Below are positions 1 to 64,000 of a stretch of 64,000 bases of DNA, in pieces. Positions within the stretch are counted from its first letter, which is position 1; each line of letters begins with the position of its first letter. A program made the position numbers and the translations under genes. Below the pieces are notes generated by a model, which had not been told where the DNA came from, did no database searches, and saw only the letters and a program-made list of their open reading frames with translations. Source of the stretch: a virus; the IMG/VR virus record IMGVR_UViG_3300027816_000081, positions 1 through 64,000 of that record. One strand, 5' to 3'.

Positions 1-557
1 GGCTGGAATACAAAGTTACCCGAGTGAGTTGAGTGATCACCAAAATAAATCTTAAGATCACCATTGTCAGTCTTAGTAACGAAGTTTAGTTCTTCACTGT
101 TAGCACTAGCCTGCTTCTTAAGACGCATGATACCAGCAACAGTAGGCTCAAACTCAACGTCCCAGGTTGCACCCTTGAATGTGACTGTCTTGACCTTATC
201 GTCTACGATAGCACGGCTCATAAGACGATAATCGTTTACGAAGTCGCCTACTTGAGTTTCAAAGTGAATGGTTGTCGGAACCTGAACTCCATTCTCATCC
301 TTCTTATTGACAGTGATCTTTGCATTGTCGTCATAATCATCAAAGCTCAAGATAGTCTTAAGCTTAGAAAGGTTGGGCATACCAAAGACGCCCTGAAAAC
401 CATCAATTGGGGTCTTAAACGTACCAGTAACAATAACAGTCTTGTCTTCGGCATATGCGGAAATCTTAGTTTCAGTGTCAGTACCCTCAACCTTAACTAA
501 TTCAATAACGCCTAATCCATATGTATGCTGGATCAAATCAAGTAAATAATCTTTCAT
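1..557 (-). CDS. DNA polymerase sliding clamp (T4 gp45-like), 3' end truncated by window
   Basis: Not in ORF track; read manually from ATG at 557: MKDYLLDLIQHTYGLGVIELVKVEG...GVFGMPNLSKLKTIL...FVNDYRLMS; directly downstream of the polymerase. Confidence 0.7.
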   Translation of the reverse strand, partial: MKDYLLDLIQHTYGLGVIELVKVEGTDTETKISAYAEDKTVIVTGTFKTPIDGFQGVFGMPNLSKLKTILSFDDYDDNAKITVNKKDENGVQVPTTIHFETQVGDFVNDYRLMSRAIVDDKVKTVTFKGATWDVEFEPTVAGIMRLKKQASANSEELNFVTKTDNGDLKIYFGDHSTHSGNFVFQ

Positions 558-632
558 GTTTTTTCCTTTTAAGTATTTAGGTAATTCTATAGTGTATAAT
601 AGTGGAATTCTTTGCAAAAAGCAACAATCTTG

Positions 633-3350
633 TTATCCGAAATTGAACAAGTCACCTACGGTGCTGTTAGTATTAGTGTCTTGACGAATCTTCCAATTCA
701 ATACACCTAGCAAGTTGTCAATCTTTTCATCAACAAGCTTTCGTTCCATGTCAAGATCATCAAATGGAAGATCAATGAACCATTGCGGAAGTCTTAGTTC
801 ATCTGTCGGATAAGCAACGCTTGTGAATCCGAGAGGATTATCCTTCAAGCTGCAAACAATAACCTTCATGCCATCAACGATCTTTTGACTATATTGATCA
901 TTGTTCATCTTGCGAAGATAGTTATAGTTCAACGCTGCCCTAACGTGACCGGGCATGTTTGCTTTACCAGTCTTGCTTCGTGATTCAAGTTCCCCATAAT
1001 ATGTGAGTTTATTAACCGACTTTGGAGAACCCTTAGACCAAGAATCCTGCTCACTGAGCCAACGCTTGAATGTTCTGATCTTTTCGATAACTTCATCACG
1101 CGGCGCACCACCAAGAACCATAGTCAAGACTTCCATCAAGAATTCCTGAACATATTTGGGAGTATCTGCTCTCTTAAGATCAAGACCCATAGCCTTAATC
1201 TTACCCATCTTACCATCTAAGTCTTGTCGCTTACCTTCAAGATCATAAATGTTGATTGCATAACGCTTCTTAGTGATAAAGAGAGTGCGGTCACCGATAA
1301 GTTCACGACCAGCTTTAATAACTTCGCCGTTCTTACGTGGGCAATGAAATGCACGTTCCATGAAAGCAGGGAAGCTATCGTTAGTAATTTCTGCAATCTG
1401 ATCATATAGTTGGATGCAACTATCCTTGTCCCATGTTAATTGACCACTATCAATCTGATCTTTCAGAATAGGATAAGCTGAGAAATAACAGGAGTCAGTA
1501 TCACCATACACAATAGCGTCGCCGTCGTGTTCATACTTTTCCGTGATGATTTCGTTTATCTGGCTCATCATATGCTTAGTGATTTGACGACCAGACAACG
1601 TAACTGACTGCCCGATTCTTTTATCGTAGAAACGACAATGCTCATTCAAAAGTGCGCCATATGCAGAGTTGAGCAAAATCTTACGAACTAGCTGACGCTT
1701 ATCGTAATACTCAAACTTGTCTGTGCCATATGCAGCCTTTGCTTCTTTCTGAATACTCTTACGTTCTGAATACCAGCGTGAAAGCAATCCTGGGATAACA
1801 CCCTCTTTCTCATATGTAAAGATTGTACCATTAGCACTAATGATCCAGGGGCGACGGCTGTCAAAGATTAGTTTCCAAATCTCTGCGGCACTCATTTCTA
1901 CACTACGACCATCTTCATAGTCAATAGTAAGTATAGTTCCACGCTCTTGATTCATAATAGCAGTATATTCTAATGAACCGAATAGATTTTCCCAAAGAAT
2001 AGCGCCAGTGACCGCATCAGCATCGTCACCGTTCTTTTTCTTGCGCTTATCCTTTGCTAGTGCAATACTCTTTTCATGCATGTATTGTTCGGTCAATGAT
2101 TGGCGAACTTGACCCACGATAGTTTCGGGAGCCATATTCAGCGCACGAATAGCAGATGGATACAGTGAGTTAATGTCAACTGCGCCGACCCATTCATGAA
2201 TGCCCTTCTTAGGCACTGCAACATATGCACCTGCTGCTTGCTGTTCCTCACCAAAACTATCTTTTCGTTTCTTGTCAGGCACAATCATATCACGACTATG
2301 CGCTTCATTATAGATAGCCATTTCAATCATTGCCACCGAACCCATAACAGTGGGAAGCAGCACAGTATTTTCATGTGCTAGAGCGTTAGCAAGATCAAGG
2401 AACTTCAACTTATTGTGAATCTTAACCATCAACATAGTATCCTGACGGTTATACTCTACAAACTTCTTAAAGTCCTTATTGTATAACTGATCAAGGCTAC
2501 CTTCGTATTGAGTCTTGCGTTCGCCAACTTCCATTTCACCGATTGCATCTAGTGAATAGCTGTGGCGACTTTCATAGTTGTACTTCTTGTAAAGCTGTAG
2601 ATAGTCCATGTGAATACGACCAACTAAGTCGTAAGTCTGTTCTTCCTTACCAAAACGTTCATAAGTACGCATCTTTGGCATTTGTCCAAGCAGACAAAAT
2701 TTGCGAGTATCATCCTTACTCATAATACGAGTAACACGATTCACACAATAGGGAATATCGTATCCTTCCGAGTTCCAGCCTGTAAGAACGTCTGCATCTT
2801 CAATCAATGCAAAGAACGTTTCAAACATTTCAATTTCACTGCGGAATAGCAAACAGTTTTCAAACTCTGCTGTTAGTTCCTGTGCAGTCTCGTCACTCAT
2901 ATGCTTTGGAGGCATAACGAGCGTGATTAATTGATCTAGCCAATCCAAATACAATGAAATAGCAGTTACAGCATTGAACGGATCATCAGTAGGACTAAAA
3001 CCTCGTTCGGGGTCAAAGTCCACTTCAATATCAAAGAATGCTGTGTGTAGCTTGGGAGGTTCAACGTTCAGATAGTTATCACTCAAACATCTGAAAACAA
3101 CAGGAATATCACTCTCAAAAAGAGTCTTTCCTTTGTGTATTCTTTTCTCCTTCTCAAACTCATCTTTCTTGCGAGTAGAGAATCTAGTTACAGGATCACC
3201 AAAGATACTACGATACTTACCCTTAGGGTCACTGTAGTAAAATGTGTAGTTGGTAGGATATTCTTTGTAAAGACGCTTTCCCTCAGGGCTGCGCTCTACA
3301 ACAAATATCCTATCAGCTTTGGCATCAAGTACGGCGTCAATGTATGACAT
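633..3350 (-). CDS. Family B DNA polymerase (T4 gp43-like)
   Basis: Exo motifs FFDIEV, GWNSEGYDIPY, YNRQD; polymerase motifs DINSLYPS, KILLNSAYG, YGDTDS; C-terminal clamp-binding-like LFNFG. Confidence 0.97.
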   Translation of the reverse strand: MSYIDAVLDAKADRIFVVERSPEGKRLYKEYPTNYTFYYSDPKGKYRSIFGDPVTRFSTRKKDEFEKEKRIHKGKTLFESDIPVVFRCLSDNYLNVEPPKLHTAFFDIEVDFDPERGFSPTDDPFNAVTAISLYLDWLDQLITLVMPPKHMSDETAQELTAEFENCLLFRSEIEMFETFFALIEDADVLTGWNSEGYDIPYCVNRVTRIMSKDDTRKFCLLGQMPKMRTYERFGKEEQTYDLVGRIHMDYLQLYKKYNYESRHSYSLDAIGEMEVGERKTQYEGSLDQLYNKDFKKFVEYNRQDTMLMVKIHNKLKFLDLANALAHENTVLLPTVMGSVAMIEMAIYNEAHSRDMIVPDKKRKDSFGEEQQAAGAYVAVPKKGIHEWVGAVDINSLYPSAIRALNMAPETIVGQVRQSLTEQYMHEKSIALAKDKRKKKNGDDADAVTGAILWENLFGSLEYTAIMNQERGTILTIDYEDGRSVEMSAAEIWKLIFDSRRPWIISANGTIFTYEKEGVIPGLLSRWYSERKSIQKEAKAAYGTDKFEYYDKRQLVRKILLNSAYGALLNEHCRFYDKRIGQSVTLSGRQITKHMMSQINEIITEKYEHDGDAIVYGDTDSCYFSAYPILKDQIDSGQLTWDKDSCIQLYDQIAEITNDSFPAFMERAFHCPRKNGEVIKAGRELIGDRTLFITKKRYAINIYDLEGKRQDLDGKMGKIKAMGLDLKRADTPKYVQEFLMEVLTMVLGGAPRDEVIEKIRTFKRWLSEQDSWSKGSPKSVNKLTYYGELESRSKTGKANMPGHVRAALNYNYLRKMNNDQYSQKIVDGMKVIVCSLKDNPLGFTSVAYPTDELRLPQWFIDLPFDDLDMERKLVDEKIDNLLGVLNWKIRQDTNTNSTVGDLFNFG

Positions 3351-3353
3351 TAA

Positions 3354-3608
3354 TTAGGCTTTACCTACCGTTTGTAGAATTGTGTTGAGTTCTTCGTTAG
3401 CTTCGTTTTCTTCGTTAAGACGCTGCTTATGTGCAATCTTAATAGCCTTCTTGAGTACAGAGGGCTTTACTTCAAGTTCTTCTGCAATAGCCTTGATAGT
3501 GTCATTCAATCCTTCGTTAAGTGTTTCTACCTCAACAAGGACCGAAATACCTTCATTAATAAGCTGAGTCAGCTTAACCTTAGCTTCTGCGTTAAAAGTT
3601 CTAGACAT
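3354..3608 (-). CDS. dsDNA-binding protein, T4 DsbA-like
   Basis: 84 aa helical; IKAIAEELEVKPSVLKKAIKIAHKQ resembles DsbA; SD AAGGAG upstream. Confidence 0.65.
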   Translation of the reverse strand: MSRTFNAEAKVKLTQLINEGISVLVEVETLNEGLNDTIKAIAEELEVKPSVLKKAIKIAHKQRLNEENEANEELNTILQTVGKA

Positions 3609-3629
3609 GTGTTCTCCTTTAGTGTCTTT

Positions 3630-3658
3630 ATTATATAGTAGCCGTGGATATAGGTCAA
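3630..3658 (-). promoter_or_regulatory. sigma70-type early promoter for dsbA-pol
   Basis: TTGACC-17 nt-TATAAT on minus strand. Confidence 0.75.
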
Positions 3659-3684
3659 GGATTTGTTTGGGTTAATTGACCGTT

Positions 3685-4401
3685 TTACTGGAAGATTTGG
3701 CGATTGTCTTTGCCGTAGATTTTGATGTATTTGCCCGCAAGCATATCGGCCATCGCTTCAATTGGGCTACCAGGATAGCTTGATCCAGGCTTGATCATTC
3801 CTAACTCGCCTTGGCGAACGTGTACGAGTTCATGAAACACAGTGCGTAAGATATCTACGAGATTGCGATTTTTGGCATAGACCCAAACGCTATCTTCACC
3901 CTCAACATGCCGACCGGTATGATGGTTAACTTGGGCCTCTTCGGTATCCATACTCAATTCAATCTTTGGAACCTTATTAAGATGTAATCTTTTGGCAGTC
4001 CAATCAACGAACTTAGCTACCTCTTGTTCAAGGTCCGAATCAACCGAATCAGTTTCATCAAGTTTACCCTTGATCCAACTATCAGGAGTCTTGTGATATT
4101 TCTTTTTGAATAGGTCGTGTAATGCTTTGCCCGTAATCTTATGTTTATGAGCAATCTTTTTCATTAACGTATCAATGGTATTATAGTCATGTTTTGCAAG
4201 TGAGGGCAATCTTTTAGCTAATTCAACTTCGGGCGACTCATTTACGCTTTCACCGCCCCCGCCATCGCCACCGGCGTCACCGCTAGAATCGCCGGTACCA
4301 AAAAAGGCATATCCCGGAAAGAAATAACCACCGTATGCACGGCGAGATTTGGTTTTTCTGCGCTTTTTCTTGCGCTCGGTAATGAATTCGGTGGCTCTCA
4401 T
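3685..4401 (-). CDS. Putative virion-internal protein with C-terminal HExxH zinc metallopeptidase domain
   Basis: Likely start MRATEFITE (ATG 4401, 5 nt after late promoter); LRTVFHELVHVRQ...SPIEAMAD. Confidence 0.7.
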   Translation of the reverse strand: MRATEFITERKKKRRKTKSRRAYGGYFFPGYAFFGTGDSSGDAGGDGGGGESVNESPEVELAKRLPSLAKHDYNTIDTLMKKIAHKHKITGKALHDLFKKKYHKTPDSWIKGKLDETDSVDSDLEQEVAKFVDWTAKRLHLNKVPKIELSMDTEEAQVNHHTGRHVEGEDSVWVYAKNRNLVDILRTVFHELVHVRQGELGMIKPGSSYPGSPIEAMADMLAGKYIKIYGKDNRQIFQ

Positions 4402-4406
4402 ATATG

Positions 4407-4414
4407 TATTTATC
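4407..4414 (-). promoter_or_regulatory. T4-type late promoter (GATAAATA)
   Basis: Motif recurs upstream of many structural/late genes (e.g. near 11096, 19606, 22363, 27794, 34192, 44088, 47807, 48612, 50564, 56132; + strand at 54308, 59373). Confidence 0.7.
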
Positions 4415-4427
4415 ATTTGGATATGGT

Positions 4428-4455
4428 AATGGCGACGAATTTCGCCGCCGCCATT
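4428..4455 (-). terminator. Hairpin downstream of the outer-membrane protein gene
   Basis: Inverted repeat aatggcg...cgccatt. Confidence 0.4.
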
Positions 4456-4470
4456 CCATTCAGTCAGTTA

Positions 4471-4980
4471 TTAGAAACGAAGACCGAAACCAACGAGTCC
4501 GCCGTGACGACCAACATTGCCGTCAAAGTCAGAGTAGCGATACTCAGCCTTAACAAATGTTGAGCCAACAAGCTTCACTTCAAGACCGCCACCTACAGTG
4601 AGACCTTCCAAGTTTGCAGTGTTACGGCAAACTACTGGACGAGTTCCAGTGCAAGTCTGAGGGCGCTCAAGATTGTTGTAGCCGACGCGGGTATAAGCAA
4701 GAACATTCTTGTTCAAGACATAACCGAGACGAGCAGCAGCACCAAGGTCTGCACGGTCAAAGACGTTAGCAGCAGTAGCTTCTGCACCAACAACTACCTT
4801 GCCGAACTGAAGGTCATAGCCAAGGGCTGCGCCATAAGCAATGTCAGTTGCGTCAACACCACCGGTAACGTCATCAGCTCCAGCGGTAACCTCAAAACGA
4901 GGACCCTGGAAGTCATTAGCCATTGCAGGGGTAGTAAAAGCAGCAGTTGCGAGTGCTGCGAGTGCGATTAACTTCTTCAT
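4471..4980 (-). CDS. Outer-membrane beta-barrel protein (8-stranded, Omp25/OmpA-like)
   Basis: Ala-rich signal peptide ending AMA; GYDLQFG, VVGAE, ARLGY, KAEYRYSDF; terminal GLRF beta-signal. Confidence 0.85.
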   Translation of the reverse strand: MKKLIALAALATAAFTTPAMANDFQGPRFEVTAGADDVTGGVDATDIAYGAALGYDLQFGKVVVGAEATAANVFDRADLGAAARLGYVLNKNVLAYTRVGYNNLERPQTCTGTRPVVCRNTANLEGLTVGGGLEVKLVGSTFVKAEYRYSDFDGNVGRHGGLVGFGLRF

Positions 4981-5076
4981 ACTTTTTGTTTTCCTTTTAA
5001 GTTTGAAAATCTGACATTTTCATGTCAGTGTTATATTTACAACATAACTGTGTCTGTGTCAAAATTATTGGGCAAC

Positions 5077-7128
5077 TTACTTTGAAGTTGCCCTGTACAC
5101 TCCATCCCACTTAGCGGGAGGATTGTTCTTAAATTCTTCAATTCGTTCAATCATCATATCGTAATACTGAACCATTTCTCCTCGCCAATGATGTTTTAAA
5201 ATAGTTGCTTGCTTTTCAGCAGCATCCCAATGACCTTGACGATAAAGCTCCAAAAACTTGATATGGGTAGTCTCTGCTAATATTTCATGGAAAGGTAAAA
5301 CTGTGTATATTTTAGCAGGTTCAGTCTTACCTTTAACTGCAATCAAGTCTAGTTCTATAATTTGATATTCATCTTTGACACAACTTGCTGTTTTGGGTCC
5401 GATAACAATTTTGACACCATAGGGCTTAGATTGTCCTTCAAGTCTTGAAGCGAGATTAACCCCATCACCAAGGCAAGTGTAGTCAAAACGCTGGTCAGAA
5501 CCCATGTTACCAACAACAACGGTGTCAGTATTAATGCCAAGGCCCATACCAAAAGCGGGGATACCTTCTTGTCTGATTTCATTATTGAAGTCCTCCAATG
5601 ATTTGAGCATAGTAAATGCTGTTATAACCGCATCCTTAGCGTGTTGTGGATTGTCTAATGGTGCATTCCAAAACGCCATTTGTGCGTCACCGATATACTT
5701 GTCTAATGTACCCTTATTCTCTAGAATAGCTTTGGTCATAGCAGTCATATACCGATTCATGATGCTTGTCAAGCCCTGAACATCTTTACCGTAGTGTTCA
5801 CTAATAGTTGTGAATCCACGAACATCAGTAAACATGATTGTCAATTCTTGCTCTGTACCACCAAGCTTCAATAGTTCTGGTTGACGCTGTAGTTGTGCAA
5901 CAAGATCAGGACTTAGATATGTACCAAACTGCTTCTTAATCTGTTGCTTCTGTAAGTACTCGCTGATAAACTTAACAGTATAGATGTGCAGATAGATTAC
6001 TAATGCAGCCAAAACGTTGAAAGAAATATCAAATAATATCTTGTTATGGGTAAATAGATATATCGGAGCGTAAACATAGCCTGCTAGTAATATGCCGATC
6101 CAAACAATTGAGTATCTTACTCTTGACAGTAAGATAATCAAAACTGAGAGGACAACAAATGCCAAAAGATCAGCAAGATCCACCCAATTCGGAATTGACA
6201 CCGAATCTCCCTTTATTAGAGTCTCAAGAAGACTGGCCTGAACCGTGTGAGGCATTTGGGCACCAGACGGAGTTGCTACTGGGTTTGCAACGCCTTTCGC
6301 GGTCACTCCGAGAACAACAATTTTCCCATCCAGACGAGGAATATCGCCGCCTACTTCAACAGATTGAAATTGGTAATTTGGGTTCATAAACACCCTGCCA
6401 TATTCGTCGGTCTTAATTATACCATACTGAGGAACACGTAATGCTTCAACACCCGTCTGATTTATCTTCGCTTGATATGAAGGATCTCCCGCAGCAACTC
6501 TCAAAAGTTCTAAAGAAAACGCAGGATAATATTCGCCATTTGAAATCCCTAATAAAGGCACTCGGCGAGTTACCCCGTCCGTCTCAGGAAGAGAAGATGT
6601 TATACCGACGCCTACAGCAGACGCTTGAAGTACTGGAATGTTATCAAGCACACATGGATAGTTCGGAAGAAAATCAGTGGGTTGTCCGTCACCGACTACA
6701 GCAATACCTGTGCGGCGAGGGAGACGATTATCCGTAGAGCATTCTTCTACAAGCGTTTGACTTAACACAACCGGATACTGTTTTAATGTCTCAGCAAGTT
6801 TTACATCAGTGCCCATCCTATCAGGTTCAGACATAAGAATAGTAGTACCAACAAGACCAGCGCCGTTATCATAAAGTTCTCTAATAATCTCACCGTATGT
6901 TTCACGAGAGAACGGATATTGTCCATATTTTTCAATTGCTTTCTCCCCAATATTTGCTACTACAATTTGCTCTGACTTAACTGGTTCACCCAGCATCAGA
7001 TAATCGTAATATTTCAGTTTCATACTGTCAACAAGGAACGGATTCATCAACTTCACTAATAGTAATAGTGATAATGTAGCTAATGCTAGCCAGGGCGAAA
7101 GTAAGATTTTATTCAGTTTGTTTAACAT
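5077..7128 (-). CDS. CHASE2-domain class III adenylate cyclase
   Basis: N-terminal TM, CHASE2 (GQYPFSR, DGVTRRVPL), 3 TMs, cyclase motifs MFTDVRGFT, DKYIGDA, GNMGS..RFDYTCLGDGVNLASRLEG. Confidence 0.95.
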   Translation of the reverse strand: MLNKLNKILLSPWLALATLSLLLLVKLMNPFLVDSMKLKYYDYLMLGEPVKSEQIVVANIGEKAIEKYGQYPFSRETYGEIIRELYDNGAGLVGTTILMSEPDRMGTDVKLAETLKQYPVVLSQTLVEECSTDNRLPRRTGIAVVGDGQPTDFLPNYPCVLDNIPVLQASAVGVGITSSLPETDGVTRRVPLLGISNGEYYPAFSLELLRVAAGDPSYQAKINQTGVEALRVPQYGIIKTDEYGRVFMNPNYQFQSVEVGGDIPRLDGKIVVLGVTAKGVANPVATPSGAQMPHTVQASLLETLIKGDSVSIPNWVDLADLLAFVVLSVLIILLSRVRYSIVWIGILLAGYVYAPIYLFTHNKILFDISFNVLAALVIYLHIYTVKFISEYLQKQQIKKQFGTYLSPDLVAQLQRQPELLKLGGTEQELTIMFTDVRGFTTISEHYGKDVQGLTSIMNRYMTAMTKAILENKGTLDKYIGDAQMAFWNAPLDNPQHAKDAVITAFTMLKSLEDFNNEIRQEGIPAFGMGLGINTDTVVVGNMGSDQRFDYTCLGDGVNLASRLEGQSKPYGVKIVIGPKTASCVKDEYQIIELDLIAVKGKTEPAKIYTVLPFHEILAETTHIKFLELYRQGHWDAAEKQATILKHHWRGEMVQYYDMMIERIEEFKNNPPAKWDGVYRATSK

Positions 7129-8197
7129 TGATTATAGTTCCTCCAGCTGGCTCGTTTATTTCAATCAAAAACGCTTTTCCATTACTATCTATATACAACG
7201 ACTTCCCTACATCCTTCTGCACAACAAAGTCAACTGTTGAGTTGAGAGTTCTAACAAGACGTAAATAATCACCTGATATGATAGTAGTTATCTGTGTAGT
7301 ATTGTTAAGTCCAAATGTAGTACCACACAACTTTGTATTATCTTTAGTAACACAATCAGTTGTACTTATATCATCAAGAAAATCTTCTCCTAGAAAATCA
7401 CTATTGATAGCGTTAATATCAAGGTCTGAACTAGCAAGTTGTTCCTCTGTCAAATCATTTGTAGCAAGAAAATCAACATCAAGTTCGGTTAAATCTAATA
7501 TGTTGTTTCTACTATCTTCTGAATCCTCACTAGTGCGAACTTCTTCGGCGGGCGAGACAATCAACATATTATCAATTTGATCTAGTGTAAGATTCAATAT
7601 GACCGGGCGTGAAGGTTTACTGTCTGTAGTAGATATGATAGTTGCTTGAAATGCTTTGGTAAGAATAACAGTACCCGCTGCGTTTGAAACAATGATTTCT
7701 CCTACTGAGCCATTTGGTTCTGGTAAAAGAATAACCAAACTTTTGCCGAAATCATCTACTGTTGCAGCAAAATCAGTTCCTCTCACTGCAATAGTAGCAG
7801 TTGGTGTGCGTAGATTAATATTACTCTTGTTGATCTTTCCTGACTGACCCGTAGCAAATCTAACAGTCCCTGACGCAAACTTGAGGGCCATTCTGCTAGT
7901 AGAAGGTTTGCCGCTGTAAACAAAATCATCAATTACTAATTTGGATTGTTCGGTGACTTTAACGGTAGAGTCATCCACAAACGTGATTTCAACTCTACCG
8001 TTACCGGTCTGTACCCTATCCATTTTAGAAATGGGTAACTGCGGGCGTGTAGGGACACGTTGAGCGTTCTTCACAACTTCACTCGTCCCGCGATTTTGTG
8101 TTACCTTTCCAATATTAGCATGGGCCGAGGGCGTTACACTGATTAATAGTAATAGTGCTGCCGTTGCTTGTGCTATTGATCTTAAGTGTATCAACAT
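7109..8197 (-). CDS. Exported FecR-domain protein
   Basis: Signal peptide (AHA), DRVQTGNGRVEITFVDDSTVKV, TPTATIAVRGTDF. Confidence 0.9.
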   Translation of the reverse strand: MLIHLRSIAQATAALLLLISVTPSAHANIGKVTQNRGTSEVVKNAQRVPTRPQLPISKMDRVQTGNGRVEITFVDDSTVKVTEQSKLVIDDFVYSGKPSTSRMALKFASGTVRFATGQSGKINKSNINLRTPTATIAVRGTDFAATVDDFGKSLVILLPEPNGSVGEIIVSNAAGTVILTKAFQATIISTTDSKPSRPVILNLTLDQIDNMLIVSPAEEVRTSEDSEDSRNNILDLTELDVDFLATNDLTEEQLASSDLDINAINSDFLGEDFLDDISTTDCVTKDNTKLCGTTFGLNNTTQITTIISGDYLRLVRTLNSTVDFVVQKDVGKSLYIDSNGKAFLIEINEPAGGTIINVKQTE

Positions 8198-8810
8198 TCG
8201 ATGTACTCTGCTGGTTTATCGTTACATTATTGGTGTTTCCTGTAAGAACCATTTCAATGTTCTTTCCGGCTGTTCCATTCTGTAATGTAGTGATGTTGTT
8301 TCCGTCACCCATGATAGTTTTAGTATTGACAACATCATCTGCGTTTATTGTAGAGGTAAGTGTATTTGTATCACCCGTTAATGTGATATTCTGAACCGCA
8401 TTAGTTGCAGAAGATGTTGTACCTTGGTTAAAGACAAGACTGTTGGAATCACCGGCAACTGTGAGTGTCTTTGTAGATCCTGCAATAGTTGCGGCACTTC
8501 CTAAGTCATAGGTTAGTGAGTTGTTATCACCCGTCACAGTAGTATCAATGTTTATATTATCTGCTTGGATGATAGAACCCTGCACAGAATTATTGTTACC
8601 TTCCTGTGTTATTGTAATTGTTTGATTATTGCCTTCAAGTACTACACGGTTAGCTTCGGTACCTATTTTGTTACTTTGCCCTTTTTGTGTAATATCAATT
8701 GTGCTGGTATCACCTACTTGCTCAATATAAACTGAGTTAGTTGTTGATTGTGCGAAAGATAGTGTGCTGGTCATCAGTGCGATGACAAAAAGCATTAGTT
8801 TGTTTTTCAT
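8115..8810 (-). CDS. Curlin-repeat (CsgA/CsgB-like) secreted protein
   Basis: Signal peptide, repeated I-x-Q-x-G-x-x-N units (IEQVGD, ITQKGQSN, ITQEGNNN), Asn/Thr rich; downstream of csgG. Confidence 0.8.
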   Translation of the reverse strand: MKNKLMLFVIALMTSTLSFAQSTTNSVYIEQVGDTSTIDITQKGQSNKIGTEANRVVLEGNNQTITITQEGNNNSVQGSIIQADNINIDTTVTGDNNSLTYDLGSAATIAGSTKTLTVAGDSNSLVFNQGTTSSATNAVQNITLTGDTNTLTSTINADDVVNTKTIMGDGNNITTLQNGTAGKNIEMVLTGNTNNVTINQQSTSNVDTLKINSTSNGSTITINQCNALGPC

Positions 8811-9628
8811 TGTTTTGTTTCCCCTGTTACCGATAGATCGTATTCAATCTTCGGCGCAACTTTAAAATATCCCTTTTCTATTCCTTGTTTTACCATTTGT
8901 AAAACTGCTTCTTCAATTGCCATCTTGACTGCCATTGTGTTAGCTTCATTTTCAGTCATTCCGGCTTCTGCTTCAATTAATTTAGTGCCAACATCTACGA
9001 ACTTAAACACTGACAGGTCTCTGCCTACAGATAATACAGTTTTTGAGACTTGTACGTTAAGTATTACTTCACCTGTGTTAGTACTAACTGCACGCAATGA
9101 CACTACCACTTGATCTTTTCTATAAACTGTTGAACCGCCGATGCCCAAATATCTTGCGCCCGCGCCACCTGTCTGGATGTTAGTATCATAGCCAATGATG
9201 CCACCTTGGATGATCAATCCAGCAAATAGCATAGGATCAAGCTTATTTTCCCCCTCGCCCGAATATTCTTCACGAGTTTGACGAACAATTTGGCGTTCTC
9301 TTGCTAGGTCGTCTACTCTGTTGCGTTCTACTACTCTGAACCAAGTGCCTCCACCTGCGTCCTTCAACGCAGAAATCAATAATGGGGCACCGCCTTGTGT
9401 AACAGCAGTTGAGATACTAGCAATACCATCTTTGTCTTTGCGTTGACCAGTTAAATCAGGAAACTCATATACCGCTACTACTGCCTGTCTTTCGGGTGCC
9501 GGTAATGTGTATAGTTCGTTTACTTGAGTAGTTAATCTTGTGGGATTATCCTTTATTTCAAGTATGCCTGACCCAGTGGACATGCATCCGGACAATAATA
9601 AGGGTAATATCAATATCTTATAGTTCAT
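8807..9628 (-). CDS. csgG: Curli secretion channel lipoprotein CsgG
   Basis: Lipobox LLSGC; VAVYEFPDLTGQRK, STAVTQG, WFRVVER, ERQIVR, GGIIGYDTN..TGGAGARYLGIG. Confidence 0.95.
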   Translation of the reverse strand: MNYKILILPLLLSGCMSTGSGILEIKDNPTRLTTQVNELYTLPAPERQAVVAVYEFPDLTGQRKDKDGIASISTAVTQGGAPLLISALKDAGGGTWFRVVERNRVDDLARERQIVRQTREEYSGEGENKLDPMLFAGLIIQGGIIGYDTNIQTGGAGARYLGIGGSTVYRKDQVVVSLRAVSTNTGEVILNVQVSKTVLSVGRDLSVFKFVDVGTKLIEAEAGMTENEANTMAVKMAIEEAVLQMVKQGIEKGYFKVAPKIEYDLSVTGETKQ

Positions 9629-10071
9629 TACCATTTAAATCCAGTAGTAGGAACTATGATTTCTGTTTGGTTGCCATCAGCGTCAGTGATTACTAGCTTT
9701 ATTTCTGTGTCTGTTTTTTCGTATCTGATTATGTTGCCTTCAAGTGTAAACTCCCCACGCTGTCCCCCCATTGAACCAAATAAGTTGTTGGTCAATTGTT
9801 GAGCTAATTGAGAGTAGATACGAGACTGCAAGTTGTTTAGAAAACGGTTTAAGATGGAGTTCTTTTCTTCTAGTGCTTTTGCTTTAAGATCAGCCTCTAT
9901 CTTATCCTGAATAGCCTTCTTTCTAGTAGCTTCCTGATTTTCAATTGTTAACCAGTGTGCTCCGGTGTTAACTCCCGAAAATGATGGGTTTTTAAATTGG
10001 AATACTATCTCGGTAGCCTGTGCAGGAGTGCTTACTAAGAGTCCTAATAATAGTGTTACTCGTTTCAGCAT
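9628..10071 (-). CDS. csgF: Curli assembly protein CsgF
   Basis: Signal peptide, mature N-terminus TEIVFQFKNPSFSG, FLNNLQSRIYSQL; adjacent to csgG. Confidence 0.9.
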   Translation of the reverse strand: MLKRVTLLLGLLVSTPAQATEIVFQFKNPSFSGVNTGAHWLTIENQEATRKKAIQDKIEADLKAKALEEKNSILNRFLNNLQSRIYSQLAQQLTNNLFGSMGGQRGEFTLEGNIIRYEKTDTEIKLVITDADGNQTEIIVPTTGFKW

Positions 10072-10086
10072 TTTTCCTGTACACCT

Positions 10087-10395
10087 TTAGTTCTTATCTG
10101 TTTTAGATGGTTTAGCCTGATTAATCATATGCTCAGCTTCAATTCTTTCTCTCTCAATAGTCTTACCGCGCAAATGCAATACAGTATCCACTTTTTGATT
10201 CATTCTAATCAAATCATTATCAAGCATACGAATACGATCAATGAGTGCTACTAACGTAGTGTTTGCTTCGCTTAATACTGGTTTTACCTCAGTAGTTGCC
10301 CACTTCCAAACATAGTATACGAAATATCCCATGCCGAATGCAGCAACAATAGGGAAACCATACTCACCGATTAGTTTAGCTATATTTGGTCCCAT
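10087..10395 (-). CDS. Small membrane protein (YvrJ-like GFPI motif), paralogue 2
   Basis: EYGFPIVAAFGMGYFVYYVW plus coiled coil. Confidence 0.6.
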   Translation of the reverse strand: MGPNIAKLIGEYGFPIVAAFGMGYFVYYVWKWATTEVKPVLSEANTTLVALIDRIRMLDNDLIRMNQKVDTVLHLRGKTIERERIEAEHMINQAKPSKTDKN

Positions 10396-10676
10396 TAGTC
10401 TCTCCTTGCATCATTTTTACCGTCTGCACGAGCAACACGGTTAATATCTGGCTTAAGGCCCAAAGCATTTGACACGACGGTATCAATACGTATAACGTCA
10501 TGATTCATTGTTTTAACACGATTGTCTAATGCCGTGATTATGTCCTTCATGCCCGCAACAGAACCTGTTACGCCTGCAAGAATGAACTTCAATGTAAGAA
10601 ATACGAAATAGCCGGCAGCGACTGCTGCTGCGATTGGAAAGCCCACATCGGCAACTAGTTTAAAAAATTCCCCCAC
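10395..10676 (-). CDS. Small membrane protein (YvrJ-like GFPI motif), paralogue 1
   Basis: DVGFPIAAAVAAGYFVF plus coiled coil; GTG start with SD AAGGAG. Confidence 0.6.
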   Translation of the reverse strand: MGEFFKLVADVGFPIAAAVAAGYFVFLTLKFILAGVTGSVAGMKDIITALDNRVKTMNHDVIRIDTVVSNALGLKPDINRVARADGKNDARRD

Positions 10677-10767
10677 AATAGCTCCTTATTATTATTATAA
10701 TAATATTTAGCCATGTGGGGGTATTTTAAAACTACTAGTTTATTAAAACTACGTACTTTTTACGTTA

Positions 10768-11076
10768 TTAGTAGATACTCTTTGGTGCTCTAGGCTTGTT
10801 ATAGTTCTTGACTGCATCAATGAATGCTTCCTTGCTCTGAACAGCACGGTCTTGCATTTCTTCACGATCCATTGGCTTAAGAGTTTCATAACGATTCAAG
10901 AATGCAATCATAGCATTTACTGGAAGAGCTTCCTTACTACCGTCACGGAAGATGATAGGGCGATTGCCGCCAGTGTCCATGCTCTTGCGAATCTGCATGA
11001 CAATGTTGGGGACCTTGTCGGTATCCGGATCTTCAATGTTGTCAAACGATTCGGTAAGAATTTCATTAATCTTCAT
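10768..11076 (-). CDS. Putative virion-internal protein
   Basis: N-terminus MKINEILTE; late promoter upstream. Confidence 0.55.
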   Translation of the reverse strand: MKINEILTESFDNIEDPDTDKVPNIVMQIRKSMDTGGNRPIIFRDGSKEALPVNAMIAFLNRYETLKPMDREEMQDRAVQSKEAFIDAVKNYNKPRAPKSIY

Positions 11077-11138
11077 AATCTATCACCTCTGTAGTATTTA
11101 TCAGTGAATCACTGTTTTATCATATTGACGGGCCAATG

Positions 11139-13769
11139 TCAACCGTTATATAGCCTTGCTTCTAATTCTCTTGAAGGGTCTATGCGGTGCGCCTGTCTAG
11201 CTCGTTCAATAGCATGTTCTGGACTAGTTGCACGAATGACTACACCCCCGGTGTCGCCTACATCTGTAACTTGATAAAGCTCACCTTCGCCGGGTTGTCC
11301 TGCTGTCAATCCATTATTAGATTGATTTGATCTTCCGCCTACTTCGGTTGCTGTCAAGTCTAGTATTGACCATTCAGGGCGGGCTCTAGTAGCAGCGTGG
11401 TATGCTTCTTCCTGATTAGGGGCTTCAACTCTAATCGTGCCGCCAAATCTGTTGTTGCTAACATAAAATTCTCTTGGAGTTGCAGTCAATTCATTACTGG
11501 AGGATGACTGATTATTTCTGCGCTCTAGTTCACTCTGTTGCGATCTTAGATACATATTGACCACATTAGGATCAGCATCCTGCAATACAACATCTAGACT
11601 GCCAACGGTATCACCCATGCTAGGGTACAATGTCAATGCGATTCTTCCAGCTTCACCCACTGTTCTAGCACTAATGTATTGACTTTCGCCGTTACCTCTT
11701 ACACGATATAAGTTGTATTGCGGTTCTTCTTGAGACTGAGGAGTTGCCGAGAGAACTCTAATCTGATGTTGATATGAGTCCCAACTTGGATTGTTACGCA
11801 ATGCGCGGCTTAATGCAGTTGCGCTATCTCTTGCCGCTAAATCAACTCTTTGATTTAATGTATTGTTAATTACGACGAACTCTGATTCGCCGGGTGCCAT
11901 TCTAAGTGGTTGTTGCGGAGTCTCGCTTGCTAACTTAGCAGTCAATCCTTGCTTTGGCAATCCACTCTCATAACTAAGTGTAATATCAATTGCTTGTAAA
12001 GGTGTTATTGCCATATAGTTACCAACGACATTACCATCCTTGTCAAACACGTTATATTCTTTTTTACCGGTAAATTCAGTTGCGATGATATTTTCAATGT
12101 CATCAGGCTTGAACCAACTCGGCTCTAATTTCATTGCAGCTTCCATTGCCTTATTAGCATCATCAACCTGTTCAGTCTTTTTGAGGAACATTCTGCGATT
12201 GTCGCCGGTTGGATTGTCATATTCAATGATCCAGTCACCGTCTCTTGCATCATAGAATTCAAGTTCAACTACTCCTTCTTTGGATAGTTTCTCTTGTTTT
12301 CTTTGTGATTGTGTAGCCTTAAGCTTGTTCTTCAATTCTTCTCTAGTGATAGTACCTGCTGCATACTGAACGAACACATCTTCCAGTGAACCCTTAGTAG
12401 GAGCAAACATCTTAGTAAGCTTCTTTAAGTATTCCTTACGATACTTGTCAGGATCAACAGCAGCGTCAAGTGCTACTACGCAGCGGTATAATGTATCTTC
12501 AATCTTGTCAAAGTTTTGATCAAGCCAGTCACCACCGGGACCTCTGAACTCAACACGATTATCTTTAGGATTGATACTAGTGAACTTACCTACTCTACCT
12601 GAGTGAATAACTTTACTTGCAATAGTTTCAAGATTATTTTTTAATTTCTTAAATAGTAGTTCTTTGTCTTGTACGCTGGGTGCTTCTTCAATAACATCTA
12701 AAGCACTCTTACAATAACTATTTGCACTGCGGCCAAATCTATCTAGTAGATACTTGTCACCTAACAACAATGTTAGCTTAACGAAGTCTAAATTTTCTTG
12801 ATTAAATCCAGGAACACTGACATTCATGTGAAGACCAGTAGTTCTATTAGTATATGCGCCCTTGTCATCGGCCCACTCTTTAATCTTCTTAACATCTGCT
12901 AACGCTTCATCAATTGGCAATGGGGGACTAATGAACTCAAGTCCAGCATCATCACCTGAACCGCTTAAACTGCTGTCGGGTTCAATCGTATACGCATCAC
13001 TCGTTCTTGGTCCACCGTGATAACCAGTACTGTAGTGAACTTTGCGACCGATTGCATCTGAGAATTCATCTGCTAGATTCTCAAGGTTCATTTCTCCATC
13101 GCCACTTGGATAGGTATAATGTGGCCATGCAACATATTCTCTGACACGATCATTAACATCGGACATATAACGAATGCCGATTTCTCTTAAGAATTCTCTT
13201 TCGTCAAAGTCGCCTTCATCTTGTCTTTCTTCGCGGAAATCATCGTATGCCCTTTGATAACTATCGCTGTCAAATCCTTCTTCCCATTCATCTTCAATGA
13301 ACTGTGCCCAGTCTGATCCGTCAGGGTTTCTATTACCAAATAAATCTTCTTCTTTGTCTACGTGATCGGCAATCGTATCAGGATCTACGTTGTCTTTTAC
13401 CCATTTTGCAAAGTATTCTCTACCGTCATTATTCCACTGCTCATCAATTTGTTCGCTTTGCCACTCATAGAACTTTTCTTTTAGTTCTTCTTCTAAGTCT
13501 CTAATTGTGCTGCGATCATTGTAGTCACCGTCATTAAAGAAGCGAACGATATCATCAATATCGTAGGCTTCTTCATCATAATCCATATCCTCTTCCGGTT
13601 CCATATCGTCATCATCTACAACACCAACGTCAGGAACAAGCATTTCAAATTCAATACCCACTAATGCATCAATGCCACTAGCAAGCTTCTTCAAGTTGCC
13701 TGGGCTCATATTTACTTCAAAAAGCTCTTGCTGAGCTTCTACAATAGGTACGAATTGCTTTGCTCTCAT
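11139..13769 (-). CDS. Putative amidoligase (COOH-NH2 ligase) with acidic insert and C-terminal repeats
   Basis: VGIEFEM, IEPDSSL, GLEFISPPL, TNRTTGLHMNVS, KFTSIN, VEFRGPGG; N-terminus MRAKQFVPIVE. Confidence 0.8.
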   Translation of the reverse strand: MRAKQFVPIVEAQQELFEVNMSPGNLKKLASGIDALVGIEFEMLVPDVGVVDDDDMEPEEDMDYDEEAYDIDDIVRFFNDGDYNDRSTIRDLEEELKEKFYEWQSEQIDEQWNNDGREYFAKWVKDNVDPDTIADHVDKEEDLFGNRNPDGSDWAQFIEDEWEEGFDSDSYQRAYDDFREERQDEGDFDEREFLREIGIRYMSDVNDRVREYVAWPHYTYPSGDGEMNLENLADEFSDAIGRKVHYSTGYHGGPRTSDAYTIEPDSSLSGSGDDAGLEFISPPLPIDEALADVKKIKEWADDKGAYTNRTTGLHMNVSVPGFNQENLDFVKLTLLLGDKYLLDRFGRSANSYCKSALDVIEEAPSVQDKELLFKKLKNNLETIASKVIHSGRVGKFTSINPKDNRVEFRGPGGDWLDQNFDKIEDTLYRCVVALDAAVDPDKYRKEYLKKLTKMFAPTKGSLEDVFVQYAAGTITREELKNKLKATQSQRKQEKLSKEGVVELEFYDARDGDWIIEYDNPTGDNRRMFLKKTEQVDDANKAMEAAMKLEPSWFKPDDIENIIATEFTGKKEYNVFDKDGNVVGNYMAITPLQAIDITLSYESGLPKQGLTAKLASETPQQPLRMAPGESEFVVINNTLNQRVDLAARDSATALSRALRNNPSWDSYQHQIRVLSATPQSQEEPQYNLYRVRGNGESQYISARTVGEAGRIALTLYPSMGDTVGSLDVVLQDADPNVVNMYLRSQQSELERRNNQSSSSNELTATPREFYVSNNRFGGTIRVEAPNQEEAYHAATRARPEWSILDLTATEVGGRSNQSNNGLTAGQPGEGELYQVTDVGDTGGVVIRATSPEHAIERARQAHRIDPSRELEARLYNG

Positions 13770-15193
13770 TTTCTGCCAATCTTCATATATCTTGTGTATT
13801 CAGTTTCTGGATCGTTTAATTTCTTTTCACCAGTATAATATACTTTAGACAAATTAAACAACTCATCAAATTCTGTTAAGCTATCAGTATTTATTGCTAC
13901 GTCAGAAACATTGTTCCTTGCTTGCAATAAACATAGCATATTATCGGGAACCTTAGTTAAAAACACTGGACCTGTTTCGTTGCAGCTAGTGTTAATAACT
14001 ACTCCAGGCTTTTCATAAACTACATCTTCTGCTTTTTGATGAAGTAATACCAACTTGCCTTCGTCATTTAATGTATCTAATAGCTTTTTACTGCGAATTA
14101 ACCATTCTTCATTTGGTTCAACAAGCACAAGCTTGTCAAACTTAACTCCGGCTTGCTGTATGAAGATACCCATATTGCCATACCAGCTACCTAGCACATA
14201 GATAGTGCCAGCGTTCTTGCCTTTAAGACCCTTAGCTAACATATCACATAACCAAGTCTTACTCTCAACTAAGTCTGGAGTAAAGCTGCCCTCAAGTGTA
14301 CTTGGACTTGCTTCTTCAACTTGTTCTTCTTTTAATAAGACTTCTTCAACATCAACGATTTTAGCTTGACTAGGATCAGTAATGACGTAGCTTAGATGAC
14401 CCTTGTCTTCGTATCTATTCTTGTATACGAAACCATCAATGCCTAAATCTCTCAGTTTGTCAAGTAATCGCTTTCTTAATTCTTGAGGATCTTGTTCAGT
14501 AGTAATGAATTCCATTTCTTCTTGACTGATGAGTTTCTTGTCTCTCAACTCAAACGCATAGAGTCTGTCATAGTGTACACCAGGAAAATCTTTGATCGTC
14601 AATGGATTCTTGATATCAATTTGTACTTTATAGATTTTACCGTTCTTGACTTTCTTATAATCCATTCTATCTCGTGCAGCAGTTTCAGAGCCAAAGTGAC
14701 TGAAGGGACGAAACGCCGAGATATCGTCTGTTGTACCGTGATAAGCAACTGTGTTAATTGACTTGTCTTCGGTTAAGTTATCTTCTTCTTTAAAGATAGC
14801 GTAGTAAATCGGATATTCTTCGTCGCCTGCCAATCCCGACTCAATTGGCATTTTACCATCTTCACGATTGATAAAGTCTCTTAGTACTTCATCATAAATG
14901 TCTTCGTACTTTGATAGATACCTAGGATGATCAGCAGGCAAATAACAGCGATCATTTGCATCCTGCTGGCAATAGTCACTGAATCCCTCAAAGTGAACAG
15001 TGTAAGGGCCAAACTTTTCTACACCTACATCATCTGGTCCTAGATTGAATATGAATTCTTCAATCTGAGTGATATAATCTTTACCATCTGAATGCTTAAT
15101 ATTTTCAACCACAACAACTTCTTCCTGTAGCTCAGGCTCTTGTTCTAATAGTTGTAGTGATTTGATTAACATCTGCATTTCATCCGGGGACAT
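13766..15193 (-). CDS. Multidomain protein: ADP-ribosyltransferase-like domain plus SAM-dependent methyltransferase-like domain
   Basis: AYHGT..SHFGS..KIYKVQIDIKNPL..GIDGFVY..YVITDPSQ (ART-like, ~14340-14770); IYVLGSWYG, LVLVE, VINTSCNE (MTase-like). Confidence 0.65.
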   Translation of the reverse strand: MSPDEMQMLIKSLQLLEQEPELQEEVVVVENIKHSDGKDYITQIEEFIFNLGPDDVGVEKFGPYTVHFEGFSDYCQQDANDRCYLPADHPRYLSKYEDIYDEVLRDFINREDGKMPIESGLAGDEEYPIYYAIFKEEDNLTEDKSINTVAYHGTTDDISAFRPFSHFGSETAARDRMDYKKVKNGKIYKVQIDIKNPLTIKDFPGVHYDRLYAFELRDKKLISQEEMEFITTEQDPQELRKRLLDKLRDLGIDGFVYKNRYEDKGHLSYVITDPSQAKIVDVEEVLLKEEQVEEASPSTLEGSFTPDLVESKTWLCDMLAKGLKGKNAGTIYVLGSWYGNMGIFIQQAGVKFDKLVLVEPNEEWLIRSKKLLDTLNDEGKLVLLHQKAEDVVYEKPGVVINTSCNETGPVFLTKVPDNMLCLLQARNNVSDVAINTDSLTEFDELFNLSKVYYTGEKKLNDPETEYTRYMKIGRK

Positions 15194-15642
15194 TACGCCC
15201 TCGCGGTTTTGAGAATACTTCTTAGCATCCAGGCGTGCTTAGCATGTGCATCAATGCGTTCTGCAATAAAGTTTGCAATACCCTGCTCATCGCTGTCATT
15301 CGCTACATGGAAGGCTTGCTTATACATATCAAGAATGATAGCGTTGTCCTGATGTAGTTCTTGCATCATCAACTCAGCACGAGGGATTTTTACTTGATCT
15401 GCGATCTGACTTAATTCAGCATAGCGAAGGATACTACCGGGAGTATAGCTATCAAGTTGACGAATGATTTCTGCCAACTTGTCAATAGTGTTGCCGTATA
15501 CTTCTTCGTAATAATTACCAAAGAATTCGTGATACTGGGGGAAATTAGGTCCTTCCACATTCCAGTGGAAGTTTTGTGCCTTGATTGACAAAGCATATGC
15601 AGTGGCTAAAAGGGTTTTAAGTGTATCAGTGAGCATGTTCAT
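15193..15642 (-). CDS. dps: Dps/ferritin-like protein
   Basis: FHWNVEGPNFPQYHEFF..YEE....DKLAE, HAWML. Confidence 0.93.
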   Translation of the reverse strand: MNMLTDTLKTLLATAYALSIKAQNFHWNVEGPNFPQYHEFFGNYYEEVYGNTIDKLAEIIRQLDSYTPGSILRYAELSQIADQVKIPRAELMMQELHQDNAIILDMYKQAFHVANDSDEQGIANFIAERIDAHAKHAWMLRSILKTARA

Positions 15643-15657
15643 AGTCCTATAGACTAT

Positions 15658-15873
15658 TTATTGTTTTGATTCAAGAACTGCAACTCTTTTGTCAATGTCA
15701 TGAATATCGTCTTCAATATCATCCTTGAGTTGGTCTCTTGCAATTTGAGCATTGTCTTGCATAATTTGTACTTGCTCTTGTAGATTTATAACTGCCATTA
15801 CTAAATATCCTACACCAGTCAATAGTATAGGGAATAGTGCCATCAATATATCTTTAATCCAACTATCTTTCAT
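15658..15873 (-). CDS. Small membrane protein with coiled coil
   Basis: One N-terminal TM, C-terminal DKRVAVLE. Confidence 0.55.
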   Translation of the reverse strand: MKDSWIKDILMALFPILLTGVGYLVMAVINLQEQVQIMQDNAQIARDQLKDDIEDDIHDIDKRVAVLESKQ

Positions 15874-16003
15874 TTAAAATGTCACTCGCTTTCGTCTTCC
15901 AAATATTTGGAAATAATCCATGCACCATTAATATAAATGCAACTTTGTACGCCCTAAACAGGTGTTGAAAGTATGTCATCCTAACATCTCTGAGATGGCT
16001 CAT
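15863..16003 (-). CDS. 46-aa hypothetical protein (DUF6356-like)
   Basis: Below ORF-track cutoff; MSHLRDVRMTYFQHLFRAYKVAFILMVHGLFPNIWKTKASDILNER, overlapping both neighbours. Confidence 0.55.
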   Translation of the reverse strand: MSHLRDVRMTYFQHLFRAYKVAFILMVHGLFPNIWKTKASDILNER

Positions 16004-16533
16004 ATTTCTTCCTCACTAACATCTATGTAGTTAATTGGTTTGTTTGATAATACTGCTGCTACCGCTCTGTGATTCCCGTCAACAATTCTATCTTGATTTA
16101 GTATAATTACTTGTTGTGACAGATTAGGATCATTTTTGTAGTGATCAATAACTTCTATTTGTTCTGGCTGCATCATGTCATATAAGTCTTCAATATGTTC
16201 TACGCCATATTGATTGATTAATATGTTGTCAAGAATCATAGGTTGTATAGTTTGCACTTCAAAAGGAACATCAAAGTCACTATCGCCTACATAATTCCAA
16301 ATAAGCTCATCGTCATCTGGATATTCACCATCATAGATATCAGCAAGCGTTATAGTATTTGTTTTATTTTCATTAGTCATCGCGGTGATACGACGAGGTC
16401 CTTTACGTTTGAACATATTATATTCTTGTTCGTAGGTAGTAGGACCGCCTACCATTGAGCCGCCATTGTTGCCGGCACAACCTCCACCTAAGCCCGTGCT
16501 TACTGATTCAGGTAGAAACTCACTTGCTCTCAC
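16000..16533 (-). CDS. Putative internal protein with ParB/Srx-like domain
   Basis: N-terminus MRASEFLPE; IILNQDRIVDGNHRAVAA. Confidence 0.65.
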   Translation of the reverse strand: MRASEFLPESVSTGLGGGCAGNNGGSMVGGPTTYEQEYNMFKRKGPRRITAMTNENKTNTITLADIYDGEYPDDDELIWNYVGDSDFDVPFEVQTIQPMILDNILINQYGVEHIEDLYDMMQPEQIEVIDHYKNDPNLSQQVIILNQDRIVDGNHRAVAAVLSNKPINYIDVSEEEI

Positions 16534-18298
16534 GCTTAAGGCCTCTCATGATGGCTGATTCCTTCGGTACGCAGTTAGGCACCATCTTGTCGCCCTTCTT
16601 TTTCATACCAACTTGCTTGTGTGTATCCCAGCACTTTTCGTCAAGCTGTTCTTCATTAACATCAGCCTTCAGTCCGTGCTTTACAAAATAGTTAATGAAA
16701 TCCTGTCGCACCTTTTCCCACTCAGAGTAGGGCATCTTGTGTAAAACATGTCCTGCAACATGATCCATTGCGTCATATGCATATTCAAAGTGACGGACTG
16801 CATTACGCATTGCATCACGTGCCTCTGGATATTGGGCTAAAAATGCTTCTAGCTCATCACTACCTTCCTTTATTGTTCCGGCACTCTTTGGCTTGTACTT
16901 TCTCCAGCCACCTTCACCACTAGCACCAGTAGGATTATCAGTTGGAGTTTCGCTGATAGCACCTCTGTGTTTACGATCTTTTAGACCACCATATGGATTG
17001 ATTGCAGGAGTTACTTCTGCTGCGAACTCACCGGTGTAGTCTTCATTGAATTCATTTTCTTCATTATTCATAAGGCTATTTGCTGAATCCATCATAGTGA
17101 ACATGTTTTTTCCCATGTAACTATGATCTTCACTGACTGCCATTACAATATGAGGGTACCAATATGATTTTGCTCTACCTTCTTCTTCTGTGCCGCGCAC
17201 TAAGCGCATAGCAGTATCAGCAAGTTCCTTAATTTCATAAGCCAAATCTTCAAGCTGAGAACCAATTTCACGGGTATCTTCACCGGCAGCTTCACCGAAG
17301 TAAAGCTTTGACATTTCTTCTTCAGCAGCTACGATTGTGTTTAGTGTGTTGGCAAGTTGCTTAACATTATATGCTGAGTTTTTAAACTTACCTTCACTAA
17401 CATCTTTTGCTAATTCATTAGCTTCCATCTGTGCTTTCTTTTTGAGATTGCTAAGGCTGTATGAACCGGCGCCGCCAAGAACTGCAACTTGAGGATCGTC
17501 TTTGTCATGACCGATGATCACACCTTCACGCATTTCTCTCTTAAGCTCAAACTTTTTGTTAGGGAACTTAGCTTGTAGTCTTTCTAAGTCACCTTTTGCT
17601 TCATGGTCTTTTGCGTATTTGGTAGAGGGCTTGCCATCAATGTAGAGTACTAATACATTTTCAGATTCATCAACAATACCCTTCATGATATTGCTCTCAT
17701 TCTTCTTGCCACCGGTGCCCCAATTTTTAGCACCCTTCTTACGGCATTGAACTAATGCACCCGACGCATAAGCAGAAGGCCAAACTTTATAACGGCTTCT
17801 AACTTTATGATAGCAAGCATCCTTCTTTTCATTCATCATTGATTCATGATACATTGGACCACCGCATTCTGGGCATTTTTCTCTGTTCATATCTTCGTTC
17901 TTTCTTTTACCTGCGCAATGTGCTTTTTGGCTAAAGCCTTTTGGATTAGAGCAATTAATACTGTCTTTGTATTTTTGACTCCACTTTTCATTTACCTGAA
18001 TATCTTCGTTTGACTTCTTTTTAGTAGCTACGTTCTTAGCCTTTCCTCTGCGCTCTGGGTTTGGATCTTCTCTGCGCTTTTTACTAGCAGCATATTTGCG
18101 GCCTTTCTTACCTAATGCATGTGCTTTCTTTTGGGGGAGACATTTGGGCTTACCTTCACTGTCATCACCTCTTGCACAAGCGCCACGAATCTTGCCGTCG
18201 GGACCAAAACGAACCCACTTCTCTTTGAACCACTTGCGTAGATTTTCATCTAATTGTTCTACGCCTTCGTCGCCAATGCCATCAAATATAGAACTCAT
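16520..18298 (-). CDS. Modular putative internal polyprotein of short Cys/Lys-rich modules
   Basis: Modules LRKWFKEKWV..KPKCLP, KWSQKYKDSINCSNPKGFSQKAHC, KKDACYHKV..WPSAYASGALVQCRK, CWDTHKQVGMKKKGDKMVPNCVP, each after a hydrophobic-x-E site. Confidence 0.6.
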   Translation of the reverse strand: MSSIFDGIGDEGVEQLDENLRKWFKEKWVRFGPDGKIRGACARGDDSEGKPKCLPQKKAHALGKKGRKYAASKKRREDPNPERRGKAKNVATKKKSNEDIQVNEKWSQKYKDSINCSNPKGFSQKAHCAGKRKNEDMNREKCPECGGPMYHESMMNEKKDACYHKVRSRYKVWPSAYASGALVQCRKKGAKNWGTGGKKNESNIMKGIVDESENVLVLYIDGKPSTKYAKDHEAKGDLERLQAKFPNKKFELKREMREGVIIGHDKDDPQVAVLGGAGSYSLSNLKKKAQMEANELAKDVSEGKFKNSAYNVKQLANTLNTIVAAEEEMSKLYFGEAAGEDTREIGSQLEDLAYEIKELADTAMRLVRGTEEEGRAKSYWYPHIVMAVSEDHSYMGKNMFTMMDSANSLMNNEENEFNEDYTGEFAAEVTPAINPYGGLKDRKHRGAISETPTDNPTGASGEGGWRKYKPKSAGTIKEGSDELEAFLAQYPEARDAMRNAVRHFEYAYDAMDHVAGHVLHKMPYSEWEKVRQDFINYFVKHGLKADVNEEQLDEKCWDTHKQVGMKKKGDKMVPNCVPKESAIMRGLKRESK

Positions 18299-18727
18299 TT
18301 AGTCAGCCTTCTTATTCTTATCTTTTTCAGTGATTGGTCCGCCCGTTACCCAAGCTTTGCAACTACGACCGCCTGCACATTTGAAGTGTAAGAAGTTGCA
18401 ATAACCCAAATCACTTAAGTTAATAGTAGCATTAGGATCAATATTATCTTCATCGCCCCTGATACCACTTGCAATGCAATCACGCATACTATCGCTTACA
18501 TCAAATGCAGCACAGTTTCCGCACATCATTGACTTAGCCGTAGCTTCATCAACTTTAAATACTTTGCTCAAATCTTTCCAATATGAACCGGGCTTATTTG
18601 GATTGGCTGGGCCATACATGTATTCGTCAATTGCAGTTTGACGATTCTTAAGATTCAAGTCAATGTCGTGGGTAGCACGGGGGCAACCCTTCTCAACAGC
18701 TTCTAGCAAGTTGATGATATCACGCAT
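18299..18727 (-). CDS. Cys-rich putative metal/Fe-S protein
   Basis: N-terminus MRDIINLLE; CGNCAAF...GYCNFLHFKC..RSCKAW. Confidence 0.55.
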   Translation of the reverse strand: MRDIINLLEAVEKGCPRATHDIDLNLKNRQTAIDEYMYGPANPNKPGSYWKDLSKVFKVDEATAKSMMCGNCAAFDVSDSMRDCIASGIRGDEDNIDPNATINLSDLGYCNFLHFKCAGGRSCKAWVTGGPITEKDKNKKAD

Positions 18728-18728
18728 C

Positions 18729-19580
18729 TTAGCCTACGCCACCATCAACAAATTTCCACCCAGTGCGGCCTTCCTCATATTTCTTCATTGTTGCTAATGC
18801 TTTATTGTACACTTCCTTAGCAACAGGTGTTCTTCTATTTTGCTTTATGATTTCTACTGCTTTACTATAGTCATCAATTTCATGTTCTTGGCCAGTCGGA
18901 ACAACATATCGGTCTCCGCTAAAAGTGCGGATGGTTTTTGCAGAATCCATACTTTCACCGACCCCACCAGCAGCAATAACACCGCCGGTCATTTCATGTT
19001 GTTGTAGTTGCTTACCTTCTAGATATTCACGAATAGTGTTTAGATAGTCATTTGCTTTGATGATCTTTTCTTGTACCCAGCCTTCAAGACCTTCTTCTTC
19101 GGTTAAATCAGCAATCAACTCATATACTTGCTTTGCGTTCTTAGCAGCACTGAATAGGTCGCTACGAGCCATTTCAACTTCGTGATCAATGCGACTTTGA
19201 CCATGTGGAATGAAACCACTCTTTAACTTGTGTCCTTGACCCGGAACAAGAATCAAATCATCTTCTTGTAAGTCAGCTTCGTGAACTGTCTTCTTGGCAT
19301 CAGGATCGCCTAATAAGAACTTAATTTGTTCTTTATCTTTACCATACTTCTTTTTGAAGTTGCCGTTATCCATGTTTCTGATATCCATAGCAAGTTCTTT
19401 CATCTTGCCCTCATTCATTGAGTTGGCATACTTCTTATTAGTCTTTTTACCAGTCAATAGATTTCCTACCTTTTTGCCACCATAAATGCTAGCGTTTCTA
19501 GATTGTGTGGACATTGGTGCTGACACGGTAGCAATAGAACCTGCTGTAGTGCTTTCGTTGACGATATCTGTAATTTTCAT
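18729..19580 (-). CDS. Modular putative internal protein
   Basis: N-terminus MKITDIVNE; DHEVEMARSDL..LEGWVQEKIIKANDYL module; late promoter upstream. Confidence 0.55.
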   Translation of the reverse strand: MKITDIVNESTTAGSIATVSAPMSTQSRNASIYGGKKVGNLLTGKKTNKKYANSMNEGKMKELAMDIRNMDNGNFKKKYGKDKEQIKFLLGDPDAKKTVHEADLQEDDLILVPGQGHKLKSGFIPHGQSRIDHEVEMARSDLFSAAKNAKQVYELIADLTEEEGLEGWVQEKIIKANDYLNTIREYLEGKQLQQHEMTGGVIAAGGVGESMDSAKTIRTFSGDRYVVPTGQEHEIDDYSKAVEIIKQNRRTPVAKEVYNKALATMKKYEEGRTGWKFVDGGVG

Positions 19581-19620
19581 GGGTAATCCTATATAGTAAT
19601 ATAGTATTTATCACATAAAC

Positions 19621-19650
19621 AAAAAGGGGGCCCCATTCTGAGGCCCCTAG
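19621..19650 (-). terminator. Rho-independent terminator
   Basis: GGGGCC..GGCCCC stem followed by T-run on minus strand. Confidence 0.7.
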
Positions 19651-19670
19651 TTAACGCTACTAATCAGATA

Positions 19671-20582
19671 TTACTGATTAGGCGGGGAAGATTCTTGTGC
19701 TGCGGCTTCGGCTGCTGCCTTTGCTGCCTGCTCCTGAACATACATTGGACCAATGTTATCCATCAAGTACTGCTGATTTTCTTGACAGAACACATATGAT
19801 CCTGAGTGACGGAGAAGAACTCGCTTGTCAACCCAAATACGACCACCGAGGTCTCTCCAGTTTTCACAGAAGGTCCAGTCTTCACTGTAGTAACGATTCT
19901 GACGAACTGCGGTGTCAAAGTAAGTCTTCAAGTGCTGATCGTATCTTGGATCAAGACCAATGTCGTTCTTGTACTGCTTAACCGCGGGGTGACTATTCAT
20001 CTTCTCAAATACATGCTTCTTCATAAGAAGGAATCCGGTGCCTGCCTTTGAAACTTCTTGAAGTCCATCGGGGCCTTCTTCTGCACCCTCAAACCCGTTA
20101 ACGACCCACTTGATGGGCATAGTCTTCATTGGGTACAAACCACCGATAACGTCTACGTCCCTATTCAAGAGGACTAGCAAATGCCAGGGTTCCCAACCGA
20201 TATCAGCATCAACGAAGAATAAGTGCGTTGCGTCGGGCATGTCAAGAAACTTAGCAGTGAGTGTGTTTCTTGCGCGGCTAATCAATGATTCATTAACCAT
20301 TGTTTCTAGTGTCCAGTCAATACCAAGCTGACGGGCAGTGTTAGCCCACTTGATAAATGACATGAAAGTTGATTCTGTCAACATACCACCGTAGCAAGGC
20401 ATCGCAATGTGAACCTTAGTTGTACGGAGGAAGTCAACGTTAACCTGTACCTGTCCAGCCTGGGGAGCCTGCTCCTGTGCAGCCTGTTCAGCGATTTCTT
20501 GCACCTTCTCTACGGGAACTGTGCGTTCCTCGCCGTTTGGTGCAACATTCTCAGTATTAGTAGTTTTTGGTTTACGTGCCAT
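19671..20582 (-). CDS. Glycosyltransferase (GT-A fold)
   Basis: IAMPCYGG, ESLISRARN, THLFFVDADI (DxD), GTGFLL, SEDWTFC. Confidence 0.8.
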   Translation of the reverse strand: MARKPKTTNTENVAPNGEERTVPVEKVQEIAEQAAQEQAPQAGQVQVNVDFLRTTKVHIAMPCYGGMLTESTFMSFIKWANTARQLGIDWTLETMVNESLISRARNTLTAKFLDMPDATHLFFVDADIGWEPWHLLVLLNRDVDVIGGLYPMKTMPIKWVVNGFEGAEEGPDGLQEVSKAGTGFLLMKKHVFEKMNSHPAVKQYKNDIGLDPRYDQHLKTYFDTAVRQNRYYSEDWTFCENWRDLGGRIWVDKRVLLRHSGSYVFCQENQQYLMDNIGPMYVQEQAAKAAAEAAAQESSPPNQ

Positions 20583-20639
20583 GTAGTCCTCTTTCTTGTA
20601 AACTTGTATAGATATTTACAAGAGGAACTAGTAGTGAAA

Positions 20640-21821
20640 TTATTTTTCTTCTAAATAATCCTGATTTTCGGACACATTTTGGTCATTTGCAATAATCTTT
20701 TTGATTTCGTTTTCAACATGCCCTGGAGGATTACGATATGGACTCATGTCTACAGCGGCAACCATTCTATATGAATCATCACCTACTTGATAGTAAACAG
20801 TAAATCCTTCTTTATAGAAGCCTTCATCATCTTGGTAAGTATCATCACCTAAGAAATATCCATTTCCTAAGTCTTCAATGATTTCAGCTTGTCTAGCAGT
20901 ATAAACATCACCGGCTTTTTCATTCAACTCTTTGAATGTCTTACGATACACGTTTGGTTCCATGCTATAACGACTTCCTATTACTTTGTTGCCTTCACCA
21001 CTCAATAGCATATCATACAATAGTTTAATGACTGATTGCTTGTCTCTGAGTTGTTCAAGTCTTTGCTTTAACCATGCAACTTTATTTGGCTTCATAGGGC
21101 GACTTGAATTGGGATTAGTGATTAATCTAAATGCCTGCAATTTAATTTGATTCAAGTCTTTCAAACGCATTAAGTTATTGATATCGTCTGCGTTAAAGTT
21201 TTCTGGTGGTAAGTTTTCTCTACCTTCTGATACATCCTCAGTTCCCATTCCTAAATCAAGCATCTTGACAATATTCTTAGCAAGTCTTTCGTTCTCTCGT
21301 GCTTTAGGATACAAGCTCATTACCATAGCAAGCTTGCGACGATCATTTAACTGAGGCCAAATGTTGCGAATCTCAGTTGCAGATTTGATACCAGGACCAA
21401 ACTCTACTGTAGGTAGATATGCGATATAGCCATGCTTACCAAATGGTTCTAAGTTCTTGCCTGTATAAGGCTGAAAGTATGCAGGGCTACCATCTTTCTT
21501 TGTGCCACCTGGTTTAGGTTGTTCATCACGGTCCTTTTCACTGCGTACAAATACTAGTACGTCTTGCTCAGGATCATAGTTCTGAGTGATTTCTTTAGCT
21601 TGGAACGGACTCTTTACTTGAACAAAACGCCCATCCTGAACGCCAGCAACTTTAGCTAATTTCTCTTTAATCTCAAAGGGAAAAGGACGAGATTTGGTGT
21701 CATTAGTTGCAGCGACATATACATCTGCATTAGGAAATGCTTTCAAGGCACTTTGATATAGTGCAGCATGTCCTGCGTGAAATGGGTGAAAGCCGCCGGG
21801 CATAATGACAATCATACTCAT
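20640..21821 (-). CDS. Cytidyltransferase-like (HIGH) nucleotidyltransferase with C-terminal modules
   Basis: PGGFHPFHAGH, PFPFEIK, KSATEIR. Confidence 0.75.
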   Translation of the reverse strand: MSMIVIMPGGFHPFHAGHAALYQSALKAFPNADVYVAATNDTKSRPFPFEIKEKLAKVAGVQDGRFVQVKSPFQAKEITQNYDPEQDVLVFVRSEKDRDEQPKPGGTKKDGSPAYFQPYTGKNLEPFGKHGYIAYLPTVEFGPGIKSATEIRNIWPQLNDRRKLAMVMSLYPKARENERLAKNIVKMLDLGMGTEDVSEGRENLPPENFNADDINNLMRLKDLNQIKLQAFRLITNPNSSRPMKPNKVAWLKQRLEQLRDKQSVIKLLYDMLLSGEGNKVIGSRYSMEPNVYRKTFKELNEKAGDVYTARQAEIIEDLGNGYFLGDDTYQDDEGFYKEGFTVYYQVGDDSYRMVAAVDMSPYRNPPGHVENEIKKIIANDQNVSENQDYLEEK

Positions 21822-22174
21822 TAGTAACTTACCTTAACAAAATTAACTGTGCCTTGACTGAAGTTTTCAATCTTTGCTCTGACATAAACGAAATTGCCAT
21901 CAATATTAGTATATGAGCTAGTGTTGCTAGCAGTTGCTTCAAACTCGTAAACCTTAAACCAGTCGGCGTTATCACTATTAGCAGCTAAGGTAGCTTCAAT
22001 AACGATATTACCAGTGACGTTAGTGATATTAAAGTTTACAGTTTGTAAATCCTGATTACCCAAATAATATGCTGCGGCAGGCTGTGCATTGCCTGTCACA
22101 GTATAAGGTGCACCATTACCAGGATTTAGGTAAGATGTTTGTGGCAAAAGGATCAAAGTAGTAACTTGAGACAT
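21821..22174 (-). CDS. Hypothetical beta-rich protein, probably structural
   Basis: ORF overlapping neighbours; GNFVYVRAKI. Confidence 0.5.
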   Translation of the reverse strand: MSQVTTLILLPQTSYLNPGNGAPYTVTGNAQPAAAYYLGNQDLQTVNFNITNVTGNIVIEATLAANSDNADWFKVYEFEATASNTSSYTNIDGNFVYVRAKIENFSQGTVNFVKVSY

Positions 22175-22338
22175 TAAGCTTTCTCAACCTCTACTAAGAC
22201 CCCATCACCTGCTAGTTCTTGGGCTACTTGTTCTAATGCAATCTGTGCATCTTCTGCGATAATTGCGCTAGTTGGGTCACTGTCTTTTACAAGCTTGGCG
22301 AGCTTGATAACGATGACCTCTTCAATCATTTTTGCCAT
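22174..22338 (-). CDS. 54-aa hypothetical protein
   Basis: Manual: MAKMIEEVIVIKLAKLVKD...LEQVAQELAGDGVLVEVEKA; SD GGAG and late promoter upstream. Confidence 0.6.
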   Translation of the reverse strand: MAKMIEEVIVIKLAKLVKDSDPTSAIIAEDAQIALEQVAQELAGDGVLVEVEKA

Positions 22339-22368
22339 GATAAAACTCCAAAATATATAGAGTATTTA

Positions 22369-23037
22369 TCACTTCTGTTCTAGTTTATAGTTCTTCCCGA
22401 TCACTTCTGGAAACAGAATATGCATCATTGTTAACTGACTACTATCGTTGTAGTTGATGTAATAGTTTTTACTACACCAAGAATGACTCCATTTGTTAGG
22501 TCTGTTCAGCCAAGTCATTAATGCAGATGACGCCTCTACTCCATCTGTCCGTTCTATGTACGATAATATATCTTGTTTTATTTCGCTGTTAACTTTAGCT
22601 TCTTTAAAATGAACTCTATATGGTGCAGGAACATCACGCTTGAAGTATTTTACTCCTGCAGGCAATAGTTCAGCCTGAAATATTTTCAAAGGTGATAATA
22701 TTGAAGGAGCCTTCTTAAGAAAGGATAAGTCATTACTAAAAAATGATATACTATTCCCTTCTCTACGTATGGTTCCCTTATTATTCTTTTCAAATCTAAC
22801 AATATATCTTATCAATGTATCAAGATCATGATAATCAATTGGTTCAAGCTTACCATCAATGAACATTGGCCACCGTGATGAGCCGCCGCGGATAGCTTCA
22901 ATTTTTTCTATATATTGATCAATTGTAGTTACATTATTTGTATAGTAAGCACCCCTTACTCGGCATACAGCCTTGTATGAGTACTTACTATAATACAGCT
23001 TTTCCCGTTCTTCAACCTTCAACGTGAATGATGCCAT
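22369..23037 (-). CDS. Hypothetical protein
   Basis: Long ORF overlapping the clpA end; likely start MASF. Confidence 0.6.
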   Translation of the reverse strand: MASFTLKVEEREKLYYSKYSYKAVCRVRGAYYTNNVTTIDQYIEKIEAIRGGSSRWPMFIDGKLEPIDYHDLDTLIRYIVRFEKNNKGTIRREGNSISFFSNDLSFLKKAPSILSPLKIFQAELLPAGVKYFKRDVPAPYRVHFKEAKVNSEIKQDILSYIERTDGVEASSALMTWLNRPNKWSHSWCSKNYYINYNDSSQLTMMHILFPEVIGKNYKLEQK

Positions 23038-25279
23038 CTTCACCAACATGTGCTGACTGCTTGGGAGTAATTTCAAACGAAATTTCCTTATCGTTCATTA
23101 CTGCCATTACGTTTGCGTTGTTGATACGCTCAAAAAGAATCTTCTTTGAAAGAGGAACACGAACCAACTCATCAATCTTACGTGCAAGAGGACGAGCGCC
23201 CATCTTACTGTCATAACCAACTTCGGCAAGATAGTCAATGACTGGTTCACTCAAGTTAAGAGTGATGTTGTGCTTTTCAAGAAGGGGCTTCTTAAGTTCT
23301 TCAACGAACTTGACTACAATCTTCTTAATAGAAAGATTATCAAGCTTGTTGAACTTACAAACCATATCAAGACGATTACGGAACTCAGGCTTGAAGAACT
23401 GCTTCAATGCCTTATCGTCTTCGCCGGTCTTGTTAAGATCACCGAAGCCGATGTTGTTACGCTCGTTGTCAGCACTACCCAAGTTACTAGTCAGAATGAT
23501 AAGAGTATTCTTCATAGACACCTGCTTACCGTTGCTGCCAGTCACGGTTCCCTCATCCAACATCTGCAAGAAGATATTGAAGATATCGGGGTGAGCCTTT
23601 TCAACTTCGTCAAACAGCAGGATTGAATGAGGGTTCTTGCTCAAGTCTGAAATTAGACGACCGCCCTGCACCTGCGAGTCGCCAAAGCCTACGTAGCCCG
23701 GGGGCGGACCGATCAAGCTGCTTACGCTGTGCTTCTCACCGTACTCCGACATGTCATACTTGAGAAGCGGCATATCCAAGTTCTTGGACAGCAACTTAGC
23801 CAATTCTGTTTTACCCGTGCCCGTTGGGCCCAAGAACAAGAAGCTTGCGATAGGTTTCTTATCGTTGCCGATGCCAGCAAAGCTAACATAGACACGTTCA
23901 AGAACCTTATCAACTGTTTCATCCTGACCGTAGAGCTTATTCTTGACGTTCATTTCAAGATTCTGAATACGATCCATATTATCGCCGCTCAACTTGTCAG
24001 CGGGAACGCCAGTGAACTTTTCTACCTGTTCATAGATAAGTTCCTTAGTGATGATTGCATCCTTGTTCATAAGAACACGCTGCTTAGCACAGGCTGCGTC
24101 AAGCAAGTCAATGCTCTTGTCAGGGTTCTTACGGTCGTGAATATAGCGTTCTGCTAGTTCAACGGCAGCTTCAACAGCATCCGTTGAAATATTGACTTCG
24201 TGGAAATCATTAAGTCGTGCAGACAGACCCGAAAGAATACGGATAGTAGAATCCTTGCTAGGTTCGTCAATGGCGACACGATAGAAGCGGCGCATCAATG
24301 CACGATCCTTTTCAAAGCTCTCGTAGAACTCTTCCCAAGTCGTGCTTGCAATCACCTTGAGTGTACCCTTAGTGATAGCAGGCTTAATCATGTTAGCAAA
24401 GTCCACACTTCCGTTGCCTGCATTACCTGCGCCCTGCATAGTGTGTGCTTCGTCGATGAAAAGGATTGCTTTCTTCTTTACATTAAGTGCTTCAAGAACC
24501 TGCTTGACCTTTTCTTCAAAATCACCACGATATCGTGAACCTGCAAGCAGTGAACCAACCTCGAGGCTGTAAAGTTCGTGATCAAGCAAGAAGTCGGGAA
24601 CATTCTTTTCAACGATAGCGTTAGCAATACCTTCCGCAATTGCAGTCTTACCAACGCCGGGGTCACCGACCATCAATACGTTGCTCTTGAAACGCTTAGC
24701 GAGAACATTGATGATATCATCAATTTCCTTAGTGCGTCCAATTACAGGCTCAAGCTTTTCTTGACGGGCAAGTTGTGTAAGATTAATCGTATATTCTTCA
24801 AGAATTTCTTCTGCCTGATTATCAGTGATAGAAGAAATGGAGTCTGCACCCTTGTAATTCTTTTGCCAATGATTAAGAAACTCGTTCTTGGCTACACCAT
24901 ACTTGAGAAGGAAATAGTGAGCATGACTATTATTTTCACTAGCGATACTCATATACAAGTCAATAGTAGCAACCTGCCTACGACCAGTGAACAGAACCTG
25001 CGTCACTGAACGATTCATAACACGCTCAAGTGTGTTAGTCCGACGAGGCTGTATGTTAGGGTCATTTGAAACAATAGATTGCAGTCCATTGAGATAGGAC
25101 TCAATCTCTTGAATCATTAGGTCAGTTTCAATGTTAAAACTGTTTAGGCACTTCTTAAATGGAACATGAGTTACCAAAGCTAGCAAAAGATGTTCAACAG
25201 TAACGTATTCGTGCTGTCGCTCCTTAGCTGCTTCAATTGCTCGTGCTACAATATTTTCAATTTCGGGTGAAGAATTCAA
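23012..25279 (-). CDS. clpA: ClpA ATP-dependent unfoldase
   Basis: Clp-N (HEYVTVEHLLLAL), two AAA+ modules (GDPGVGKT, LFIDEAH; GPTGTGKT, LLFDEVEKAHP), IGF loop. Confidence 0.95.
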   Translation of the reverse strand: MNSSPEIENIVARAIEAAKERQHEYVTVEHLLLALVTHVPFKKCLNSFNIETDLMIQEIESYLNGLQSIVSNDPNIQPRRTNTLERVMNRSVTQVLFTGRRQVATIDLYMSIASENNSHAHYFLLKYGVAKNEFLNHWQKNYKGADSISSITDNQAEEILEEYTINLTQLARQEKLEPVIGRTKEIDDIINVLAKRFKSNVLMVGDPGVGKTAIAEGIANAIVEKNVPDFLLDHELYSLEVGSLLAGSRYRGDFEEKVKQVLEALNVKKKAILFIDEAHTMQGAGNAGNGSVDFANMIKPAITKGTLKVIASTTWEEFYESFEKDRALMRRFYRVAIDEPSKDSTIRILSGLSARLNDFHEVNISTDAVEAAVELAERYIHDRKNPDKSIDLLDAACAKQRVLMNKDAIITKELIYEQVEKFTGVPADKLSGDNMDRIQNLEMNVKNKLYGQDETVDKVLERVYVSFAGIGNDKKPIASFLFLGPTGTGKTELAKLLSKNLDMPLLKYDMSEYGEKHSVSSLIGPPPGYVGFGDSQVQGGRLISDLSKNPHSILLFDEVEKAHPDIFNIFLQMLDEGTVTGSNGKQVSMKNTLIILTSNLGSADNERNNIGFGDLNKTGEDDKALKQFFKPEFRNRLDMVCKFNKLDNLSIKKIVVKFVEELKKPLLEKHNITLNLSEPVIDYLAEVGYDSKMGARPLARKIDELVRVPLSKKILFERINNANVMAVMNDKEISFEITPKQSAHVGEDGIIHVEG

Positions 25280-25293
25280 TTTTTTGTTTCCTT

Positions 25294-26094
25294 TTAGGTA
25301 TTTAACTTGAAACGTTTGATACTATCAATAATATCACTAGGTATATTATCAGGTATATACGGCTTTAGCAATAGTATTTGGTCACCGTATACTTGATTTG
25401 CTGAATTAAATGGCATCCCCAAACCTCGCAGTCTCACTTGCTGTGAGGGCTGTGTATTGGGATGAATCGTTACTTCAACTTTGTTTCCAGCTATTGTGGT
25501 AAACTCAACTTTGGTACCCACAATCAAGTCTAATACTGATATGGGCATGTTAGAATATAGATCATATCCTTGCCTATCAAATCTTAAATCAGGCATTACG
25601 ATATATTCAACGATCAACGTTGCGTTTTCAATAACGTTATCGTATCTAACTTGATCGCCAGACTGTACACCCAATGGAATCTTAAGGTTAATTACCTTTA
25701 CTCCACTTGGTAATGATATCTGCAATATGTGATCATTTCCCTTATATGCGTCTACTAGAGACACAGATACGCGGGTCCTATACATCTGCTGACCGGCACC
25801 GCCTTGAGGACCACGCTGACCAAAGATTTGACTGAATATATCGTTTAAATCAAAACCATGTTGATGGAATTGAAAACCACCAAATGGACTGTTTTGTGGC
25901 TGTGGATTATCATACTGCTGTCGTTTAGCAGGATCACTTAATGTATTATATGCTTCGTTGATCTTTTGGAATTCGGCGGGGTTGCCACCCTTATCGGGAT
26001 GATGGGTCATGGCTAGCTTACGAAAAGCTCGTTTAATATCTTCTTGGCTAGCGTCCCGTGGAACACCCAGAGTGTTATAATGATCCATACTCAT
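25294..26094 (-). CDS. dnaJ: DnaJ/CbpA-type co-chaperone without Zn finger
   Basis: J domain with HPD, G/F region, C-terminal domain. Confidence 0.9.
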
Positions 26095-26126
26095 TATATA
26101 GCACTCTGGGCGTTAAAAGTCAAGTA

Positions 26127-26648
26127 TTATTTCAACAATCCGCCGATTGCAGGAGGTGTTGCCCCTACACTAGTATCAACGGTTGCAGCTCCTTCAATCT
26201 TTTCCTTAGTGCGACCATAAGCAGCGATACCAAGAACAGCACCCATTGCGATGTGGAATAGACCAGCACCCTGTAGTGAGATTGGTTGCCATGGAGTTGT
26301 TACTGAACCTGCTGTAGTTGCCTGCAAGATTGACCATGCAATTGGGAATAGAATGAAGTCAAACACACAGACTGCCATATACATCCAGCCCATTGCAGGA
26401 CGCCATTTCTTGTTGATCCAGTCTTCGCTTTCCTTATCATGCTTTACTAATACCTCTGCGTTTTGAGCAGCGTTATTTCCTGCTTGAGTTAGTGCAGCAT
26501 TGTTAAGATTCATAAGCTGGTTAGCTTCTGCGTTTCTTTCTTTTACTTGTGCCATAAATTCCCCATCGTTTTTCATAGAATCTTCATGCTCATCGTTTTT
26601 TGCGATAAGCTGTAGTTCTTCACTTTTATTTTTTTCTGGTAAAAACAT
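26127..26648 (-). CDS. Putative holin (GTA 3TM-like family)
   Basis: WINKKWRPAMGWMY, TM segments, LGIAAYGRTKEK. Confidence 0.6.
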   Translation of the reverse strand: MFLPEKNKSEELQLIAKNDEHEDSMKNDGEFMAQVKERNAEANQLMNLNNAALTQAGNNAAQNAEVLVKHDKESEDWINKKWRPAMGWMYMAVCVFDFILFPIAWSILQATTAGSVTTPWQPISLQGAGLFHIAMGAVLGIAAYGRTKEKIEGAATVDTSVGATPPAIGGLLK

Positions 26649-26650
26649 AC

Positions 26651-27181
26651 TTACATCCCCGCTATTGCTTTTAAGTTTTTGATGTACTCATCTTCTTTGT
26701 ACATCTTTTTGGTGTCTAGCCCAGCTAGTTCACGAAACTCGTTAAGTTTATCTTCGTCTTTGTCTTCTTTTTTGCTCTTGTATTCATTTGGATTCAAGAT
26801 TAGTTTTTGACGTAACATTTCTTCATCAGCATCTACCTGATCACCTTCAATATCAACTGACCAGTCAGTTAGTTTGAATCCGGTCAATGTCTCAAGATCA
26901 GATAATAATTTGCAAATTCTCTGGGGAACTTTACTTCTACGATCCATTTCAACAAACACTAGCCACTTGCCCGGTTCAATTTCGCCATCGCTAACACTAG
27001 CATCTAATACAAAGTCATATCCTCTTTCAAACCAAGTAACTAAATCTTTTGCTGCAAGTTTGCTATTTGTAGTAAAAGTAACTGTAACGATATCGCTATC
27101 CTTACCCATCTTAGCGGCGTATTCGTCAACAGTGATTGTATCTTTTAATTGGTCTTCTAGGTCCATGTAATCTAGTGCCAT
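26651..27181 (-). CDS. Hypothetical protein with C-terminal LAGL-type motifs
   Basis: DEYAAKMGKDSD..; FRELAGL, LKAIAGM. Confidence 0.6.
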   Translation of the reverse strand: MALDYMDLEDQLKDTITVDEYAAKMGKDSDIVTVTFTTNSKLAAKDLVTWFERGYDFVLDASVSDGEIEPGKWLVFVEMDRRSKVPQRICKLLSDLETLTGFKLTDWSVDIEGDQVDADEEMLRQKLILNPNEYKSKKEDKDEDKLNEFRELAGLDTKKMYKEDEYIKNLKAIAGM

Positions 27182-27182
27182 A

Positions 27183-27788
27183 TTACATCATCCCCATGTT
27201 AGGTTGGCCTGCTTGTGCAGCACCGGGTTGATTTTGATCAGCCTGTGTTTCTACTGCATCTTCATCAGTCATTGTATCGTCCAAATCTTCGTCATATGCG
27301 TCTTCAATTTCTGACAAGTCAATGGTCTGGTCAGCAAGATCAATTGAACCTTCCTTAATATCATCCATTAGTTCAAACGGAATAACAATTTCAACGAACC
27401 AAACTTTTCTTTTAGCCATCTTAGGATATCTAGTTCCAGGAACAAAGTCTTCATAGTCTTGTACTTCAACAGGAACTTTAATCTCACCTTTACCAAACGT
27501 TACTTTGCATCCAATATTAGTAAGACGTAATGCGCCACGTGGATCCGGCATCAACTTATAAGGCCACATAAAGGTACACTTACAGCTATATCTGCCCACA
27601 ACAGGACCGTCTACTAGTTCACCTACTATCCAATTCTTGAATGCGTATACATCGGCTTCGTCCATAACTCGTTCAAAGTCAAGTAACGTGGACATAGCGC
27701 CATCGCTCATGTAGACACCCTTGATGGTATCCACAATACTAACGAAATCAATATCGTTGAAAAACTTGTCTGCTGGTAAAGTACTCAT
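27183..27788 (-). CDS. Hypothetical late protein
   Basis: ORF directly after a GATAAATA promoter. Confidence 0.65.
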   Translation of the reverse strand: MSTLPADKFFNDIDFVSIVDTIKGVYMSDGAMSTLLDFERVMDEADVYAFKNWIVGELVDGPVVGRYSCKCTFMWPYKLMPDPRGALRLTNIGCKVTFGKGEIKVPVEVQDYEDFVPGTRYPKMAKRKVWFVEIVIPFELMDDIKEGSIDLADQTIDLSEIEDAYDEDLDDTMTDEDAVETQADQNQPGAAQAGQPNMGMM

Positions 27789-27961
27789 ATATGTATTTAT
27801 CTTTCCAGCAACAATAAGAAGGAAACGCTTTCAGAAACAAGCTTTATATTTATCACAGGAAACAATTTTTCACATACTGATAGTTTACTCAATAGCCTGG
27901 TTCTAAGTAGTTTTGAAAGCAATGCTTTCATGTGTCAAAACACAACAACCAGGAGAAATAT

Positions 27962-28732
27962 GTGAGCAAAAGAAAGACTAGCGCACTAAGACAGAAAGAC
28001 ACACGCTATAGTAAGAAATATCAAAGCGATGCTTCTTACCACAACGAATCAAAAACAATTGATTTCAATCAACACCAGCCCAAAAGGGTCACAAAACCTA
28101 TCGAACTAATACCACAATCGGTAAACCAGGAAAAATACATAGTCAATTTGACAGATCCTAACATTGATATAGTCGTAGTGAGTGGTCCTGCGGGTACTGG
28201 TAAAACATACCTAGCAATGCTAGCAGCAATCCAAGCAATGAGGAGAGGTGACTGTGATAAAATATTACTTACAAGACCAGCAGTGGCAGTTGATGATGAA
28301 AAGCACGGGTTTTTGCCTGGCGATTTAAATCAAAAAATGGAACCATGGGTCAGACCTCTTTTTGATGTGTTGAGAGAATATTATTCAACCAAAGAACTAG
28401 AGTATATGATCAGTGAGCAGATTATTGAAATTGCGCCCCTGGCCTTTTGTAGAGGCCGCAATTTCAAACATAGTTGGATCATTCTGGACGAAGCCCAGAA
28501 TGCAACGCCAAGTCAGATGAAAATGCTAATGACAAGAATTGGTGAGGGCAGTAAGATTGTCATTACTGGCGACGTTGAGCAAACCGACAGAAAAACTTTA
28601 GACAATGGATTGTTAGATTTGAAATCTAAGATTCTAGAACATCGTGTTCCTGGAATGGCTGCTTGTGAGTTTGACACAAGAGACATTAGAAGACACAAAA
28701 TTATTGAACATATTCTAAATATGTACTCATAA
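27962..28732 (+). CDS. phoH: PhoH-family ATPase
   Basis: GPAGTGKT, TRPAV, GFLPGDL, RGRNF, ILDEAQN, TGDVEQ; start uncertain. Confidence 0.95.
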   Translation: MSKRKTSALRQKDTRYSKKYQSDASYHNESKTIDFNQHQPKRVTKPIELIPQSVNQEKYIVNLTDPNIDIVVVSGPAGTGKTYLAMLAAIQAMRRGDCDKILLTRPAVAVDDEKHGFLPGDLNQKMEPWVRPLFDVLREYYSTKELEYMISEQIIEIAPLAFCRGRNFKHSWIILDEAQNATPSQMKMLMTRIGEGSKIVITGDVEQTDRKTLDNGLLDLKSKILEHRVPGMAACEFDTRDIRRHKIIEHILNMYS

Positions 28733-28736
28733 AATG

Positions 28737-28774
28737 AAAACGGGGCTTTAACGCCCCGTTTTTATTTTGATCTT
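28737..28774. terminator. Bidirectional terminator between convergent genes
   Basis: aaaacggggc-tttaac-gccccgtttt. Confidence 0.75.
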
Positions 28775-29050
28775 ACTTGCTTTCTTTTCTTGTTCGGCAG
28801 TAATTATTGCTTCCTTATCTAGTTGCTCTACTAGCTGAGGATAAACTTTGGCATAATAACTACGCATTTGATCAAAGGTAGTGTCGTGATTCTTGCCTTC
28901 AATCACGCACTTAACAATTTTCTTTTCAGCAAAATCAAGAATTACGTTAGAATTGTTTAGGTCAGAAGTACGTACTCTTTTAGATACGTTAACCATTTCA
29001 TCAATCTGACCATTCATTTTTCTAAGATATGAAATTAATAGATATCTCAT
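28748..29050 (-). CDS. Hypothetical protein
   Basis: ORF in operon downstream of clamp loader. Confidence 0.6.
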   Translation of the reverse strand: MRYLLISYLRKMNGQIDEMVNVSKRVRTSDLNNSNVILDFAEKKIVKCVIEGKNHDTTFDQMRSYYAKVYPQLVEQLDKEAIITAEQEKKASKIKIKTGR

Positions 29051-29466
29051 TCTTCAACCTTTTCAAGCTCTAGTTCGCCGTGAAAATAGATTTCACTGTC
29101 TTCTTGCTCCCAGCCTAGTTCTTCTACTCCGGAGCTCCAATCTTCTTCCCAAGCGTCAATGACTTCCTGTAGTTCTTCTTCTGTTACATTAGGAGAAACA
29201 GTGAACCATTCAGAATTATCACCATCCCAAAAACTATCCATTTCTACTTCTAGAATATTTTCACCGTCTACTAAACCATAAACATCTAACCCTTCATCAT
29301 CGGCATTTTCTAGATCAATTTCGGGCGCTTCATCAGTGGCGGTAGTAAGAGTAACGTTACCTCCGCGCCACCAAACACTATACTGAATTACCTTACCTTC
29401 TTTTGTCCAAAATTCAATTTCTTGAATATTCTTCTTAAATTTGGGCATTAGTGTCCATTTAGCCAT
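29047..29466 (-). CDS. Acidic hypothetical protein
   Basis: ORF with SD GGAG. Confidence 0.6.
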   Translation of the reverse strand: MAKWTLMPKFKKNIQEIEFWTKEGKVIQYSVWWRGGNVTLTTATDEAPEIDLENADDEGLDVYGLVDGENILEVEMDSFWDGDNSEWFTVSPNVTEEELQEVIDAWEEDWSSGVEELGWEQEDSEIYFHGELELEKVEE

Positions 29467-29477
29467 TTATATTCTCC

Positions 29478-30401
29478 TTAGGCTGTTAATTCTACGAGTG
29501 TTGCTGCTAGACTAATCTCAGGGATACCAACGAGAGGAAGATTCGCAAGACCATTACGAATAATAATGATTGCAGCATCTTTGCCTTCATTCGTATTGCC
29601 CCATAGATCAAGGTTCTCATACATCCAGCGATAACAATCTTCAATGCGAGTTGGATACAAACTAATATACTGCATCAACTGTTGACGACCTTCAAGAATC
29701 TTGCCACTCTTGAATAGTTCTGTTGCTGCAACAAGCAATTCATCTTCACCGCTGCCAGTTGACTGCGGCTTGCCTAACTTACCATCAACGCTGTTCTGCT
29801 GTAGTTGATTCAAACATTTGCGAAGATCAGGATAGCAGCCACGAACATAAGTGTCAAGGTCATCAAGATCAAAATCAATGCCCTCAGTAATCAATACTGT
29901 AGCTGCACGAGTTGTGTATTCAGTGATATCGGGCTTAGCGATATGGAATTCTTGACAACGTGACTTCAACGCTGGAATAATCTTGTGCTGATAGTTACAC
30001 GTTAGAATGTACCTAACTGTTTCGTGATATGCTTCCATATCATTACGCAGTGCTGCCTGTGCAGCTTGTGATAGATAGTCAGCCTCGTCAAGCAATACGA
30101 CCTTAAATCTACCAAAAGGCATAGTTTGAACGAATCCATTGATACGTTCACGCATATTGTCAATGCCGTTTTCACGGCTTGCGTTGATTTCTAGAACGTC
30201 AAATTCCTCAACGTCTAGTTCATTGATGAGAACCTTCGCAAGCGTTGTCTTGCCTGTACCTGGATCGCCTGAAAGCAATAGGTGTGGAATAGATTGCTCA
30301 TTGATCCAACGTTGAACGATTGCTTTCTGTGCATCGTCCACGAATACGTAATCATCCACCTTTTTAGGGCGATACTTCTCAACCCACAATTGATTCTTCA
30401 C
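29478..30401 (-). CDS. Clamp loader ATPase subunit (RFC/gp44-like)
   Basis: LWVEKYRPK, GDPGTGKT, EINAS, LLDEADYL, ALKSRC. Confidence 0.93.
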   Translation of the reverse strand: MKNQLWVEKYRPKKVDDYVFVDDAQKAIVQRWINEQSIPHLLLSGDPGTGKTTLAKVLINELDVEEFDVLEINASRENGIDNMRERINGFVQTMPFGRFKVVLLDEADYLSQAAQAALRNDMEAYHETVRYILTCNYQHKIIPALKSRCQEFHIAKPDITEYTTRAATVLITEGIDFDLDDLDTYVRGCYPDLRKCLNQLQQNSVDGKLGKPQSTGSGEDELLVAATELFKSGKILEGRQQLMQYISLYPTRIEDCYRWMYENLDLWGNTNEGKDAAIIIIRNGLANLPLVGIPEISLAATLVELTA

Positions 30402-30404
30402 AGT

Positions 30405-30575
30405 TTAACCCTTCTTAAAAACAGAAGATAACACGGAATCATTGCCAAAGTCAAGATCAAGATTCTCCAAACTGTCTAGGGATTTCTTTAATCTAGTGGC
30501 TATATAGGTAGCTGCCCCTGCTGCAACTAACAGTGCAGCAAGAGCAACCATTTCTTTTGTATTTTTAGTATTCAC
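30405..30575 (-). CDS. 56-aa membrane peptide
   Basis: Manual: ..MVALAALLVAAGAATYIATRLKKSLDSLENLDLDFG.. Confidence 0.45.
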   Translation of the reverse strand: MNTKNTKEMVALAALLVAAGAATYIATRLKKSLDSLENLDLDFGNDSVLSSVFKKG

Positions 30576-30660
30576 TACATTAATTCTTTCTTGTTATAGA
30601 TTAGAGGATGATCGGTACGCCCGTAACGCTCCTCCGATTAGTTTCTCATCCCTAAATCTA

Positions 30661-31029
30661 TCATGCAATAATTTTATCACTCATTGTATAGTCTTGTACT
30701 GGTTCATCACTTATTAATAAAATATCATTTGGATCTACTTTACGGATTACTTTCTCGCCAGTTTCGTCTTCAATTGCTTGACCACGTGACCAGCGACCGT
30801 GTGCTATCATAATATAATCGCCTACTTTAACATCAGTAACTTCCGGCCCAACTGCATAGACCTGCGCCCATCTAGGCCGAATGCCCTGACTTTTCATGTC
30901 ATCGTCTAGGAGAATAAGTCCTCCGCGACTAAGACGCTCTTTAAACTCCATCCCATGAACAAGAATTGTGTCCTTAAGTGGAGTAAGCTTGTTAAATTTG
31001 TGCTTTACTTTGTGTGCCTGATTTGCCAT
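30661..31029 (-). CDS. groES: Co-chaperonin GroES
   Basis: LTPLKDTILV, GGLILL, VYAVGPEVTDVKVGD. Confidence 0.85.
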   Translation of the reverse strand: MANQAHKVKHKFNKLTPLKDTILVHGMEFKERLSRGGLILLDDDMKSQGIRPRWAQVYAVGPEVTDVKVGDYIMIAHGRWSRGQAIEDETGEKVIRKVDPNDILLISDEPVQDYTMSDKIIA

Positions 31030-31034
31030 AATTT

Positions 31035-31493
31035 TTAGTCTTTAGTTGGATCAAAAAAGTCCGGTGCTTCACTTGCTGGTTTAACTCTAATCTTTTTCTT
31101 TATTTCTTCGGCTCTAGATGCTTCTAATGCCTTTGCTGCTTCAACTGCCTTGATAGCTTCAATTTCATTATCTTCTTCGCTAGTATCAAGAAATTCAAGT
31201 TCTTCATCTACTAATTCTGACAAGTCAACCTTAGTTTCTGGAGCAGGGGCTGTTTCAATTGGTGTAAAACTATCTTGCTTACGCTTTACGATATTTGCTG
31301 CCCTGTTACTGACAGTCTTTTGATATTTGTCGCCGACCTTTTTGGTAACAGGCAGAATTACTCTACCCTGACCATCAATAGTATCACCACGAGCATTTAC
31401 GCTCATATTTCCTACTGCACGAGTACGTTCATTCTTTGCAGCAAGTTGTGCCATATCAATGACTTTTCCCTGTGCTGTTCTATACTTTGCCAT
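31035..31493 (-). CDS. Hypothetical protein
   Basis: YRTAQGKVIDM..AVGNMSVNARGD; SD and late promoter upstream. Confidence 0.6.
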   Translation of the reverse strand: MAKYRTAQGKVIDMAQLAAKNERTRAVGNMSVNARGDTIDGQGRVILPVTKKVGDKYQKTVSNRAANIVKRKQDSFTPIETAPAPETKVDLSELVDEELEFLDTSEEDNEIEAIKAVEAAKALEASRAEEIKKKIRVKPASEAPDFFDPTKD

Positions 31494-31533
31494 AACTGAC
31501 TCCTTTCTATTATTTATATATCTAAATAGCTGA

Positions 31534-32043
31534 CTATTTTAAAAATTCATCAATTTCTAGTCCATAATACAACGAATTGATTTTATGGACTCCGATCAAG
31601 AATAGAACAAAACTAGCAACACTAGATCCTCTTCCCACTCCCCAGACAATATTATTGTTTCTCATAGTGTCTACTAGATACTTCAAGTACTTTAACAGAA
31701 CAAACATATCCCTTTCTTGATATAGTAGAAGTTCTTGTCCTGCACGTTGAAGTTCTTCATCAGTTTGGCACTGTCCTAACACAAAATGTGCTATGTCTAA
31801 TTTTTTGTATTCGTCTGGCATGTGCCAGTTACTTTGGCAATCTATATCAAATTGTTCTACTGTACGCTGATCTTCTGTGTATTTGACAATTTTAGGAGTG
31901 TTAGTTAAATCAAGATCGGAATGAAATGAAACATCGTGATCATATAATATAGGTCTGGTAAACTTCATATCAGGATTTTTGAGGTAAATACTCAACAAAT
32001 CCATATCAGAAAATATAATCTGACCATACCTGTCTTTAATCAT
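31534..32043 (-). CDS. Stand-alone fragment homologous to DNA polymerase III alpha (DnaE)
   Basis: WGVGRGSSVASFVLFLIGVHKINSLYYGL matches the DnaE GRGS motif region. Confidence 0.75.
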   Translation of the reverse strand: MIKDRYGQIIFSDMDLLSIYLKNPDMKFTRPILYDHDVSFHSDLDLTNTPKIVKYTEDQRTVEQFDIDCQSNWHMPDEYKKLDIAHFVLGQCQTDEELQRAGQELLLYQERDMFVLLKYLKYLVDTMRNNNIVWGVGRGSSVASFVLFLIGVHKINSLYYGLEIDEFLK

Positions 32044-32079
32044 AATGTTATTATGACACAATATTGTGTAGGATGCAAC

Positions 32080-32640
32080 TTATTTGTTAGCCGTTTCTCT
32101 GAAGGCAAGACCCAAATTTACCCACTCATCGTTGTTGAAAAGACGTATGACCTTTGTATGATCTATGCCACTATCGTTGAAGTTGTTTATTGCTAGGCAA
32201 GGGCTATTCCACCAAAAGTTTCCACTGAGTACATTTTCTGCGGATTCTGCTACTATACTGAAACGTACCCCATCGCTCATTGCGGAACCAATTACCATGT
32301 CCGTAATCTTGAGTCTGTTTTCCATTATTGCGTTAAGTTTCAATAATAGAACCATCGCTAACATTTGATCAAACGGTTCTTCTGGTAGATGACAAATACG
32401 CATGCCGGCAGCACGATATGATAGTGTTTCGTCTTCTAATCTAGCGTTAATCAATAAGCTATTTTGTAGCACATTCTTTAAGAAATGCTCTGCTCTATCC
32501 ATCGCTACGTTTTGTTCATAAATTGAATCTGTTTCAACCAGCATGGATAAAGTGATATCATAGGCGTTCACGTAAAATGCATTTTCAAAATGCAACGCCG
32601 CTAAAAAATTAAAATCAGTTTCAATTCGTGTGCTATTCAT
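32080..32640 (-). CDS. Hypothetical protein
   Basis: Clean ORF in operon. Confidence 0.6.
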   Translation of the reverse strand: MNSTRIETDFNFLAALHFENAFYVNAYDITLSMLVETDSIYEQNVAMDRAEHFLKNVLQNSLLINARLEDETLSYRAAGMRICHLPEEPFDQMLAMVLLLKLNAIMENRLKITDMVIGSAMSDGVRFSIVAESAENVLSGNFWWNSPCLAINNFNDSGIDHTKVIRLFNNDEWVNLGLAFRETANK

Positions 32641-32876
32641 CTATCCGACTGTATGTTAATCTGATTGTTAAGTTTTTGCTTAGCAAATACTTCATCCATC
32701 TTTTTATGATATTGTGTTCTATGACTTTCAAGAACCATTTGTAGTTGGTGAATCAATGCTCCATTCTGTGTTCTATAAGCAAATGTTAGTTTACTCATTA
32801 TGCCACTGATAGAATCCTGCAATTCTTCTATGGTTTTGTCTTGTAAATCATTGCTACTTAAAAAAGGATGTTCCAT
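32637..32876 (-). CDS. Hypothetical protein
   Basis: Short helical ORF. Confidence 0.55.
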   Translation of the reverse strand: MEHPFLSSNDLQDKTIEELQDSISGIMSKLTFAYRTQNGALIHQLQMVLESHRTQYHKKMDEVFAKQKLNNQINIQSDR

Positions 32877-32880
32877 AATA

Positions 32881-34173
32881 TTACCAAGATGTTAGGTTGA
32901 TTCTTTTCCAAATATCAGAACCAACATAGCATGTAGCAATAGCATTTGCAGTTGAGTTACCCAATGTAACTGCTGATCCAGCGACACCGTTGACTCTAGT
33001 TCTACTAATTGTAATATTGCCCGGTGTGTTGCCGTCAGTAGTCTTTACATAATACACTGTATTGGCTACTAATGTAGAGTTAGCTGAATCTACGTTGCCA
33101 GTAAACACAATAGGGGCGTTAACTACGATATTAGCGGTAGTCAACAAAGTGATATTACCGGATACATTTGTTGCTGACATTTCTCTTTGGAAGGCAGATG
33201 AGTTATAGTCATTGGTGCATATATATAGATATGATGCAGGATTAACATACATGTTTCCTGTGCTACCTGCCAAATTAACATTGGCTCCACCAATAGTTGA
33301 CGATACAGTGAAAGTATTACTAGACACTACGTTTCTAACGTAATAGGTTGTTCCACTAGTAATATTGGCTTCAAAGCTAGTTCCAGTGAAGACAACAGGT
33401 AGTTCAGGATACAGTCCTGAAGTGTTGCCTGAAGCTAATGAGAAATAATCTGCTGCATTTGTGCTGGTAACATGCAACTGTGTTACTTCTGTGCTTACTG
33501 CAACAGTTCCATTTACATCGCCAGGCTGACCAGTTGGGGGAGGATCACGAGTGATAATCTGTGTCGCCTGATACGGTCTATTTACTGGGGAAACTGTAAT
33601 CGTATTACCGCAATCAAGTGAGGTAAATGTATATTCTAATACTTGAGAATTAGCCGGAGCAGTGATTGTTGCAGTATTTGAAATATTAGCATAATTCTCT
33701 AAAAGAGTTACGCCGTAGTTGTTATTTGAAGAAATAACTTGGTTGGGTAGTGAAATTACTGCATTAGCATTTGCTACTGCAAGTCTAACTGTTACTGAGC
33801 TTTCAGTATTAATCGGGGCCCAGCTACCAAACTGCAAAGATACGTTAGCCGTTACTGTACCATAATGTACATCTGCTCTGTTAACGTCAACTAGGACAGT
33901 ACCTGAAAGTGCGTTACCTAAATTATAAGTTGTTGCTCTCCATCCTCTTGTACTTGCATTACTAATAAGTGTATTAGCCATGTCATTGTTGAGTACTGAG
34001 TTGTCTAACGCAGCCTTCAACACAGCCTTGTTCTGTAGATCAGTGATCTCCGTAGAAGCCGTGTTTAATCCATTCTTGATTTGTGCAAAGTTATCTCTGA
34101 AACCCTGAGAACTATTGTTCTGGCCGGGTACAGGATAATTAGTGTTGATTCCGTTTGTGTTAATCTGACTCAT
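32881..34173 (-). CDS. Tail/baseplate structural protein
   Basis: YPVPGQNNSSQGFRDNF N-terminus, TYYVRNV repeats, IWKRINL C-terminus. Confidence 0.7.
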   Translation of the reverse strand: MSQINTNGINTNYPVPGQNNSSQGFRDNFAQIKNGLNTASTEITDLQNKAVLKAALDNSVLNNDMANTLISNASTRGWRATTYNLGNALSGTVLVDVNRADVHYGTVTANVSLQFGSWAPINTESSVTVRLAVANANAVISLPNQVISSNNNYGVTLLENYANISNTATITAPANSQVLEYTFTSLDCGNTITVSPVNRPYQATQIITRDPPPTGQPGDVNGTVAVSTEVTQLHVTSTNAADYFSLASGNTSGLYPELPVVFTGTSFEANITSGTTYYVRNVVSSNTFTVSSTIGGANVNLAGSTGNMYVNPASYLYICTNDYNSSAFQREMSATNVSGNITLLTTANIVVNAPIVFTGNVDSANSTLVANTVYYVKTTDGNTPGNITISRTRVNGVAGSAVTLGNSTANAIATCYVGSDIWKRINLTSW

Positions 34174-34194
34174 AATTTTTGTTCCATAATATAT

Positions 34195-36720
34195 TTATCG
34201 TGGATATTGGGTGCGGTTAGGTAAAATTGTAGGTCTCGGGAACAACACATAAAAATCTTTACTATCTAGAGGACTAGGAACCGGTGTCGCACTTGGCAAT
34301 GAAGTCCAAGCAGGCGGAGAAAGATTATTATCATAATTATACGTGTTACTCTTATTAACCGTAAATCTATCAATCTTGAAATTAATTTGATTGAGACGCT
34401 GGATCTGTCCTATAGGATTCTTCCAATTGTTATTGATATTGTTCTTTACAATTTCACTGAACCCGGGTTTAGTGTAGCAGATGACCCAGGCTGGTGTATA
34501 TCCCAATGTTGATCCATTTGCTTGTTGACTAGTCATCCATAGTGGAAGCAAGTTAGTATTGAACTCTTGTCCTAACTCGTCACCAACTTGTTCTCTCATG
34601 TTAGGTAAAGAATTAGGGTAGAGTATTCTTTCGAAACCGGGAGTCAAGCTAGTATAAAACTCTGGCGGAGGACCGTCAGGGCCTTCATAACTAGTATAGA
34701 TATCAGTTTCACTTGTATACCATGGACCCAATTCTAATGGAATAAATCTAGGCCAAAATATTTCTTTACTAACGCTTTCGCCTTCAGGATTAATCAGATT
34801 ATCAATAATACTACTATAAACTACTTCATAGATAATCTCACCAGTTTGCTCGTTTCTGGCTACGGCTGTTTTAATTTCACCTAATGTTAACTGTCTCCAG
34901 TAGTGATTCTTTTCTTGGATAGCCGCAACATATTCTTCAAAATCACTGGCTCTGATACCATATGCATGTTCGTAGATCACGCTGGTTGCTTTACCAAAGT
35001 ATGGATCATTTGGACGATATATGTACTCATTTGGTATCAACGCACTATTATCCAACAATGTGTCTAATAATTCTCTATCTTCTATGCTAGGTGAACATTT
35101 GATATACAACGTGTCAGTAGGATATGCAAACAACTGGTTAACATTTACGGTAAATGTTTGTTCTGCGGCTATAATAGGGAAATTAGGAGAATACGCTCTA
35201 ATTGTGAATGTGAAAGTGGTTGTCTCATTGGGGTAAGTTATAGTAGCATTAGGCTGAAAACTCACTACTCCTGATATTTCTCCAGACGGAAGCAATATCA
35301 AGTTAGGCGGTAATGTACCAGATGATAACTCATACTCTAAAGGCACATCACTTTCGGCACGTACAGCTAACACACTAGTAGTTCCATTAAAAACAGTACC
35401 TAGATCAGATGATGTTATCCAAACGATATCTCCGTCAACCCCGTTACTGACTCTAAAAGAAAAATTAAAGAACGGCGAGATTATTCCTGGATTAGAAACT
35501 TTTCTAACTGCTACGCTGAAACTGAATTCACTTAAGTTATCTGGACTTATGGTTGGGTTACCGGTAACCCAACCAGTAACACTGTTACCTACTAATCCTA
35601 GGGGCAAATCAGCGAATACATATTCTAGTTCACTATCATCAAAATCTTTACCCAACATCTGAAAAGCAAACTCGTTATCACTATTTAATTTTCCAATATA
35701 AGCAAATTGTGAAGGCGAATAGGTTCTACCATTACTGTTAGGAGGGAATAGATAAAAGCTGTAGTCTAAGTTATCATATCGTATATCATATGTCAATGGT
35801 CTAGTGTTTAATATAGTGGGTGTTCTTGAGTTGGGAGGTCTTCCAGGACCACCAATATTTATGGGAGCATTTTGATTTACTACTGTTATTGAGTAAGATT
35901 GAAGTGCCGTACCAAACGCTGAAACTAGTCGTAAAGTAAAGTCATAAGTTTGGATAGTTGGCTCTCCTACCGAAACGTTAGGTAATGACACATCCATATA
36001 TCCTACAGCATTGGCTAACACAACTACCGGGCCGCCTACTGTCGTTGATATAGTGAACGTAGTGTTATTGATCACTTCTCTCACATAATAATTTTGTCCA
36101 GCAACGATTCCTCCTATTACTGAGTTAGTAAATGAGATAGGTCTACCTGGACGAAAACCCAATGTGCTGTACGCCACGATAGTATTATCTAATGTCGCAA
36201 TAGCAGCGGTATTGACAGAGCCTAAGTTTACATTAACTATAGGTGGCTTTGGATAACCTCGTATTAATCCATATTCATTGATTTCTAAGCCCGGCGGAAG
36301 CTGACCCTGAACTAACGCTATTAATACACTAGTGTCATTTATAGGAACACTATATTCAATCGGATATTCTACCCATAAACTGTCATTAGTGACTATTATG
36401 GTTCCGGCAGGTGTAGTAAAGTTGGGGGCATCAATACCAGAAACCAACATGGTAAAAGTTTTATCTCGTAAATTGCCGAGATTGTCTGTTGCCCTAACTG
36501 CAAACGTGTAATTCTGATTAGTAAATACCGGTTCTGTTAATCCATACATTAAGCCAGTTTCGTCTATAGTCACCCCATTTGGTAAGGATCCGCTCAATAA
36601 AGAATACGTTACGGTTGTCGCCGGCAATACAGGTGACGCTGAAAACTGAAATTCAAGAACGGATCCTGATACAAATCCTACCAAATTGCTAGAGATTGTA
36701 TTCCAAATGGGTTGTGACAT
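34195..36720 (-). CDS. Virion/baseplate protein with putative Ig-like repeats
   Basis: YSLLSGSLPNG, GQLPPGL, SGTLPPNL..GEISG, FTIRA. Confidence 0.75.
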   Translation of the reverse strand: MSQPIWNTISSNLVGFVSGSVLEFQFSASPVLPATTVTYSLLSGSLPNGVTIDETGLMYGLTEPVFTNQNYTFAVRATDNLGNLRDKTFTMLVSGIDAPNFTTPAGTIIVTNDSLWVEYPIEYSVPINDTSVLIALVQGQLPPGLEINEYGLIRGYPKPPIVNVNLGSVNTAAIATLDNTIVAYSTLGFRPGRPISFTNSVIGGIVAGQNYYVREVINNTTFTISTTVGGPVVVLANAVGYMDVSLPNVSVGEPTIQTYDFTLRLVSAFGTALQSYSITVVNQNAPINIGGPGRPPNSRTPTILNTRPLTYDIRYDNLDYSFYLFPPNSNGRTYSPSQFAYIGKLNSDNEFAFQMLGKDFDDSELEYVFADLPLGLVGNSVTGWVTGNPTISPDNLSEFSFSVAVRKVSNPGIISPFFNFSFRVSNGVDGDIVWITSSDLGTVFNGTTSVLAVRAESDVPLEYELSSGTLPPNLILLPSGEISGVVSFQPNATITYPNETTTFTFTIRAYSPNFPIIAAEQTFTVNVNQLFAYPTDTLYIKCSPSIEDRELLDTLLDNSALIPNEYIYRPNDPYFGKATSVIYEHAYGIRASDFEEYVAAIQEKNHYWRQLTLGEIKTAVARNEQTGEIIYEVVYSSIIDNLINPEGESVSKEIFWPRFIPLELGPWYTSETDIYTSYEGPDGPPPEFYTSLTPGFERILYPNSLPNMREQVGDELGQEFNTNLLPLWMTSQQANGSTLGYTPAWVICYTKPGFSEIVKNNINNNWKNPIGQIQRLNQINFKIDRFTVNKSNTYNYDNNLSPPAWTSLPSATPVPSPLDSKDFYVLFPRPTILPNRTQYPR

Positions 36721-36728
36721 ATTATTCC

Positions 36729-37355
36729 TTAGTCTGCCAATGCCTTGAGGGCAATATCATAGTGATGCTTTCTGTCCGCAAGACCGATAGTACCACCATT
36801 GATACGTCGAGTTAGCCCTACGAAGTCGCCCTTGTCTGCATAGATATTTAACTTGTTTGCATCCCAATACCATCCAGCACTTGCTACAGCGCCTTCAGGG
36901 GTTTCAAGATATTTAACTGCTTCGTCTAGTGACATACCAATTGATCTTGCAAAACGGGTGTAGTTATCTTTACCAGTCAACTGAATCAATCCACGACCTC
37001 TAAACTTGAATCCATCACCACTTGCTTCTGTTCCGTTGCCCATACGATTTGCATACACTTTGTTAGCAATCTTTTGAGGATTACGGGCATATGCATTTGC
37101 AACAGTAACATTTGGAAATCTCTTTGGCCATGTCTTCATAAGTGCTTTAGCACTATAGTTTAAGCCCTCAGCAGTGAAGTTAAAGCCTCCTGACTCGTGT
37201 GCAATCTGTGCTAAGAATGCAGCCATTCTCTTTGGATTTTCAAATAGATCAAAATGTTCCCCGATCTTATTCAATGGTTCTACATATTTTGCAAGAACCG
37301 TTGCCCTAGTCTTAGGACAAATTTCTCTTAGTAATTCTAATGTTACTTTCCCCAC
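36729..37355 (-). CDS. Glycoside hydrolase family 19 endolysin
   Basis: AAFLAQIAHESGG, YANRMGNG, FRGRGLIQLTGKDNY, TRRINGGTIGLADR. Confidence 0.92.
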   Translation of the reverse strand: MGKVTLELLREICPKTRATVLAKYVEPLNKIGEHFDLFENPKRMAAFLAQIAHESGGFNFTAEGLNYSAKALMKTWPKRFPNVTVANAYARNPQKIANKVYANRMGNGTEASGDGFKFRGRGLIQLTGKDNYTRFARSIGMSLDEAVKYLETPEGAVASAGWYWDANKLNIYADKGDFVGLTRRINGGTIGLADRKHHYDIALKALAD

Positions 37356-37374
37356 CTTATTAGCTCCTTTGTTT

Positions 37375-37542
37375 TTATGGTCTTCCTTGACCTCTGTATT
37401 TCTTATAGTTTCTACGCTTATGCTTATTCATAGTACTGAACTTAATCTGTCCCAAACCAATTGTAGTTCCGCCCTTATGATTTTCACTAAACGAAACTTT
37501 TTGACCTTTGTTTGAACTACCACCTGATTTTACTTTAGCCAT
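37375..37542 (-). CDS. 55-aa highly basic protein
   Basis: Manual: MAKVKSGG...FSTMNKHKRRNYKKYRGQGRP; SD upstream. Confidence 0.65.
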   Translation of the reverse strand: MAKVKSGGSSNKGQKVSFSENHKGGTTIGLGQIKFSTMNKHKRRNYKKYRGQGRP

Positions 37543-37557
37543 TATAATTCCTTTCTA

Positions 37558-40500
37558 TTATGTCTTACCGACCATTATTTCAACGATTCCTAATTCACCG
37601 TTGAAGTTTTCTAGTGATTTACCTACGATTCTTCCTGCACTAGCAGCATTATTTGCATATGCATATCCTGGAATAGTCGCGGTAGTTAATAAGTCACCTT
37701 TATTGACGGGGCCCATTACCTTACATGGTACACGTCCAATAAGAGCAACTTCAACTACGTTTTCGCCTTCAAGCAAGGCGTTCATGATGTATGCAGGATT
37801 AGTAGTGACAACTCCTGCAACCTTATGCGAATCAGCAACATTTTCAATCGTTACTTCATTTTCGCCGCCGAGAACAACAACTGTCCCTGGCTCATAGGCT
37901 TCGTCTGCTACGTAACGTTCTGCAAGGTCAGCGTAAGTAGCTTGCCATCTTGAACCGGCAGTGAGAGTCCAGTTACCAGTTACTGTACCTGCTGTTGTGT
38001 TTGCGCCGGTTGTGATGTTTGCTGTTTGTAGAGCTCCGCTCAACACAGTTGTAGTTGCTGTAAGATTGATACTAGATGTTACGTTGCTTGCGGTTACGAT
38101 ACGAATACCACCAGAAGCAGTTGACCACGGTGCAATAGTTAGGTTAGCATTACCCTGGGCAGAGCTATTAGCATACACGATCATTGCATCGTCAGCGCCG
38201 GTCAAATTATTATATGACCCTGCGCCGGCTCTTGGAATCAAACCTATATCTTGTGTACCATTAACGGCTCTAATGATTTTAGTGGTACTTCCTGTCCCGG
38301 ATGAATCTGTAGAAGCGAAACCTGTTGTCCCAGTAACTGCGAGCGTAGTTAGTGTACCGACACTCGTGATATTAGGTTGCGCCGCTGTTGTTACTGTGCC
38401 TGCTGTTGTTGCGCTTCCTGCGCTTGTTGCGAAAGTTGCGTTAGCTACAGTACCGGTGACATTTGCACCAGTAATTGATGCTAGATTTGCACCAGACAGT
38501 CCAGCAGCAAATGTAGCGGATGAGCCAATTGCACTATTCCAAGTACCGCTAGTAACTGTACCTGTAGTAGTTAAACTTGCTGAACCGGCTAGCGGGCTTG
38601 CGCCAATTGAGTTGTGTGATATAGTTCTAGCGGTGCCACCGTTAAATGTTGTACCACTCGCATCACCAGTGCCACCGTTGTTGAATGTTATTGTTTGTGT
38701 AGTATTAGCTGTAACTGTACCCGAGCCGCCCAATGAGATAGCAGTGCCGTTAACAGTTAGTGAGCTATTAGCAAGTCTTGTTTGTGCTAGCGTACCAGTT
38801 GTGATGTTGCTTGCATTCAACGCAGATAGACCGCTGCCATTGCCTGTAAACACACCTGTATTGGCAGTAATATTAGCAGCGGTAATATTCCCGCTCACAT
38901 CCAATGATGTTAGTGTACCAACGCTCGTAATGTTGGGCTGAGCCGCAGTAGTTACCGTGCCTGCTGTTGTTGCCGATCCGGCACTAGTTGCGAAGCCTGC
39001 GTTAGCAACATTCAAGTTTGCCACTTGAGTTGTGGATGTAACGACTAATGGAGCAGTGCCAGTTGCAACGTTACTGATCAATTGAGGAGCAGTTATGTTT
39101 GCTGTTGCAAGAACTTGTGCTGTTCCCAAATTGCCGACATTTGCGTTTCCTGTAGCATTCAGTGTACCAAATACGTTTGCACCAGTAGTGGTAACATTCA
39201 TCATTGCAGTATTATTTGGTGCCAATGAGATTCTTGGACCACTAGTGGCACTGCCGGTAGCAATTGTTGCGATTGAAACTGAAACGTTATCTACAACTTG
39301 AGTTCTGAATATAGTATTAGGTGAATTCAAGTCGTTATAGATGCCGGAACCAGTACCTGCGGTTCTGATGCCTAATTGTCCGGTGCCAGTTGCAATATCC
39401 AAGAAGTAACCAGAACCAAGACCAACGTTAATTGATAACGGACTGTTGGTTCTTACACCACTTCCTGCTACAACAAGAACGTTTGCGTTTCCTGCTGCTG
39501 AAATATTCACATTACCATTTGCAGCAGGAATACTGACATTACTGTTGCCGTTTGCAAAGACACCGAGTAGATTGCCGACGGTAACATTTCCTGTTACTGA
39601 TAGTGAGGTTAGTGTACCTACTGAAGTGATATTTGGTTGTGCGGCTGTTGTTAAAGTACCAGTTAATAGACTTGCACCGATTGTACCTGAGTTGGCATAA
39701 ACATTACCAGCAGTTACGTTACCGGTAACACTGGCGCTCGTTAGAGTACCGACGCTCGTGATATTTGGCTGTGCCGCTGTTGTTAAAGTACCAGTTAGTA
39801 AACTTGCACCGATTGTACCTGCGTTAGCATAGACGTTGCCTGCGGTGACATTTCCAGTAACAGCAAGACTTGTTAACGTACCGACGCTCGTGATATTTGG
39901 CTGCGCCGCTGTTGTTACTGTGCCTGCTGTGGTTGCAGTTGTCGCACTAGTTGCAGTGCCGCTTAGTGAACCAACAAACGTAGTAGCAGTGATACTTGCA
40001 TTAGCTAAGTTAGCACTAATTGCTGTATTGATTACTGCACTTGAATTTCCATTTGCGCTTGAAGTGCTAAATGTTGGGTATACAGTAGTTGCTGCTGAGG
40101 TATTTTGTAATAATGCACTAGCATTGGTTGCTGCTGTTGCGCTTGCTACAGTACCAGTAACATTAGCGCCCGGTATGTTAGACAAGCTCGTTGCATTACC
40201 ACTGAACACATTAGCTGTAATAGTTCCTGATGTAACTGTGATGTTTCCAGCGTTGATATTACCAGAAACAATCAGTGATGTGATCGTACCAAGACTTGTA
40301 ATATTGGGTTGGGCAGCAGTTGTCACAGTTCCGGCTGTAGTTGCAGTTGATGCAGTGCCGCTTAGTGAACCAACAAACGTAGTAGCAGTGATACTTGCAT
40401 TAGCTAAGTTAGCACTAATTCCCGAGTTAACTACCTGCTGCGACCATCCATTTGATGCAGAGGTAACGAATGTCGGGAATGCGCTAGTTGCACTTGAAGT

Positions 40501-43500
40501 ATTAGTCAACAAACTGCTTGCAGAAGCAGCATTTGCAACAGTTCCGGTTACGTTTGCACCAGGAATATTACTTAGATTGGTAGCATTTCCTGAGAAAATA
40601 TTAGCAGTAATTGTACCTGATGTAACTGTTATGTTTCCGGCGTTAATGTTTCCAGAAACAATCAATGATGATATCGTACCAAGACTTGTGATATTTGGCT
40701 GTGCTGCTGTTGTTAAAGTACCAGTTAGTAAACTTGCACCGATTGTACCTGCGTTAGCGTATACGTTTCCAAAAGTTGCAGTGTTTACAACTGTTAGTCC
40801 ACCGCCTACACTAAGATTCCCAGTATTTTTGTTGAAGGTTAAGTTCGCATTACCTGCGTAAGTTGAGCCGCCATCATTGAAAATAACTTGTGTGTTAGCA
40901 CCTTGTGCAGGAACTAATGTAGCGGTATCCCATGTTAGACTGCCTGAACCATTCGTTCTTAAGAAAGCACCGTTGGACCCGCCTGTAATAATTACGTTAC
41001 TGTTGGGGCCTAGATTGCTCACACCAACTACGTTAAGACCAGTTAATGTACCCAAACTCGTTACATTAGGCTGCGCCGCTGTTGCTAGCGTACCGGTTAC
41101 CAGTGTAGCAGAAATATTTCCTGCCGACAAATTACCTGTTACGTTAGCAGTGCCATTGATATTTGCACCAGTACCGGTTACGACTACAACGTTAGCATTT
41201 CCGGCGGAACTGATTCTCACATTGCTGTTAGCGTCAACTGTTACGTTTGAGTTACCGTTGACAATGAAACTACCTGCACTAACTGCGATGTTAGTCAATA
41301 GACCACCGTCACCCTGGAAGAAGTTTGCAACTGCAAGATTGCCTAAGTTTGCATTTCCTGATGATAGATTTCCAGAAACAGTCAATGAAGACAGTGTACC
41401 AACACTCGTAATGTTTGGTTGCGCTGCTGTAGTTACTGTACCTGCGGTAGTAGCTGCACCAGCAGTAGCAGCATTCAAGTTAGCAACTTGTGTAGTACTT
41501 GTTACTACTAGCGGAGCTGTACCAGTGGCAACATTTGATATTAGTTGAGGCGCAGTAACGTTAGCAGTTGCAAGAACTCGTGCTGTGCCCAAATTACCAA
41601 CGTTAGCATTACCTGTTGCATTGAGTGTTCCTGCAATATTTGCACCGGTCCCGGTTACGACTACAATGTTAGCATTACCGGCGGCGCTGATATTGACATT
41701 GCCATTTGCAGCAGGAATATTAACATTGCTGTTTCCGTTTGCCAAAGCACCTATGAAATTACCCGACGTAGTGTTTCCACTCACACTTAAACTGGTCAAT
41801 GTGCCAACACTAGTAATGTTGGGCTGAGCGGCAGTTGTTACTGTACCTGCTGTGGTAGCACTCGTTGCTGTTGTAGCTGAGTTGGCAGTACCATAGAAAT
41901 TACCAATGAAGAAATTAGCATTTACAGCATTTCCTAAGTTAGCATTTCCTGATGAGATATTTCCACTAACAGACAGCGAAGTGAGAGTACCGACACTCGT
42001 AATATTAGGTTGAGAAGAAGTTGTTAACGTCCCACCTAACAATAGAGCACCGATTGTACCTGAGTTAGCATACATATTGCCAGCAGTTACATTACCCGTT
42101 ACCGCAAGAGAAGTTAAAGTACCAACGCTTGTGATATTAGGTTGCGCTGCTGTTGTTACTGTGCCTGCTGTAGTTGCAGTAGTTGCACTAGGCACAGTGC
42201 CAGTCACGTTGGCGCCAGCTAGATTAGTAAGTCCTGCGCCATTACCAGTAAAGATTCCGGTATTTGCAGTGAATGCGACTGCGGTTACAGTTCCGTTTAC
42301 ACCAAGTGATGTTAGCGTGCCAACACTAGTGATGTTAGGCTGTGATGCAGTTGTCACAGTACCAGCAGTGCCCGCGGTAGCAGCATTCAAGTTTGCAACT
42401 TGAGTAGTTGATGTAACTACTAGTGGTGCAGTACCAGTTGCAATATTACTGATTAACTGCGTGCCTGAGATGTTTCCAGTAGCAATAACTCTGCCTGTAC
42501 CTAAATTAGCAACATTAGCATTACCGGTTGCGTTTAACGTACCTGCTACGTTGACACCTGTACCAGTCATTACTACGACATTAGCATTTCCTGCAATGTC
42601 AAAATTGATGTTTCCGTTAGCAGCAGGAATAGCAATGTCTGAGTTGCCATTAGCAAGATTACCTACAAAATTAGCAGCGGTGACATTACCCGTAACTGAT
42701 AGACTTGTCAACGTGCCTACTGAGGTAATGTTTGGTTGTGCAGCGGTTGTTACGGTGCCGGCAGTAGTTGCACTTGTTGCTGCACCAGACAGAGCACCAA
42801 CAAATGTAGTTGCAGTAATAGAGGCGTTACCTAAGTTCGCACTAATACCTGTGTTGATTACTGCACTTGAGTTTCCATTCGCACTTGAGGTAGTGAATGT
42901 CGGATATACTGTTGTTGCAGTTGAGGTGTTCTGTAGAAGTGCGCTTGCATTTGTTGCTGCGCCTGCTGTGGCAGCATTCAAGTTTGCAACTTGTGTGGTT
43001 GAGTTGACAACAAGAGGAGCAGTACCAGTTGCAACGTTTGAGATTAATTGGGGAGCAGTGACATTGGCAGTAGCTAATACTTGTGCAGTTCCCAAATTAC
43101 CAACGTTAGCGTTACTTGTTACGCTTAATGCACCGGTGGTAGTTAAGTTGCCACCTGTGATATTTCCAGTTACGTTAGCGGTGCCTGTTGCAACAATTGA
43201 TGTAGTTCCCAAATTACCAACGTTAGCGTTACCTGTAGCATTTAATGTACCAGTAATGTTAGCTCCGGTTGCAGTAACGTTCATAGTAGCGTTACTTCCG
43301 ATTACTATGTTGAGGTTTCCGCCGGAGACAGGGATGTTGGCATAGCTAGTGCCATTCAATATTCTTGTATTTGCAACTGCACTTACGTTGGTAAGATTAC
43401 TTCCATCGCCGTACAAGAAATTAGCATTTACTATATTAGCATTGATGTTGCCGGCAACATTAGCAGTTGCAGCGGTAATTAGTGCAGTAGCATTAATATT

Positions 43501-44064
43501 TCCTGCATTGACATTTGCTGTAATGTTAGCATTGGCAGTAACATTCAAGTTACCAGTTACGTTTGCATTTGCACCTACTAGTATATTGTTGGTAATATTA
43601 GCATTGTTGGCATTAACATTAGCAGTAGTAGCTATGTTTCCTGTAAAGCTAGCGGTATTACCGTTGATTTGTAGATTAACATTGACGGTATTAGCGGTAA
43701 GAGTGTTTCCTATAGTGATATTTGAAACACCGGTGACATTTGCCGGCAAGTTAATAAAGAACGGAACTGAGCCGTTAGTAATAAAGGCTAGTGGGCCGGG
43801 ACTAGCGGGTGAGCCAGTAGAAAGATCAAGAGTAGAACTTTCAATTCTGACTTGAGCGATGTTAGCACTTACAACAACATTTCCAGTAGGCGAGTTAACG
43901 GTGATACCTGCACCTGCGGTTCTATTAACCGAGATAACTGCCTGATCTTGAAGACCTGAAAATAATTCGGTAAAATTCTGTTGAACTTTGTCAAATGCTG
44001 TTCTGATTGCATCTGCATTTGGATCGTCAGGAAAACTACCAAAGTCAATATTGCGTTGTGCCAT
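37558..44064 (-). CDS. Long repetitive tail fibre
   Basis: Many TAGTVTTAAQPNITSVGTLTSL repeats; C-terminal YADLAERY..EPGTVV..VALIGRVPCKV chaperone-like domain; start probably MAQRN. Confidence 0.85.
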   Translation of the reverse strand: MAQRNIDFGSFPDDPNADAIRTAFDKVQQNFTELFSGLQDQAVISVNRTAGAGITVNSPTGNVVVSANIAQVRIESSTLDLSTGSPASPGPLAFITNGSVPFFINLPANVTGVSNITIGNTLTANTVNVNLQINGNTASFTGNIATTANVNANNANITNNILVGANANVTGNLNVTANANITANVNAGNINATALITAATANVAGNINANIVNANFLYGDGSNLTNVSAVANTRILNGTSYANIPVSGGNLNIVIGSNATMNVTATGANITGTLNATGNANVGNLGTTSIVATGTANVTGNITGGNLTTTGALSVTSNANVGNLGTAQVLATANVTAPQLISNVATGTAPLVVNSTTQVANLNAATAGAATNASALLQNTSTATTVYPTFTTSSANGNSSAVINTGISANLGNASITATTFVGALSGAATSATTAGTVTTAAQPNITSVGTLTSLSVTGNVTAANFVGNLANGNSDIAIPAANGNINFDIAGNANVVVMTGTGVNVAGTLNATGNANVANLGTGRVIATGNISGTQLISNIATGTAPLVVTSTTQVANLNAATAGTAGTVTTASQPNITSVGTLTSLGVNGTVTAVAFTANTGIFTGNGAGLTNLAGANVTGTVPSATTATTAGTVTTAAQPNITSVGTLTSLAVTGNVTAGNMYANSGTIGALLLGGTLTTSSQPNITSVGTLTSLSVSGNISSGNANLGNAVNANFFIGNFYGTANSATTATSATTAGTVTTAAQPNITSVGTLTSLSVSGNTTSGNFIGALANGNSNVNIPAANGNVNISAAGNANIVVVTGTGANIAGTLNATGNANVGNLGTARVLATANVTAPQLISNVATGTAPLVVTSTTQVANLNAATAGAATTAGTVTTAAQPNITSVGTLSSLTVSGNLSSGNANLGNLAVANFFQGDGGLLTNIAVSAGSFIVNGNSNVTVDANSNVRISSAGNANVVVVTGTGANINGTANVTGNLSAGNISATLVTGTLATAAQPNVTSLGTLTGLNVVGVSNLGPNSNVIITGGSNGAFLRTNGSGSLTWDTATLVPAQGANTQVIFNDGGSTYAGNANLTFNKNTGNLSVGGGLTVVNTATFGNVYANAGTIGASLLTGTLTTAAQPNITSLGTISSLIVSGNINAGNITVTSGTITANIFSGNATNLSNIPGANVTGTVANAASASSLLTNTSSATSAFPTFVTSASNGWSQQVVNSGISANLANASITATTFVGSLSGTASTATTAGTVTTAAQPNITSLGTITSLIVSGNINAGNITVTSGTITANVFSGNATSLSNIPGANVTGTVASATAATNASALLQNTSAATTVYPTFSTSSANGNSSAVINTAISANLANASITATTFVGSLSGTATSATTATTAGTVTTAAQPNITSVGTLTSLAVTGNVTAGNVYANAGTIGASLLTGTLTTAAQPNITSVGTLTSASVTGNVTAGNVYANSGTIGASLLTGTLTTAAQPNITSVGTLTSLSVTGNVTVGNLLGVFANGNSNVSIPAANGNVNISAAGNANVLVVAGSGVRTNSPLSINVGLGSGYFLDIATGTGQLGIRTAGTGSGIYNDLNSPNTIFRTQVVDNVSVSIATIATGSATSGPRISLAPNNTAMMNVTTTGANVFGTLNATGNANVGNLGTAQVLATANITAPQLISNVATGTAPLVVTSTTQVANLNVANAGFATSAGSATTAGTVTTAAQPNITSVGTLTSLDVSGNITAANITANTGVFTGNGSGLSALNASNITTGTLAQTRLANSSLTVNGTAISLGGSGTVTANTTQTITFNNGGTGDASGTTFNGGTARTISHNSIGASPLAGSASLTTTGTVTSGTWNSAIGSSATFAAGLSGANLASITGANVTGTVANATFATSAGSATTAGTVTTAAQPNITSVGTLTTLAVTGTTGFASTDSSGTGSTTKIIRAVNGTQDIGLIPRAGAGSYNNLTGADDAMIVYANSSAQGNANLTIAPWSTASGGIRIVTASNVTSSINLTATTTVLSGALQTANITTGANTTAGTVTGNWTLTAGSRWQATYADLAERYVADEAYEPGTVVVLGGENEVTIENVADSHKVAGVVTTNPAYIMNALLEGENVVEVALIGRVPCKVMGPVNKGDLLTTATIPGYAYANNAASAGRIVGKSLENFNGELGIVEIMVGKT
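39952..40420. repeat. 70-bp identical direct repeat pair (39952-40021 and 40351-40420) in tail fibre
   Basis: tgcagtgccgcttagtgaacc...agcactaatt twice, 399 bp (133 codons) apart. Confidence 0.85.
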
Positions 44065-44118
44065 GTTAATTATCACCCATTATATTGTATTTATCGTTTT
44101 GGATTCATTTACGATTGG

Positions 44119-44151
44119 CAAAAAAAATAGCCGGGAACTAGCCCGGCTATC
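44119..44151 (-). terminator. Rho-independent terminator
   Basis: atagccggg-aactag-cccggctat stem with T-run on minus strand. Confidence 0.85.
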
Positions 44152-44168
44152 TTTAGATTTTTATAGAC

Positions 44169-46661
44169 TTACTTGACTCCGGCAAGCTTTACCCAGTCAT
44201 CAACTGAGTCGCTTACTGAACCCTGATGGTCATGCATTCTTTCAGTCTGACCAGCAATAACAGGAACAGTCGTCTGACCAGTTGACTTAGGCTTGTTGAG
44301 TCCACCTGCAATAACCTTGGTCATGAATTCAATGTCTGCTTCAAATGATGCATCAGTACCCTTCTTACCTGCATTGTTAGCCCACTCAGTAAGTTCTTCT
44401 TCTTTCAACTCGTCAGAAGTATCGTACCATGCTTTACCATAATCCGGGCCATCTTCTTCGTCGTCAAAATCCTTGTCATCTTTCTTGTCATGTTCAGGAT
44501 GCTTTGGCTTATCGCCTGAACCTTCTGACAATTGATCAAGACGATCTAACAAATCAAAGAACGATTCGTTTACGCTCTTAAGAGCAAGAGCCTTATCTTC
44601 TTCAGCTTCAGCTTCTTCGTCGGCAGTAGTTTCTGCTGCACCTGAATCGGGTGCGTTATCTTCTGCAACTTTGAATTCCATTTGATCTTCTGATTCTACT
44701 TCATCGACCATTTCTTTTGAACCGCAACTGTGTCCAGCTTCCATCATTCCGCCGCATTCCATGCAAGCTCCTTCGTTAGCTTCTTCTTTGTCACAATCAC
44801 AATTGCCTTCTTCGCAGTCGCAACCACCTTCTTCATCAGCGTAGTCTTCTGCACCCGATGCTTCAACACCGCTTAATTTCTTCATTAGACCAAGCATATC
44901 ATCTGAGCCATCAACTACATCAATATCTACGCCGCCTGCGCCAACTTCATCCGGAGCTCCATGTGCTGGCTGAATTGACATTGCACTTGATGGTTCATGT
45001 GCAGCTTCATCGCCGAACAAACCAAGACCAGCGTGCTTTACAAGTTGTAGTAGTTGGTCTGCTTCTGCATCTTGTGCAGTGATAGTTACTGAGTCAGGAG
45101 CATTCTGCTGACCCTTAGAAACTGATACTGAAAGACCTTCTGACAAATCTTCGCTTTCGTTAAGAAGTGCATTAAGCTGCTTGTCAAGTGATTCAAATGC
45201 ATACTCGTCAATCTTTGCATCATGTGATGTACGATCAGTGTATGTCTTACCACCTACGGTGAACTTGCCTCCCTTTGGAGTCTTTGCAAGTGCTGCGGTG
45301 AAAGCGTTGCCTTCATCCATTTCGTCTTCTTTATAGAAGCCGCCACCGCGTTGAAGATCCATATCTGAATGTGACATTGCAGTAGCCGGGTCTTTCTTAT
45401 GATAGTCATAAGCACCCTTTGCCATAGCGCCCGCGCCGGCAAGAGCGGCAGCGCCGCCAAGCGCAAGAGCAGCCTTACCCAGTCTGCCTTCTTCCATTTC
45501 ATCTTCCATTGCAGGCATTGCAGGCATTGCAGCACTTGCCATTCCAGGAACAGTTGCTGGCATAGCAGTTTCATAAACGCCCTGACCATAGCATTCGTCA
45601 AGACCTTCTTTGTAGCCCTCGTGATATGCCTTCATTTCTTCTAGGTCTTCGTATCTCTTGCCAGAGTGTGCATGACCTCTTAGACCGTGTGATTTGCCCT
45701 CTAAGCGGGCTGCACTAATTCTGTGATTCATAGATTCATCTACCTTTTTCTTTTTCTTGTCGGCTGCCGCCTTCTTCATTGATTCTTTCTTGTTGCCATC
45801 TTTGTCAAGGTCTAAGAAGTCTGGCTTCTTACCTTCTAAAGTTGTTTGACTACGACCAGCACCTAGATTGGCACCTTGGGTATCAATGCCGTTAGTAGGA
45901 GCTATATCGCCTTCTTTTACTTTCTTGGGAAGCTTGCTTACCTTTTGTCCGTGACTTTTCTTGATAAACTCTTTTGCAACCTTCTGACTTACACCAGTCT
46001 TCTTAGCAACATCTTTGTCATCAGCAGCAGCATACATTAATTTTGCTTGTTGCTGACTTGCAAACTTTTCGTCAAGCTGTTCTTCTTGAACCTTACCCCA
46101 ATCACTCTTAGCACGAATAGCAAACGCAAGTTCTCTCATCTTACCGAACTCTGGCGAACCCTTCTTGTGTGGGCCACTTGCCTTTAGTTTGTTATAAGCT
46201 TTAGTAAGTTCTGCCTTGTCTTTTCCAGCATACTTACCCTTCTCACTTGGAGCTACTTTAGTTTCAGCATCCCACTTTTCTTTCATTTGCATTTGACCAG
46301 CTGGTTGCTGACCAGTTGCACCTGCAGGTGCCGGCTGACCTGTTTGACCAGCAGTTGGAACAACGATTTGCAATTTCTTCTGCTGAGCAAGATCACCTAC
46401 TGCTTTGCTTAAAGCTTGTGCAGCAGGACTTGTATCGGTTACATTGATAAATCCTGCGCCAGTTTGTTGGGTGCCGCCTTCTTTTCCTACTACAGGAACA
46501 GGCTGTTTTGTTGCCATTGTCTCAAAAATGTCTTTAAGACGAGTTGGCTTAGTTTCAGCGTTTATGGGTGGCTTAGTTGAATCTTCACTCAACATTTTTT
46601 TCTTAGTAACCTTAGGAGCAGTAGCTTCTAATTCAGTTAATTTACCTAGAATGTCTTTCAT
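44169..46661 (-). CDS. Large modular prohead core/internal protein
   Basis: Low-complexity; many L/M/V-x-E junctions; modules KPDFLDLDKDGNKKESMKKA, EGNAFTAAL; ends WVKLAGVK. Confidence 0.55.
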   Translation of the reverse strand: MKDILGKLTELEATAPKVTKKKMLSEDSTKPPINAETKPTRLKDIFETMATKQPVPVVGKEGGTQQTGAGFINVTDTSPAAQALSKAVGDLAQQKKLQIVVPTAGQTGQPAPAGATGQQPAGQMQMKEKWDAETKVAPSEKGKYAGKDKAELTKAYNKLKASGPHKKGSPEFGKMRELAFAIRAKSDWGKVQEEQLDEKFASQQQAKLMYAAADDKDVAKKTGVSQKVAKEFIKKSHGQKVSKLPKKVKEGDIAPTNGIDTQGANLGAGRSQTTLEGKKPDFLDLDKDGNKKESMKKAAADKKKKKVDESMNHRISAARLEGKSHGLRGHAHSGKRYEDLEEMKAYHEGYKEGLDECYGQGVYETAMPATVPGMASAAMPAMPAMEDEMEEGRLGKAALALGGAAALAGAGAMAKGAYDYHKKDPATAMSHSDMDLQRGGGFYKEDEMDEGNAFTAALAKTPKGGKFTVGGKTYTDRTSHDAKIDEYAFESLDKQLNALLNESEDLSEGLSVSVSKGQQNAPDSVTITAQDAEADQLLQLVKHAGLGLFGDEAAHEPSSAMSIQPAHGAPDEVGAGGVDIDVVDGSDDMLGLMKKLSGVEASGAEDYADEEGGCDCEEGNCDCDKEEANEGACMECGGMMEAGHSCGSKEMVDEVESEDQMEFKVAEDNAPDSGAAETTADEEAEAEEDKALALKSVNESFFDLLDRLDQLSEGSGDKPKHPEHDKKDDKDFDDEEDGPDYGKAWYDTSDELKEEELTEWANNAGKKGTDASFEADIEFMTKVIAGGLNKPKSTGQTTVPVIAGQTERMHDHQGSVSDSVDDWVKLAGVK

Positions 46662-47290
46662 TATCTGCCTCCCATTGCGCCTGTGCGAGGCTTTTCTGGT
46701 CTCGTGATCTTAGTCATTGGACTTTCTTTGCCCATTGTTGCCATTAGTGTTTCTGGCTTGAAAGGATCAAATGCATCAGGAGTCTTCTTGCCCTCATAAG
46801 GAATGTCAATCTTGTCATCCTTAGTTTGTTCTTTGATGCTGTCAAGATAGCTGTTACCATATGCTTTTGCAGCTTCTTTAGCACCGGGCTGTTCTTCAAG
46901 TTCTTCATGAGTTAGAACAGGGCTGTGATCCATTTGATTTTCATAGCCTTCCATTTCGGAAGTGACGCTCTCATCATAGCCGGTTTTTACAAGACGAACC
47001 ATGTTTACATTGTAGCCAAGCAATTGAGCAATCTGTTGGATCATAGGTTCTGTAGCAGGATATCTGAATTTTGCTCTGATTAAAGTTACTGGCTCGTTTG
47101 ACACATCATTGAATCCATATGGACTCTTTTGAATAGGGGTAGTCTTTGGTTCTGACATTTCAATTGGGTCAAACTTTTTAAGATTATACTTGAACATGTC
47201 AAGCCAGTTCTTATCAACCTGTCCCGCAATTTTGACAGTATAATCGTAAGTGTGAACACTTTCCATGATATATTGTTTTAAGCTACGCAT
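46661..47290 (-). CDS. Putative head/internal protein
   Basis: N-terminus MRSLKQYIME; late promoter upstream. Confidence 0.55.
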   Translation of the reverse strand: MRSLKQYIMESVHTYDYTVKIAGQVDKNWLDMFKYNLKKFDPIEMSEPKTTPIQKSPYGFNDVSNEPVTLIRAKFRYPATEPMIQQIAQLLGYNVNMVRLVKTGYDESVTSEMEGYENQMDHSPVLTHEELEEQPGAKEAAKAYGNSYLDSIKEQTKDDKIDIPYEGKKTPDAFDPFKPETLMATMGKESPMTKITRPEKPRTGAMGGR

Positions 47291-47322
47291 ATGGATCCTT
47301 GCAATATTATATTATGTATTTA

Positions 47323-47802
47323 TCACTGTTCATTATTTTTGTTGGCGAGCATCTTAAGCAACTCGTTTCTATCAAATGCTTGCCCTTCGCCTAATGGAGT
47401 ATTTTCTACTTCTTCATTTTTTGCTGCATTCTTAGCGTCAAGCTGTGCTTTCTTCATCTGTAAATCAAGCATTTTAAGCTTTTTGTTGATCTTGGCTGTC
47501 TTAGCAGTGATAGCGTGACCAAGCATACTACTTGCACTGTTAAAGATTTCTGAACTAAAACGTGATTCAACCTGCATACCCAAGTCCATAAGGTCTTTGT
47601 AACTTGCAGTGGCCATTGCGGCTAGATCATCCATTTCATTGTCAGCAGCTTCTAATCCTTTAACTTGAGGCAATGCTGCCTCAATCTTATCTAACGTGCT
47701 TAGTGCATTTTCTGTCACTTCTTCAGTGACTTCAGGTAGAGGAATAGTGAGGTCATTGTCCCCAGATGATAGTTCAAATAATTCTTCAAGCTTTTTGGTC
47801 AT
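47323..47802 (-). CDS. Coiled-coil protein, possible terminase small subunit
   Basis: Helical hairpin loosely like gp16; next to head-completion gene. Confidence 0.35.
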   Translation of the reverse strand: MTKKLEELFELSSGDNDLTIPLPEVTEEVTENALSTLDKIEAALPQVKGLEAADNEMDDLAAMATASYKDLMDLGMQVESRFSSEIFNSASSMLGHAITAKTAKINKKLKMLDLQMKKAQLDAKNAAKNEEVENTPLGEGQAFDRNELLKMLANKNNEQ

Positions 47803-47813
47803 AAAGTATTTAT

Positions 47814-48248
47814 TTACTTAGAGCCATTCCTGAATATATCATCTTCGGTGATGACTCTAAAAGTTAATCCCTGCTGTTTACAATATGCAGCGGCTGCGCT
47901 CCATTTAGCATGATTGATCGCAACGATTGCTCTATCTTTCGCACTAGCAACTTTACTTTCAATTACGCTCTGCTTTTTGGGCTTAATCTCAACTACCTCA
48001 GCCACTTTCTTGCCAAACTTGTTTTCATATACTACAAAAAAGTCCGGAACATAGATAGTGGGTTTACCGGTTAATGGATGCTTGTATGGGATACGCATAG
48101 CTTCGCTTGCCCAGTATATAATGTTTTTGTTGGTATCACAAAAAGTCATGAACGTGAGTTCCCAACCAGAACGATATTTAGGCTTGTGTTTGCCTATGTA
48201 CTTTTCTGGGTTTTTAGGTGTGTATATACCTTGCGCCCAATTACCCAT
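47814..48248 (-). CDS. Head completion nuclease (T4 gp4/TnsA-like)
   Basis: PKNPEKY, YRSGWE, WASE, YVPDF, EIKP, N.AKW.AA. Confidence 0.88.
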   Translation of the reverse strand: MGNWAQGIYTPKNPEKYIGKHKPKYRSGWELTFMTFCDTNKNIIYWASEAMRIPYKHPLTGKPTIYVPDFFVVYENKFGKKVAEVVEIKPKKQSVIESKVASAKDRAIVAINHAKWSAAAAYCKQQGLTFRVITEDDIFRNGSK

Positions 48249-48249
48249 G

Positions 48250-48606
48250 TTATTGTACTACGTTGCGCTGTACTGCTTCGTTCGGCTTAGGAATAATGCC
48301 CACTCCATATAGTGAAGCTTTGGGCCTAAATGTATTCAAGTAATAGCATATTACTTGATTAGTTTGCAGTTTAGTAGTCGTACCCTTGATAGTGGCTAAT
48401 AGGTCCAGTACATTGAAGTTTCCTTCTTGTGCTATTCTAAACAAGAGTGATGCAAAGTTTCTAGCGATACCCTGATTCTTTGATGTTCCTAAAAAATAGG
48501 AATAGACTACATCCCAGTCTGCTGCGTTTACACGTAGCTTAGTGGTGTAGAAATTGTCAAAAAGTCTGACAGTTTGATCTAGATTTGTTACTGAGTATAT
48601 AGCCAT
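48250..48606 (-). CDS. Hypothetical late protein
   Basis: ORF after ATAAATA. Confidence 0.6.
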   Translation of the reverse strand: MAIYSVTNLDQTVRLFDNFYTTKLRVNAADWDVVYSYFLGTSKNQGIARNFASLLFRIAQEGNFNVLDLLATIKGTTTKLQTNQVICYYLNTFRPKASLYGVGIIPKPNEAVQRNVVQ

Positions 48607-48614
48607 AGTAGTAT

Positions 48615-49883
48615 TTATGTGTTTGTTATAGGTCCGGTACCAAAGATAGGTTCAGTGGGGAAACCTGCTACGTCACTAAAGTCTTCTCCGTTATATTGTT
48701 CGCCCGCTAACGGTTCATTAGTGATTGGCGCCGGGCTTCTTTTTGCACCAATTGTGGGGAAGCCGGCTAGTCCTACCACACCAGGTGTTTGATTTGCGCC
48801 TGGAACTGAAAAAGGTGCATTTCTGTTCTTAGGAGTATTAGTAAGTGATGTTAGGAACGAATTGGTTAATTCTATCGCAGCAGTTTCTTTTAAGTTTGGA
48901 TTTTTAAGCCCATTGTATACTGCATTTGCATTTAAAACGGCGCCGGCAGCATTTCCATCCTTCAATGATTGGATAAACCCACCTGCTGCATCTATCAACC
49001 CACCCTGTCCCAGTACAGTACCATTTGCGCCCGGGGACATGATCGGACTTGGTGTTCTATCGTAATTTTGTTCGCTACCAAATCCAGTAACAATACTTGC
49101 AGGATCTCTGCCGTCTAAGCTTCCATAATTATATACAACGGTTTCGTAGTCTATGGTCATCTTGTTTTCCATAACTCCATTACCAGTATCATAATTATAT
49201 GTGTCGTGTGAGAAGTTAGTAATTACTGGATTTACCAAGGTGTATGCTGTGAAATTGTGTTGATGAAGACCAAACACTGTTATGTTTCTAAAGAACGGAA
49301 CCTTAACTCCGCTGTCAGCAAAATTAGCATTGTTACCACCACTGAATCCCCAATCGTAGTTTTTATTTTCAGCTTTTTCGTAAATGTCTCTATAATTATA
49401 GTTTTCTATAGATTCAGTAATCTCACCGTCGAAGAACTGAGTTCTTTCTATAGGAGAGCCTCTTTCGGCTGGCAAAACTGCGCCGGGCTTTGAACCATCA
49501 TTATAGTAGTAGCGATAATACGCTTCCCACATCTTTGTAACATTATTTCCGTTGTCATCGTGAAATGTGATATCAATTGGCTCATATCTGATTTTTGTTT
49601 GAACAATACGTTTTCTATTGTATTGATTCATTTGTGCTGTCTGCAATGAATATGACGGGAGGCGCACTTCTTTTACTAATATTCCGAAATTAGTTGCCTG
49701 CGGATATGCTTCTGGATTAATATCAAAATAAGTATGAAATAAAAATTTAAACTTAGGCGAATTCTCATAAGAATTCGGTCTAAAAGTTTTTGAAGCGTGC
49801 GTGTAATCTCTAAGGTATTCGCTGCCGAAGAATTCTCCGGCAGCGGACCTAAGTAAACTTTCGCCCCAGTTACCTAGTGACAT
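48615..49883 (-). CDS. Tail-tube-like baseplate protein (gp54/gp48-like)
   Basis: LVKEVRLPS, YEPIDITFHDD, LVNPVITNFSHD; follows tail tube. Confidence 0.7.
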   Translation of the reverse strand: MSLGNWGESLLRSAAGEFFGSEYLRDYTHASKTFRPNSYENSPKFKFLFHTYFDINPEAYPQATNFGILVKEVRLPSYSLQTAQMNQYNRKRIVQTKIRYEPIDITFHDDNGNNVTKMWEAYYRYYYNDGSKPGAVLPAERGSPIERTQFFDGEITESIENYNYRDIYEKAENKNYDWGFSGGNNANFADSGVKVPFFRNITVFGLHQHNFTAYTLVNPVITNFSHDTYNYDTGNGVMENKMTIDYETVVYNYGSLDGRDPASIVTGFGSEQNYDRTPSPIMSPGANGTVLGQGGLIDAAGGFIQSLKDGNAAGAVLNANAVYNGLKNPNLKETAAIELTNSFLTSLTNTPKNRNAPFSVPGANQTPGVVGLAGFPTIGAKRSPAPITNEPLAGEQYNGEDFSDVAGFPTEPIFGTGPITNT

Positions 49884-49898
49884 AAAGTGTCCTAACTA

Positions 49899-50543
49899 TT
49901 AAGTAGTGCCACCGATACCTGTTGCGATACCAGTAGAACCGTTGAATGCACGACCAACTAGCTGACCTACTCCGCTTGTTAGAGGTGCTTGAATTGCATT
50001 ATCATAACGAATTTGTAATGCGATTGATACTGCTTCACTAGTTGCATAGTTTAGATTCTGATAGTTTGCCTGCTGAACGAAGCAACCATATAGTTCCCAA
50101 GTTTCAAGCACAGTAGGAGCAAGAGCGCCGTTACCACCGTCTAGAATCTCAATATTGGTTTGGAACTTATAGTCTTGACCAGTAGCAGCAGATGCTTGCT
50201 CAACGAAATCCATCTGCTTCTGCAATTGCTGACCAATTGCTTTTGAAACTGACCCGGAAGCATCATCACGGATGTTTACTGTTAGTGGGTTCCACGTGTG
50301 CTTACCTGCAAGATACATTCTTGAGTTGTAAACGTTTAGCGTTACTTCATCAAACTGTACCTGTGGTCTTGAGCAGTCCATAACCTGCTTAGTAAGCTGT
50401 AGTCCACCGTTAGCATCAACCCCAAAGTTCAAGAAGTTGACTCTAAAGCGGAACTGTAGTTTAGGCATCAACAGACCTTGGTTGCCGCCTGCGTTATCAG
50501 ATGCTACGGTCATGTTGAACAATGATTGTGAGGCTGTTGCCAT
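49899..50543 (-). CDS. Tail tube protein (gp19-like)
   Basis: PKLQFRFRV, YLAGKHTW, WELYGCF, LNY; follows sheath. Confidence 0.85.
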   Translation of the reverse strand: MATASQSLFNMTVASDNAGGNQGLLMPKLQFRFRVNFLNFGVDANGGLQLTKQVMDCSRPQVQFDEVTLNVYNSRMYLAGKHTWNPLTVNIRDDASGSVSKAIGQQLQKQMDFVEQASAATGQDYKFQTNIEILDGGNGALAPTVLETWELYGCFVQQANYQNLNYATSEAVSIALQIRYDNAIQAPLTSGVGQLVGRAFNGSTGIATGIGGTT

Positions 50544-50577
50544 TTGTATTCTCCTGTTATAAGTATTTATCTTTTGT

Positions 50578-50603
50578 TAGTGGGGGCTAGGAAGCCCCCA
50601 CTG
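50578..50603 (-). terminator. Hairpin between sheath and tube genes
   Basis: agtggggg-ctaggaag-cccccact. Confidence 0.55.
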
Positions 50604-50608
50604 CATTA

Positions 50609-53600
50609 TTAGCCTGAAATCTCACCAGTGTTGAATACACGAACCGGAATGTAGATGAATTCAATTGCCTTAACAGGCTCAATTGCTACGTCTACCCAAA
50701 GCTCGTTTCTGTCAATACGGGCTGGTGTGTTGTTTGACTCGTCGCAGACTACGAGATAGTCATAAATACCTCTCTTAGCTACAAGGTCAACCATCAATGT
50801 CTCAATGACACCTGAGATTTCTTGTCTTGTCAATGCATCATTTGGTTCGAAGACGAACGGTCTTGCTGCAATTGTCAATTGGCGACGAATATAAGCGATA
50901 AGTCTTGCAACGTTAATTCTGTCAAGTGCTGACTGTGAATTGAAGCTTGACTTGTTACCATAGTTCAATAGTCCGTTTCCAGTGAAGAAGACAAGTGGGT
51001 TAATCTGATTCGTGTACAATACGTCACGAATTCCGATTCTTGTCTTAATGACTTGGAATTCACCGGTTGCTGCGTCAATGTATCCGATGCTTGTAGCATT
51101 GTCAATGACACCGCGGCGAGTACCAGCTGGTGCGAACCAAGGATACGCAATATTGTCGTTACGTAGCATAGTTCTGATCATCATGTGTGATGGGGGAACT
51201 GCTACAAGATTACCTGACAAGTCTGGGGCGATTCCTGATGGATAGAATAGACCCATATAAGTGTCACGAGTTACAAGACCATCTTCACCGGTTGAAGTTG
51301 CACCAGCGGCATTAGTTGCCCAAGCCTGAATGTCAGTAGCACTATCTGCTAGTCTCATTGGTGTATCACCAATGATGAATCCAGTCTGTCCTCTATCGTT
51401 GTTGAGTACAACCATGTTAGGCTGTAGTTCAGGATAGTTAGGAGTTGCGAGCATGTTGAATGCGTTATCTTCGTCACGAATTGCAGTATTGGTGTCGATA
51501 GCTGCACGCATTGCCTGAACAACCATCGCTCTCTGAGCCTTGCGACCCATATAAGGTGCACCATTTGACTGTAGCCCGCTTACTGATACCCATGCATCCT
51601 TTTCAGTTGGAAGCACTTCATCTGGGAATCTGTCAGCATTAAAGTAATTAGTGCGATACTGCTTAACATTGTAGCCAGAACGACGAGTATTAAACAATAG
51701 CATACCTACTGGATATAGATTAGCATTAGGTGCATCAACATCTAGGTAATTGCTTGTTAGTAAGCTTACGATTGATGGAATAGGATCATTTGCAGGATTT
51801 GTTGTGCCGTTAGTTGCCCAACGTGCATCTGCAAAGACGATACCTGATGAACTAGTTTGGTCGCTATTATCAATGCGAACCCACTTGTCAGTGCCGTCTA
51901 CTGATTGCCAACGATTGATGATTGGATAGTTTTCAAGATCACTTACGTCAATCCAAATATCACCGTATACAAGAGCAGTACCGTCTGACTGTAGTGTTGG
52001 CTCACTTGCACTTACGAGTGGACCGTTAGGATCAGTTGCATTGACACCTGATGGTAGTGGGAAACCATTGCTATCGTAATCAGCATTGCGATATCCTCTC
52101 CAACCTGCAGTTGTTTTAACCATGATATCAACTTCATCTACTACTGAGTAGAACCAGTTGGTTAAATTATCAGGTGATGAAACTGGTGCACCTTCATTAG
52201 CAGTCATGTCAAACTCTACCCAGTTTGAAAGCTGAGTCTGATACATAGGAGCAGCAGTCCCACTTACTACAGTAACTCCGGTCACTACGCCGGTGTTTAC
52301 AGAAACTACTTTAACTACCAAATCGTTAGCAGGAGTAGCCCCTCCCAACTGAGTACCGCTGATTGTTACTGTATCTCCGACTACGTAGCCTGAACCACCA
52401 TTCGGGAAAGTATTTGGGTTAACATAGTATTTTTGATACCCTACCTGTACATTCAATGACAAACTGCTACCCACACCGCTAGTTGAAGTTTGGGTTGGCT
52501 GGAAGCTAGTAGTAAAGCTAGGACCTTCTTTGACACCGACTGTTGATCCGATTACAAATCCTGCATCTTCAATCAAACCTGAACTTACACCAGTAGAATC
52601 ATCAAAATCACTTAAAATAATTACACCGCCAGTAGTGTGAGTTAGCTGGATAGCATCCGCATCTGTTAGAGTCGCTGTGGTGTAAGGAATAGCAGAAGCG
52701 TTCCATGCATTGACAAAATCTGTTGCGTCGGTATTATCTCCCAAAGCCATGGTGTAGACTCCGTAGCTGGCGCTTCCGGGAATAGAAACTAAAACTCTTA
52801 AAGTGTACGAGCCATTAGTGAATGATGGGTTAGATACACTACCGGTGATAATAGTAGGTCCGGTTGCAATTCTTTCCCAGTAATATAGGGGAGGATCGTT
52901 ATCAATAGCAACAGGATCAAGATTGTATGCATATTGTGTATAAACTGTTCCGGCTGGAATGTTTTGACCGCCGGTTGAGTCTAATGCACTAATTGCAGCT
53001 ACGTCAGAGGTAGCATATGATACTGTCTTAGGAACCCAGTTAAGTGTTACCGCATCCCATTCTGAAACAACAGTGTTTAAACCTGATCCTGCTGAACCAA
53101 CCTTAATCCATACTGAACCGGTTGGTCTAGGATATGTCTGTCCAGTTTGCCATAATGGCTGGAATGCAGAAGTACCATATGAGAAACCGGGCTGTGAATA
53201 CACACCTGAGGAAATTCCCAAATCAGCTAAAATAGTGCCGGTTCCTGAAATTCCTAATCTATAAGGTACGTTATTACTTAGTGTTGAAGCATTTTGTGTA
53301 GAGAACAGTTGAAGCTTTCCACCAACAACCGCGGCTGAAAGATAATCATAGTTCAATGCATTGATCTGAGATACCAAATTAGCTACAGTATTATCTGGGC
53401 CTGCAGGAACAGTGATGGTTGGTCCTACTGCATTGTTAATAAGGATAGTTAACGTATTACCGGCTGTCAATGTAGAAGGAGCGTTAGTTCCTTGTACAGT
53501 TGGCCATGAAGCTAACCATGCTTGAGATCCGATTGATACCCAATTGTTTGCAGTGTTCTTGTAGAAGAATTGAACTGCACTTGCAGCAGTTGGGAAATCG

Positions 53601-54178
53601 TAAGTTGGAATTGCATTAACTGCATAGTCACCGGGGATACCCAAGCTCTGAACTGGATAACCGCCACTTAAGAACGTTGGATCAGTAATTACAATAGGAG
53701 TCTTCAAGTTAAACTGACCAGTTACTGAGTCAAACTCATTGATTCCCCAAGTTGAAGTTGTTGTATCAAGCCAGTAAGCTCCGGCTGCTGGATTTCCAGT
53801 TGGTCTTGATGTTTGACCAACTAGACTTGCAAGATCAATGTCGGCTCTCAAGCAGAATACTCTGTTGGTGATTCCCAATGCAGAATATGCAGCTAGCAAA
53901 CCATACTCGTTCAATTCATATCCCTGAATTGGAGTACCATTTGATGTAGAATAGAAGAACGGGTTACCGTATAGAGTAACAAGGTCACGCTGACTGGTTA
54001 CTTGGAATAGCTTGCCTGCATTAGCGGCAGTTGTACCCTGAGCAATACCTGTACCAGTTGGGTTAGCTTTATTCTCTGCGGTTGCTAGAAGAATAAAGGG
54101 AATAGAGTTTGTCGGTGCTGGAAGGTATTGAGATTCGTCAATTACTGTAACTTCTACACCTGGAGATGCTAGTGCCAT
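50609..54178 (-). CDS. Tail sheath protein (gp18-like) with large insertions
   Basis: SPGVEVTVIDES; PWFAPAG..RG, LY..QINP, SALDRINVARL, FVFEPND, VCDESNNTP..IDRNEL, EFIYIP. Confidence 0.95.
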   Translation of the reverse strand: MALASPGVEVTVIDESQYLPAPTNSIPFILLATAENKANPTGTGIAQGTTAANAGKLFQVTSQRDLVTLYGNPFFYSTSNGTPIQGYELNEYGLLAAYSALGITNRVFCLRADIDLASLVGQTSRPTGNPAAGAYWLDTTTSTWGINEFDSVTGQFNLKTPIVITDPTFLSGGYPVQSLGIPGDYAVNAIPTYDFPTAASAVQFFYKNTANNWVSIGSQAWLASWPTVQGTNAPSTLTAGNTLTILINNAVGPTITVPAGPDNTVANLVSQINALNYDYLSAAVVGGKLQLFSTQNASTLSNNVPYRLGISGTGTILADLGISSGVYSQPGFSYGTSAFQPLWQTGQTYPRPTGSVWIKVGSAGSGLNTVVSEWDAVTLNWVPKTVSYATSDVAAISALDSTGGQNIPAGTVYTQYAYNLDPVAIDNDPPLYYWERIATGPTIITGSVSNPSFTNGSYTLRVLVSIPGSASYGVYTMALGDNTDATDFVNAWNASAIPYTTATLTDADAIQLTHTTGGVIILSDFDDSTGVSSGLIEDAGFVIGSTVGVKEGPSFTTSFQPTQTSTSGVGSSLSLNVQVGYQKYYVNPNTFPNGGSGYVVGDTVTISGTQLGGATPANDLVVKVVSVNTGVVTGVTVVSGTAAPMYQTQLSNWVEFDMTANEGAPVSSPDNLTNWFYSVVDEVDIMVKTTAGWRGYRNADYDSNGFPLPSGVNATDPNGPLVSASEPTLQSDGTALVYGDIWIDVSDLENYPIINRWQSVDGTDKWVRIDNSDQTSSSGIVFADARWATNGTTNPANDPIPSIVSLLTSNYLDVDAPNANLYPVGMLLFNTRRSGYNVKQYRTNYFNADRFPDEVLPTEKDAWVSVSGLQSNGAPYMGRKAQRAMVVQAMRAAIDTNTAIRDEDNAFNMLATPNYPELQPNMVVLNNDRGQTGFIIGDTPMRLADSATDIQAWATNAAGATSTGEDGLVTRDTYMGLFYPSGIAPDLSGNLVAVPPSHMMIRTMLRNDNIAYPWFAPAGTRRGVIDNATSIGYIDAATGEFQVIKTRIGIRDVLYTNQINPLVFFTGNGLLNYGNKSSFNSQSALDRINVARLIAYIRRQLTIAARPFVFEPNDALTRQEISGVIETLMVDLVAKRGIYDYLVVCDESNNTPARIDRNELWVDVAIEPVKAIEFIYIPVRVFNTGEISG

Positions 54179-54319
54179 ATTATTTTTCCTTTTGTATGAT
54201 TATGAGGTTTACCACCTACCTTGATATATACATATCAAGATTCTAATGAGTATTTAGTTTATAAATCAAAAAACTTGGTTTAACCGAACCTTTAAAGGTA
54301 TAAATGCATAAATAATATT

Positions 54320-54670
54320 ATGCTTAAGCGACCTATCTGTAGTAGTTGTAATAAGAATTACAGAGCAATCAATTATATCCGTAACGGAAAAACTTACTAT
54401 CGCAGCATATGTGATAGCTGTGGTAAGAAGAAGGCTAAGAAAAAGCCACTAAGACCAAACTGGGAGAAGGCTGGATATAAAAAAAAGCCGCACTGTGATT
54501 TGTGCGGCTTCAAGAGTTTGTATCCTAGTCAAATGACCGTCTTTCATATTGACGGCGATCTTAACAATGTTGCTTTCAATAATCTGAGGACTATCTGCCT
54601 TAACTGCGTTGAAGTAGTCAAGAAGAAAGAAGTCACTTGGAAGAGGGGCGACTTAACGGTTGATTATTGA
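54320..54670 (+). CDS. Zn-finger HNH-like protein
   Basis: Several CxxC; FHIDGDLNN..NNLRTICLNC. Confidence 0.7.
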   Translation: MLKRPICSSCNKNYRAINYIRNGKTYYRSICDSCGKKKAKKKPLRPNWEKAGYKKKPHCDLCGFKSLYPSQMTVFHIDGDLNNVAFNNLRTICLNCVEVVKKKEVTWKRGDLTVDY

Positions 54671-55288
54671 TTCTATCTGCTTATGTAGATGGTCAATCGT
54701 ATCGTTGTTGTCTAAGTCATAATCATATGCTATACCCACGCTGCTATACTCACTGGCGTGTACTCCATACTCATTTTCCAAAACAGCTTTAAGATTGTCC
54801 TTAACTATACTATTTGGTGTATGGTTAAACAATGCGGCTGTAGACAACCATTCAGGTTCTTCGCCGCGATGAGTTCGCATAGTGATACCACCTGCATTCT
54901 TAATGGCGACTAACTCGTTGGCAAAACGACAATCAGTAATAACGATATCGTCCTTGATATTTCGTAGTCTATTCTCTACGCTAGCAACCCAAATGTCATT
55001 GTGAAAGCTTTTACGAGCAACATCTGTTCCCCATTGCTGTAGTACCCAGCGGGGAGTAAGATGAGGGATATTAAGACGCTCTGCCCACCAAACGTCAACT
55101 TCCTCTCGCCATTCTCGGCTTGCTTTAGTTGAACCCTCAAGAAGTTCTCGGTCCCAATTGAAAATGACTGCAACCGCATCCTTCAATGCGCCCGCAAAAC
55201 TCATTCTCTTGAAACCATGAAAAGTGCAAAGATAGTCTGCGGCAGTGTCCTTGCCCGACCCGATTAGTCCTGTAATTCCTATAATCAT
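54653..55288 (-). CDS. Deoxynucleoside monophosphate kinase (T4 gp1-like)
   Basis: MIIGITGLIGSGKDT, SFAGALKD, TPRWVLQQWGT, ITDCRFANE. Confidence 0.9.
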   Translation of the reverse strand: MIIGITGLIGSGKDTAADYLCTFHGFKRMSFAGALKDAVAVIFNWDRELLEGSTKASREWREEVDVWWAERLNIPHLTPRWVLQQWGTDVARKSFHNDIWVASVENRLRNIKDDIVITDCRFANELVAIKNAGGITMRTHRGEEPEWLSTAALFNHTPNSIVKDNLKAVLENEYGVHASEYSSVGIAYDYDLDNNDTIDHLHKQIESIINR

Positions 55289-55294
55289 TCTTAT

Positions 55295-55323
55295 ACTATA
55301 ACATAAGAATATTAGATTGTCAA
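55295..55323 (-). promoter_or_regulatory. sigma70-type promoter, leaderless for dNMP kinase
   Basis: TTGACA-17-TATAGT, then 6 nt to ATG. Confidence 0.75.
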
Positions 55324-55326
55324 GCC

Positions 55327-56112
55327 TTATCCTTGAATCCAAGTTAGTGGTTGTGAATAATCCTGATACTTACGTAGATCGTCAATCAATCTTTCTTGCT
55401 CGGCTTTAGATTCAGCCTTCATAGCAGAACCATTCAAACTTGTGCCGCCGCCTGGGCCTGCAATAGTTCCAAACTTTTCACGAGCTTCACCGATGATGCC
55501 CTTCAGAACAGCAAGAGTATAATCACCAATCCAAACACCTGCACCAGGATCCTGAATAAGTTCAATTTCAGGACGCTGGATATCAGCCCAGATAAGAATG
55601 CGTTCACCTGAACCCTTGAAGTCACGAACCACTTTCAGTAGTTTGGTTACTGGGTTAAACGTGTAAGTTACATAACCACCAAACATACGTGCTGCAAGTT
55701 CAACATAACCGGCATAGAAGTCGTATGTAGCCATACCGCCTGTATAGTTATAGTTCAACAGGTAAGTGTTCAGAATGGCACTAGAGAACGGATCAAACGC
55801 AGTAGAGCTAGGTCCAGTTTCAAGACCTACTGTTCTACGGAATAATGCACGAACGTTGATAAACTCTTCTGGCAGTGTGTACTCATACACGTTCTTCTCA
55901 ACACGCATAAGGGTATAACTTTCAATCGTTGCGTTCTGCGCTCTTTGACGATAAAGCTTTACTGCATAGTTGTATGCAGCTTCGTAATGGTCTGGATCAA
56001 GTTCAAGATCAATGATATCGCCGCCCAAACGTAAACGAAGGTTCTCAAAGAGACCTTCCTTAAGCTGTGTTAGGTCGTAGTTAGTTGGTGTTGCTAGTGG
56101 GTCTGCTGCCAT
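55327..56112 (-). CDS. Neck protein (gp13-like)
   Basis: LRLGGDIIDLEL, GEAREKFGTIAGPGGGTSLNG. Confidence 0.8.
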   Translation of the reverse strand: MAADPLATPTNYDLTQLKEGLFENLRLRLGGDIIDLELDPDHYEAAYNYAVKLYRQRAQNATIESYTLMRVEKNVYEYTLPEEFINVRALFRRTVGLETGPSSTAFDPFSSAILNTYLLNYNYTGGMATYDFYAGYVELAARMFGGYVTYTFNPVTKLLKVVRDFKGSGERILIWADIQRPEIELIQDPGAGVWIGDYTLAVLKGIIGEAREKFGTIAGPGGGTSLNGSAMKAESKAEQERLIDDLRKYQDYSQPLTWIQG

Positions 56113-56175
56113 AATCGTTTCCTGTTAAAGTTATTTATCAGGAAACGTCATGACCTTTATTCTCTTTTAGGGTTA

Positions 56176-56415
56176 CTAAAGCTTAAAAGCTTCCTTCTCC
56201 TTAGTCTGCACACAGTTGACCACATCCTGAACAGTGTATAGATTTTCCGCTTCATCGTCGGTAATGGAAATATTGAACGTTTCTTCAAGCGTCATTACTA
56301 ATTCAATAACGTCAAGATCGTCGCCGCCCAAATCATCTACTAGGTGGTCCTGATCGCTGACTAGATCAACCCCGAAGTGTTCAGCAACAACTTTTGAAAT
56401 TACAGGGCAACTCAT
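56176..56415 (-). CDS. Acyl carrier protein homologue lacking the phosphopantetheine Ser
   Basis: LVDDLGGDDLDVIELVMTLEETFNISITDDEAENLYTVQD versus canonical LGADSLD. Confidence 0.85.
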   Translation of the reverse strand: MSCPVISKVVAEHFGVDLVSDQDHLVDDLGGDDLDVIELVMTLEETFNISITDDEAENLYTVQDVVNCVQTKEKEAFKL

Positions 56416-56828
56416 TATAGATCGCCCTCTTTGCGGTTTTCGCTGTAGTGAGCATCAAACTTACCACCCGGATAGCGTGACTGTAGCTTGTCTACGTTTT
56501 CAGCAAGCACTTCATTAGGGTCAAGTCCGAGTGCGTTACAAGCATTAGCCCAGTACCAAGCAATGTCGCCCAGTTCACGCTTCATATGGAAGATGTTGTC
56601 CTCATTGAGAGGTTTGCCCTGGAAGAGGATCTTCTTAACGATTTCTTCAAACTCGCCACCTTCACTGCCGAGTCCAGTGCTTGCTGTCATTAGTAACGCA
56701 ATATTGACGTTACTAGAAGCATCAAGCTCCTTAAGGCGTTCAATGAGGGCAGCTAGGTCCTTACTCTGATCACTGCATACAGTGAGGACGAAGTCTGCGT
56801 ACTTGTTTAGATCAATTTGGGTTGTCAT
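56415..56828 (-). CDS. mazG: MazG-like NTP pyrophosphohydrolase
   Basis: GLGSEGGEFEEIVKK, KRELGDIAWY, NVDKLQSRYP. Confidence 0.88.
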   Translation of the reverse strand: MTTQIDLNKYADFVLTVCSDQSKDLAALIERLKELDASSNVNIALLMTASTGLGSEGGEFEEIVKKILFQGKPLNEDNIFHMKRELGDIAWYWANACNALGLDPNEVLAENVDKLQSRYPGGKFDAHYSENRKEGDL

Positions 56829-56839
56829 ATATTTTCCTT

Positions 56840-58000
56840 TTAGAATGCCTTAAGAATGATCATATCAGCGTTGAAGCGACCATTAGGTACAGCCTCAACA
56901 GCCTTGATCTCCTTGAAATACTTACGAGCAGCAGGCTTACTACCCATCAGTGCCTTAATCTGTTCAACGGGCTTGCGAAGCGTCTTAACACCCGATTCCT
57001 TCTTGTCAAAGCCAATCACAGTGTTACCCTTAACCATCAGGCACTTGCTATAATCGTCTGCGACATAGTGATGCATCTTGCGCTTCTTAGTGTCATAGAC
57101 CCAAGCTTCGGTGCTCTCATGAAGCTTAACGGGGCTTAGACCAGTCAATTCAAGCTTGAGTGCATCATCCTTGAACGACTTGCAGTGCTTAAGCTTAGCA
57201 ACGACACGCTCGACCGGAACAGCCTTCTTAGCACGGGGCTTCTTCACAGTCTTCTTGAGTGCGATGTATCCATTCAGTTCTGCAACGATTTCTTCAATCA
57301 GCTTGATAGCATAGCGCATTTGCAGCTTGCCAATGTTAGAGTATGCTTCGTTAAGCTGTTCATCTTTGCCTGCCTGGGCTTCACGAAATTCATCAAGAAG
57401 ATGGCCCCAACGCTTAATCGCAGCAGCGATATGCTGGGGAAGAACGTTGCGCTTTTCAAGAGCAGACATTGCACGACGGTTGAGATTGAAGTCCTTAGGA
57501 TACTTAGCGTCAATGAATTCGTCCCAAATCAGTTCAATGTCGCTAAGGGCCTCGTCAGCCTTTTCACGCATTACTTCCTGAATGTTGACGACCTTTTTGG
57601 GCTTTTCTTCGCCGTCAGTTTCTTCCTTCTTAGCCTTGAGTTCTGCACCTTCGGCAGCAAGACCTTCAACCCACTTCACAATGCCAGTCTTGTAGTTGTC
57701 AGGGATAATGTCAGGATTGACTTCAAGCAAATGTGCAGTGGTAGCCCAATGACTATGCATATCAACCTTCCAGTCGGGAAGACGATTGATCTTAGTCAAG
57801 TAGTCCTTAGGGAAATTCTTCTTGATGTATTCCTTGACCTTAGTACCGCAATCCTTGCGCTCAAGATCATAGTGGACAAAGAACCTTGCCTTTTCCCAAT
57901 TGTCTGTAGGCACCAAGCTAAAACGGTTAACGCCACGACGAGGGGCACGGACAGTCTTCTTAGAAGCTTTAGCTTTAATGAGGGCGGGGCGACGAGCCAT
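56840..58000 (-). CDS. Conserved basic hypothetical phage protein
   Basis: WVYDTKKRK, VKGNTVIGFD, KTLRKP, NGRFN; strong promoter and SD. Confidence 0.7.
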   Translation of the reverse strand: MARRPALIKAKASKKTVRAPRRGVNRFSLVPTDNWEKARFFVHYDLERKDCGTKVKEYIKKNFPKDYLTKINRLPDWKVDMHSHWATTAHLLEVNPDIIPDNYKTGIVKWVEGLAAEGAELKAKKEETDGEEKPKKVVNIQEVMREKADEALSDIELIWDEFIDAKYPKDFNLNRRAMSALEKRNVLPQHIAAAIKRWGHLLDEFREAQAGKDEQLNEAYSNIGKLQMRYAIKLIEEIVAELNGYIALKKTVKKPRAKKAVPVERVVAKLKHCKSFKDDALKLELTGLSPVKLHESTEAWVYDTKKRKMHHYVADDYSKCLMVKGNTVIGFDKKESGVKTLRKPVEQIKALMGSKPAARKYFKEIKAVEAVPNGRFNADMIILKAF

Positions 58001-58031
58001 GTTTATCTCCTGAATTTCAGATTACTTATAC

Positions 58032-58060
58032 ACTATACAATAGCCATAGGTAATTGTCAA
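58032..58060 (-). promoter_or_regulatory. sigma70-type early promoter
   Basis: TTGACA-17-TATAGT. Confidence 0.8.
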
Positions 58061-58068
58061 CCAAAAAA

Positions 58069-58446
58069 TTACCTAATTTTGATTTCATGTAGTGGTTTGC
58101 GCCCGCTAAACATACAGACACCTTTTTCACGAGTTAGGTCTGCTGCATTTTGCGGGTTACTGTCCCACATGGCAAACAAATCTTCATTGGTGATACCGTC
58201 TTCACAATCCATGGCGTAGATTTCATAGTGGCGGCCGGGATTGAATCGTGCCCTAAGTTGCATGGACATAAGGATATCGTCAAGTGGATTCTTGCCCGGC
58301 TTATCACCCTTGAGAATATTCCAAGTATCAAACTTATCTTGTTCTTCATACTGTGTGATTGGCACGATGGCTTCAATTCCATACTGATTCCACATGAAGA
58401 GGTATGCGTTAGTAGTCATAGTTGCTTCCGTCACCGGCAGTTCCAT
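58069..58446 (-). CDS. Hypothetical protein
   Basis: ORF in early island. Confidence 0.6.
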   Translation of the reverse strand: MELPVTEATMTTNAYLFMWNQYGIEAIVPITQYEEQDKFDTWNILKGDKPGKNPLDDILMSMQLRARFNPGRHYEIYAMDCEDGITNEDLFAMWDSNPQNAADLTREKGVCMFSGRKPLHEIKIR

Positions 58447-58805
58447 TATCCAAAAATCTTCCGCTGTTCGGAATCATCGCCGTGGGTGAAATCGTAGTCA
58501 TTCAACAGGCGGAGCTTCTGCCTCTGCAGGTCGTTGATTTCTTCGGCCTGCTTTAAAACCTCACCCATCCGCTCAACGAGACTCTTAAGATCGTGAAGGC
58601 TTGCAGGAAGATCAATCTCGGTTGCACCTTCTGCGTGGGTGCGAGTGCGAAGATAACCCTTATACTTGGTTTCCGGTTCAAATAGTCGGTTTACTTCGTC
58701 CTTAAAGAAGGGGAGGTAGCGTGTGATATACTCAGCCTTTTCATCAATCATATGATTGAGAACCTTGAACGCAGACGATTCTATGATTTCTTGTTCGGTC
58801 ATCAA
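58446..58805 (-). CDS. Hypothetical protein
   Basis: SD AGGAG and promoter upstream. Confidence 0.6.
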   Translation of the reverse strand: MMTEQEIIESSAFKVLNHMIDEKAEYITRYLPFFKDEVNRLFEPETKYKGYLRTRTHAEGATEIDLPASLHDLKSLVERMGEVLKQAEEINDLQRQKLRLLNDYDFTHGDDSEQRKIFG

Positions 58806-58826
58806 TTGTCTCCTTGCTATAATCTT

Positions 58827-58855
58827 GTTATAGCATTTTGGGTAACCGTTGTCAA
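58827..58855 (-). promoter_or_regulatory. sigma70-type early promoter
   Basis: TTGACA-17-TATAAC. Confidence 0.75.
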
Positions 58856-58859
58856 CCGA

Positions 58860-59297
58860 TTAATGAACTATTTTTCTTGCTGAATTCTTTTGGTTGGAAA
58901 AATCGTTGTTCATTACTGACTTTTTACCATGGCAGAGTTTACAAATGGTGTCTACGTTCTCCGGAACATTATTGAAATGGTCTCCGTCAAGATGCTCTAA
59001 ATCCAATGCATTGAGCATGTCTAGATTTTTCCACGACTTTGATGGTACGGGGCATTTCCAACCCAGCCGGCCATCTGCGTTTTCACAGTATTCTTTTTTG
59101 TGAATCGTAATGCCCGCCATCGCCGGGCCAAAAAACCCAGTCGTTCTAGCTTTATAGCAAGTTCCGCATTCTGATTTGATAGACCAATTTTTCCAATCTC
59201 TAACCATCACCGGCCGAATGCATCCAGGATTGATACAAGTGGGCAGAGAATAACCTTCGCTAAAGAATTTTTCCTTCATTTGCGGGCCTAGTTTCAT
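58860..59297 (-). CDS. HNH endonuclease (possible homing endonuclease)
   Basis: LDLEHLDGDHFNNVPENVDTICKLCHGKK plus CxxC. Confidence 0.8.
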   Translation of the reverse strand: MKLGPQMKEKFFSEGYSLPTCINPGCIRPVMVRDWKNWSIKSECGTCYKARTTGFFGPAMAGITIHKKEYCENADGRLGWKCPVPSKSWKNLDMLNALDLEHLDGDHFNNVPENVDTICKLCHGKKSVMNNDFSNQKNSARKIVH

Positions 59298-59384
59298 ATA
59301 CTAACCTTTCATTTCTGTGGTTGCAATTACGCTTGTATCATTATTGCGAACCCGTGTCAACCGTTTTTTACGATAAATAACTAT

Positions 59385-61103
59385 ATGCCAAAGTTATCAT
59401 TATACCGTCCGAATAAGCAAGACGATTATCGTTTTCTAGACAGAACTATCTCCGAGCAATTGACTGTCGGAGGTACCGATCTGTATATTCACAAGTATTT
59501 AGGGCCGCAGACAGGAAACACTTCTACAGACTTCACGCAGCCCAATTATGATGCTTTGGATCCACTAAACATCCAAGACTTGCTGTTCTTAGAGAACCGC
59601 GATAGAGTATATGACAAGAACATCTATCGCTTACGCGGTCACTACAATGTTCAGAATCTAGACTTTGACTTAAGCCAATTTGGTTTGTTCCTGAATAATG
59701 ATATAATCTTTATCACTGTCCACTACAATGATATGATAGACATTGTAGGTAGAAAACTTATGGTCGGTGACGTACTGGAACTACCGCACTTGCTAGACTA
59801 TAATCCTCTTAATGAGACTATTCCTGTTGCATTGAAGCGATTCTATCAAATCACCGATGCAAACTATGCGAGTGAAGGCTTTACGCAAACTTGGTATCCT
59901 CATCTATGGCGTATCAAATGCGAACCTCTTGTCAACAGCCAAGAGTTTAGTGACATTCTTAAAGAACCAATCAATCAAGACAACTATCTTGGCAATTGGG
60001 ATAAGGATAAAACATATCCGCCGGGCTACACAATTAACTTTGGTGATAAGCTCTATGAATCTATCATTGAGGTCCCGGCGGGTGTCACACCACCTAATCC
60101 AACATATTGGAAAGAGATTGAGAACGGCAACCTTGCTGATATTCTGTCAACCTATAACAAGAATATAGCAATCAATAATGCACAGCTTGAAGAAGCCAAG
60201 CGAATCGTTCCTAAAGCAGGTTATGATACGAGTAAGCTATATGTAGTACCTACATATGGAAGATACGAGTCTAACAATGTATTGTCAGATAAGACCAACC
60301 AGCCTGCCCCGCCTGTTGATGTTATCACTTCAAGCAATACCGGAACTGCAATTCCAGTAGAAGGAACTGTGGTGTTTATGCGTAGTCAAAAATATAAGAA
60401 TCCTAGTGTTGGTATAAAGATTAAAAAAGAAGTATTAACTAGCATTTGGGATATGACTGCTGACATGGATATAGAGGACAAGCTAGACAAGTTTGTTCAA
60501 GCTAGCTTGAATATGGTAGAAGAAGCTCCTGTTCGCACCGAAAGCGGATCCGGATCAGTAGAAACTACTAAGTCATTAGCAGTGCAATCATTAGGAATTA
60601 TTACTGGTCCATATGGTACTGCTGATAACACTTACTCAACGGCTGACCAAGACCCGACGCAGCCTGGCTTTACAGGTGATATCACTCAGCAGATGGATTA
60701 TCGTGCAGACTGCGATCCTAGATTCCAATATATCACTAGGTCAAGTCCTAGAACGTTCGGTTATAGTGCAGGATACATGACCGGTGACGGTACTGCACCA
60801 AATGGATTCCCCGTCGGAGCTGGAATAAGTTTCCCACAGAATCCACAAGTGGGTGACTATTTCTTACGCATTGACTATATGCCGCAGTTATTATATCGTT
60901 GGGACGGTAAATTATGGATTCGTATAAGTGAAAATGTAAGAACTGATACTGGATTTACTGCGGAAGACACTTCATTGTTGTCAGGCTTTATTAACAACCA
61001 GGGCGAAATCTATCTAAATAATGCGGGAGAAGTTGTACCCGAAGCACAACCACTGTCGTCTGTGTTGCGGCCTGCTCTTGACCCAATACCCCCGGAAGTA
61101 TAA
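59385..61103 (+). CDS. Neck/head-closure protein (gp14-like) with insertions
   Basis: DLLFLENRDR, DLSQFGLFL, GDVLELPHL; precedes gp15-like gene. Confidence 0.7.
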   Translation: MPKLSLYRPNKQDDYRFLDRTISEQLTVGGTDLYIHKYLGPQTGNTSTDFTQPNYDALDPLNIQDLLFLENRDRVYDKNIYRLRGHYNVQNLDFDLSQFGLFLNNDIIFITVHYNDMIDIVGRKLMVGDVLELPHLLDYNPLNETIPVALKRFYQITDANYASEGFTQTWYPHLWRIKCEPLVNSQEFSDILKEPINQDNYLGNWDKDKTYPPGYTINFGDKLYESIIEVPAGVTPPNPTYWKEIENGNLADILSTYNKNIAINNAQLEEAKRIVPKAGYDTSKLYVVPTYGRYESNNVLSDKTNQPAPPVDVITSSNTGTAIPVEGTVVFMRSQKYKNPSVGIKIKKEVLTSIWDMTADMDIEDKLDKFVQASLNMVEEAPVRTESGSGSVETTKSLAVQSLGIITGPYGTADNTYSTADQDPTQPGFTGDITQQMDYRADCDPRFQYITRSSPRTFGYSAGYMTGDGTAPNGFPVGAGISFPQNPQVGDYFLRIDYMPQLLYRWDGKLWIRISENVRTDTGFTAEDTSLLSGFINNQGEIYLNNAGEVVPEAQPLSSVLRPALDPIPPEV

Positions 61104-61106
61104 TAG

Positions 61107-62483
61107 ATGGCACAGTATTTTTACGACAATCAGATAAGAAGGTTCTTAATTCAGTTTGCTAAAATCTTTAGTAACTGGTATGTTACTAAGGGCAAGGATC
61201 CAAACGGAAATGATATTCTTGTTCGTGTGCCAATTATGTATGGAGATAGCTCTAGACAAGCATCAACGATTATTGCTAATAACTCGGCAAGCAATTTACC
61301 AAGTGCTCCGTTGATTACATATTATATCAGCGGACTAGAGTATAATCAAAAGTGGACGCAAGAGCCTACGTTTGTTGATAAAGTAAATGTTAGACAACGA
61401 GCATATAATCCCGAAACTCAGAGTTATGAAACTACGCAAGGTCAAGCATTTACAGTTGAAAGATTGATGCCAGTTCCATATACGTTGCGTATTACTGTTG
61501 ATTTTTGGACTACAAATTATCAACAGAAGTTAGAAATTATTGAACAGTTGGGAACATTATTCAACCCAGCATTAGAACTTCAAAGTACTGATAACTTTGT
61601 TGACTGGACTTCTCTGAGTGCAGTATTCCAAGACGGATTAACTTTTACTAGTAGACAAATCCCACAAGGCACTGGAAATCCAATAGACATACTAACTTGG
61701 AAGTTCTACATGCCCATATGGCTAACTACTGCCAGTAAGCTCAAGAAGATGGGAGTCATCCACAAAGTCATTGCTAGTATTTTCAAAGGATCTGCGCTGG
61801 ACGATATTCAAGATGAAGATTTATTATTGGGTACTAGACAAAAGATTAGTCCATATGGATACAAAGTATTGCTGTTAGGCAATCAATTACAATTATTGCC
61901 TCAAGCCACTGCATTTTACCCGCCTAATAGTTCATTAGAGCAACCGGTAAATCCAAATACAGATTTATATTGGACAAGTTTGTTAAACGTCTATGGGGCA
62001 ATTAAACCCGGTATTAGTCAAATATGGTTACAAAATCCATATATGGAAGATGATATTGTAGGCACAATTGTTCCTAATCCAGTTGATGATAGATTCTTAA
62101 TCTATAATATTGACCCAGATACTCTACCGCAAAATACGCTTGATCCAATCAATGCTATTATTAATCCCCAGTTGACCGGTCCTAATGCTGGATTGCCGGG
62201 GCCGTGGCCAAATGTTAGATATTTAATAGTTGAAGATATTGGGTTTGAGGGCGACGAAACTACTGCGTGGGGCAATTTAGTTGCTCAAGCCAATGATATT
62301 ATTGAATACAATTCAACTAGCGGAGAGTGGGAAGTAGTGTTTTCCGCAGAAGAAGCCACTACAGTAGAGTTTGTGACTAATCTAACTACAAGCATACAAT
62401 ATAGATATGTACCGCAAGAAGGCATGTGGGTCAAATCGTATGAAGGCTGGTACAATGAAGGCGACTATAGTATTGTAATTTAA
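61107..62483 (+). CDS. Tail sheath stabiliser/terminator (gp15-like)
   Basis: YFYDNQIRRF, VPIMYG, PVPYTL, QKLEIIEQL..LFNP. Confidence 0.8.
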   Translation: MAQYFYDNQIRRFLIQFAKIFSNWYVTKGKDPNGNDILVRVPIMYGDSSRQASTIIANNSASNLPSAPLITYYISGLEYNQKWTQEPTFVDKVNVRQRAYNPETQSYETTQGQAFTVERLMPVPYTLRITVDFWTTNYQQKLEIIEQLGTLFNPALELQSTDNFVDWTSLSAVFQDGLTFTSRQIPQGTGNPIDILTWKFYMPIWLTTASKLKKMGVIHKVIASIFKGSALDDIQDEDLLLGTRQKISPYGYKVLLLGNQLQLLPQATAFYPPNSSLEQPVNPNTDLYWTSLLNVYGAIKPGISQIWLQNPYMEDDIVGTIVPNPVDDRFLIYNIDPDTLPQNTLDPINAIINPQLTGPNAGLPGPWPNVRYLIVEDIGFEGDETTAWGNLVAQANDIIEYNSTSGEWEVVFSAEEATTVEFVTNLTTSIQYRYVPQEGMWVKSYEGWYNEGDYSIVI

Positions 62484-62484
62484 T

Positions 62485-62886
62485 ATGACAAAACAAGCAG
62501 CCGGCGTATTCTTCTACAGTCAATCAACTAACAGCTTTTTATATTTACTACGTACCGACAAGCAGAACCCTACATGGAGCATTCCTGGAGGAGGTATTGA
62601 AGTTGATGAGACATTAGCAGATGGTGTCAAACGAGAATGTATGGAAGAAATGGGTTTTATTGATCCTGGAATGAAACTAATTCCTATACAAAAGTTCACA
62701 AATGGTAGCTTCACATATCATACGTTCTTCTGTCAGGTAGAAAATGAATTCATTCCTATACTGAATAACGAACACTGCGGGTATGCTTGGGTGCGCTCAG
62801 GGCAATATCCAAAGCCATTACACCCCGGATTGTTTTCTACAGTGAATATTGATATTGTAATTGAAAAGTTGAATAGTCTTACTTGA
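62485..62886 (+). CDS. Nudix hydrolase
   Basis: Nudix box GGGIEVDETLADGVKRECMEEMG. Confidence 0.88.
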   Translation: MTKQAAGVFFYSQSTNSFLYLLRTDKQNPTWSIPGGGIEVDETLADGVKRECMEEMGFIDPGMKLIPIQKFTNGSFTYHTFFCQVENEFIPILNNEHCGYAWVRSGQYPKPLHPGLFSTVNIDIVIEKLNSLT

Positions 62887-63237
62887 TTACATACCAAGCA
62901 TTTTGGATATAACAGGCCAGCCCAATGCGCCTGCTAAAATGCCTGCACCCATCATCATCCAGCGCCACTTTTCTAGAGCAGTTACTTTCTTTTCAAGTTC
63001 ACCGTGCTGAGTTTTGTTTTCTTCTTGTAAAGTGGTGAGTGTTTCTTCAAAATGAGTTTTAGCATTTTCAATGGCGGTGTTAATGTTTGCCATATGAGTG
63101 TCAATGTGATCGCGGAAGTCCTTCAGGTCAGCTTTTAAATCATCTACTTTTTCGTTTAAATGAGTATACTGAACCTGAAGGACCGCAATTTCGGTCTCAG
63201 TCTGCTTAAGTTTTTGAACCGTACTAGTCTGAGCCAT
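62887..63237 (-). CDS. Coiled-coil protein with C-terminal TM
   Basis: IAVLQVQ..LEKWRWMMMGAGILAG. Confidence 0.6.
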   Translation of the reverse strand: MAQTSTVQKLKQTETEIAVLQVQYTHLNEKVDDLKADLKDFRDHIDTHMANINTAIENAKTHFEETLTTLQEENKTQHGELEKKVTALEKWRWMMMGAGILAGALGWPVISKMLGM

Positions 63238-63247
63238 CGTTTATTCC

Positions 63248-64000
63248 TTATGCGTTGCCAATTTGTACAATTGGGTAAGGCTGTGCATTTGCTACGTTTG
63301 CAGCAGCGGCAGCATTGAAGGTTGAGAATGCCGGGTTAGCATTCTGCAATACAATGTTACCTGTTGCAACTGGACCTGAGGTTGCAGTGAACAATTCAGC
63401 AGTGTGATCGCTCAAGCTCTGAACCTTAACAGTTGCACTGTTAGCATAAGTTGCAGTGATTGTCATTGTGTTTGGAGTCAATGCAGCATTAGCAACGTTA
63501 GCAGTGAAGCAAGCACCGGTTAGACCAGTGGTTGTTCCTGTAACGAGATACTTTTGCTTGCCCTTTTGACGAACAATGTAACCTGCTTCCGGGGTTGCAT
63601 AGATATATGCTGCTCCAGAAAGATTTGCACTTGCATCATTTACGAGAAGTGTAGTATCCTGAAGTGCATATGATTCTGCATCTTCGTTAGACAATCCAAC
63701 ATTTGCTCCGCCTGGTGCCAATGACACGGTGAATGCAGATGCGTTAGGAATTGCCTTAACAAAGTAAGTAGTTCCGGCACTTAAGCCACCGATATCAGCA
63801 GTTAGCACGACTGGAAGATTTGCAGTCAATGTCTGTGCGTTTCCTACAGTAGTCAAGAAGTTGCCAGTTGCGGTTGCATTTGAAATTTCAATGTTTGCAA
63901 GACCGGTTGCAGTGTCAACATAACCTAGGGTTACTGGTTGACCGTTAGCAGCAACATACTGAATTACTGAACCTGCTGCAACGTTGCCTAAGTCAGTACC
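63248..64000 (-). CDS. Structural protein, 5' end outside window
   Basis: Frame stays open to the window edge; GYIVRQKGKQKYLV, TTYFVKAI. Confidence 0.65.
   Translation of the reverse strand, partial: GTDLGNVAAGSVIQYVAANGQPVTLGYVDTATGLANIEISNATATGNFLTTVGNAQTLTANLPVVLTADIGGLSAGTTYFVKAIPNASAFTVSLAPGGANVGLSNEDAESYALQDTTLLVNDASANLSGAAYIYATPEAGYIVRQKGKQKYLVTGTTTGLTGACFTANVANAALTPNTMTITATYANSATVKVQSLSDHTAELFTATSGPVATGNIVLQNANPAFSTFNAAAAANVANAQPYPIVQIGNA

Follow-up and report, generated by a model that had tools for sequence, protein, structure and literature searches.

A viral curli-type secretion module carrying a FecR-fold protein and a CHASE2 adenylate cyclase in an uncultured giant phage: a possible trans-envelope sensor

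Why would a phage carry, in one compact run of genes, the parts of a curli secretion channel, an exported FecR-fold protein, and a receptor adenylate cyclase? The question is raised by the IMG/VR record IMGVR_UViG_3300027816_000081, of which we analyzed positions 1 to 64,000 (the window, 64,000 nucleotides). Seven co-oriented genes that abut or overlap occupy positions 5077-10676 of its minus strand, on which all features discussed below also lie, in the order pepA, pepB, csgF, csgG, curlin, FecR, and CHASE2 cyclase. An initial annotation had described this layout, and all seven genes are present where it placed them; it had also presented them as a candidate new system, which they are not, the block having been published already and annotated in the phages HTVC008M and Melnitz. 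It was described in SAR11 phages (Wittmers et al. 2022, PMC9599517) and is known from pelagiphages and methylophages as the viral type VIII secretion (T8SS, or curli) region (PMC9599517; Buchholz et al. 2022, PMC9004378; Zaragoza-Solas et al. 2020, PMC7029224), with transcripts of its genes being reported from ocean metatranscriptomes (PMC9599517). Judged from its sequence, the present block is a copy of that published module in an uncultured giant phage, and its novelty is limited to this carrier and to the absence of a second curlin gene. The carrier record measures 99.8 kb and is an estimated 29% complete; its PolB is closest to those of the jumbo phages Sinorhizobium phage Phosso and Agrobacterium phage Atu_ph07, to which it is 45-47% identical.

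All seven genes appear to be co-transcribed as one phage unit. The junctions within the block consist of overlaps of 1, 4, 7, 20, and 83 nt and a single 15-nt gap, and we treat the csg, FecR, and cyclase genes as a single unit because of these overlapping junctions and the terminator at the cyclase stop codon. The latter is a terminator-like hairpin (5070..5093) with a 9-bp stem (5 G-C pairs) and a T-rich tail behind it, and is the probable end of the transcription unit. The GTG start codon of pepA is preceded by an AAGGAG ribosome-binding site, and 5' of the gene lies a promoter-like site (10700..10729) of the sigma-70 type (TTAAAA-18-TATTAT, 9/12 consensus), weak evidence that we use as a positional hint, since shuffled sequences yield at least as many consensus matches as the region does. 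A gene at 4471..4980, apparently in a separate transcription unit, encodes a possible accessory, namely a 169-aa eight-stranded outer-membrane beta-barrel protein (Pfam OMP_b-brl, E 9e-13) that bears a signal peptide and ends in Phe, homologues of which are found near the module, at varying positions, in other phage lineages (L017, L018, L052, L056, and L079).

The secretion part of the unit includes a CsgF homologue with a signal peptide (9628..10071; Pfam PF10614, E 1e-23), in which alignment to E. coli CsgF (6l7a) reveals a conserved N-terminal CsgG-binding peptide, FQFKNPSFSG. The CsgG homologue (8807..9634; Pfam PF03783, E 4e-50; E 1e-46 against E. coli CsgG 3x2r) is a lipoprotein with an LLLSGC lipobox and a predicted outer-membrane pore, with CsgF as its cap, and it shares 44-53% identity with alphaproteobacterial CsgG; in the alignment to E. 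coli CsgG none of the eyelet residues Y51, N55, and F56 is retained, and the loop in which they lie is longer and charged. The call of the curlin-like protein (8115..8810) is weaker, being drawn from a model and from sub-threshold profiles (Pfam Curlin_rpt, 19.6 bits against a cut-off of 20.7; NCBIfam CsgA, E 9e-5, under its cut-off). It is a predicted secreted beta-solenoid subunit with a signal peptide, about eight rungs, and a C-terminal Cys pair, and its seven G-x-x-N motifs (at 44, 71, 94, 120, 146, 168, and 191, spaced by 22-27 residues) are invariant in 25 homologues; the AlphaFold model is a 17-strand beta-solenoid (pLDDT 81), for which the fold search returned generic beta-helix matches only. 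As the initial annotation had stated, csgE, csgC, and csgD are missing: CsgE and CsgC were found neither in this record nor in four related ones (three of them at least 90% complete), and CsgD is also absent. The absence of CsgE is what favors the idea, found in PMC7029224 and PMC9599517, that an ungated CsgG pore serves the infected cell for the uptake of nutrients or cofactors into its periplasm; this would leave the conserved CsgF constriction peptide, curlin, FecR, and the cyclase unexplained, and we regard it as highly improbable.

The same genes could also be read as a fiber machine that happens to stand beside an unrelated enzyme. Csg proteins, curlin, and FecR would then make amyloid-like surface fibers for aggregation ("sibling capture"), superinfection shielding, or adhesion, functions that have been proposed in PMC7029224 and PMC9599517, with FecR being only a periplasmic accessory that replaces CsgE and the cyclase an independent host-takeover gene. 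The curlin repeat signature and the solenoid model are intact, and a second curlin gene, larger than the first, is found in many relatives: FecR and cyclase are separated by a gap in 36 of the 67 cyclase-anchored loci, and wherever this gap was examined it held a second curlin-like ORF, the lack of which explains why the two genes overlap by 20 nt here. The retained signature and the paired curlin genes of relatives do not sustain the earlier view that the module acts "rather than making fibers". Against fibers that aggregate cells, Melnitz-infected cells showed no clumping (Buchholz et al., PMC9004378). Weighing these points with the linkage data below, we consider this explanation unlikely.

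The unit begins with two small, phage-specific bitopic membrane proteins, pepA (10395..10676, 93 aa; phrog_18771, E 1e-33) and its paralogue pepB (10087..10395, 102 aa; phrog_18771, E 1e-30), whose genes share a 1-nt stop/start overlap. pepA combines a GFPI motif and a charged helical tail with one clear transmembrane segment, located by hydropathy in the hydrophobic stretch of residues 7-43; that of pepB is aromatic-rich and weaker. The pepA family occurs, among 50,697 phage records, in Melnitz and HTVC008M only, adjoining csgF, and the small proteins were found in 45 of the 46 well-flanked cyclase-anchored loci. Neither a Pfam domain nor a histidine kinase motif was detected in pepA, and the "histidine kinase" label given to the small proteins is unsupported, as they are 93-102 aa long, match neither HisKA nor HATPase, and have no invariant His. 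A weak holin match of pepB (phrog_4898, E 4e-4) and its nearest named Atlas clusters, YvrJ (0.87) and Holin_BhlA (0.84), which are leads only, bear on a role in lysis timing that was put forward for Melnitz on the basis of modelling and synteny (PMC9004378): CsgG-CsgF would be a gated outer-membrane channel, an idea to which the changed eyelet residues of CsgG lend themselves, the small proteins would be holin/antiholin-like, and the cyclase would tune the timing. The holin signals, however, are weak and confined to about 25 residues, an outer-membrane pore of 1-2 nm alone lyses no cell, Pfam and PHROG profile searches found no endolysin or spanin inside the unit, and the curlin and FecR genes are left unexplained, all of which makes this role improbable.

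The two remaining genes encode an exported and an inner-membrane protein. The FecR gene (7109..8197; Pfam PF04773, E 4e-12) starts 83 nt within the curlin gene, and its 362-aa exported product consists of a signal peptide, a FecR domain (about residues 28-215), an acidic linker in which D/E make up 29%, and a C-terminal part that is variable and rich in beta structure. The structural model, which is confident for residues 30-200 only and of low confidence in the C-terminal half, matches the cell-surface signaling domain of PupR (6ovm, Z 10.2), an anti-sigma structure (4m0h, Z 8.9), and the plug domain of MpIBP (5ix9, Z 7.3), a periplasmic plug (PMC5550230); as modelled, the fold is one that serves outer membrane-periplasm relay, as in PupR. 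The N-terminal part superimposes on the RIN plug domain 5ix9 with an rmsd of 2.1 over 73/76 residues (Foldseek probability 1.0, 33% identity), a match that is marginal by sequence profile (E 0.03). The receptor adenylate cyclase (5077..7128; Pfam CHASE2, E 7e-35, and Guanylate_cyc, E 6e-20) comprises TM1, a periplasmic CHASE2 domain (about 35-311), three transmembrane segments (312-388), a class IIIb cyclase domain (427-608), and a conserved helical extension at the C-terminus. The catalytic residues first read from the sequence, namely the metal-binding Asp residues, the Lys, the Thr, and the N..R pair, are confirmed as intact by alignment to P. aeruginosa CyaB 3r5g (E 4e-32; D435, D481, K477, T551, N558, and R562) and are conserved across the alignment of homologues, so that the enzyme looks catalytically competent and ATP-specific.

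In E. coli, csgD is controlled by cAMP-CRP. This counts for a reading in which information flows from the inside out, with cAMP, FecR, and a "histidine kinase" controlling the expression or activity of the viral secretion system in the manner of csgD control (PMC9599517). In one bacterial locus (L116) a cyclase homologue directly follows the type I secretion fusion protein HlyD, which here carries a fused cNMP-binding domain and is itself preceded by OEP and by an ABC transporter that has a C39-like domain; this provides a natural precedent for cAMP control of a secretion system. In the phage, however, all genes appear to be co-transcribed from one unit, five related phage records contain no CsgD, CRP, or cNMP-binding domain, the supposed kinases are the small bitopic proteins described above, and CHASE2 is an extracytoplasmic input domain; we find the inside-out direction quite improbable.

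How firmly the parts belong together was addressed by the synteny survey that the initial annotation had suggested, which found csgG, curlin, FecR, and CHASE2 to be linked. The linkage is near absolute and far beyond chance: CsgF, CsgG, curlin, and FecR are carried by 46/46 of those cyclase-anchored IMG/VR loci that have 6.5 kb or more of upstream flank, the cyclase is carried by 17/18 CsgG-anchored loci with at least 5 kb of downstream flank, and the gene order is identical in HTVC008M and Melnitz. The CsgF-to-FecR segment is about 80% identical between phages whose PolB is only 30% identical, and only 31-49% identical between phages whose PolB is 77-87% identical, a pattern which indicates that phages swap CsgF, CsgG, curlin, and FecR among themselves as a single block and that the cyclase does not move with it. 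Despite this heavy recombination, the segment always lies between the small proteins and the cyclase, and this adjacency through repeated exchange speaks against the cyclase being an independent gene. The inheritance of FecR tracks that of CsgF, CsgG, and curlin (r 0.96-0.98) and not that of CHASE2 (r 0.24), the loci in both cases not being phylogenetically independent, and CHASE2 domains of about 70% identity occur with FecR alleles that are 40% identical in one case and 87% in another, which argues against a highly specific FecR-CHASE2 interface. The co-inheritance pattern lends no support to a tight pairing of FecR with CHASE2 and favors the fiber explanation. The existence of cyclase-less modules favors it too: one locus (L232) has the module without the cyclase, and podophage versions often keep FecR without it (Wittmers et al., PMC9599517), from which it follows that FecR must act within the secretion part itself.

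The bacterial relatives of the cyclase, by contrast with the fiber explanation, associate it with FecR where no Csg genes exist. The closest are full-length alphaproteobacterial homologues of about 35% identity, and FecR-domain genes are about 25-fold enriched beside members of this family. Of the 46 well-flanked loci with these cyclases, 22 contain a FecR-domain gene, where chance would give about 0.015, an HlyD-type fusion protein lies within 6 kb in 19/46, and one or the other is found in 33/46; in nine loci the FecR gene abuts the cyclase on its upstream side and shares its strand, which is also the arrangement in the phage. These FecR neighbors are 1000-1800 aa long, with cadherin-like, Big_9, VCBS, BapA-like, or RTX repeats, and two have sub-threshold retention_LapA matches. 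None of the 80 bacterial cyclase loci contains Csg genes or small GFPI proteins, and conversely, in seven alphaproteobacterial loci, neither FecR nor a cyclase nor the small proteins occur within 10 kb of the csgF-csgG-curlin genes. The co-occurrence of FecR-like and CHASE2-cyclase genes in bacteria, which the initial annotation had mentioned, is thus borne out, and published examples include smc02177-cyaD1 of S. meliloti (PMC5498481), a CHASE2 cyclase cluster in Campylobacterota (PMC9239204), and a Burkholderia operon that combines a LysM-FecR protein with a CHASE2 histidine kinase (PMC5192318).

The reading that we prefer, a plausible one to which we assign a probability of roughly 0.45, is that the module is a trans-envelope sensor of chimeric origin, which would turn an outer-membrane event into cAMP. 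CsgG and CsgF would export curlin in the infected cell, where it would form a surface fiber or cap; the FecR-fold protein would reside in the periplasm at the pore or fiber base and, because no CsgE is present, may act as a plug or adaptor. The CHASE2 domain would read the state of the FecR protein, so that an event at the outer membrane, or outside it, would lead to cytoplasmic cAMP synthesis, and the cAMP would act on putative host receptors, since no cNMP-binding protein encoded by the phage was found. Competing phage, contact, and neighboring infected cells, as proposed in the initial annotation, would be candidate cues. As to origin, an alphaproteobacterial-type csgF-csgG-curlin operon may have been joined to a FecR/CHASE2-cyclase pair of the kind that in bacteria accompanies type I secretion and giant retained adhesins; the phage would have kept the logic (a secretion channel, a surface repeat protein, a FecR head, and a CHASE2 cyclase) and swapped the channel.

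Compared with known systems, the module has the same gene set and order as those of HTVC008M, Melnitz, and HTVC023P-type podophages, likewise without CsgE, and its proteins are 38-59% identical to those of viral T8SS regions (25-33% for curlin); unlike the pelagiphage and methylophage regions, it is carried by a giant phage that belongs neither to the T4-like pelagimyophages nor to the podophages, and has no second curlin gene between FecR and cyclase. With E. coli curli it shares the CsgG lipoprotein, the CsgF N-terminal peptide, and a curlin-type repeat subunit, but it differs in its lack of CsgE, CsgC, and CsgD and in the changed CsgG eyelet. The N-terminal part of its FecR protein resembles the RIN plug (5ix9) of retained type I adhesins such as LapA and MpIBP (PMC5550230; bioRxiv 10.1101/198937), whereas the protein itself is a 362-aa Sec-exported one instead of heading a giant adhesin that is secreted C-terminally, and no LapG/LapD system accompanies the phage module. 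Like the bacterial FecR and CHASE2 pairs, it encodes an exported FecR-domain protein next to, and as usual upstream of, a CHASE2 receptor, although in the closest bacterial loci this domain forms the head of a giant adhesin-like or RTX protein, with type I secretion genes as neighbors. Finally, in S. meliloti the outer-membrane protein NsrA is required for CyaK and CyaD1/D2 to raise cAMP on an external protein signal (PMC7529298, PMC13001267). NsrA is a large beta-barrel protein and not a CsgG pore, and its pathway has a known receiver, Clr; we found no other trans-envelope input to CHASE2 cyclases that has been demonstrated by experiment, and NsrA thereby provides an experimental precedent for an outer-membrane protein signaling to such cyclases (PMC7529298).

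The window is phage DNA, with a family B DNA polymerase gene (633-3350), a tail tube protein gene, and virion protein genes around the gene block discussed here; the source record is a 99.8-kb IMG/VR fragment with an estimated completeness of 29%, related contigs reach 260-360 kb, and the best matches of the polymerase, at 45-47% identity, are found in Sinorhizobium phage Phosso and Agrobacterium phage Atu_ph07, which are phages of 470-490 kb. On the minus strand, from 10676 down to 5077, seven genes follow one another, their junctions being overlaps of 1, 4, 7, 20, or 83 nt or a 15-nt gap. Two genes for small membrane proteins (pepA, 10395..10676, and pepB, 10087..10395) precede the adjacent and co-oriented csgF (9628-10071), csgG (8807-9634), and curlin-repeat (8115-8810) genes, a FecR-domain gene (7109-8197) lies immediately 3' of the curlin gene, and a CHASE2 adenylate cyclase gene (5077-7128), on whose stop codon a terminator-like hairpin is located, comes next. 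This anatomy, which the initial annotation had described from the sequence, is confirmed by Pfam for four of the genes, by the junctions, and by the curlin repeats together with the curlin model. The FecR and cyclase genes overlap and thus leave no room for a second curlin gene between them, an abutment seen in 31/67 related loci. The curlin and FecR genes share 83 nt (8115-8197); close relatives among the surveyed loci (L006, L008, L012) keep this overlap at ~80 nt, and in the divergent alleles L045 and L014 it shrinks to ~29 nt or disappears.

The surroundings of the block hold further genes. Just past the cyclase terminator, the phage encodes a 169-aa outer-membrane beta-barrel protein (4471-4980; OMP_b-brl, with a signal peptide and a C-terminal Phe). 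Other phage lineages (L017, L018, L052, L056, L079) have homologs of it that also lie near the block, placed differently. Between the barrel and polymerase genes lies the gene for a 243-aa protein (3685-4416) with a very basic N-terminus and without a Pfam domain, which is conserved, at 65-86% identity, only among phages of the window's own lineage. The polymerase gene of two relatives (L019:10990-15407 and L038:13133-16968) matches as two pieces 1.1-1.6 kb apart, which suggests an inserted element there (an intein, an intron, or a homing endonuclease gene) that is not in the polymerase gene of the window.

The initial annotation had presented the block as a candidate new system, and in this respect it has to be corrected, since the block is published and is annotated in Pelagibacter phage HTVC008M and Methylophilales phage Melnitz, in the order two small genes, csgF, csgG, curlin, FecR, second curlin, and cyclase. 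Curli genes in pelagimyophages were described by Zaragoza-Solas et al. 2020 (PMC7029224), the Melnitz pore was modeled and a role in lysis proposed by Buchholz et al. 2022 (PMC9004378), and the entire block, including FecR and the adenylate cyclase, was reported in SAR11 podophages and myophages by Wittmers et al. 2022 (PMC9599517), who also gave the global distribution and transcripts of the viral block and noted that FecR and the cyclase are absent from bacterial curli operons. The block has spread across unrelated phage families, and Wittmers et al. describe it as widespread in the ocean and expressed there; the window itself contributes one more member only, from a giant-phage lineage and without the second curlin gene.

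Among the secretion genes, CsgG (Pfam E 4e-50) is a lipoprotein with the lipobox LLLSGC that aligns to E. coli CsgG with an E of 1e-46, the positions aligned with the eyelet residues Y51, N55, and F56 being replaced and the charged loop two residues longer, and CsgF (Pfam E 1e-23) retains the N-terminal constriction peptide that inserts into the CsgG barrel. The curlin protein scores 19.6 bits in Pfam against a cut-off of 20.7, its NCBIfam CsgA match is also under its cut-off, and Foldseek of its model against the PDB returned weak generic beta-helix matches only, without CsgA among them; the call is supported by seven G-x-x-N motifs at a spacing of 22-27 residues, by their invariance across 25 homologs, and by a predicted model that is a confident 17-strand solenoid (pLDDT 81). 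The claim, made in the first reading of the sequence, that the system makes no biofilm fibers is without support. The same reading had listed csgE, csgC, and csgD as missing, which is borne out: CsgE (PF10627) and CsgC (PF10610) gave no match in the record and four related records, three of them at least 90% complete, with a positive E. coli control, and neither CsgD nor CRP was found in the phage. The two small proteins are paralogs (phrog_18771) that have in common a GFPI motif, a single membrane segment, and a charged helix that is conserved; their homologs precede csgF in HTVC008M and Melnitz, and among 50,697 phage records they occur only in the two isolates that carry the block. The label of histidine kinase (HK) that these genes bear in Wittmers et al. 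is rejected, with no Pfam match to HisKA/HATPase even at E values up to 10 and no invariant His in 25 sequences.

The FecR-domain protein (Pfam E 4e-12) consists of a signal peptide, followed directly, ~28 residues from the N-terminus, by the FecR fold, then, past residue 215, by a linker rich in acidic residues (29% Asp + Glu) and a C-terminal part (to 362) that varies and is poorly modeled. Its structure model is usable for residues 30-200. Scanned against PDB representatives, this model matches the cell-surface signaling domain of PupR (6ovm, Z 10.2), a Bacteroidales anti-sigma factor (4m0h, Z 8.9), and the N-terminal domain of the Marinomonas adhesin MpIBP (5ix9, Z 7.3, rmsd 2.1 Å, 73/76 residues). 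The last of these is ranked top by Foldseek (probability 1.0, 33% identity over 61 columns, E 7e-3), and a profile of 27 phage FecR proteins reaches it with an E of 0.03. The 5ix9 domain is the periplasmic plug that lodges MpIBP and, by homology, LapA in a TolC-like channel (PMC5550230; bioRxiv 10.1101/198937). The FecR fold accordingly has two known uses, each of them on the periplasmic side of an outer-membrane protein.

The cyclase combines a CHASE2 domain and a class III cyclase domain (Pfam E 7e-35 and 6e-20, respectively). A Lys/Thr pair is typical of class IIIb adenylate cyclases, and in the best alignment, to P. aeruginosa CyaB (3r5g, E 4e-32), the phage protein keeps K477 and T551 along with the metal-binding D435 and D481 and the transition-state residues N558 and R562, exactly the two Asp, Lys, Thr, and N..R that the initial annotation had picked out; it is thus predicted to be a class III (IIIb) adenylate cyclase with a full catalytic set. 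Across seven phage homologs, D435, D481, K477, and R562 are invariant, and T551 and N558 vary, the T551 position being Ser in HTVC008M and Asp in Melnitz. The Melnitz cyclase (L001:7932-9983) also has Ser in place of the transition-state N558, and that of HTVC008M (L002:7932-9767) is without a C-terminal extension of ~70 residues that is conserved in the other phage homologs and is covered by the full-length matches of bacterial homologs. Hydropathy marks membrane segments at 7-34 and 312-388, with CHASE2 between TM1 and a three-TM cluster, such that CHASE2 should face the periplasm, and with a cytoplasmic output domain. A defense role of the Pycsar or another type was considered and rejected: the PycC profile match (E 6e-24) reflects general class III homology, the nearest solved relatives are adenylate cyclases, and no effector was found. 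A search of five related phage records for a phage-encoded receiver of cAMP likewise gave no match to the cNMP-binding domain PF00027. Between the window (5077-7128) and loci L070-L082, the CHASE2 and membrane parts of the cyclase are ~40% identical and the catalytic domain 87-91%, a pattern that we read as recombination at the domain level within the gene, the sensor and catalytic halves being uncoupled.

The linkage of csgG, curlin, FecR, and CHASE2 genes across phages, for which the initial annotation had proposed a synteny survey, proved robust. More than 583 IMG/VR stretches code for relatives of the cyclase. The best 80 were surveyed, and in each of the 46 loci whose upstream sequence extends for 6.5 kb or more, CsgF, CsgG, curlin, and FecR genes precede the cyclase on the same strand, with the small proteins present in 45/46; starting from the CsgG of HTVC008M, a cyclase is found in 17/18 loci with at least 5 kb downstream, L232 being the exception. 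The small proteins have changed place in some loci without ever disappearing: in L060-L067 and in L083 they are found downstream and in the opposite orientation, and in L212-L223 one of them is interleaved between csgF and csgG.

Taken together, we favor, at a probability of roughly 45%, the reading of the block as a trans-envelope sensor in which the state of the FecR-fold protein is passed via CHASE2 to cAMP. CsgG and CsgF would export curlin, the FecR-fold protein would associate with the pore or the fiber base, possibly standing in for the missing CsgE, and the CHASE2 domain would read the FecR state and thereby control cAMP synthesis. An outside-in direction is favored because CHASE2 is an extracytoplasmic input domain, because the genes of the block appear to be co-transcribed, which makes control of their expression by cAMP implausible, because no CRP, CsgD, or cNMP-binding protein was found in five related phage records, and because there is an experimental precedent: in S. 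meliloti, the outer-membrane protein NsrA is required for the response of CHASE2 cyclases to an external protein signal that lysates of bacteria and yeast contain as well (PMC7529298).

The way in which the genes are exchanged between phages bears on this proposal in more than one respect. Per-gene identities to the window fall in discrete classes, and those of CsgF, CsgG, curlin, and FecR co-vary with r 0.96-0.98, correlations that are not phylogenetically independent, the pattern itself being clear. These four genes are ~80% identical to the window in loci where the cyclase is 67-69% and PolB ~30% identical (L037, L051, L053-55, L058), and only 31-49% identical where PolB reaches 77-87% and the first small protein 81-86% (L011, L014, L019); between the two small proteins the correlation is strong (r 0.94), and between them and the CHASE2 domain it is moderate (r 0.6). 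Judged from these sequence comparisons, the secretion genes and FecR are a single cassette that moves between unrelated phages. The cassette is always inserted at the same place, between the small proteins and the cyclase, which argues for a functional unit, and the exchange pattern speaks against FecR and CHASE2 being matched to each other in a highly allele-specific way. Against the sensor stand the observations that FecR tracks the Csg genes and not CHASE2, that versions without a cyclase exist, and that the search of five phage records for a cAMP receiver found none; we rate the alternative of a fiber machine accompanied by an independent enzyme as less likely than the sensor. The interpretation in the initial annotation is thus supported in part: the coupling of FecR to CHASE2 is a reasonable idea that is backed by the bacterial context of the two genes and weakened by the allegiance of FecR to the secretion genes, and the cues that it had named (competing phage, contact, neighboring infected cells) are guesses.

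That bacterial context comes from the 80 closest bacterial cyclases, which are full-length homologs at ~35% identity, nearly all from Alphaproteobacteria (Bradyrhizobium, other Hyphomicrobiales, Rhodospirillales, and marine single-cell genomes). With profiles built from the phage proteins, CsgG, CsgF, curlin, and the small proteins were not found in any of these 80 loci, and a FecR-domain gene was found in many. Where at least 8 kb were available on both sides, a FecR gene is present in 22/46 loci, an HlyD-type fusion protein within 6 kb in 19/46, and either in 33/46; five of these bacteria have 2-6 FecR domains per genome, from which the chance expectation within 10 kb is ~0.015. The FecR neighbors, mostly of 1000-1800 residues, carry the FecR domain near the N-terminus, followed by cadherin-like, Big_9, VCBS, LamG, NIDO, BapA-like, or RTX repeats, and look like large secreted adhesins, two of them giving sub-threshold matches to the NCBI retention-module model. 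The order FecR-adhesin, ABC transporter, HlyD, and cyclase is found in L086, L089, L149, and L153, and the FecR-adhesin directly abuts the cyclase in nine bacterial loci. In a marine alphaproteobacterial single-cell genome (L116:3562-20976), the cyclase homolog lies inside a type I secretion cluster with, in Pfam order, a TolC-like OEP, an ABC transporter with a C39-like domain, an N-terminal cNMP-binding domain fused to HlyD, and the cyclase, with a second ABC/HlyD pair and a FecR-RTX protein nearby; a literature search found, within the limits of the library, nothing linking CHASE2 cyclases to type I secretion or RTX. Close CsgG homologs (44-53% identity) occur in 7/401 sampled alphaproteobacterial genomes, all seven with csgF, csgG, and curlin genes, and neither a FecR gene, a cyclase, nor the small proteins were found within 10 kb. 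Since the cyclase loci come without Csg genes and the csg loci without FecR or cyclase, the whole block being found in neither set, the phage block looks chimeric, with parts from two bacterial systems.

A bolder version, which we regard as improbable, would make the block the miniature form, rebuilt around a type VIII pore, of a device that bacteria possess and that is as yet undescribed; in it, a periplasmic FecR-type head would retain a surface repeat protein in an outer-membrane secretion channel and a CHASE2 cyclase would read the head, reporting the fiber as in place, pulled, or lost in the form of cAMP. If so, giant type I-secreted adhesins would be coupled to cAMP in bacteria, with cAMP feedback on the secretion system via the cNMP-binding fusion protein at one locus, and in phages the device would allow an infected cell to detect contact, the lysis of neighbors, or superinfection, and to respond by changing host physiology or the timing of lysis. 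The envelope sensor that we prefer would, if true, be a rare case of a surface-to-cytoplasm signaling pathway installed by a virus and would offer a handle on the ligand logic of CHASE2 receptors. The bacterial association of type I secretion genes, FecR-headed adhesins, and a CHASE2 cyclase provides culturable systems, for example Bradyrhizobium, for testing the coupling.

Compared with known systems, the block shares with the FecR/PupR anti-sigma factors a periplasmic FecR-fold domain, but the phage protein has neither their N-terminal cytoplasmic anti-sigma domain nor a membrane anchor, and since its fold begins directly past the signal peptide, an anti-sigma system of the FecIRA type is rejected. 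From the viral type VIII secretion region of Wittmers et al. 2022, the window differs in lacking the second curlin gene that is frequent there, though not universal, between FecR and the cyclase. Whereas the CsgE gate, the CsgC chaperone, and the eyelet residues Y51, N55, and F56 of the canonical E. coli Csg system are missing from the phage block, the CsgG lipoprotein pore and the CsgF constriction peptide are common to both.

What the first reader, a model, noticed from the sequence alone, without database searches (positions are those of the whole stretch)
10768..21821. Capsid-cargo island: shared T4-like capsid-targeting N-termini and protease-cleavable polyproteins carrying enzymes
Seen: unrelated late proteins share short N-termini ending hydrophobic-x-E: MRATEFITE (4401), MKINEILTE, MRAKQFVPIVE, MRASEFLPE, MRDIINLLE, MKITDIVNE, MKDILGKLTE (46661), MRSLKQYIME (47290). 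Their domains begin just after internal LTE/LDE/VNE/VEE/VSE sites. Known: T4 internal proteins use the targeting sequence MKTYQEFIAE, the gp21 head protease cleaves after (I/L)-x-E, and the ADP-ribosyltransferase Alt is packaged this way. Inference: this phage packs a modular toolkit (amidoligase, ART, methyltransferase, ParB-like, Zn-peptidase, nucleotidyltransferase, small peptides). The toolkit would be cut into separate effectors in the head and injected with the DNA, acting before transcription in host takeover or anti-defence.
Basis: partly seen in the sequence, partly recalled or inferred. Interest (0 to 1): 0.85.

Follow-up and report, generated by a model that had tools for sequence, protein, structure and literature searches.

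The report
Head-protease-jointed phage capsid cargo island
An uncultured marine giant phage related to T4 tags at least eight unrelated late proteins with a T4-style "load me into the head" peptide and strings enzymes into chains joined at the cutting motif of the T4-type head protease, so these are probably packed into the capsid and cut apart, though no cut or packaging has been measured.

Summary
The window is the first 64 kb of a 99.9-kb fragment (about 29% complete) of a marine T4-superfamily jumbo phage. Eight unrelated proteins in late operons start with a 9-11-residue leader, M-K/R-x(5-7)-hydrophobic-x-Glu. It conserves the same positions as the T4 capsid targeting sequence.

The decisive evidence is comparative:
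- Close relatives gain, lose and swap modules in the island's multi-domain proteins at hydrophobic-x-Glu joints (8 of 13 within one residue, 0.9 expected).
- The methyltransferase-fold module fused behind the ADP-ribosyltransferase occurs in hundreds of environmental phage proteins as a stand-alone protein. Its short leader ends in Glu exactly where the fused module begins.
- Other modules behave the same way.
- A T4-type S77 head protease is present in the closest large relative and in cultured relatives. It is absent from this fragment.
- In phage PA5oct, 4 of 6 leader-like proteins are mass-spectrometry virion proteins.

Not shown: cleavage, packaging, injection, any host-takeover role.

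Weak points:
- The Zn-peptidase is only an HExxH motif, and ParB-like is a lead.
- Four island genes (glycosyltransferase-like, Dps, two small membrane ORFs) show no leader or joints. The nucleotidyltransferase lacks a leader but has variable C-terminal modules.
- The 830-aa protein fails the joint test.

The scan has noted the same theme in many other genomes. New variant of a known kind.

The parts
3685..4401 (-). 238-aa protein. It has a 9-residue leader (codons 4375-4401), a very basic stretch and a Gly-rich linker. An HExxH motif sits at residue 190 (3820-3834).
   Evidence: The C-terminal part recurs inside 1638/1653-aa chains of relatives. No Pfam, NCBIfam or PDB support for a peptidase.
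4407..4414 (-). Late-promoter-like box GATAAATA, 5 nt upstream of the start at 4401.
   Evidence: 12 boxes in the window against 3.8 expected. All lie just upstream of same-strand starts, including those of the tail tube and fibre genes.
10768..11076 (-). 102-aa protein with a 9-residue leader and its own late-promoter box at 11095-11102. Function unknown.
   Evidence: In relatives the leader varies but keeps hydrophobic-x-Glu.
11139..13769 (-). 876-aa protein. It has an 11-residue leader (13737-13769) and an amidoligase module up to a Val-Val-Glu joint at residue 502. After that come about six short repeats of a small domain.
   Evidence: Pfam Amidoligase_2, 2.5e-7. In relative L071 the same module lies inside a 1638-aa chain, and the leader aligns with an internal joint there. 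Repeats were seen by eye only.
13766..15193 (-). 475-aa three-module protein:
- an N-terminal helix ending Leu-Leu-Glu at residue 17 and a variable N-terminal part;
- an ART-PolyVal module starting after Leu-Thr-Glu at residue 142;
- a class I methyltransferase-fold module starting after Val-Glu-Glu at residue 294 (13769-14311).
   Evidence: Pfam PF18760, 4.4e-8. Module swaps in relatives. Stand-alone homologues with a leader. AF2 pLDDT 91 and Foldseek hits to SAM methyltransferases. The joint at residues 286-296 is disordered.
15193..15642 (-). Dps/ferritin-like protein in the same late operon. It has no leader and no joint evidence.
   Evidence: Pfam Ferritin, 2e-21. N-termini in relatives also lack a leader.
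16000..16533 (-). 177-aa protein with a 9-residue leader (16507-16533), a Gly-rich linker and a C-terminal ParB/Srx-like module (Asp-Gly-Asn-His-Arg motif).
   Evidence: A relative carries an extra 155-aa module inserted after Thr-Asn-Glu at residue 55. In L075 the module sits at the end of a 651-aa chain.
16520..18298 (-). 592-aa chain of small, basic, Cys-containing modules and helical modules. Joints lie at residues 18, 140, 211, 258, 336, 419 and 554. There is no canonical 9-11-residue leader; the first joint comes after 18 residues.
   Evidence: phrog_727 and homologues in T4-like cyanophages. Indels in relative L004 fall at Val-Asp-Glu, Met-Arg-Glu, Phe-Gly-Glu and Phe-Asn-Glu. Its modules are stand-alone with leaders in L071/L073.
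18299..18727 (-). 142-aa protein: a 9-residue leader followed by a HiPIP-annotated Cys-rich domain.
   Evidence: tblastn of residues 15-135 hits phage proteins annotated as 'high potential iron-sulfur protein'. At least 1200 protein clusters share this family, and all those read have a leader ending hydrophobic-x-Glu.
18729..19580 (-). 283-aa protein with a 9-residue leader. It is the first gene of the late operon (box at 19605-19612, preceded by a terminator-like hairpin). A 75-residue C-terminal module is added after Val-Gly-Glu at residue 209.
19671..20582 (-). 303-aa protein (phrog_1574) with no leader. It is not shown to belong to the cargo set.
20640..21821 (-). 393-aa protein. An adenylyl/cytidylyltransferase domain starts at residue 1, with no leader. 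Variable C-terminal modules are bounded by Val-Ser-Glu (residue 199) and Leu-Asn-Glu (residue 301).
   Evidence: Pfam PF01467 and TIGR00125. Indel in L004.
46661..47290 (-). 209-aa conserved protein with a 10-residue leader very close to the T4 CTS. Late box at 47317-47324. It lies next to the head-closure and tail-tube genes.
   Evidence: The leader is conserved in Vibrio phage 2.275.O, Atu_ph07 and six IMG/VR relatives.
44169..46661 (-). 830-aa acidic protein with a 10-residue leader. Its size varies from 663 to 953 aa in relatives. Polyprotein status is not established.
   Evidence: The joint test is negative (3 of 22 against 2.0 expected).

Best explanation
The island is a set of late-expressed proteins addressed to the prohead core of a T4-superfamily jumbo phage.

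Proposed mechanism:
1. A 9-11-residue N-terminal leader (Met, Lys/Arg, a hydrophobic or aromatic residue at P4, hydrophobic at P3, Glu at P1) acts like the T4 capsid targeting sequence.
2. The T4-type S77 head protease removes it by cutting after the Glu.
3. Several genes encode chains of unrelated modules: amidoligase plus small repeats; ADP-ribosyltransferase plus methyltransferase; small basic Cys modules; a ParB-like module.
4. The linkers in these chains carry the same hydrophobic-x-Glu motif, so one chain is cut into separate mature proteins inside the head.
5. Because every module carries its own cut site at its N-terminal edge, modules can move between stand-alone, leader-tagged genes and fusions without losing processing.

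Shown here:
- the leaders;
- the late-promoter context;
- the position of the joints;
- the equivalence of leader ends and internal joints;
- the folds of three enzymes;
- the protease in the lineage.

Inferred: targeting, cleavage, retention in the virion, ejection, and any role in the next host.
For: 1. Leaders: 9 of 121 ORFs here against 22 of 1476 in four comparison phages. All eight genuine ones lie in operons headed by a GATAAATA box that is shared with the tail tube and fibre genes.
2. The conserved positions P1 Glu, P3 Leu/Ile/Val and P4 Phe/Ile are those that mutagenesis of the T4 CTS found to matter, residues 7, 8 and 10 (PMC9026906). T4 IPII/IPIII, gp24 and gp22 N-termini read from the T4 genome look alike.
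3. Module indels between 84-90%-identical relatives fall at hydrophobic-x-Glu:
   - 8 of 13 within one residue (0.88 expected, p = 4e-7);
   - unfiltered, 8 of 20 (1.33 expected, p = 2e-5);
   - controls with Asp, Lys, Gln or Ser/Thr at P1, or a non-hydrophobic P3, are flat.
4. 381 stand-alone homologues of the methyltransferase module were found. In all 109 that carry the module's N-terminal motif (of the 120 listed and read), a short leader ends in Glu exactly at the residue where the fused module starts here.
5. The same holds for the small Cys modules, the amidoligase and the ParB-like module in L071, L073 and L075.
6. AF2 puts the joints in disordered linkers next to a confidently folded domain.
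7. The S77 protease PF03420 is found in the closest large relative G007 (5e-29) within a T4-like head module. It is also found in Atu_ph07, PA5oct and Vibrio 2.275.O.
8. In PA5oct, 4 of 6 leader-pattern proteins carry the record's ESI-MS/MS virion note, against 93 of 461 overall (PMC7318152).
Against: - No protease, portal or capsid gene lies on this 29%-complete fragment.
- There are no proteomic data for this phage or any close relative. The methyltransferase module has no homologue in any cultured phage.
- Hydrophobic-x-Glu is not over-represented overall, so most such triplets inside domains are surely not cut.
- The joint test fails for the 830-aa family.
- Some joints have Thr rather than a hydrophobic residue at P3, which goes beyond the published T4 rule.
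- Several island proteins lack a canonical leader: the 475-aa, 592-aa, 393-aa and 303-aa proteins and the Dps.
- The junction sample is small, and its relatives are not independent of each other.
Confidence: 0.7

Rival explanations
1. The proteins are targeted to the prohead and cut as proposed, but they are not injected effectors. They would serve inside the producing cell or the head: as core or scaffold filler, as DNA-condensing basic peptides, or as enzymes acting on the packaged DNA. Much of the material would be expelled or stay behind, as happens with fragments of T4 gp22, gp67 and gp68.
For: - The 592-aa chain is basic (pI 8.8) and made of small Lys/Arg-rich modules, like the basic T4 internal proteins.
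- The 209-aa and 830-aa pair is conserved in position next to the head-closure gene, as a core component would be.
- The T4 review states that most core fragments leave the head.
Against: - ART-PolyVal, amidoligase, methyltransferase and ParB-like modules are enzyme types described in injected polyvalent proteins (PMC5512222).
- Module content turns over quickly between 85-90%-identical relatives. This fits a conflict role better than a structural one.
Confidence: 0.15
2. The chains are classical polyvalent proteins that are processed, if at all, by an embedded zincin-type metallopeptidase or by autoproteolysis rather than by the head protease. On this reading the Glu-ending joints are just acidic flexible linkers.
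For: - The ART-PolyVal domain is a hallmark of polyvalent proteins, whose processing was proposed to depend on zincin-like peptidases.
- An HExxH motif exists at residue 190 of the 238-aa protein, and that module recurs in the 1638-aa chain of a relative.
Against: - No peptidase family or fold could be assigned to that module.
- Enrichment at joints is specific for Glu at P1 and a hydrophobic residue at P3. Asp, Lys and Gln controls are flat.
- The internal joints are positionally identical to the ends of N-terminal leaders of stand-alone proteins. Plain linkers do not explain this.
Confidence: 0.05
3. There is no processing at all. The shared N-termini would reflect translation-start or composition bias, or recombination at conserved gene starts. 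The joints would be recombination hot spots between cassettes.
For: - A loose leader pattern matches 2-6% of ORFs in any of the phages tested.
- Hydrophobic-x-Glu is at composition expectation overall.
- Cassette exchange at short conserved sequences is known in T4-like phages (own knowledge).
Against: - P1 Glu is invariant in 40 of 40 distinct leaders of one family and in all leaders of a second family read from at least 120 clusters, while the other leader positions drift.
- The motif sits at internal joints far from any start codon.
- Leader-like proteins of PA5oct are enriched among virion proteins.
- The pattern matches the experimentally defined T4 CTS position by position.
Confidence: 0.07

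Closest known systems
Phage T4 internal proteins IPI, IPII, IPIII and Alt: capsid targeting sequence plus gp21 (S77) processing
   Same: - A roughly 10-residue N-terminal leader with a hydrophobic or aromatic residue at P4, hydrophobic at P3 and Glu at P1.
- Unrelated, fast-changing cargo behind a conserved leader.
- Late expression with head genes.
- An ADP-ribosyltransferase among the cargo.
- An S77 protease in the lineage.
   Different: - The host phage is a distant marine jumbo relative, in the Atu_ph07 / PA5oct / RaK2-like group.
- Much of the cargo is enzymatic and arranged as multi-module chains with internal cut sites, so the head protease would act as a polyprotein-processing enzyme.
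- P3 is sometimes Thr.
- A second, longer leader type (15-17 residues) seems to exist.
- Nothing has been measured.
Polyvalent proteins of phages and conjugative elements (Iyer, Burroughs, Anand, de Souza, Aravind 2017, PMC5512222)
   Same: - Disparate enzymatic domains in one polypeptide.
- The ART-PolyVal domain itself and ParB-like modules.
- Extreme domain shuffling.
- Predicted delivery with the DNA.
   Different: - That paper proposes processing by embedded zincin-like peptidases. Term searches of its text found no 'gp21' and 'prohead' only in the reference list, so it appears not to link polyvalent proteins to the T4 targeting sequence or the S77 protease.
- Here the joints carry the head-protease motif, and the modules also exist as small leader-tagged genes.
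Proteolytically matured ejection proteins of phiKZ-like giant phages (phiKZ gp175, SPN3US gp245; cleavage after Ser/Ala/Gly-x-Glu)
   Same: Many head-internal proteins are cut after Glu by a T4-related prohead protease. Propeptides carry redundant sites (PMC9026906).
   Different: The phage lineage and the P3 preference differ. No common short N-terminal address peptide and no cassette-like enzyme chains have been described there.

Membership tests
T4-type CTS cargo (internal-protein system) | N-terminal propeptide of about 10 residues, with targeting residues (T4 positions 4 and 7) and processing residues (position 8 hydrophobic, position 10 Glu) | tested here: met
   Eight leaders have P1 Glu (8 of 8), P3 Leu/Ile/Val (8 of 8) and a mostly Phe/Ile/Tyr P4. 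The positions match the T4 mutagenesis summary and the T4 N-termini read from its genome.
T4-type CTS cargo (internal-protein system) | The phage encodes a gp21-type S77 prohead protease | tested here: inconclusive
   Not on this 29%-complete contig. Present in the closest large relative G007 (5e-29), in a complete 518-kb relative, and in Atu_ph07, PA5oct and Vibrio 2.275.O.
T4-type CTS cargo (internal-protein system) | Late expression together with the morphogenesis genes | tested here: met
   The GATAAATA box occurs 12 times against 3.8 expected. It always lies just upstream of same-strand starts, heading the leader operons and the tail tube and fibre genes. This is sequence evidence only; there is no transcript data.
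T4-type CTS cargo (internal-protein system) | The protein is physically present in virions and is cut after the leader Glu | not testable with these tools
   Indirect only: 4 of 6 leader-pattern proteins of PA5oct carry the ESI-MS/MS virion note.
T4-type CTS cargo (internal-protein system) | Ejection into the host with the DNA | not testable with these tools
   No data.
Polyvalent proteins (Iyer et al. 2017) | Two or more domains of disparate biochemical activity in one polypeptide, including hallmark domains such as ART-PolyVal | tested here: met
   PF18760 ART-PolyVal scores above its curated cut-off and is fused to a class I methyltransferase fold. The amidoligase chain also qualifies.
Polyvalent proteins (Iyer et al. 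2017) | Embedded zincin-like metallopeptidase (MPTase) as the processing domain | tested here: inconclusive
   Only an HExxH motif at residue 190 of the 238-aa protein. No hit in Pfam, NCBIfam or PDB sequences.
Class I SAM-dependent methyltransferases | Rossmann-like seven-strand methyltransferase fold with a Gly-rich motif I after strand 1 | tested here: met
   AF2 pLDDT 91.3. Foldseek against PDB: NodS, BioC, NTM1 and NNMT at E about 1e-7 and TM 0.6-0.73. An invariant Gly-x-Trp-x-Gly-Asn follows strand 1. Substrate unknown, activity untested.
ParB/Srx-like nuclease/NTPase domains | ParB N-terminal-like fold with the Asp-Gly-x-His-Arg catalytic loop | tested here: inconclusive
   The motif is present in the sequence. 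The language-model neighbour cluster has PF02195 in 44% of members, score 0.93. Pfam and PDB sequence searches found nothing.

The most novel reading that the evidence does not exclude
Across marine and freshwater T4-superfamily phages, the head protease doubles as a polyprotein-processing enzyme for a plug-in cargo system. Any module that carries a hydrophobic-x-Glu edge can be moved between a small leader-tagged gene and a long chain. This would give these phages a large, rapidly exchangeable set of pre-made enzymes delivered with the DNA before any phage gene is expressed: ADP-ribosyltransferase, methyltransferase, amidoligase, ParB-like, Fe-S protein.
Probability: 0.45. Interest if true: 0.8.

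Novelty: new variant of a known kind. Interest (0 to 1): 0.62.

Why it matters
If the chains are packed and cut as the sequences suggest, the T4 capsid-targeting principle extends well beyond T-even coliphages. It would apply to abundant uncultured ocean phages and to whole enzyme chains.

This would matter in three ways:
- It links two separately described ideas, the T4 internal proteins and Aravind's polyvalent proteins, through one concrete and testable mechanism.
- It gives a simple sequence rule for predicting the injected proteome of uncultured T4-like phages.
- It points to natural leader and joint sequences that could be used to load foreign proteins into phage heads.

The families involved are very common in metagenomes, with hundreds to more than a thousand protein clusters for single modules.

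Tried and rejected
- **Loose leader pattern.** It matches 2-6% of ORFs in T4, PA5oct, Vibrio 2.275.O and S-RIM2, so it was replaced by a stricter pattern.
- **Overall count of hydrophobic-x-Glu.** Not enriched in the island proteins, so it was dropped as evidence.
- **Joint test on the 830-aa family against L087/L088.** Negative: 3 of 22 against 2.0 expected.
- **Pfam on excised modules.** Run at E up to 1 on the N-part of the 475-aa protein, the methyltransferase part, the ParB-like part, the 283-aa, 592-aa and 876-aa parts and the C-part of the 393-aa protein. Nothing significant.
- **Searches for the unassigned modules.** PDB sequence searches for the methyltransferase-like, ParB-like and HExxH modules found nothing useful. 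NCBIfam gave only the nucleotidyltransferase.
- **tblastn of the methyltransferase module against cultured phages.** No match.
- **Self-BLAST for repeats in the C-part of the 876-aa protein.** Nothing significant; the repeats are seen by eye only.
- **Whole-protein AF2 of the 475-aa protein.** The N-terminal 170 residues are poorly modelled with the shallow alignment.
- **PF03420 and PF07230 on the own contig.** Absent, but the contig is a fragment.
- **Export through the neighbouring curli-like genes.** Considered and rejected: the leaders are short and charged, not secretion signals.

Full report
**What the window is**

The window is the first 64 kb of a 99,864-bp IMG/VR viral contig that CheckV rates 29% complete. 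The tail sheath (50609-54178) is most similar to those of Atu_ph07, PA5oct, Salicola SCTP-2, Vibrio phage 2.275.O and RaK2/121Q-like coliphages. These are jumbo myoviruses of the wider T4 superfamily.

All genes between 10768 and 21821 lie on the minus strand and mostly abut or overlap.

**The observation**

The eight quoted N-termini exist at the stated starts. The start at 4401 is the second Met of a longer ORF. A GATAAATA box at 4407-4414 lies inside that longer ORF and supports the shorter start.

A loose regular expression is not convincing, because it also matches 2-6% of ORFs in T4, PA5oct, Vibrio 2.275.O and S-RIM2. A stricter pattern requires Met, Lys/Arg, then hydrophobic-x-Glu with the Glu at residue 9-11.
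- It matches 9 of 121 ORFs here.
- It matches 22 of 1476 in those four genomes, which themselves contain genuine targeting sequences (Fisher p = 3e-4).
- One of the nine (58860-59297) sits behind an early-type promoter and is probably a chance match.

The box GATAAATA occurs 12 times in the window against 3.8 expected. It always lies a few to about 40 nt upstream of a same-strand start. It heads the tail tube gene, the 2172-aa fibre-like gene and four leader genes. The run 19580 to 11139 reads as one late operon, and 11076, 4401 and 47290 have boxes of their own.

**Comparison with T4**

Read from the T4 genome itself, IPII and IPIII begin with the published targeting sequence. The same string is printed in 10.1101/2021.01.19.427310. 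The vertex protein gp24 and the scaffold gp22 begin with very similar propeptides.

A review of T4 head assembly (PMC9026906) reports three relevant points:
- Targeting depends mainly on residues 4 and 7 of the ten-residue sequence.
- Processing depends on residues 8 and 10.
- Asp at residue 10 blocks cutting.

Counted back from the cut, these are P7, P4, P3 and P1. In the leaders of this window, P1 is Glu in 8 of 8, P3 is Leu/Ile/Val in 8 of 8, and P4 is mostly Phe/Ile/Tyr.

**Module exchange in close relatives**

Three IMG/VR contigs encode the island at 84-90% protein identity. Against that background the multi-domain proteins differ by whole modules:

| Protein in the window | In relatives |
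|---|---|
| 177 aa | 332 aa |
| 475 aa | 629 or 633 aa, with two different inserts |
| 592 aa | 424 aa |
| 283 aa | 208 aa |
| 393 aa | 297 aa |

MAFFT-defined indel edges coincide with hydrophobic-x-Glu:
- After setting aside three messy edges: 8 of 13 within one residue (0.88 expected, p = 4e-7) and 11 of 13 within three residues.
- With all 20 edges unfiltered: 8 of 20 within one residue (1.33 expected, p = 2e-5).
- Controls with Asp, Lys, Gln or Ser/Thr at P1, or a non-hydrophobic P3, show no enrichment.

The total number of such triplets in the proteins is at composition expectation. Position, not count, carries the signal.

**Stand-alone forms**

This is the strongest result. The C-terminal module of the 475-aa protein (residues 295-475) has 381 homologues among short proteins, mostly 189-193 aa.
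- Of the 120 listed and read, all 109 that carry the module's N-terminal motif have a short leader ending in Glu directly in front of the conserved first residues of the module.
- In the window's protein, those residues follow Val-Glu-Glu at residue 294.
- Among 40 distinct leaders, P1 is Glu in 40, P3 is Thr/Leu/Phe/Val/Ile, and residue 2 is mostly Arg.

More distant IMG/VR relatives (L071, L073, L075) encode several modules as separate leader-tagged genes: the methyltransferase-like module, the HiPIP-like protein, and the two kinds of small Cys module from the 592-aa chain. They place the amidoligase inside a 1638-aa chain and three ParB-like modules in a 651-aa chain. In each case the leader of the free form aligns with the internal joint of the fused form.

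The 142-aa HiPIP-like protein belongs to a family of at least 1200 protein clusters. The leaders read in it always end hydrophobic-x-Glu.

The 209-aa protein keeps a near-T4 leader in Vibrio 2.275.O, in six IMG/VR relatives and in Atu_ph07, where the deposited start is too short.

**Structure and domain calls**

With a 45-sequence alignment the methyltransferase-like module folds at pLDDT 91.3. Only the six joint residues are disordered. Foldseek matches class I SAM methyltransferases (NodS, BioC, NTM1, NNMT) at E about 1e-7 and TM 0.6-0.73.

In the whole 475-aa model, residues 286-296 form a disordered linker. The N-terminal 170 residues are poorly modelled.

|---|---|
| Amidoligase | Confirmed by family models |
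| ART-PolyVal | Confirmed by family models |
| Adenylyl/cytidylyltransferase | Confirmed by family models |
| Methyltransferase | Confirmed at fold level |
| ParB-like | A sequence motif and a language-model lead only |
| Zn-peptidase | One HExxH motif only |

**The protease**

PF03420 is absent from this fragment. It is present in:
- the closest large relative G007 (244 kb; 61% identity on the 830-aa protein, same gene order), where it sits in a T4-like portal / core / protease / scaffold / capsid module whose proteins start with Leu-Leu-Glu-type sites;
- a complete 518-kb relative;
- Atu_ph07, PA5oct and Vibrio 2.275.O.

**Indirect virion evidence**

The PA5oct record marks proteins found by ESI-MS/MS. 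Of its six proteins that match the strict leader pattern, four carry that mark. One of these lies between the portal and protease genes. The base rate is 93 of 461 (PMC7318152), which gives a binomial p of about 0.02 by my calculation.

In an unrelated phage, DSL-LC01, the HiPIP-like domain is encoded directly upstream of the capsid maturation protease.

**Limits**

- Nothing here measures cleavage, packaging or ejection.
- The 303-aa protein, the Dps and two small membrane ORFs have no leader and no joints. The 393-aa nucleotidyltransferase has no leader, although its variable C-terminal modules are bounded by such joints.
- The 475-aa and 592-aa proteins lack the 9-11-residue leader. They begin with longer stretches ending hydrophobic-x-Glu (residues 17 and 18). 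These resemble the 15-residue starts of the 830-aa family in relatives. That is my inference.
- The 830-aa family fails the joint test.
- Some joints have Thr at P3, outside the published T4 rule.

**What is known**

The targeting sequence and the variable internal proteins of T-even phages are textbook (PMC3012670, PMC9026906). Polyvalent proteins are described (PMC5512222), with zincin peptidases proposed for processing. Term searches of that paper found no 'gp21' and 'prohead' only in the reference list.

The PA5oct paper does not discuss processing. My literature searches found no description of leader-tagged, head-protease-jointed enzyme chains in this phage group.

Earlier notes of this scan report the same theme in many other genomes, so it is recurrent in the scan's own data.

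**Verdict**

It is best classed as a new variant of a known kind.

Noticed in passing
window 4401-4414 and 27788-27801: The late-type box GATAAATA is followed by the start codon after only 5 nt, with no room for a Shine-Dalgarno sequence. These may be leaderless late mRNAs. An earlier first-reader note makes the same point.
   Followed up: partly
window 5077-10676: Phage-borne curli-like secretion genes (CsgG-like lipoprotein 8807-9634, CsgF-like 9628-10071), two paired small membrane proteins (10087-10676) and larger exported proteins lie directly downstream of the island. Close relatives keep the same order.
   Followed up: no
window 18299-18727: The leader-tagged 142-aa Cys-rich protein is annotated elsewhere as a high potential iron-sulfur protein. 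Its family is extremely abundant and conserved: at least 1200 clusters, and the best 120 are 72-93% identical. What an Fe-S protein would do as capsid cargo is unexplained.
   Followed up: partly
window 11142-12263: The C-terminal 370 residues of the 876-aa amidoligase protein look like about six repeats of a 40-50-residue strand-strand-helix unit. Five of the six begin right after a Glu, but without a hydrophobic P3. BLAST self-comparison did not confirm the repeats.
   Followed up: partly
window 15193-15642: A Dps/ferritin-like gene sits in the middle of the late cargo operon without a leader. It is conserved at that place in relatives.
   Followed up: no
window 23012-31029: A chaperone set lies next to the island: a ClpA/ClpB-like AAA+ protein (755 aa), a DnaJ-like protein (266 aa) and a GroES-like co-chaperonin (30661-31029). 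Iyer et al. 2021 suggested that such ClpA homologues might help load proteins into heads.
   Followed up: no
L070 5001-5756 (Atu_ph07, AUZ94910.1): The deposited start of this Atu_ph07 gene is 29 codons too short. The longer ORF begins with a leader almost identical to the T4 targeting sequence and aligns with the window's 209-aa protein from residue 1.
   Followed up: yes
T4 genome NC_000866, 18966-19130 (minus strand): A 54-codon ORF of T4 starts with a sequence that differs from the IPII/IPIII targeting sequence at only a few positions. I did not identify which annotated gene it is.
   Followed up: no
L087-L094 and window 15143-15193: A second, longer leader type of 15-17 residues has a heptad-like Leu pattern and ends Leu/Ile-x-Glu. 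It heads the 830-aa family in relatives and resembles the start of the 475-aa ART protein.
   Followed up: partly
L075 14829-16019: A relative encodes a leader-tagged 396-aa protein that carries a chitinase/lysozyme-like motif. This suggests that a cell-wall-degrading module is also part of the exchangeable set.
   Followed up: no

Follow-up and report, generated by a model that had tools for sequence, protein, structure and literature searches.

A viral DNA stretch of 64,000 nucleotides, referred to here as the window, encodes a small protein with the fold of acyl carrier proteins (ACPs) in which the serine that receives the phosphopantetheine cofactor is replaced by aspartate. The loss of this serine defines the whole family to which the protein belongs. 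We propose that the product is a mimic of apo-AcpP which, as an optional accessory of the phage, would compete for the AcpP-binding proteins of the host, a reading to which we give an even chance of being correct.

The serine-less ACP-like gene is located at positions 56176..56415 on the minus strand. It begins with ATG and encodes a protein of 79 amino acids with a pI of 4.05. The protein was assigned to PF00550 (41.1 bits against a gathering cut-off of 20.8) and to phrog_5934, annotated as "acyl carrier protein" (E 2e-17). When the profile of its family was compared with the PDB, housekeeping AcpPs were matched at E 1e-23 to 1e-26. The AF2 model of the window protein (pLDDT 87.6) contains four helices at residues 4-14, 33-47, 53-57 and 62-77. 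The best Foldseek matches of this model are AcpP structures, many of them at a probability of 1.0, and it superposes on the E. coli, Helicobacter and Plasmodium apicoplast ACPs with a TM score of ~0.8 and an rmsd of 0.7-1.2 Å (~0.9 Å). Judged by its sequence and predicted structure, the window protein is a member of the ACP-fold (PP-binding) family with a close likeness to apo AcpP. In NCBIfam it remains below the cut-offs of the AcpP equivalog TIGR00517 (65.4 against 70.45) and of NF002149 (65.6 against 106), and it barely passes the loose subfamily model NF002148 (71.2 against 71), so that annotation pipelines will still label it "acyl carrier protein". At the position where TIGR00517 and PRK00982 expect the serine of a functional acyl carrier protein, Asp33 is found. 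Because the residue that defines a carrier is missing, the name "acyl carrier protein" does not suit it.

The replacement is evident in the DNA. Residues 30-35, G-G-D-D-L-D, are encoded by GGC GGC GAC GAT CTT GAC, the reverse complement of 56311-56328, and the window protein thus has D-D-L-D where carriers have D-S-L-D. The GAT codon of Asp33 lies at 56317..56319 (minus strand) and corresponds to the phosphopantetheine serine, Ser36 of E. coli AcpP, in the PDB profile alignment; in the alignments of the family profile with the PDB, the Asp/Ala column of the family also falls on Ser36. GAT is two substitutions away from all serine codons (TCN, AGY). The preliminary description had recognized an exchange of serine for aspartate in an ACP-like frame with a well-preserved helix II, and had regarded a sequencing error as unlikely. 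The alignments confirm the exchange, and an error is disfavoured both by the distance of GAT from any serine codon and by the absence of serine from every family member recovered.

About 60 relatives of the ACP-like protein were recovered, and all of them lack the serine. Its place is taken by Ala, which is the commonest residue (63% of the family members), or by Asp, Gln, Leu or Pro, and never by Thr or Cys either. A search of 5.8 billion proteins yielded 39 relatives. The 36 close ones, which share 45-99% identity, carry D-A-L-D, D-D-L-D or D-Q-L-D and are without exception devoid of the serine (36/36); D-S-L-D is kept only in the three most distant ones. Leucine at this site was added by loci from viral and metagenome contigs, and proline by a related cluster with an (A/T)-K-H-F-G signature. 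In a profile search against 1.84 billion representatives, which was not biased by the motif, the clusters of the family were all serine-less, and the next-nearest proteins were canonical AcpPs, with serine in 172 of 217 matched domains. The codons found at the site in the relatives are GCN (Ala), CAA (Gln) and GAT. The alanine codons in the genes read as DNA, GCC, GCA and GCT, are a single step from serine, yet serine occurs in no member. To judge from these sequences, a hydroxyl is kept out of the site while the replacing side chain varies freely. This freedom argues against a phosphomimetic role of the aspartate, as had been supposed for the window protein: Asp is not conserved among the homologues, and the same column is Ala in most relatives and Gln, Leu or Pro in others. 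The supposition that the protein cannot be loaded fared better, as the serine is missing throughout the family. With no hydroxyl at the canonical cofactor site, neither phosphopantetheinylation nor acylation can take place there.

The ACP-like gene has the marks of a maintained gene. Its open frame is intact in every copy, and pN among the genes is 0.22-0.34 against a pS of 0.58-0.89. The dN/dS ratio is 0.19 for the single pair that is unsaturated at synonymous sites; dS is saturated in all other pairs, so that the case for selection consists of this one pair and the contrast of pN and pS. From these values, purifying selection appears to act on the gene. The preliminary description had named serine-bearing close homologues, with the window copy in decay, as the outcome that would speak against it; the close homologues are serine-less, and the window copy belongs to a family apparently under purifying selection. 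Across 35 ACP-like sequences 18 columns are invariant, among them D28, D32, L34, D35, I37, E38, L39, M41, L43, E44 and E45. These positions are concentrated in residues 28-47 (56275..56334, minus strand), which comprise DLGGDDLD and helix II (VIELVMTLEETF in the window protein) and correspond to the recognition surface of AcpP. The counterparts of the AcpP residues D35, L37, D38, V40, E41, M44, E47, E48 and D56 are 100% conserved in the 35 members, in the numbering of E. coli AcpP, the docking surface of which may differ from that of the AcpP of the phage's own host. The good preservation of helix II thus extends to the residues used for docking. Mutations of L42, V43 and M44 in E. coli ACP break partner binding (PMC3340395). 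Since the docking helix is preserved and the gene appears to be under selection, a role exerted through protein binding is the natural reading.

The source record is a viral sequence of 99,864 bp with an estimated completeness of 29%. Its tail sheath protein of 1189 amino acids shares 38-47% identity with its counterparts in the jumbo phages Phosso, Atu_ph07, PA5oct and SCTP-2, and close relatives of the MazG encoded next to the ACP-like gene sit on contigs of 333-363 kb. The carriers of the ACP-like gene are a clade of uncultured jumbo myophages. The family was absent from 185,579 bacterial and archaeal species genomes (one genome each), where the ten weak matches were serine-bearing ACPs of planctomycetes. 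A tblastn search of 50,697 phage records returned two weak partial matches only and no cultured relative with the family, and megablast of the ACP-like region against phage records gave no match. From these searches, the family appears to be restricted to phages.

The ACP-like gene is the last of three genes on the minus strand. The unit is preceded by a sigma-70-like promoter, TTGACA-17-TATAGT, at 58032..58060, which is predicted from an 11/12 match to the consensus only. The first gene (56840..58000) encodes a basic protein of 386 amino acids (pI 9.6, phrog_11903). It is found upstream of mazG in most related loci, and the N-terminal third of its product is variable. The 386-aa protein gave no match in Pfam, NCBIfam or PADLOC, its AF2 model is poor (pLDDT 60), and its BFVD matches are uncharacterised phage proteins only; the PADLOC search covered all three proteins of the unit and matched none of them. 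The second gene (56415..56828) encodes a MazG-like NTP pyrophosphohydrolase of 137 amino acids (pI 4.63) with the metal-binding motifs EGGE and ELGD, and was assigned to PF03819 (31.7 bits against a cut-off of 22) and phrog_229 (E 2e-48). The mazG gene and the ACP-like gene meet in the sequence TAATG (56413..56417), in which the last base of the mazG stop codon TAA (56417-56415) is the first base of the ATG (56415-56413). The overlap of one nucleotide noted before is therefore real. A Shine-Dalgarno-like GAGG motif lies ahead of the ACP-like start at 56429-56426 (minus strand). Between the ACP-like stop codon and the start of the following gene, a strong hairpin at 56116..56147 (minus strand) spans the ribosome-binding region and start of that gene; the fold of 56095-56185 (minus strand) has -23.2 kcal/mol and a z-score of -4.3. 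The hairpin has no U-run and was not scored as an intrinsic terminator; a translational switch had separately been suggested for it as a possibility. The following gene (55327..56112, minus strand) encodes a head-tail adaptor (neck) protein of 261 amino acids (phrog_211).

The ACP-like gene occupies a variable place between mazG and the neck gene. This was evident from a survey of 65 related loci showing both of these genes (L085-L164), in which 386aa, mazG, slot, neck and dNMP kinase follow one another in a conserved order. The slot contains the ACP-like gene in 18 of the 65 loci, is empty (25-61 nt) in 19, and is filled by other small genes in 28. The latter encode coiled-coil proteins of 59-62 aa, membrane proteins of 63-69 aa, zinc-ribbon proteins of 65-73 aa or a 192-aa protein. 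The stretch from the ACP-like/mazG unit to the neck gene, 56113-56175 in the window, is hypervariable across the surveyed loci. The neck gene, the downstream border of the slot, follows it directly and shares 74-92% identity across nearly all of the related loci (65% in L164). In our reading, the mazG transcription unit ends in a hypervariable slot of which the ACP-like gene is one cargo. Recombination through the flanks, which are conserved, probably brings about its exchange. Two small Cys-rich ORFs with weak HNH matches flank the region at 54320-54670 (plus strand) and 58860-59297 (minus strand); they are possibly homing endonucleases contributing to local mosaicism.

According to the mechanism that we propose, the ACP-like protein would be a permanently unloaded mimic of host AcpP. 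Its gene would be an optional accessory at the 3′ end of the 386aa-mazG unit, translated by coupling to mazG. The protein may occupy AcpP-binding sites on host proteins in competition with host AcpP, and the processes affected could be fatty-acid, phospholipid or lipid A synthesis, or those served by non-lipid partners that AcpP activates. Apo-ACP is reportedly a potent growth inhibitor in E. coli, an observation attributed to Keating et al. in 1995. Towards MukB, the apo and holo forms of AcpP are equally effective, both in binding and in the stimulation of the MukB ATPase (PMC8602292). Binding to IscS is lost with the S36T variant of AcpP (PMC13343975). Since the serine or the cofactor is required by some partners of AcpP, only a subset of partners could be targeted. 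Rapid divergence outside the docking surface and an optional, cassette-like distribution of the gene are in keeping with a host-directed accessory protein. It also speaks against the proposed mimicry that the strict translational coupling to mazG in every locus is left unexplained by a purely host-directed role, and that the gene is dispensable in most relatives.

The coupling to mazG would be explained if the ACP-like protein served the phage MazG as an optional subunit or as its regulator, directly bound to it and made in step with it. We consider this explanation unlikely, although the association of the two genes is close. The mazG gene is located just upstream of the ACP-like gene in all 25 related loci that include upstream DNA (seven different loci came from the initial scans and 18 from one seeded with MazG; L121 and L001 are one contig). 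In 24 of them the ACP-like start codon and the end of mazG have 1 nt (TAATG) or 4 nt (ATGA/GTGA) in common, and GTG starts, which depend on coupling, are frequent among the relatives. In the exception, L004, an ORF of 62 aa lies between the two genes and the overlaps are again present. The pair persists there even though all other neighbours differ (GGACT, DUF3307, a kinase and an IMPDH/GMP reductase). Co-occurrence on contigs of equal size (P0031/P0298, P0036/P0299, P0011/P0191, P0008/P0278) points in the same direction, and ACP as a structural subunit of mitochondrial complexes offers a parallel. The association is not reciprocal, however. The ACP-like gene is missing beside mazG in 47 of the 65 surveyed loci, even at 90-92% MazG identity, and beside all orthologous mazG genes of the cyanophages, a Methylophilales phage and the PA5oct-type phages; unrelated small genes fill the same slot elsewhere. 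The two proteins do not diverge in parallel (Mantel r -0.42). In L025 and L027 the MazG proteins are 97% identical and the ACP-like proteins 57%, and between L025 and the window the 386-aa protein shares 94%, MazG 91% and the ACP-like protein only 61% identity. Both proteins are acidic (pI 4.6 and 4.05), whereas AcpP partners present basic patches. The two genes are in different frames at every locus, and no MazG-ACP fusion was found among the ten multi-domain serine-less matches that were scanned with Pfam (from the best 150 representatives) or among the best 120 MazG relatives, all of which are single-domain; a search for longer ACP-like proteins gave P0040 only, the N-terminus of which is unrelated to MazG. 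Serine-less ACP-like proteins also occur in other phages without MazG, including a complete phage of 157 kb. The link to mazG looks one-sided and positional. Of the coupling claimed earlier, the overlap therefore stands, while the functional link is unsupported, given an ACP-like gene in only 18 of 65 loci, a slot that is otherwise empty or filled with unrelated genes, and uncorrelated divergence.

Another phage protein could be the partner, for example the 386-aa protein, or the ACP-like protein could be an acidic chaperone or scaffold unrelated to the AcpP partners of the host. Such a role has a small likelihood in our estimation. The 386-aa protein is basic, co-transcribed and conserved upstream, and an annotated ACP of Eneladusvirus was detected in virions by mass spectrometry (PMC7760394). 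On the other hand, most related loci contain the 386-aa gene whether or not they have the ACP-like gene, and the 386-aa protein yields no functional clue. Binding to a phage protein would also not require docking residues identical to those of bacterial AcpP.

The preliminary description had further suggested that a phosphomimetic decoy acts jointly with MazG against the stringent response of the host; such a decoy might, for instance, attach to SpoT as MazG degrades (p)ppGpp. In E. coli the C-terminal region of SpoT is bound by ACP, and L42, V43 and M44 of helix II matter for this interaction (PMC3340395); the counterparts of these three residues are conserved in the family. The suggestion is nevertheless very improbable. 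The aspartate that it requires is replaced by Ala, Gln, Leu or Pro in the larger part of the family, and the interaction of ACP with SpoT is documented only in bacteria with a separate SpoT. The MazG of the window is 49-59% identical over its full length to the MazGs of T4-like cyanophages, including S-PM2; phmmer of the window MazG against PDB sequences gave no match. Purified cyanophage MazG, the closest characterised enzyme, failed to bind (p)ppGpp or to hydrolyse it, and its preferred substrates are dGTP and dCTP (PMC6850273); genes of nucleotide metabolism adjoin mazG in L004 and in the PA5oct-type phages. By analogy, the window MazG is most plausibly a dNTP pyrophosphohydrolase. A joint role against the stringent response thereby loses its main support, and the mazG link is one of position.

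Two further explanations are barely credible. The gene could be a captured acpP that is decaying or has lost its function, or its serine codon could have been altered by an error of sequencing or assembly. This would agree with the dispensability of the gene in most relatives but is contradicted by the intact frames, by pN far below pS with a dN/dS of 0.19, by the 18 invariant columns, and by the recurrence of the same loss in independent assemblies from many samples with a codon two steps from serine. A protein that is still a carrier, loaded at another residue or by another chemistry, could use Cys68, which is present in 80% of the members; this cysteine is not invariant, the neighbours of the gene are mazG, the neck gene and the dNMP kinase gene rather than biosynthetic genes, and within the available 99,864 bp (~29% of the genome) PF01648, the phosphopantetheinyl transferase family, was not matched and PF00550 was matched once. 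We know of no precedent for a carrier loaded at another residue such as cysteine.

Serine-less ACP-like proteins were also found in phages outside the window family (L006, L007, L009/L011, L012-L019 and L035-L049), with D, A, Q or E in place of the serine. They keep the DxLD motif and helix II, as the window family does, and differ from it in sharing less than 45% identity with it, in their genome positions and in having no adjoining MazG. It is conceivable, though we hold it with some doubt, that serine-less AcpP mimics are a widespread and undescribed class of host-takeover or counter-defence proteins of phages, which would jam host machines in which AcpP is a substrate carrier or an activating subunit (lipid and lipid A synthesis, or AcpP-dependent SMC complexes of the MukBEF type), and that the window family is one fast-evolving member. 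In the relatives L009 and L011 a second serine-less ACP-like gene with G-A-D-D-L-D (L009:3402-3632, L011:5968-6198) sits between homologues of the window segments 25294-26094 and 26651-27181, where the window has a 173-aa ORF (26127-26648). In L012-L019, complete phages of ~157 kb with no MazG, a 105-aa protein encoded at ~5836-6153 of each locus carries a C-terminal serine-less ACP-like module with G-G-D-D-L-D. An ACP with G-A-D-A-L-D is encoded at L028:1894-2148, directly 3′ of a FabD-like ORF in what appears to be a bacterial fatty-acid-synthesis operon on a high-GC metagenome contig; its alanine could be a sequencing error or mark a real cellular serine-less ACP.

The loss of the serine affects how such genes are named and counted. 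Pipelines name them "acyl carrier protein", and they are then counted as auxiliary metabolic genes for lipid synthesis. Since a protein without the serine has no usual site at which a cofactor could hold an acyl group, this label is very probably wrong for the serine-less phage proteins. The papers on jumbo phages treat their ACPs as ordinary or auxiliary metabolic genes, and the serine is unmentioned in the available text of these papers (PMC7760394, PMC13573597). The jumbo-phage survey of Iyer et al. 2021 contains no mention of ACPs, and a literature search for serine-less phage ACPs found no paper; the feature is probably undescribed. Should phages indeed use a copy of AcpP that cannot be loaded yet retains the docking helix, it would be both a ready-made natural probe and inhibitor of AcpP-dependent processes and a new kind of host-takeover protein. 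The natural variants with an empty and a filled slot offer a simple comparative handle on the role of the gene.

Among known systems, the housekeeping AcpPs (E. coli 1L0H/1ACP, Aquifex 2EHS; PF00550, TIGR00517) are the closest in structure. They have the four-helix fold in common with the phage protein, share about 40-45% identity with it and are equally acidic, and the DxLD motif and the docking residues of helix II are identical in both. The phage family differs from them in that no member has a serine at the cofactor site, in a deletion of two residues in loop I, in a Gly that replaces Ala ahead of the motif, and in an A-E-H-F-G signature. Its gene is found only in phages and lies in a variable slot 3′ of mazG, not among fab genes. 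For the neighbouring gene the comparison is with the T4-like cyanophages, the MazGs of which are full-length orthologues of the window MazG; unlike in the window, the cyanophage mazG lies among replication genes and has no ACP-like gene at its 3′ side. The "acyl carrier proteins" of other phages (phrog_5934; Eneladusvirus and Flavobacterium jumbo phages) are also small and of the ACP fold and are annotated by homology only (PMC7760394, PMC13573597). Their contexts differ, being near spanins or in a "host-interface island". The nearest functional analogue is the divergent mitochondrial ACP (mACP) of Plasmodium falciparum, which has no phosphopantetheine group but persists as a binding protein of Isd11-Nfs1 (Falekun et al. 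2021, PMC8547962). In mACP the loss was independent, the setting is eukaryotic and organellar, and the partner is known, whereas a partner of the LYR type is not evident on the phage side. In both the Plasmodium protein and the phage family the cofactor has been lost, and in mACP the protein has been retained for protein binding.
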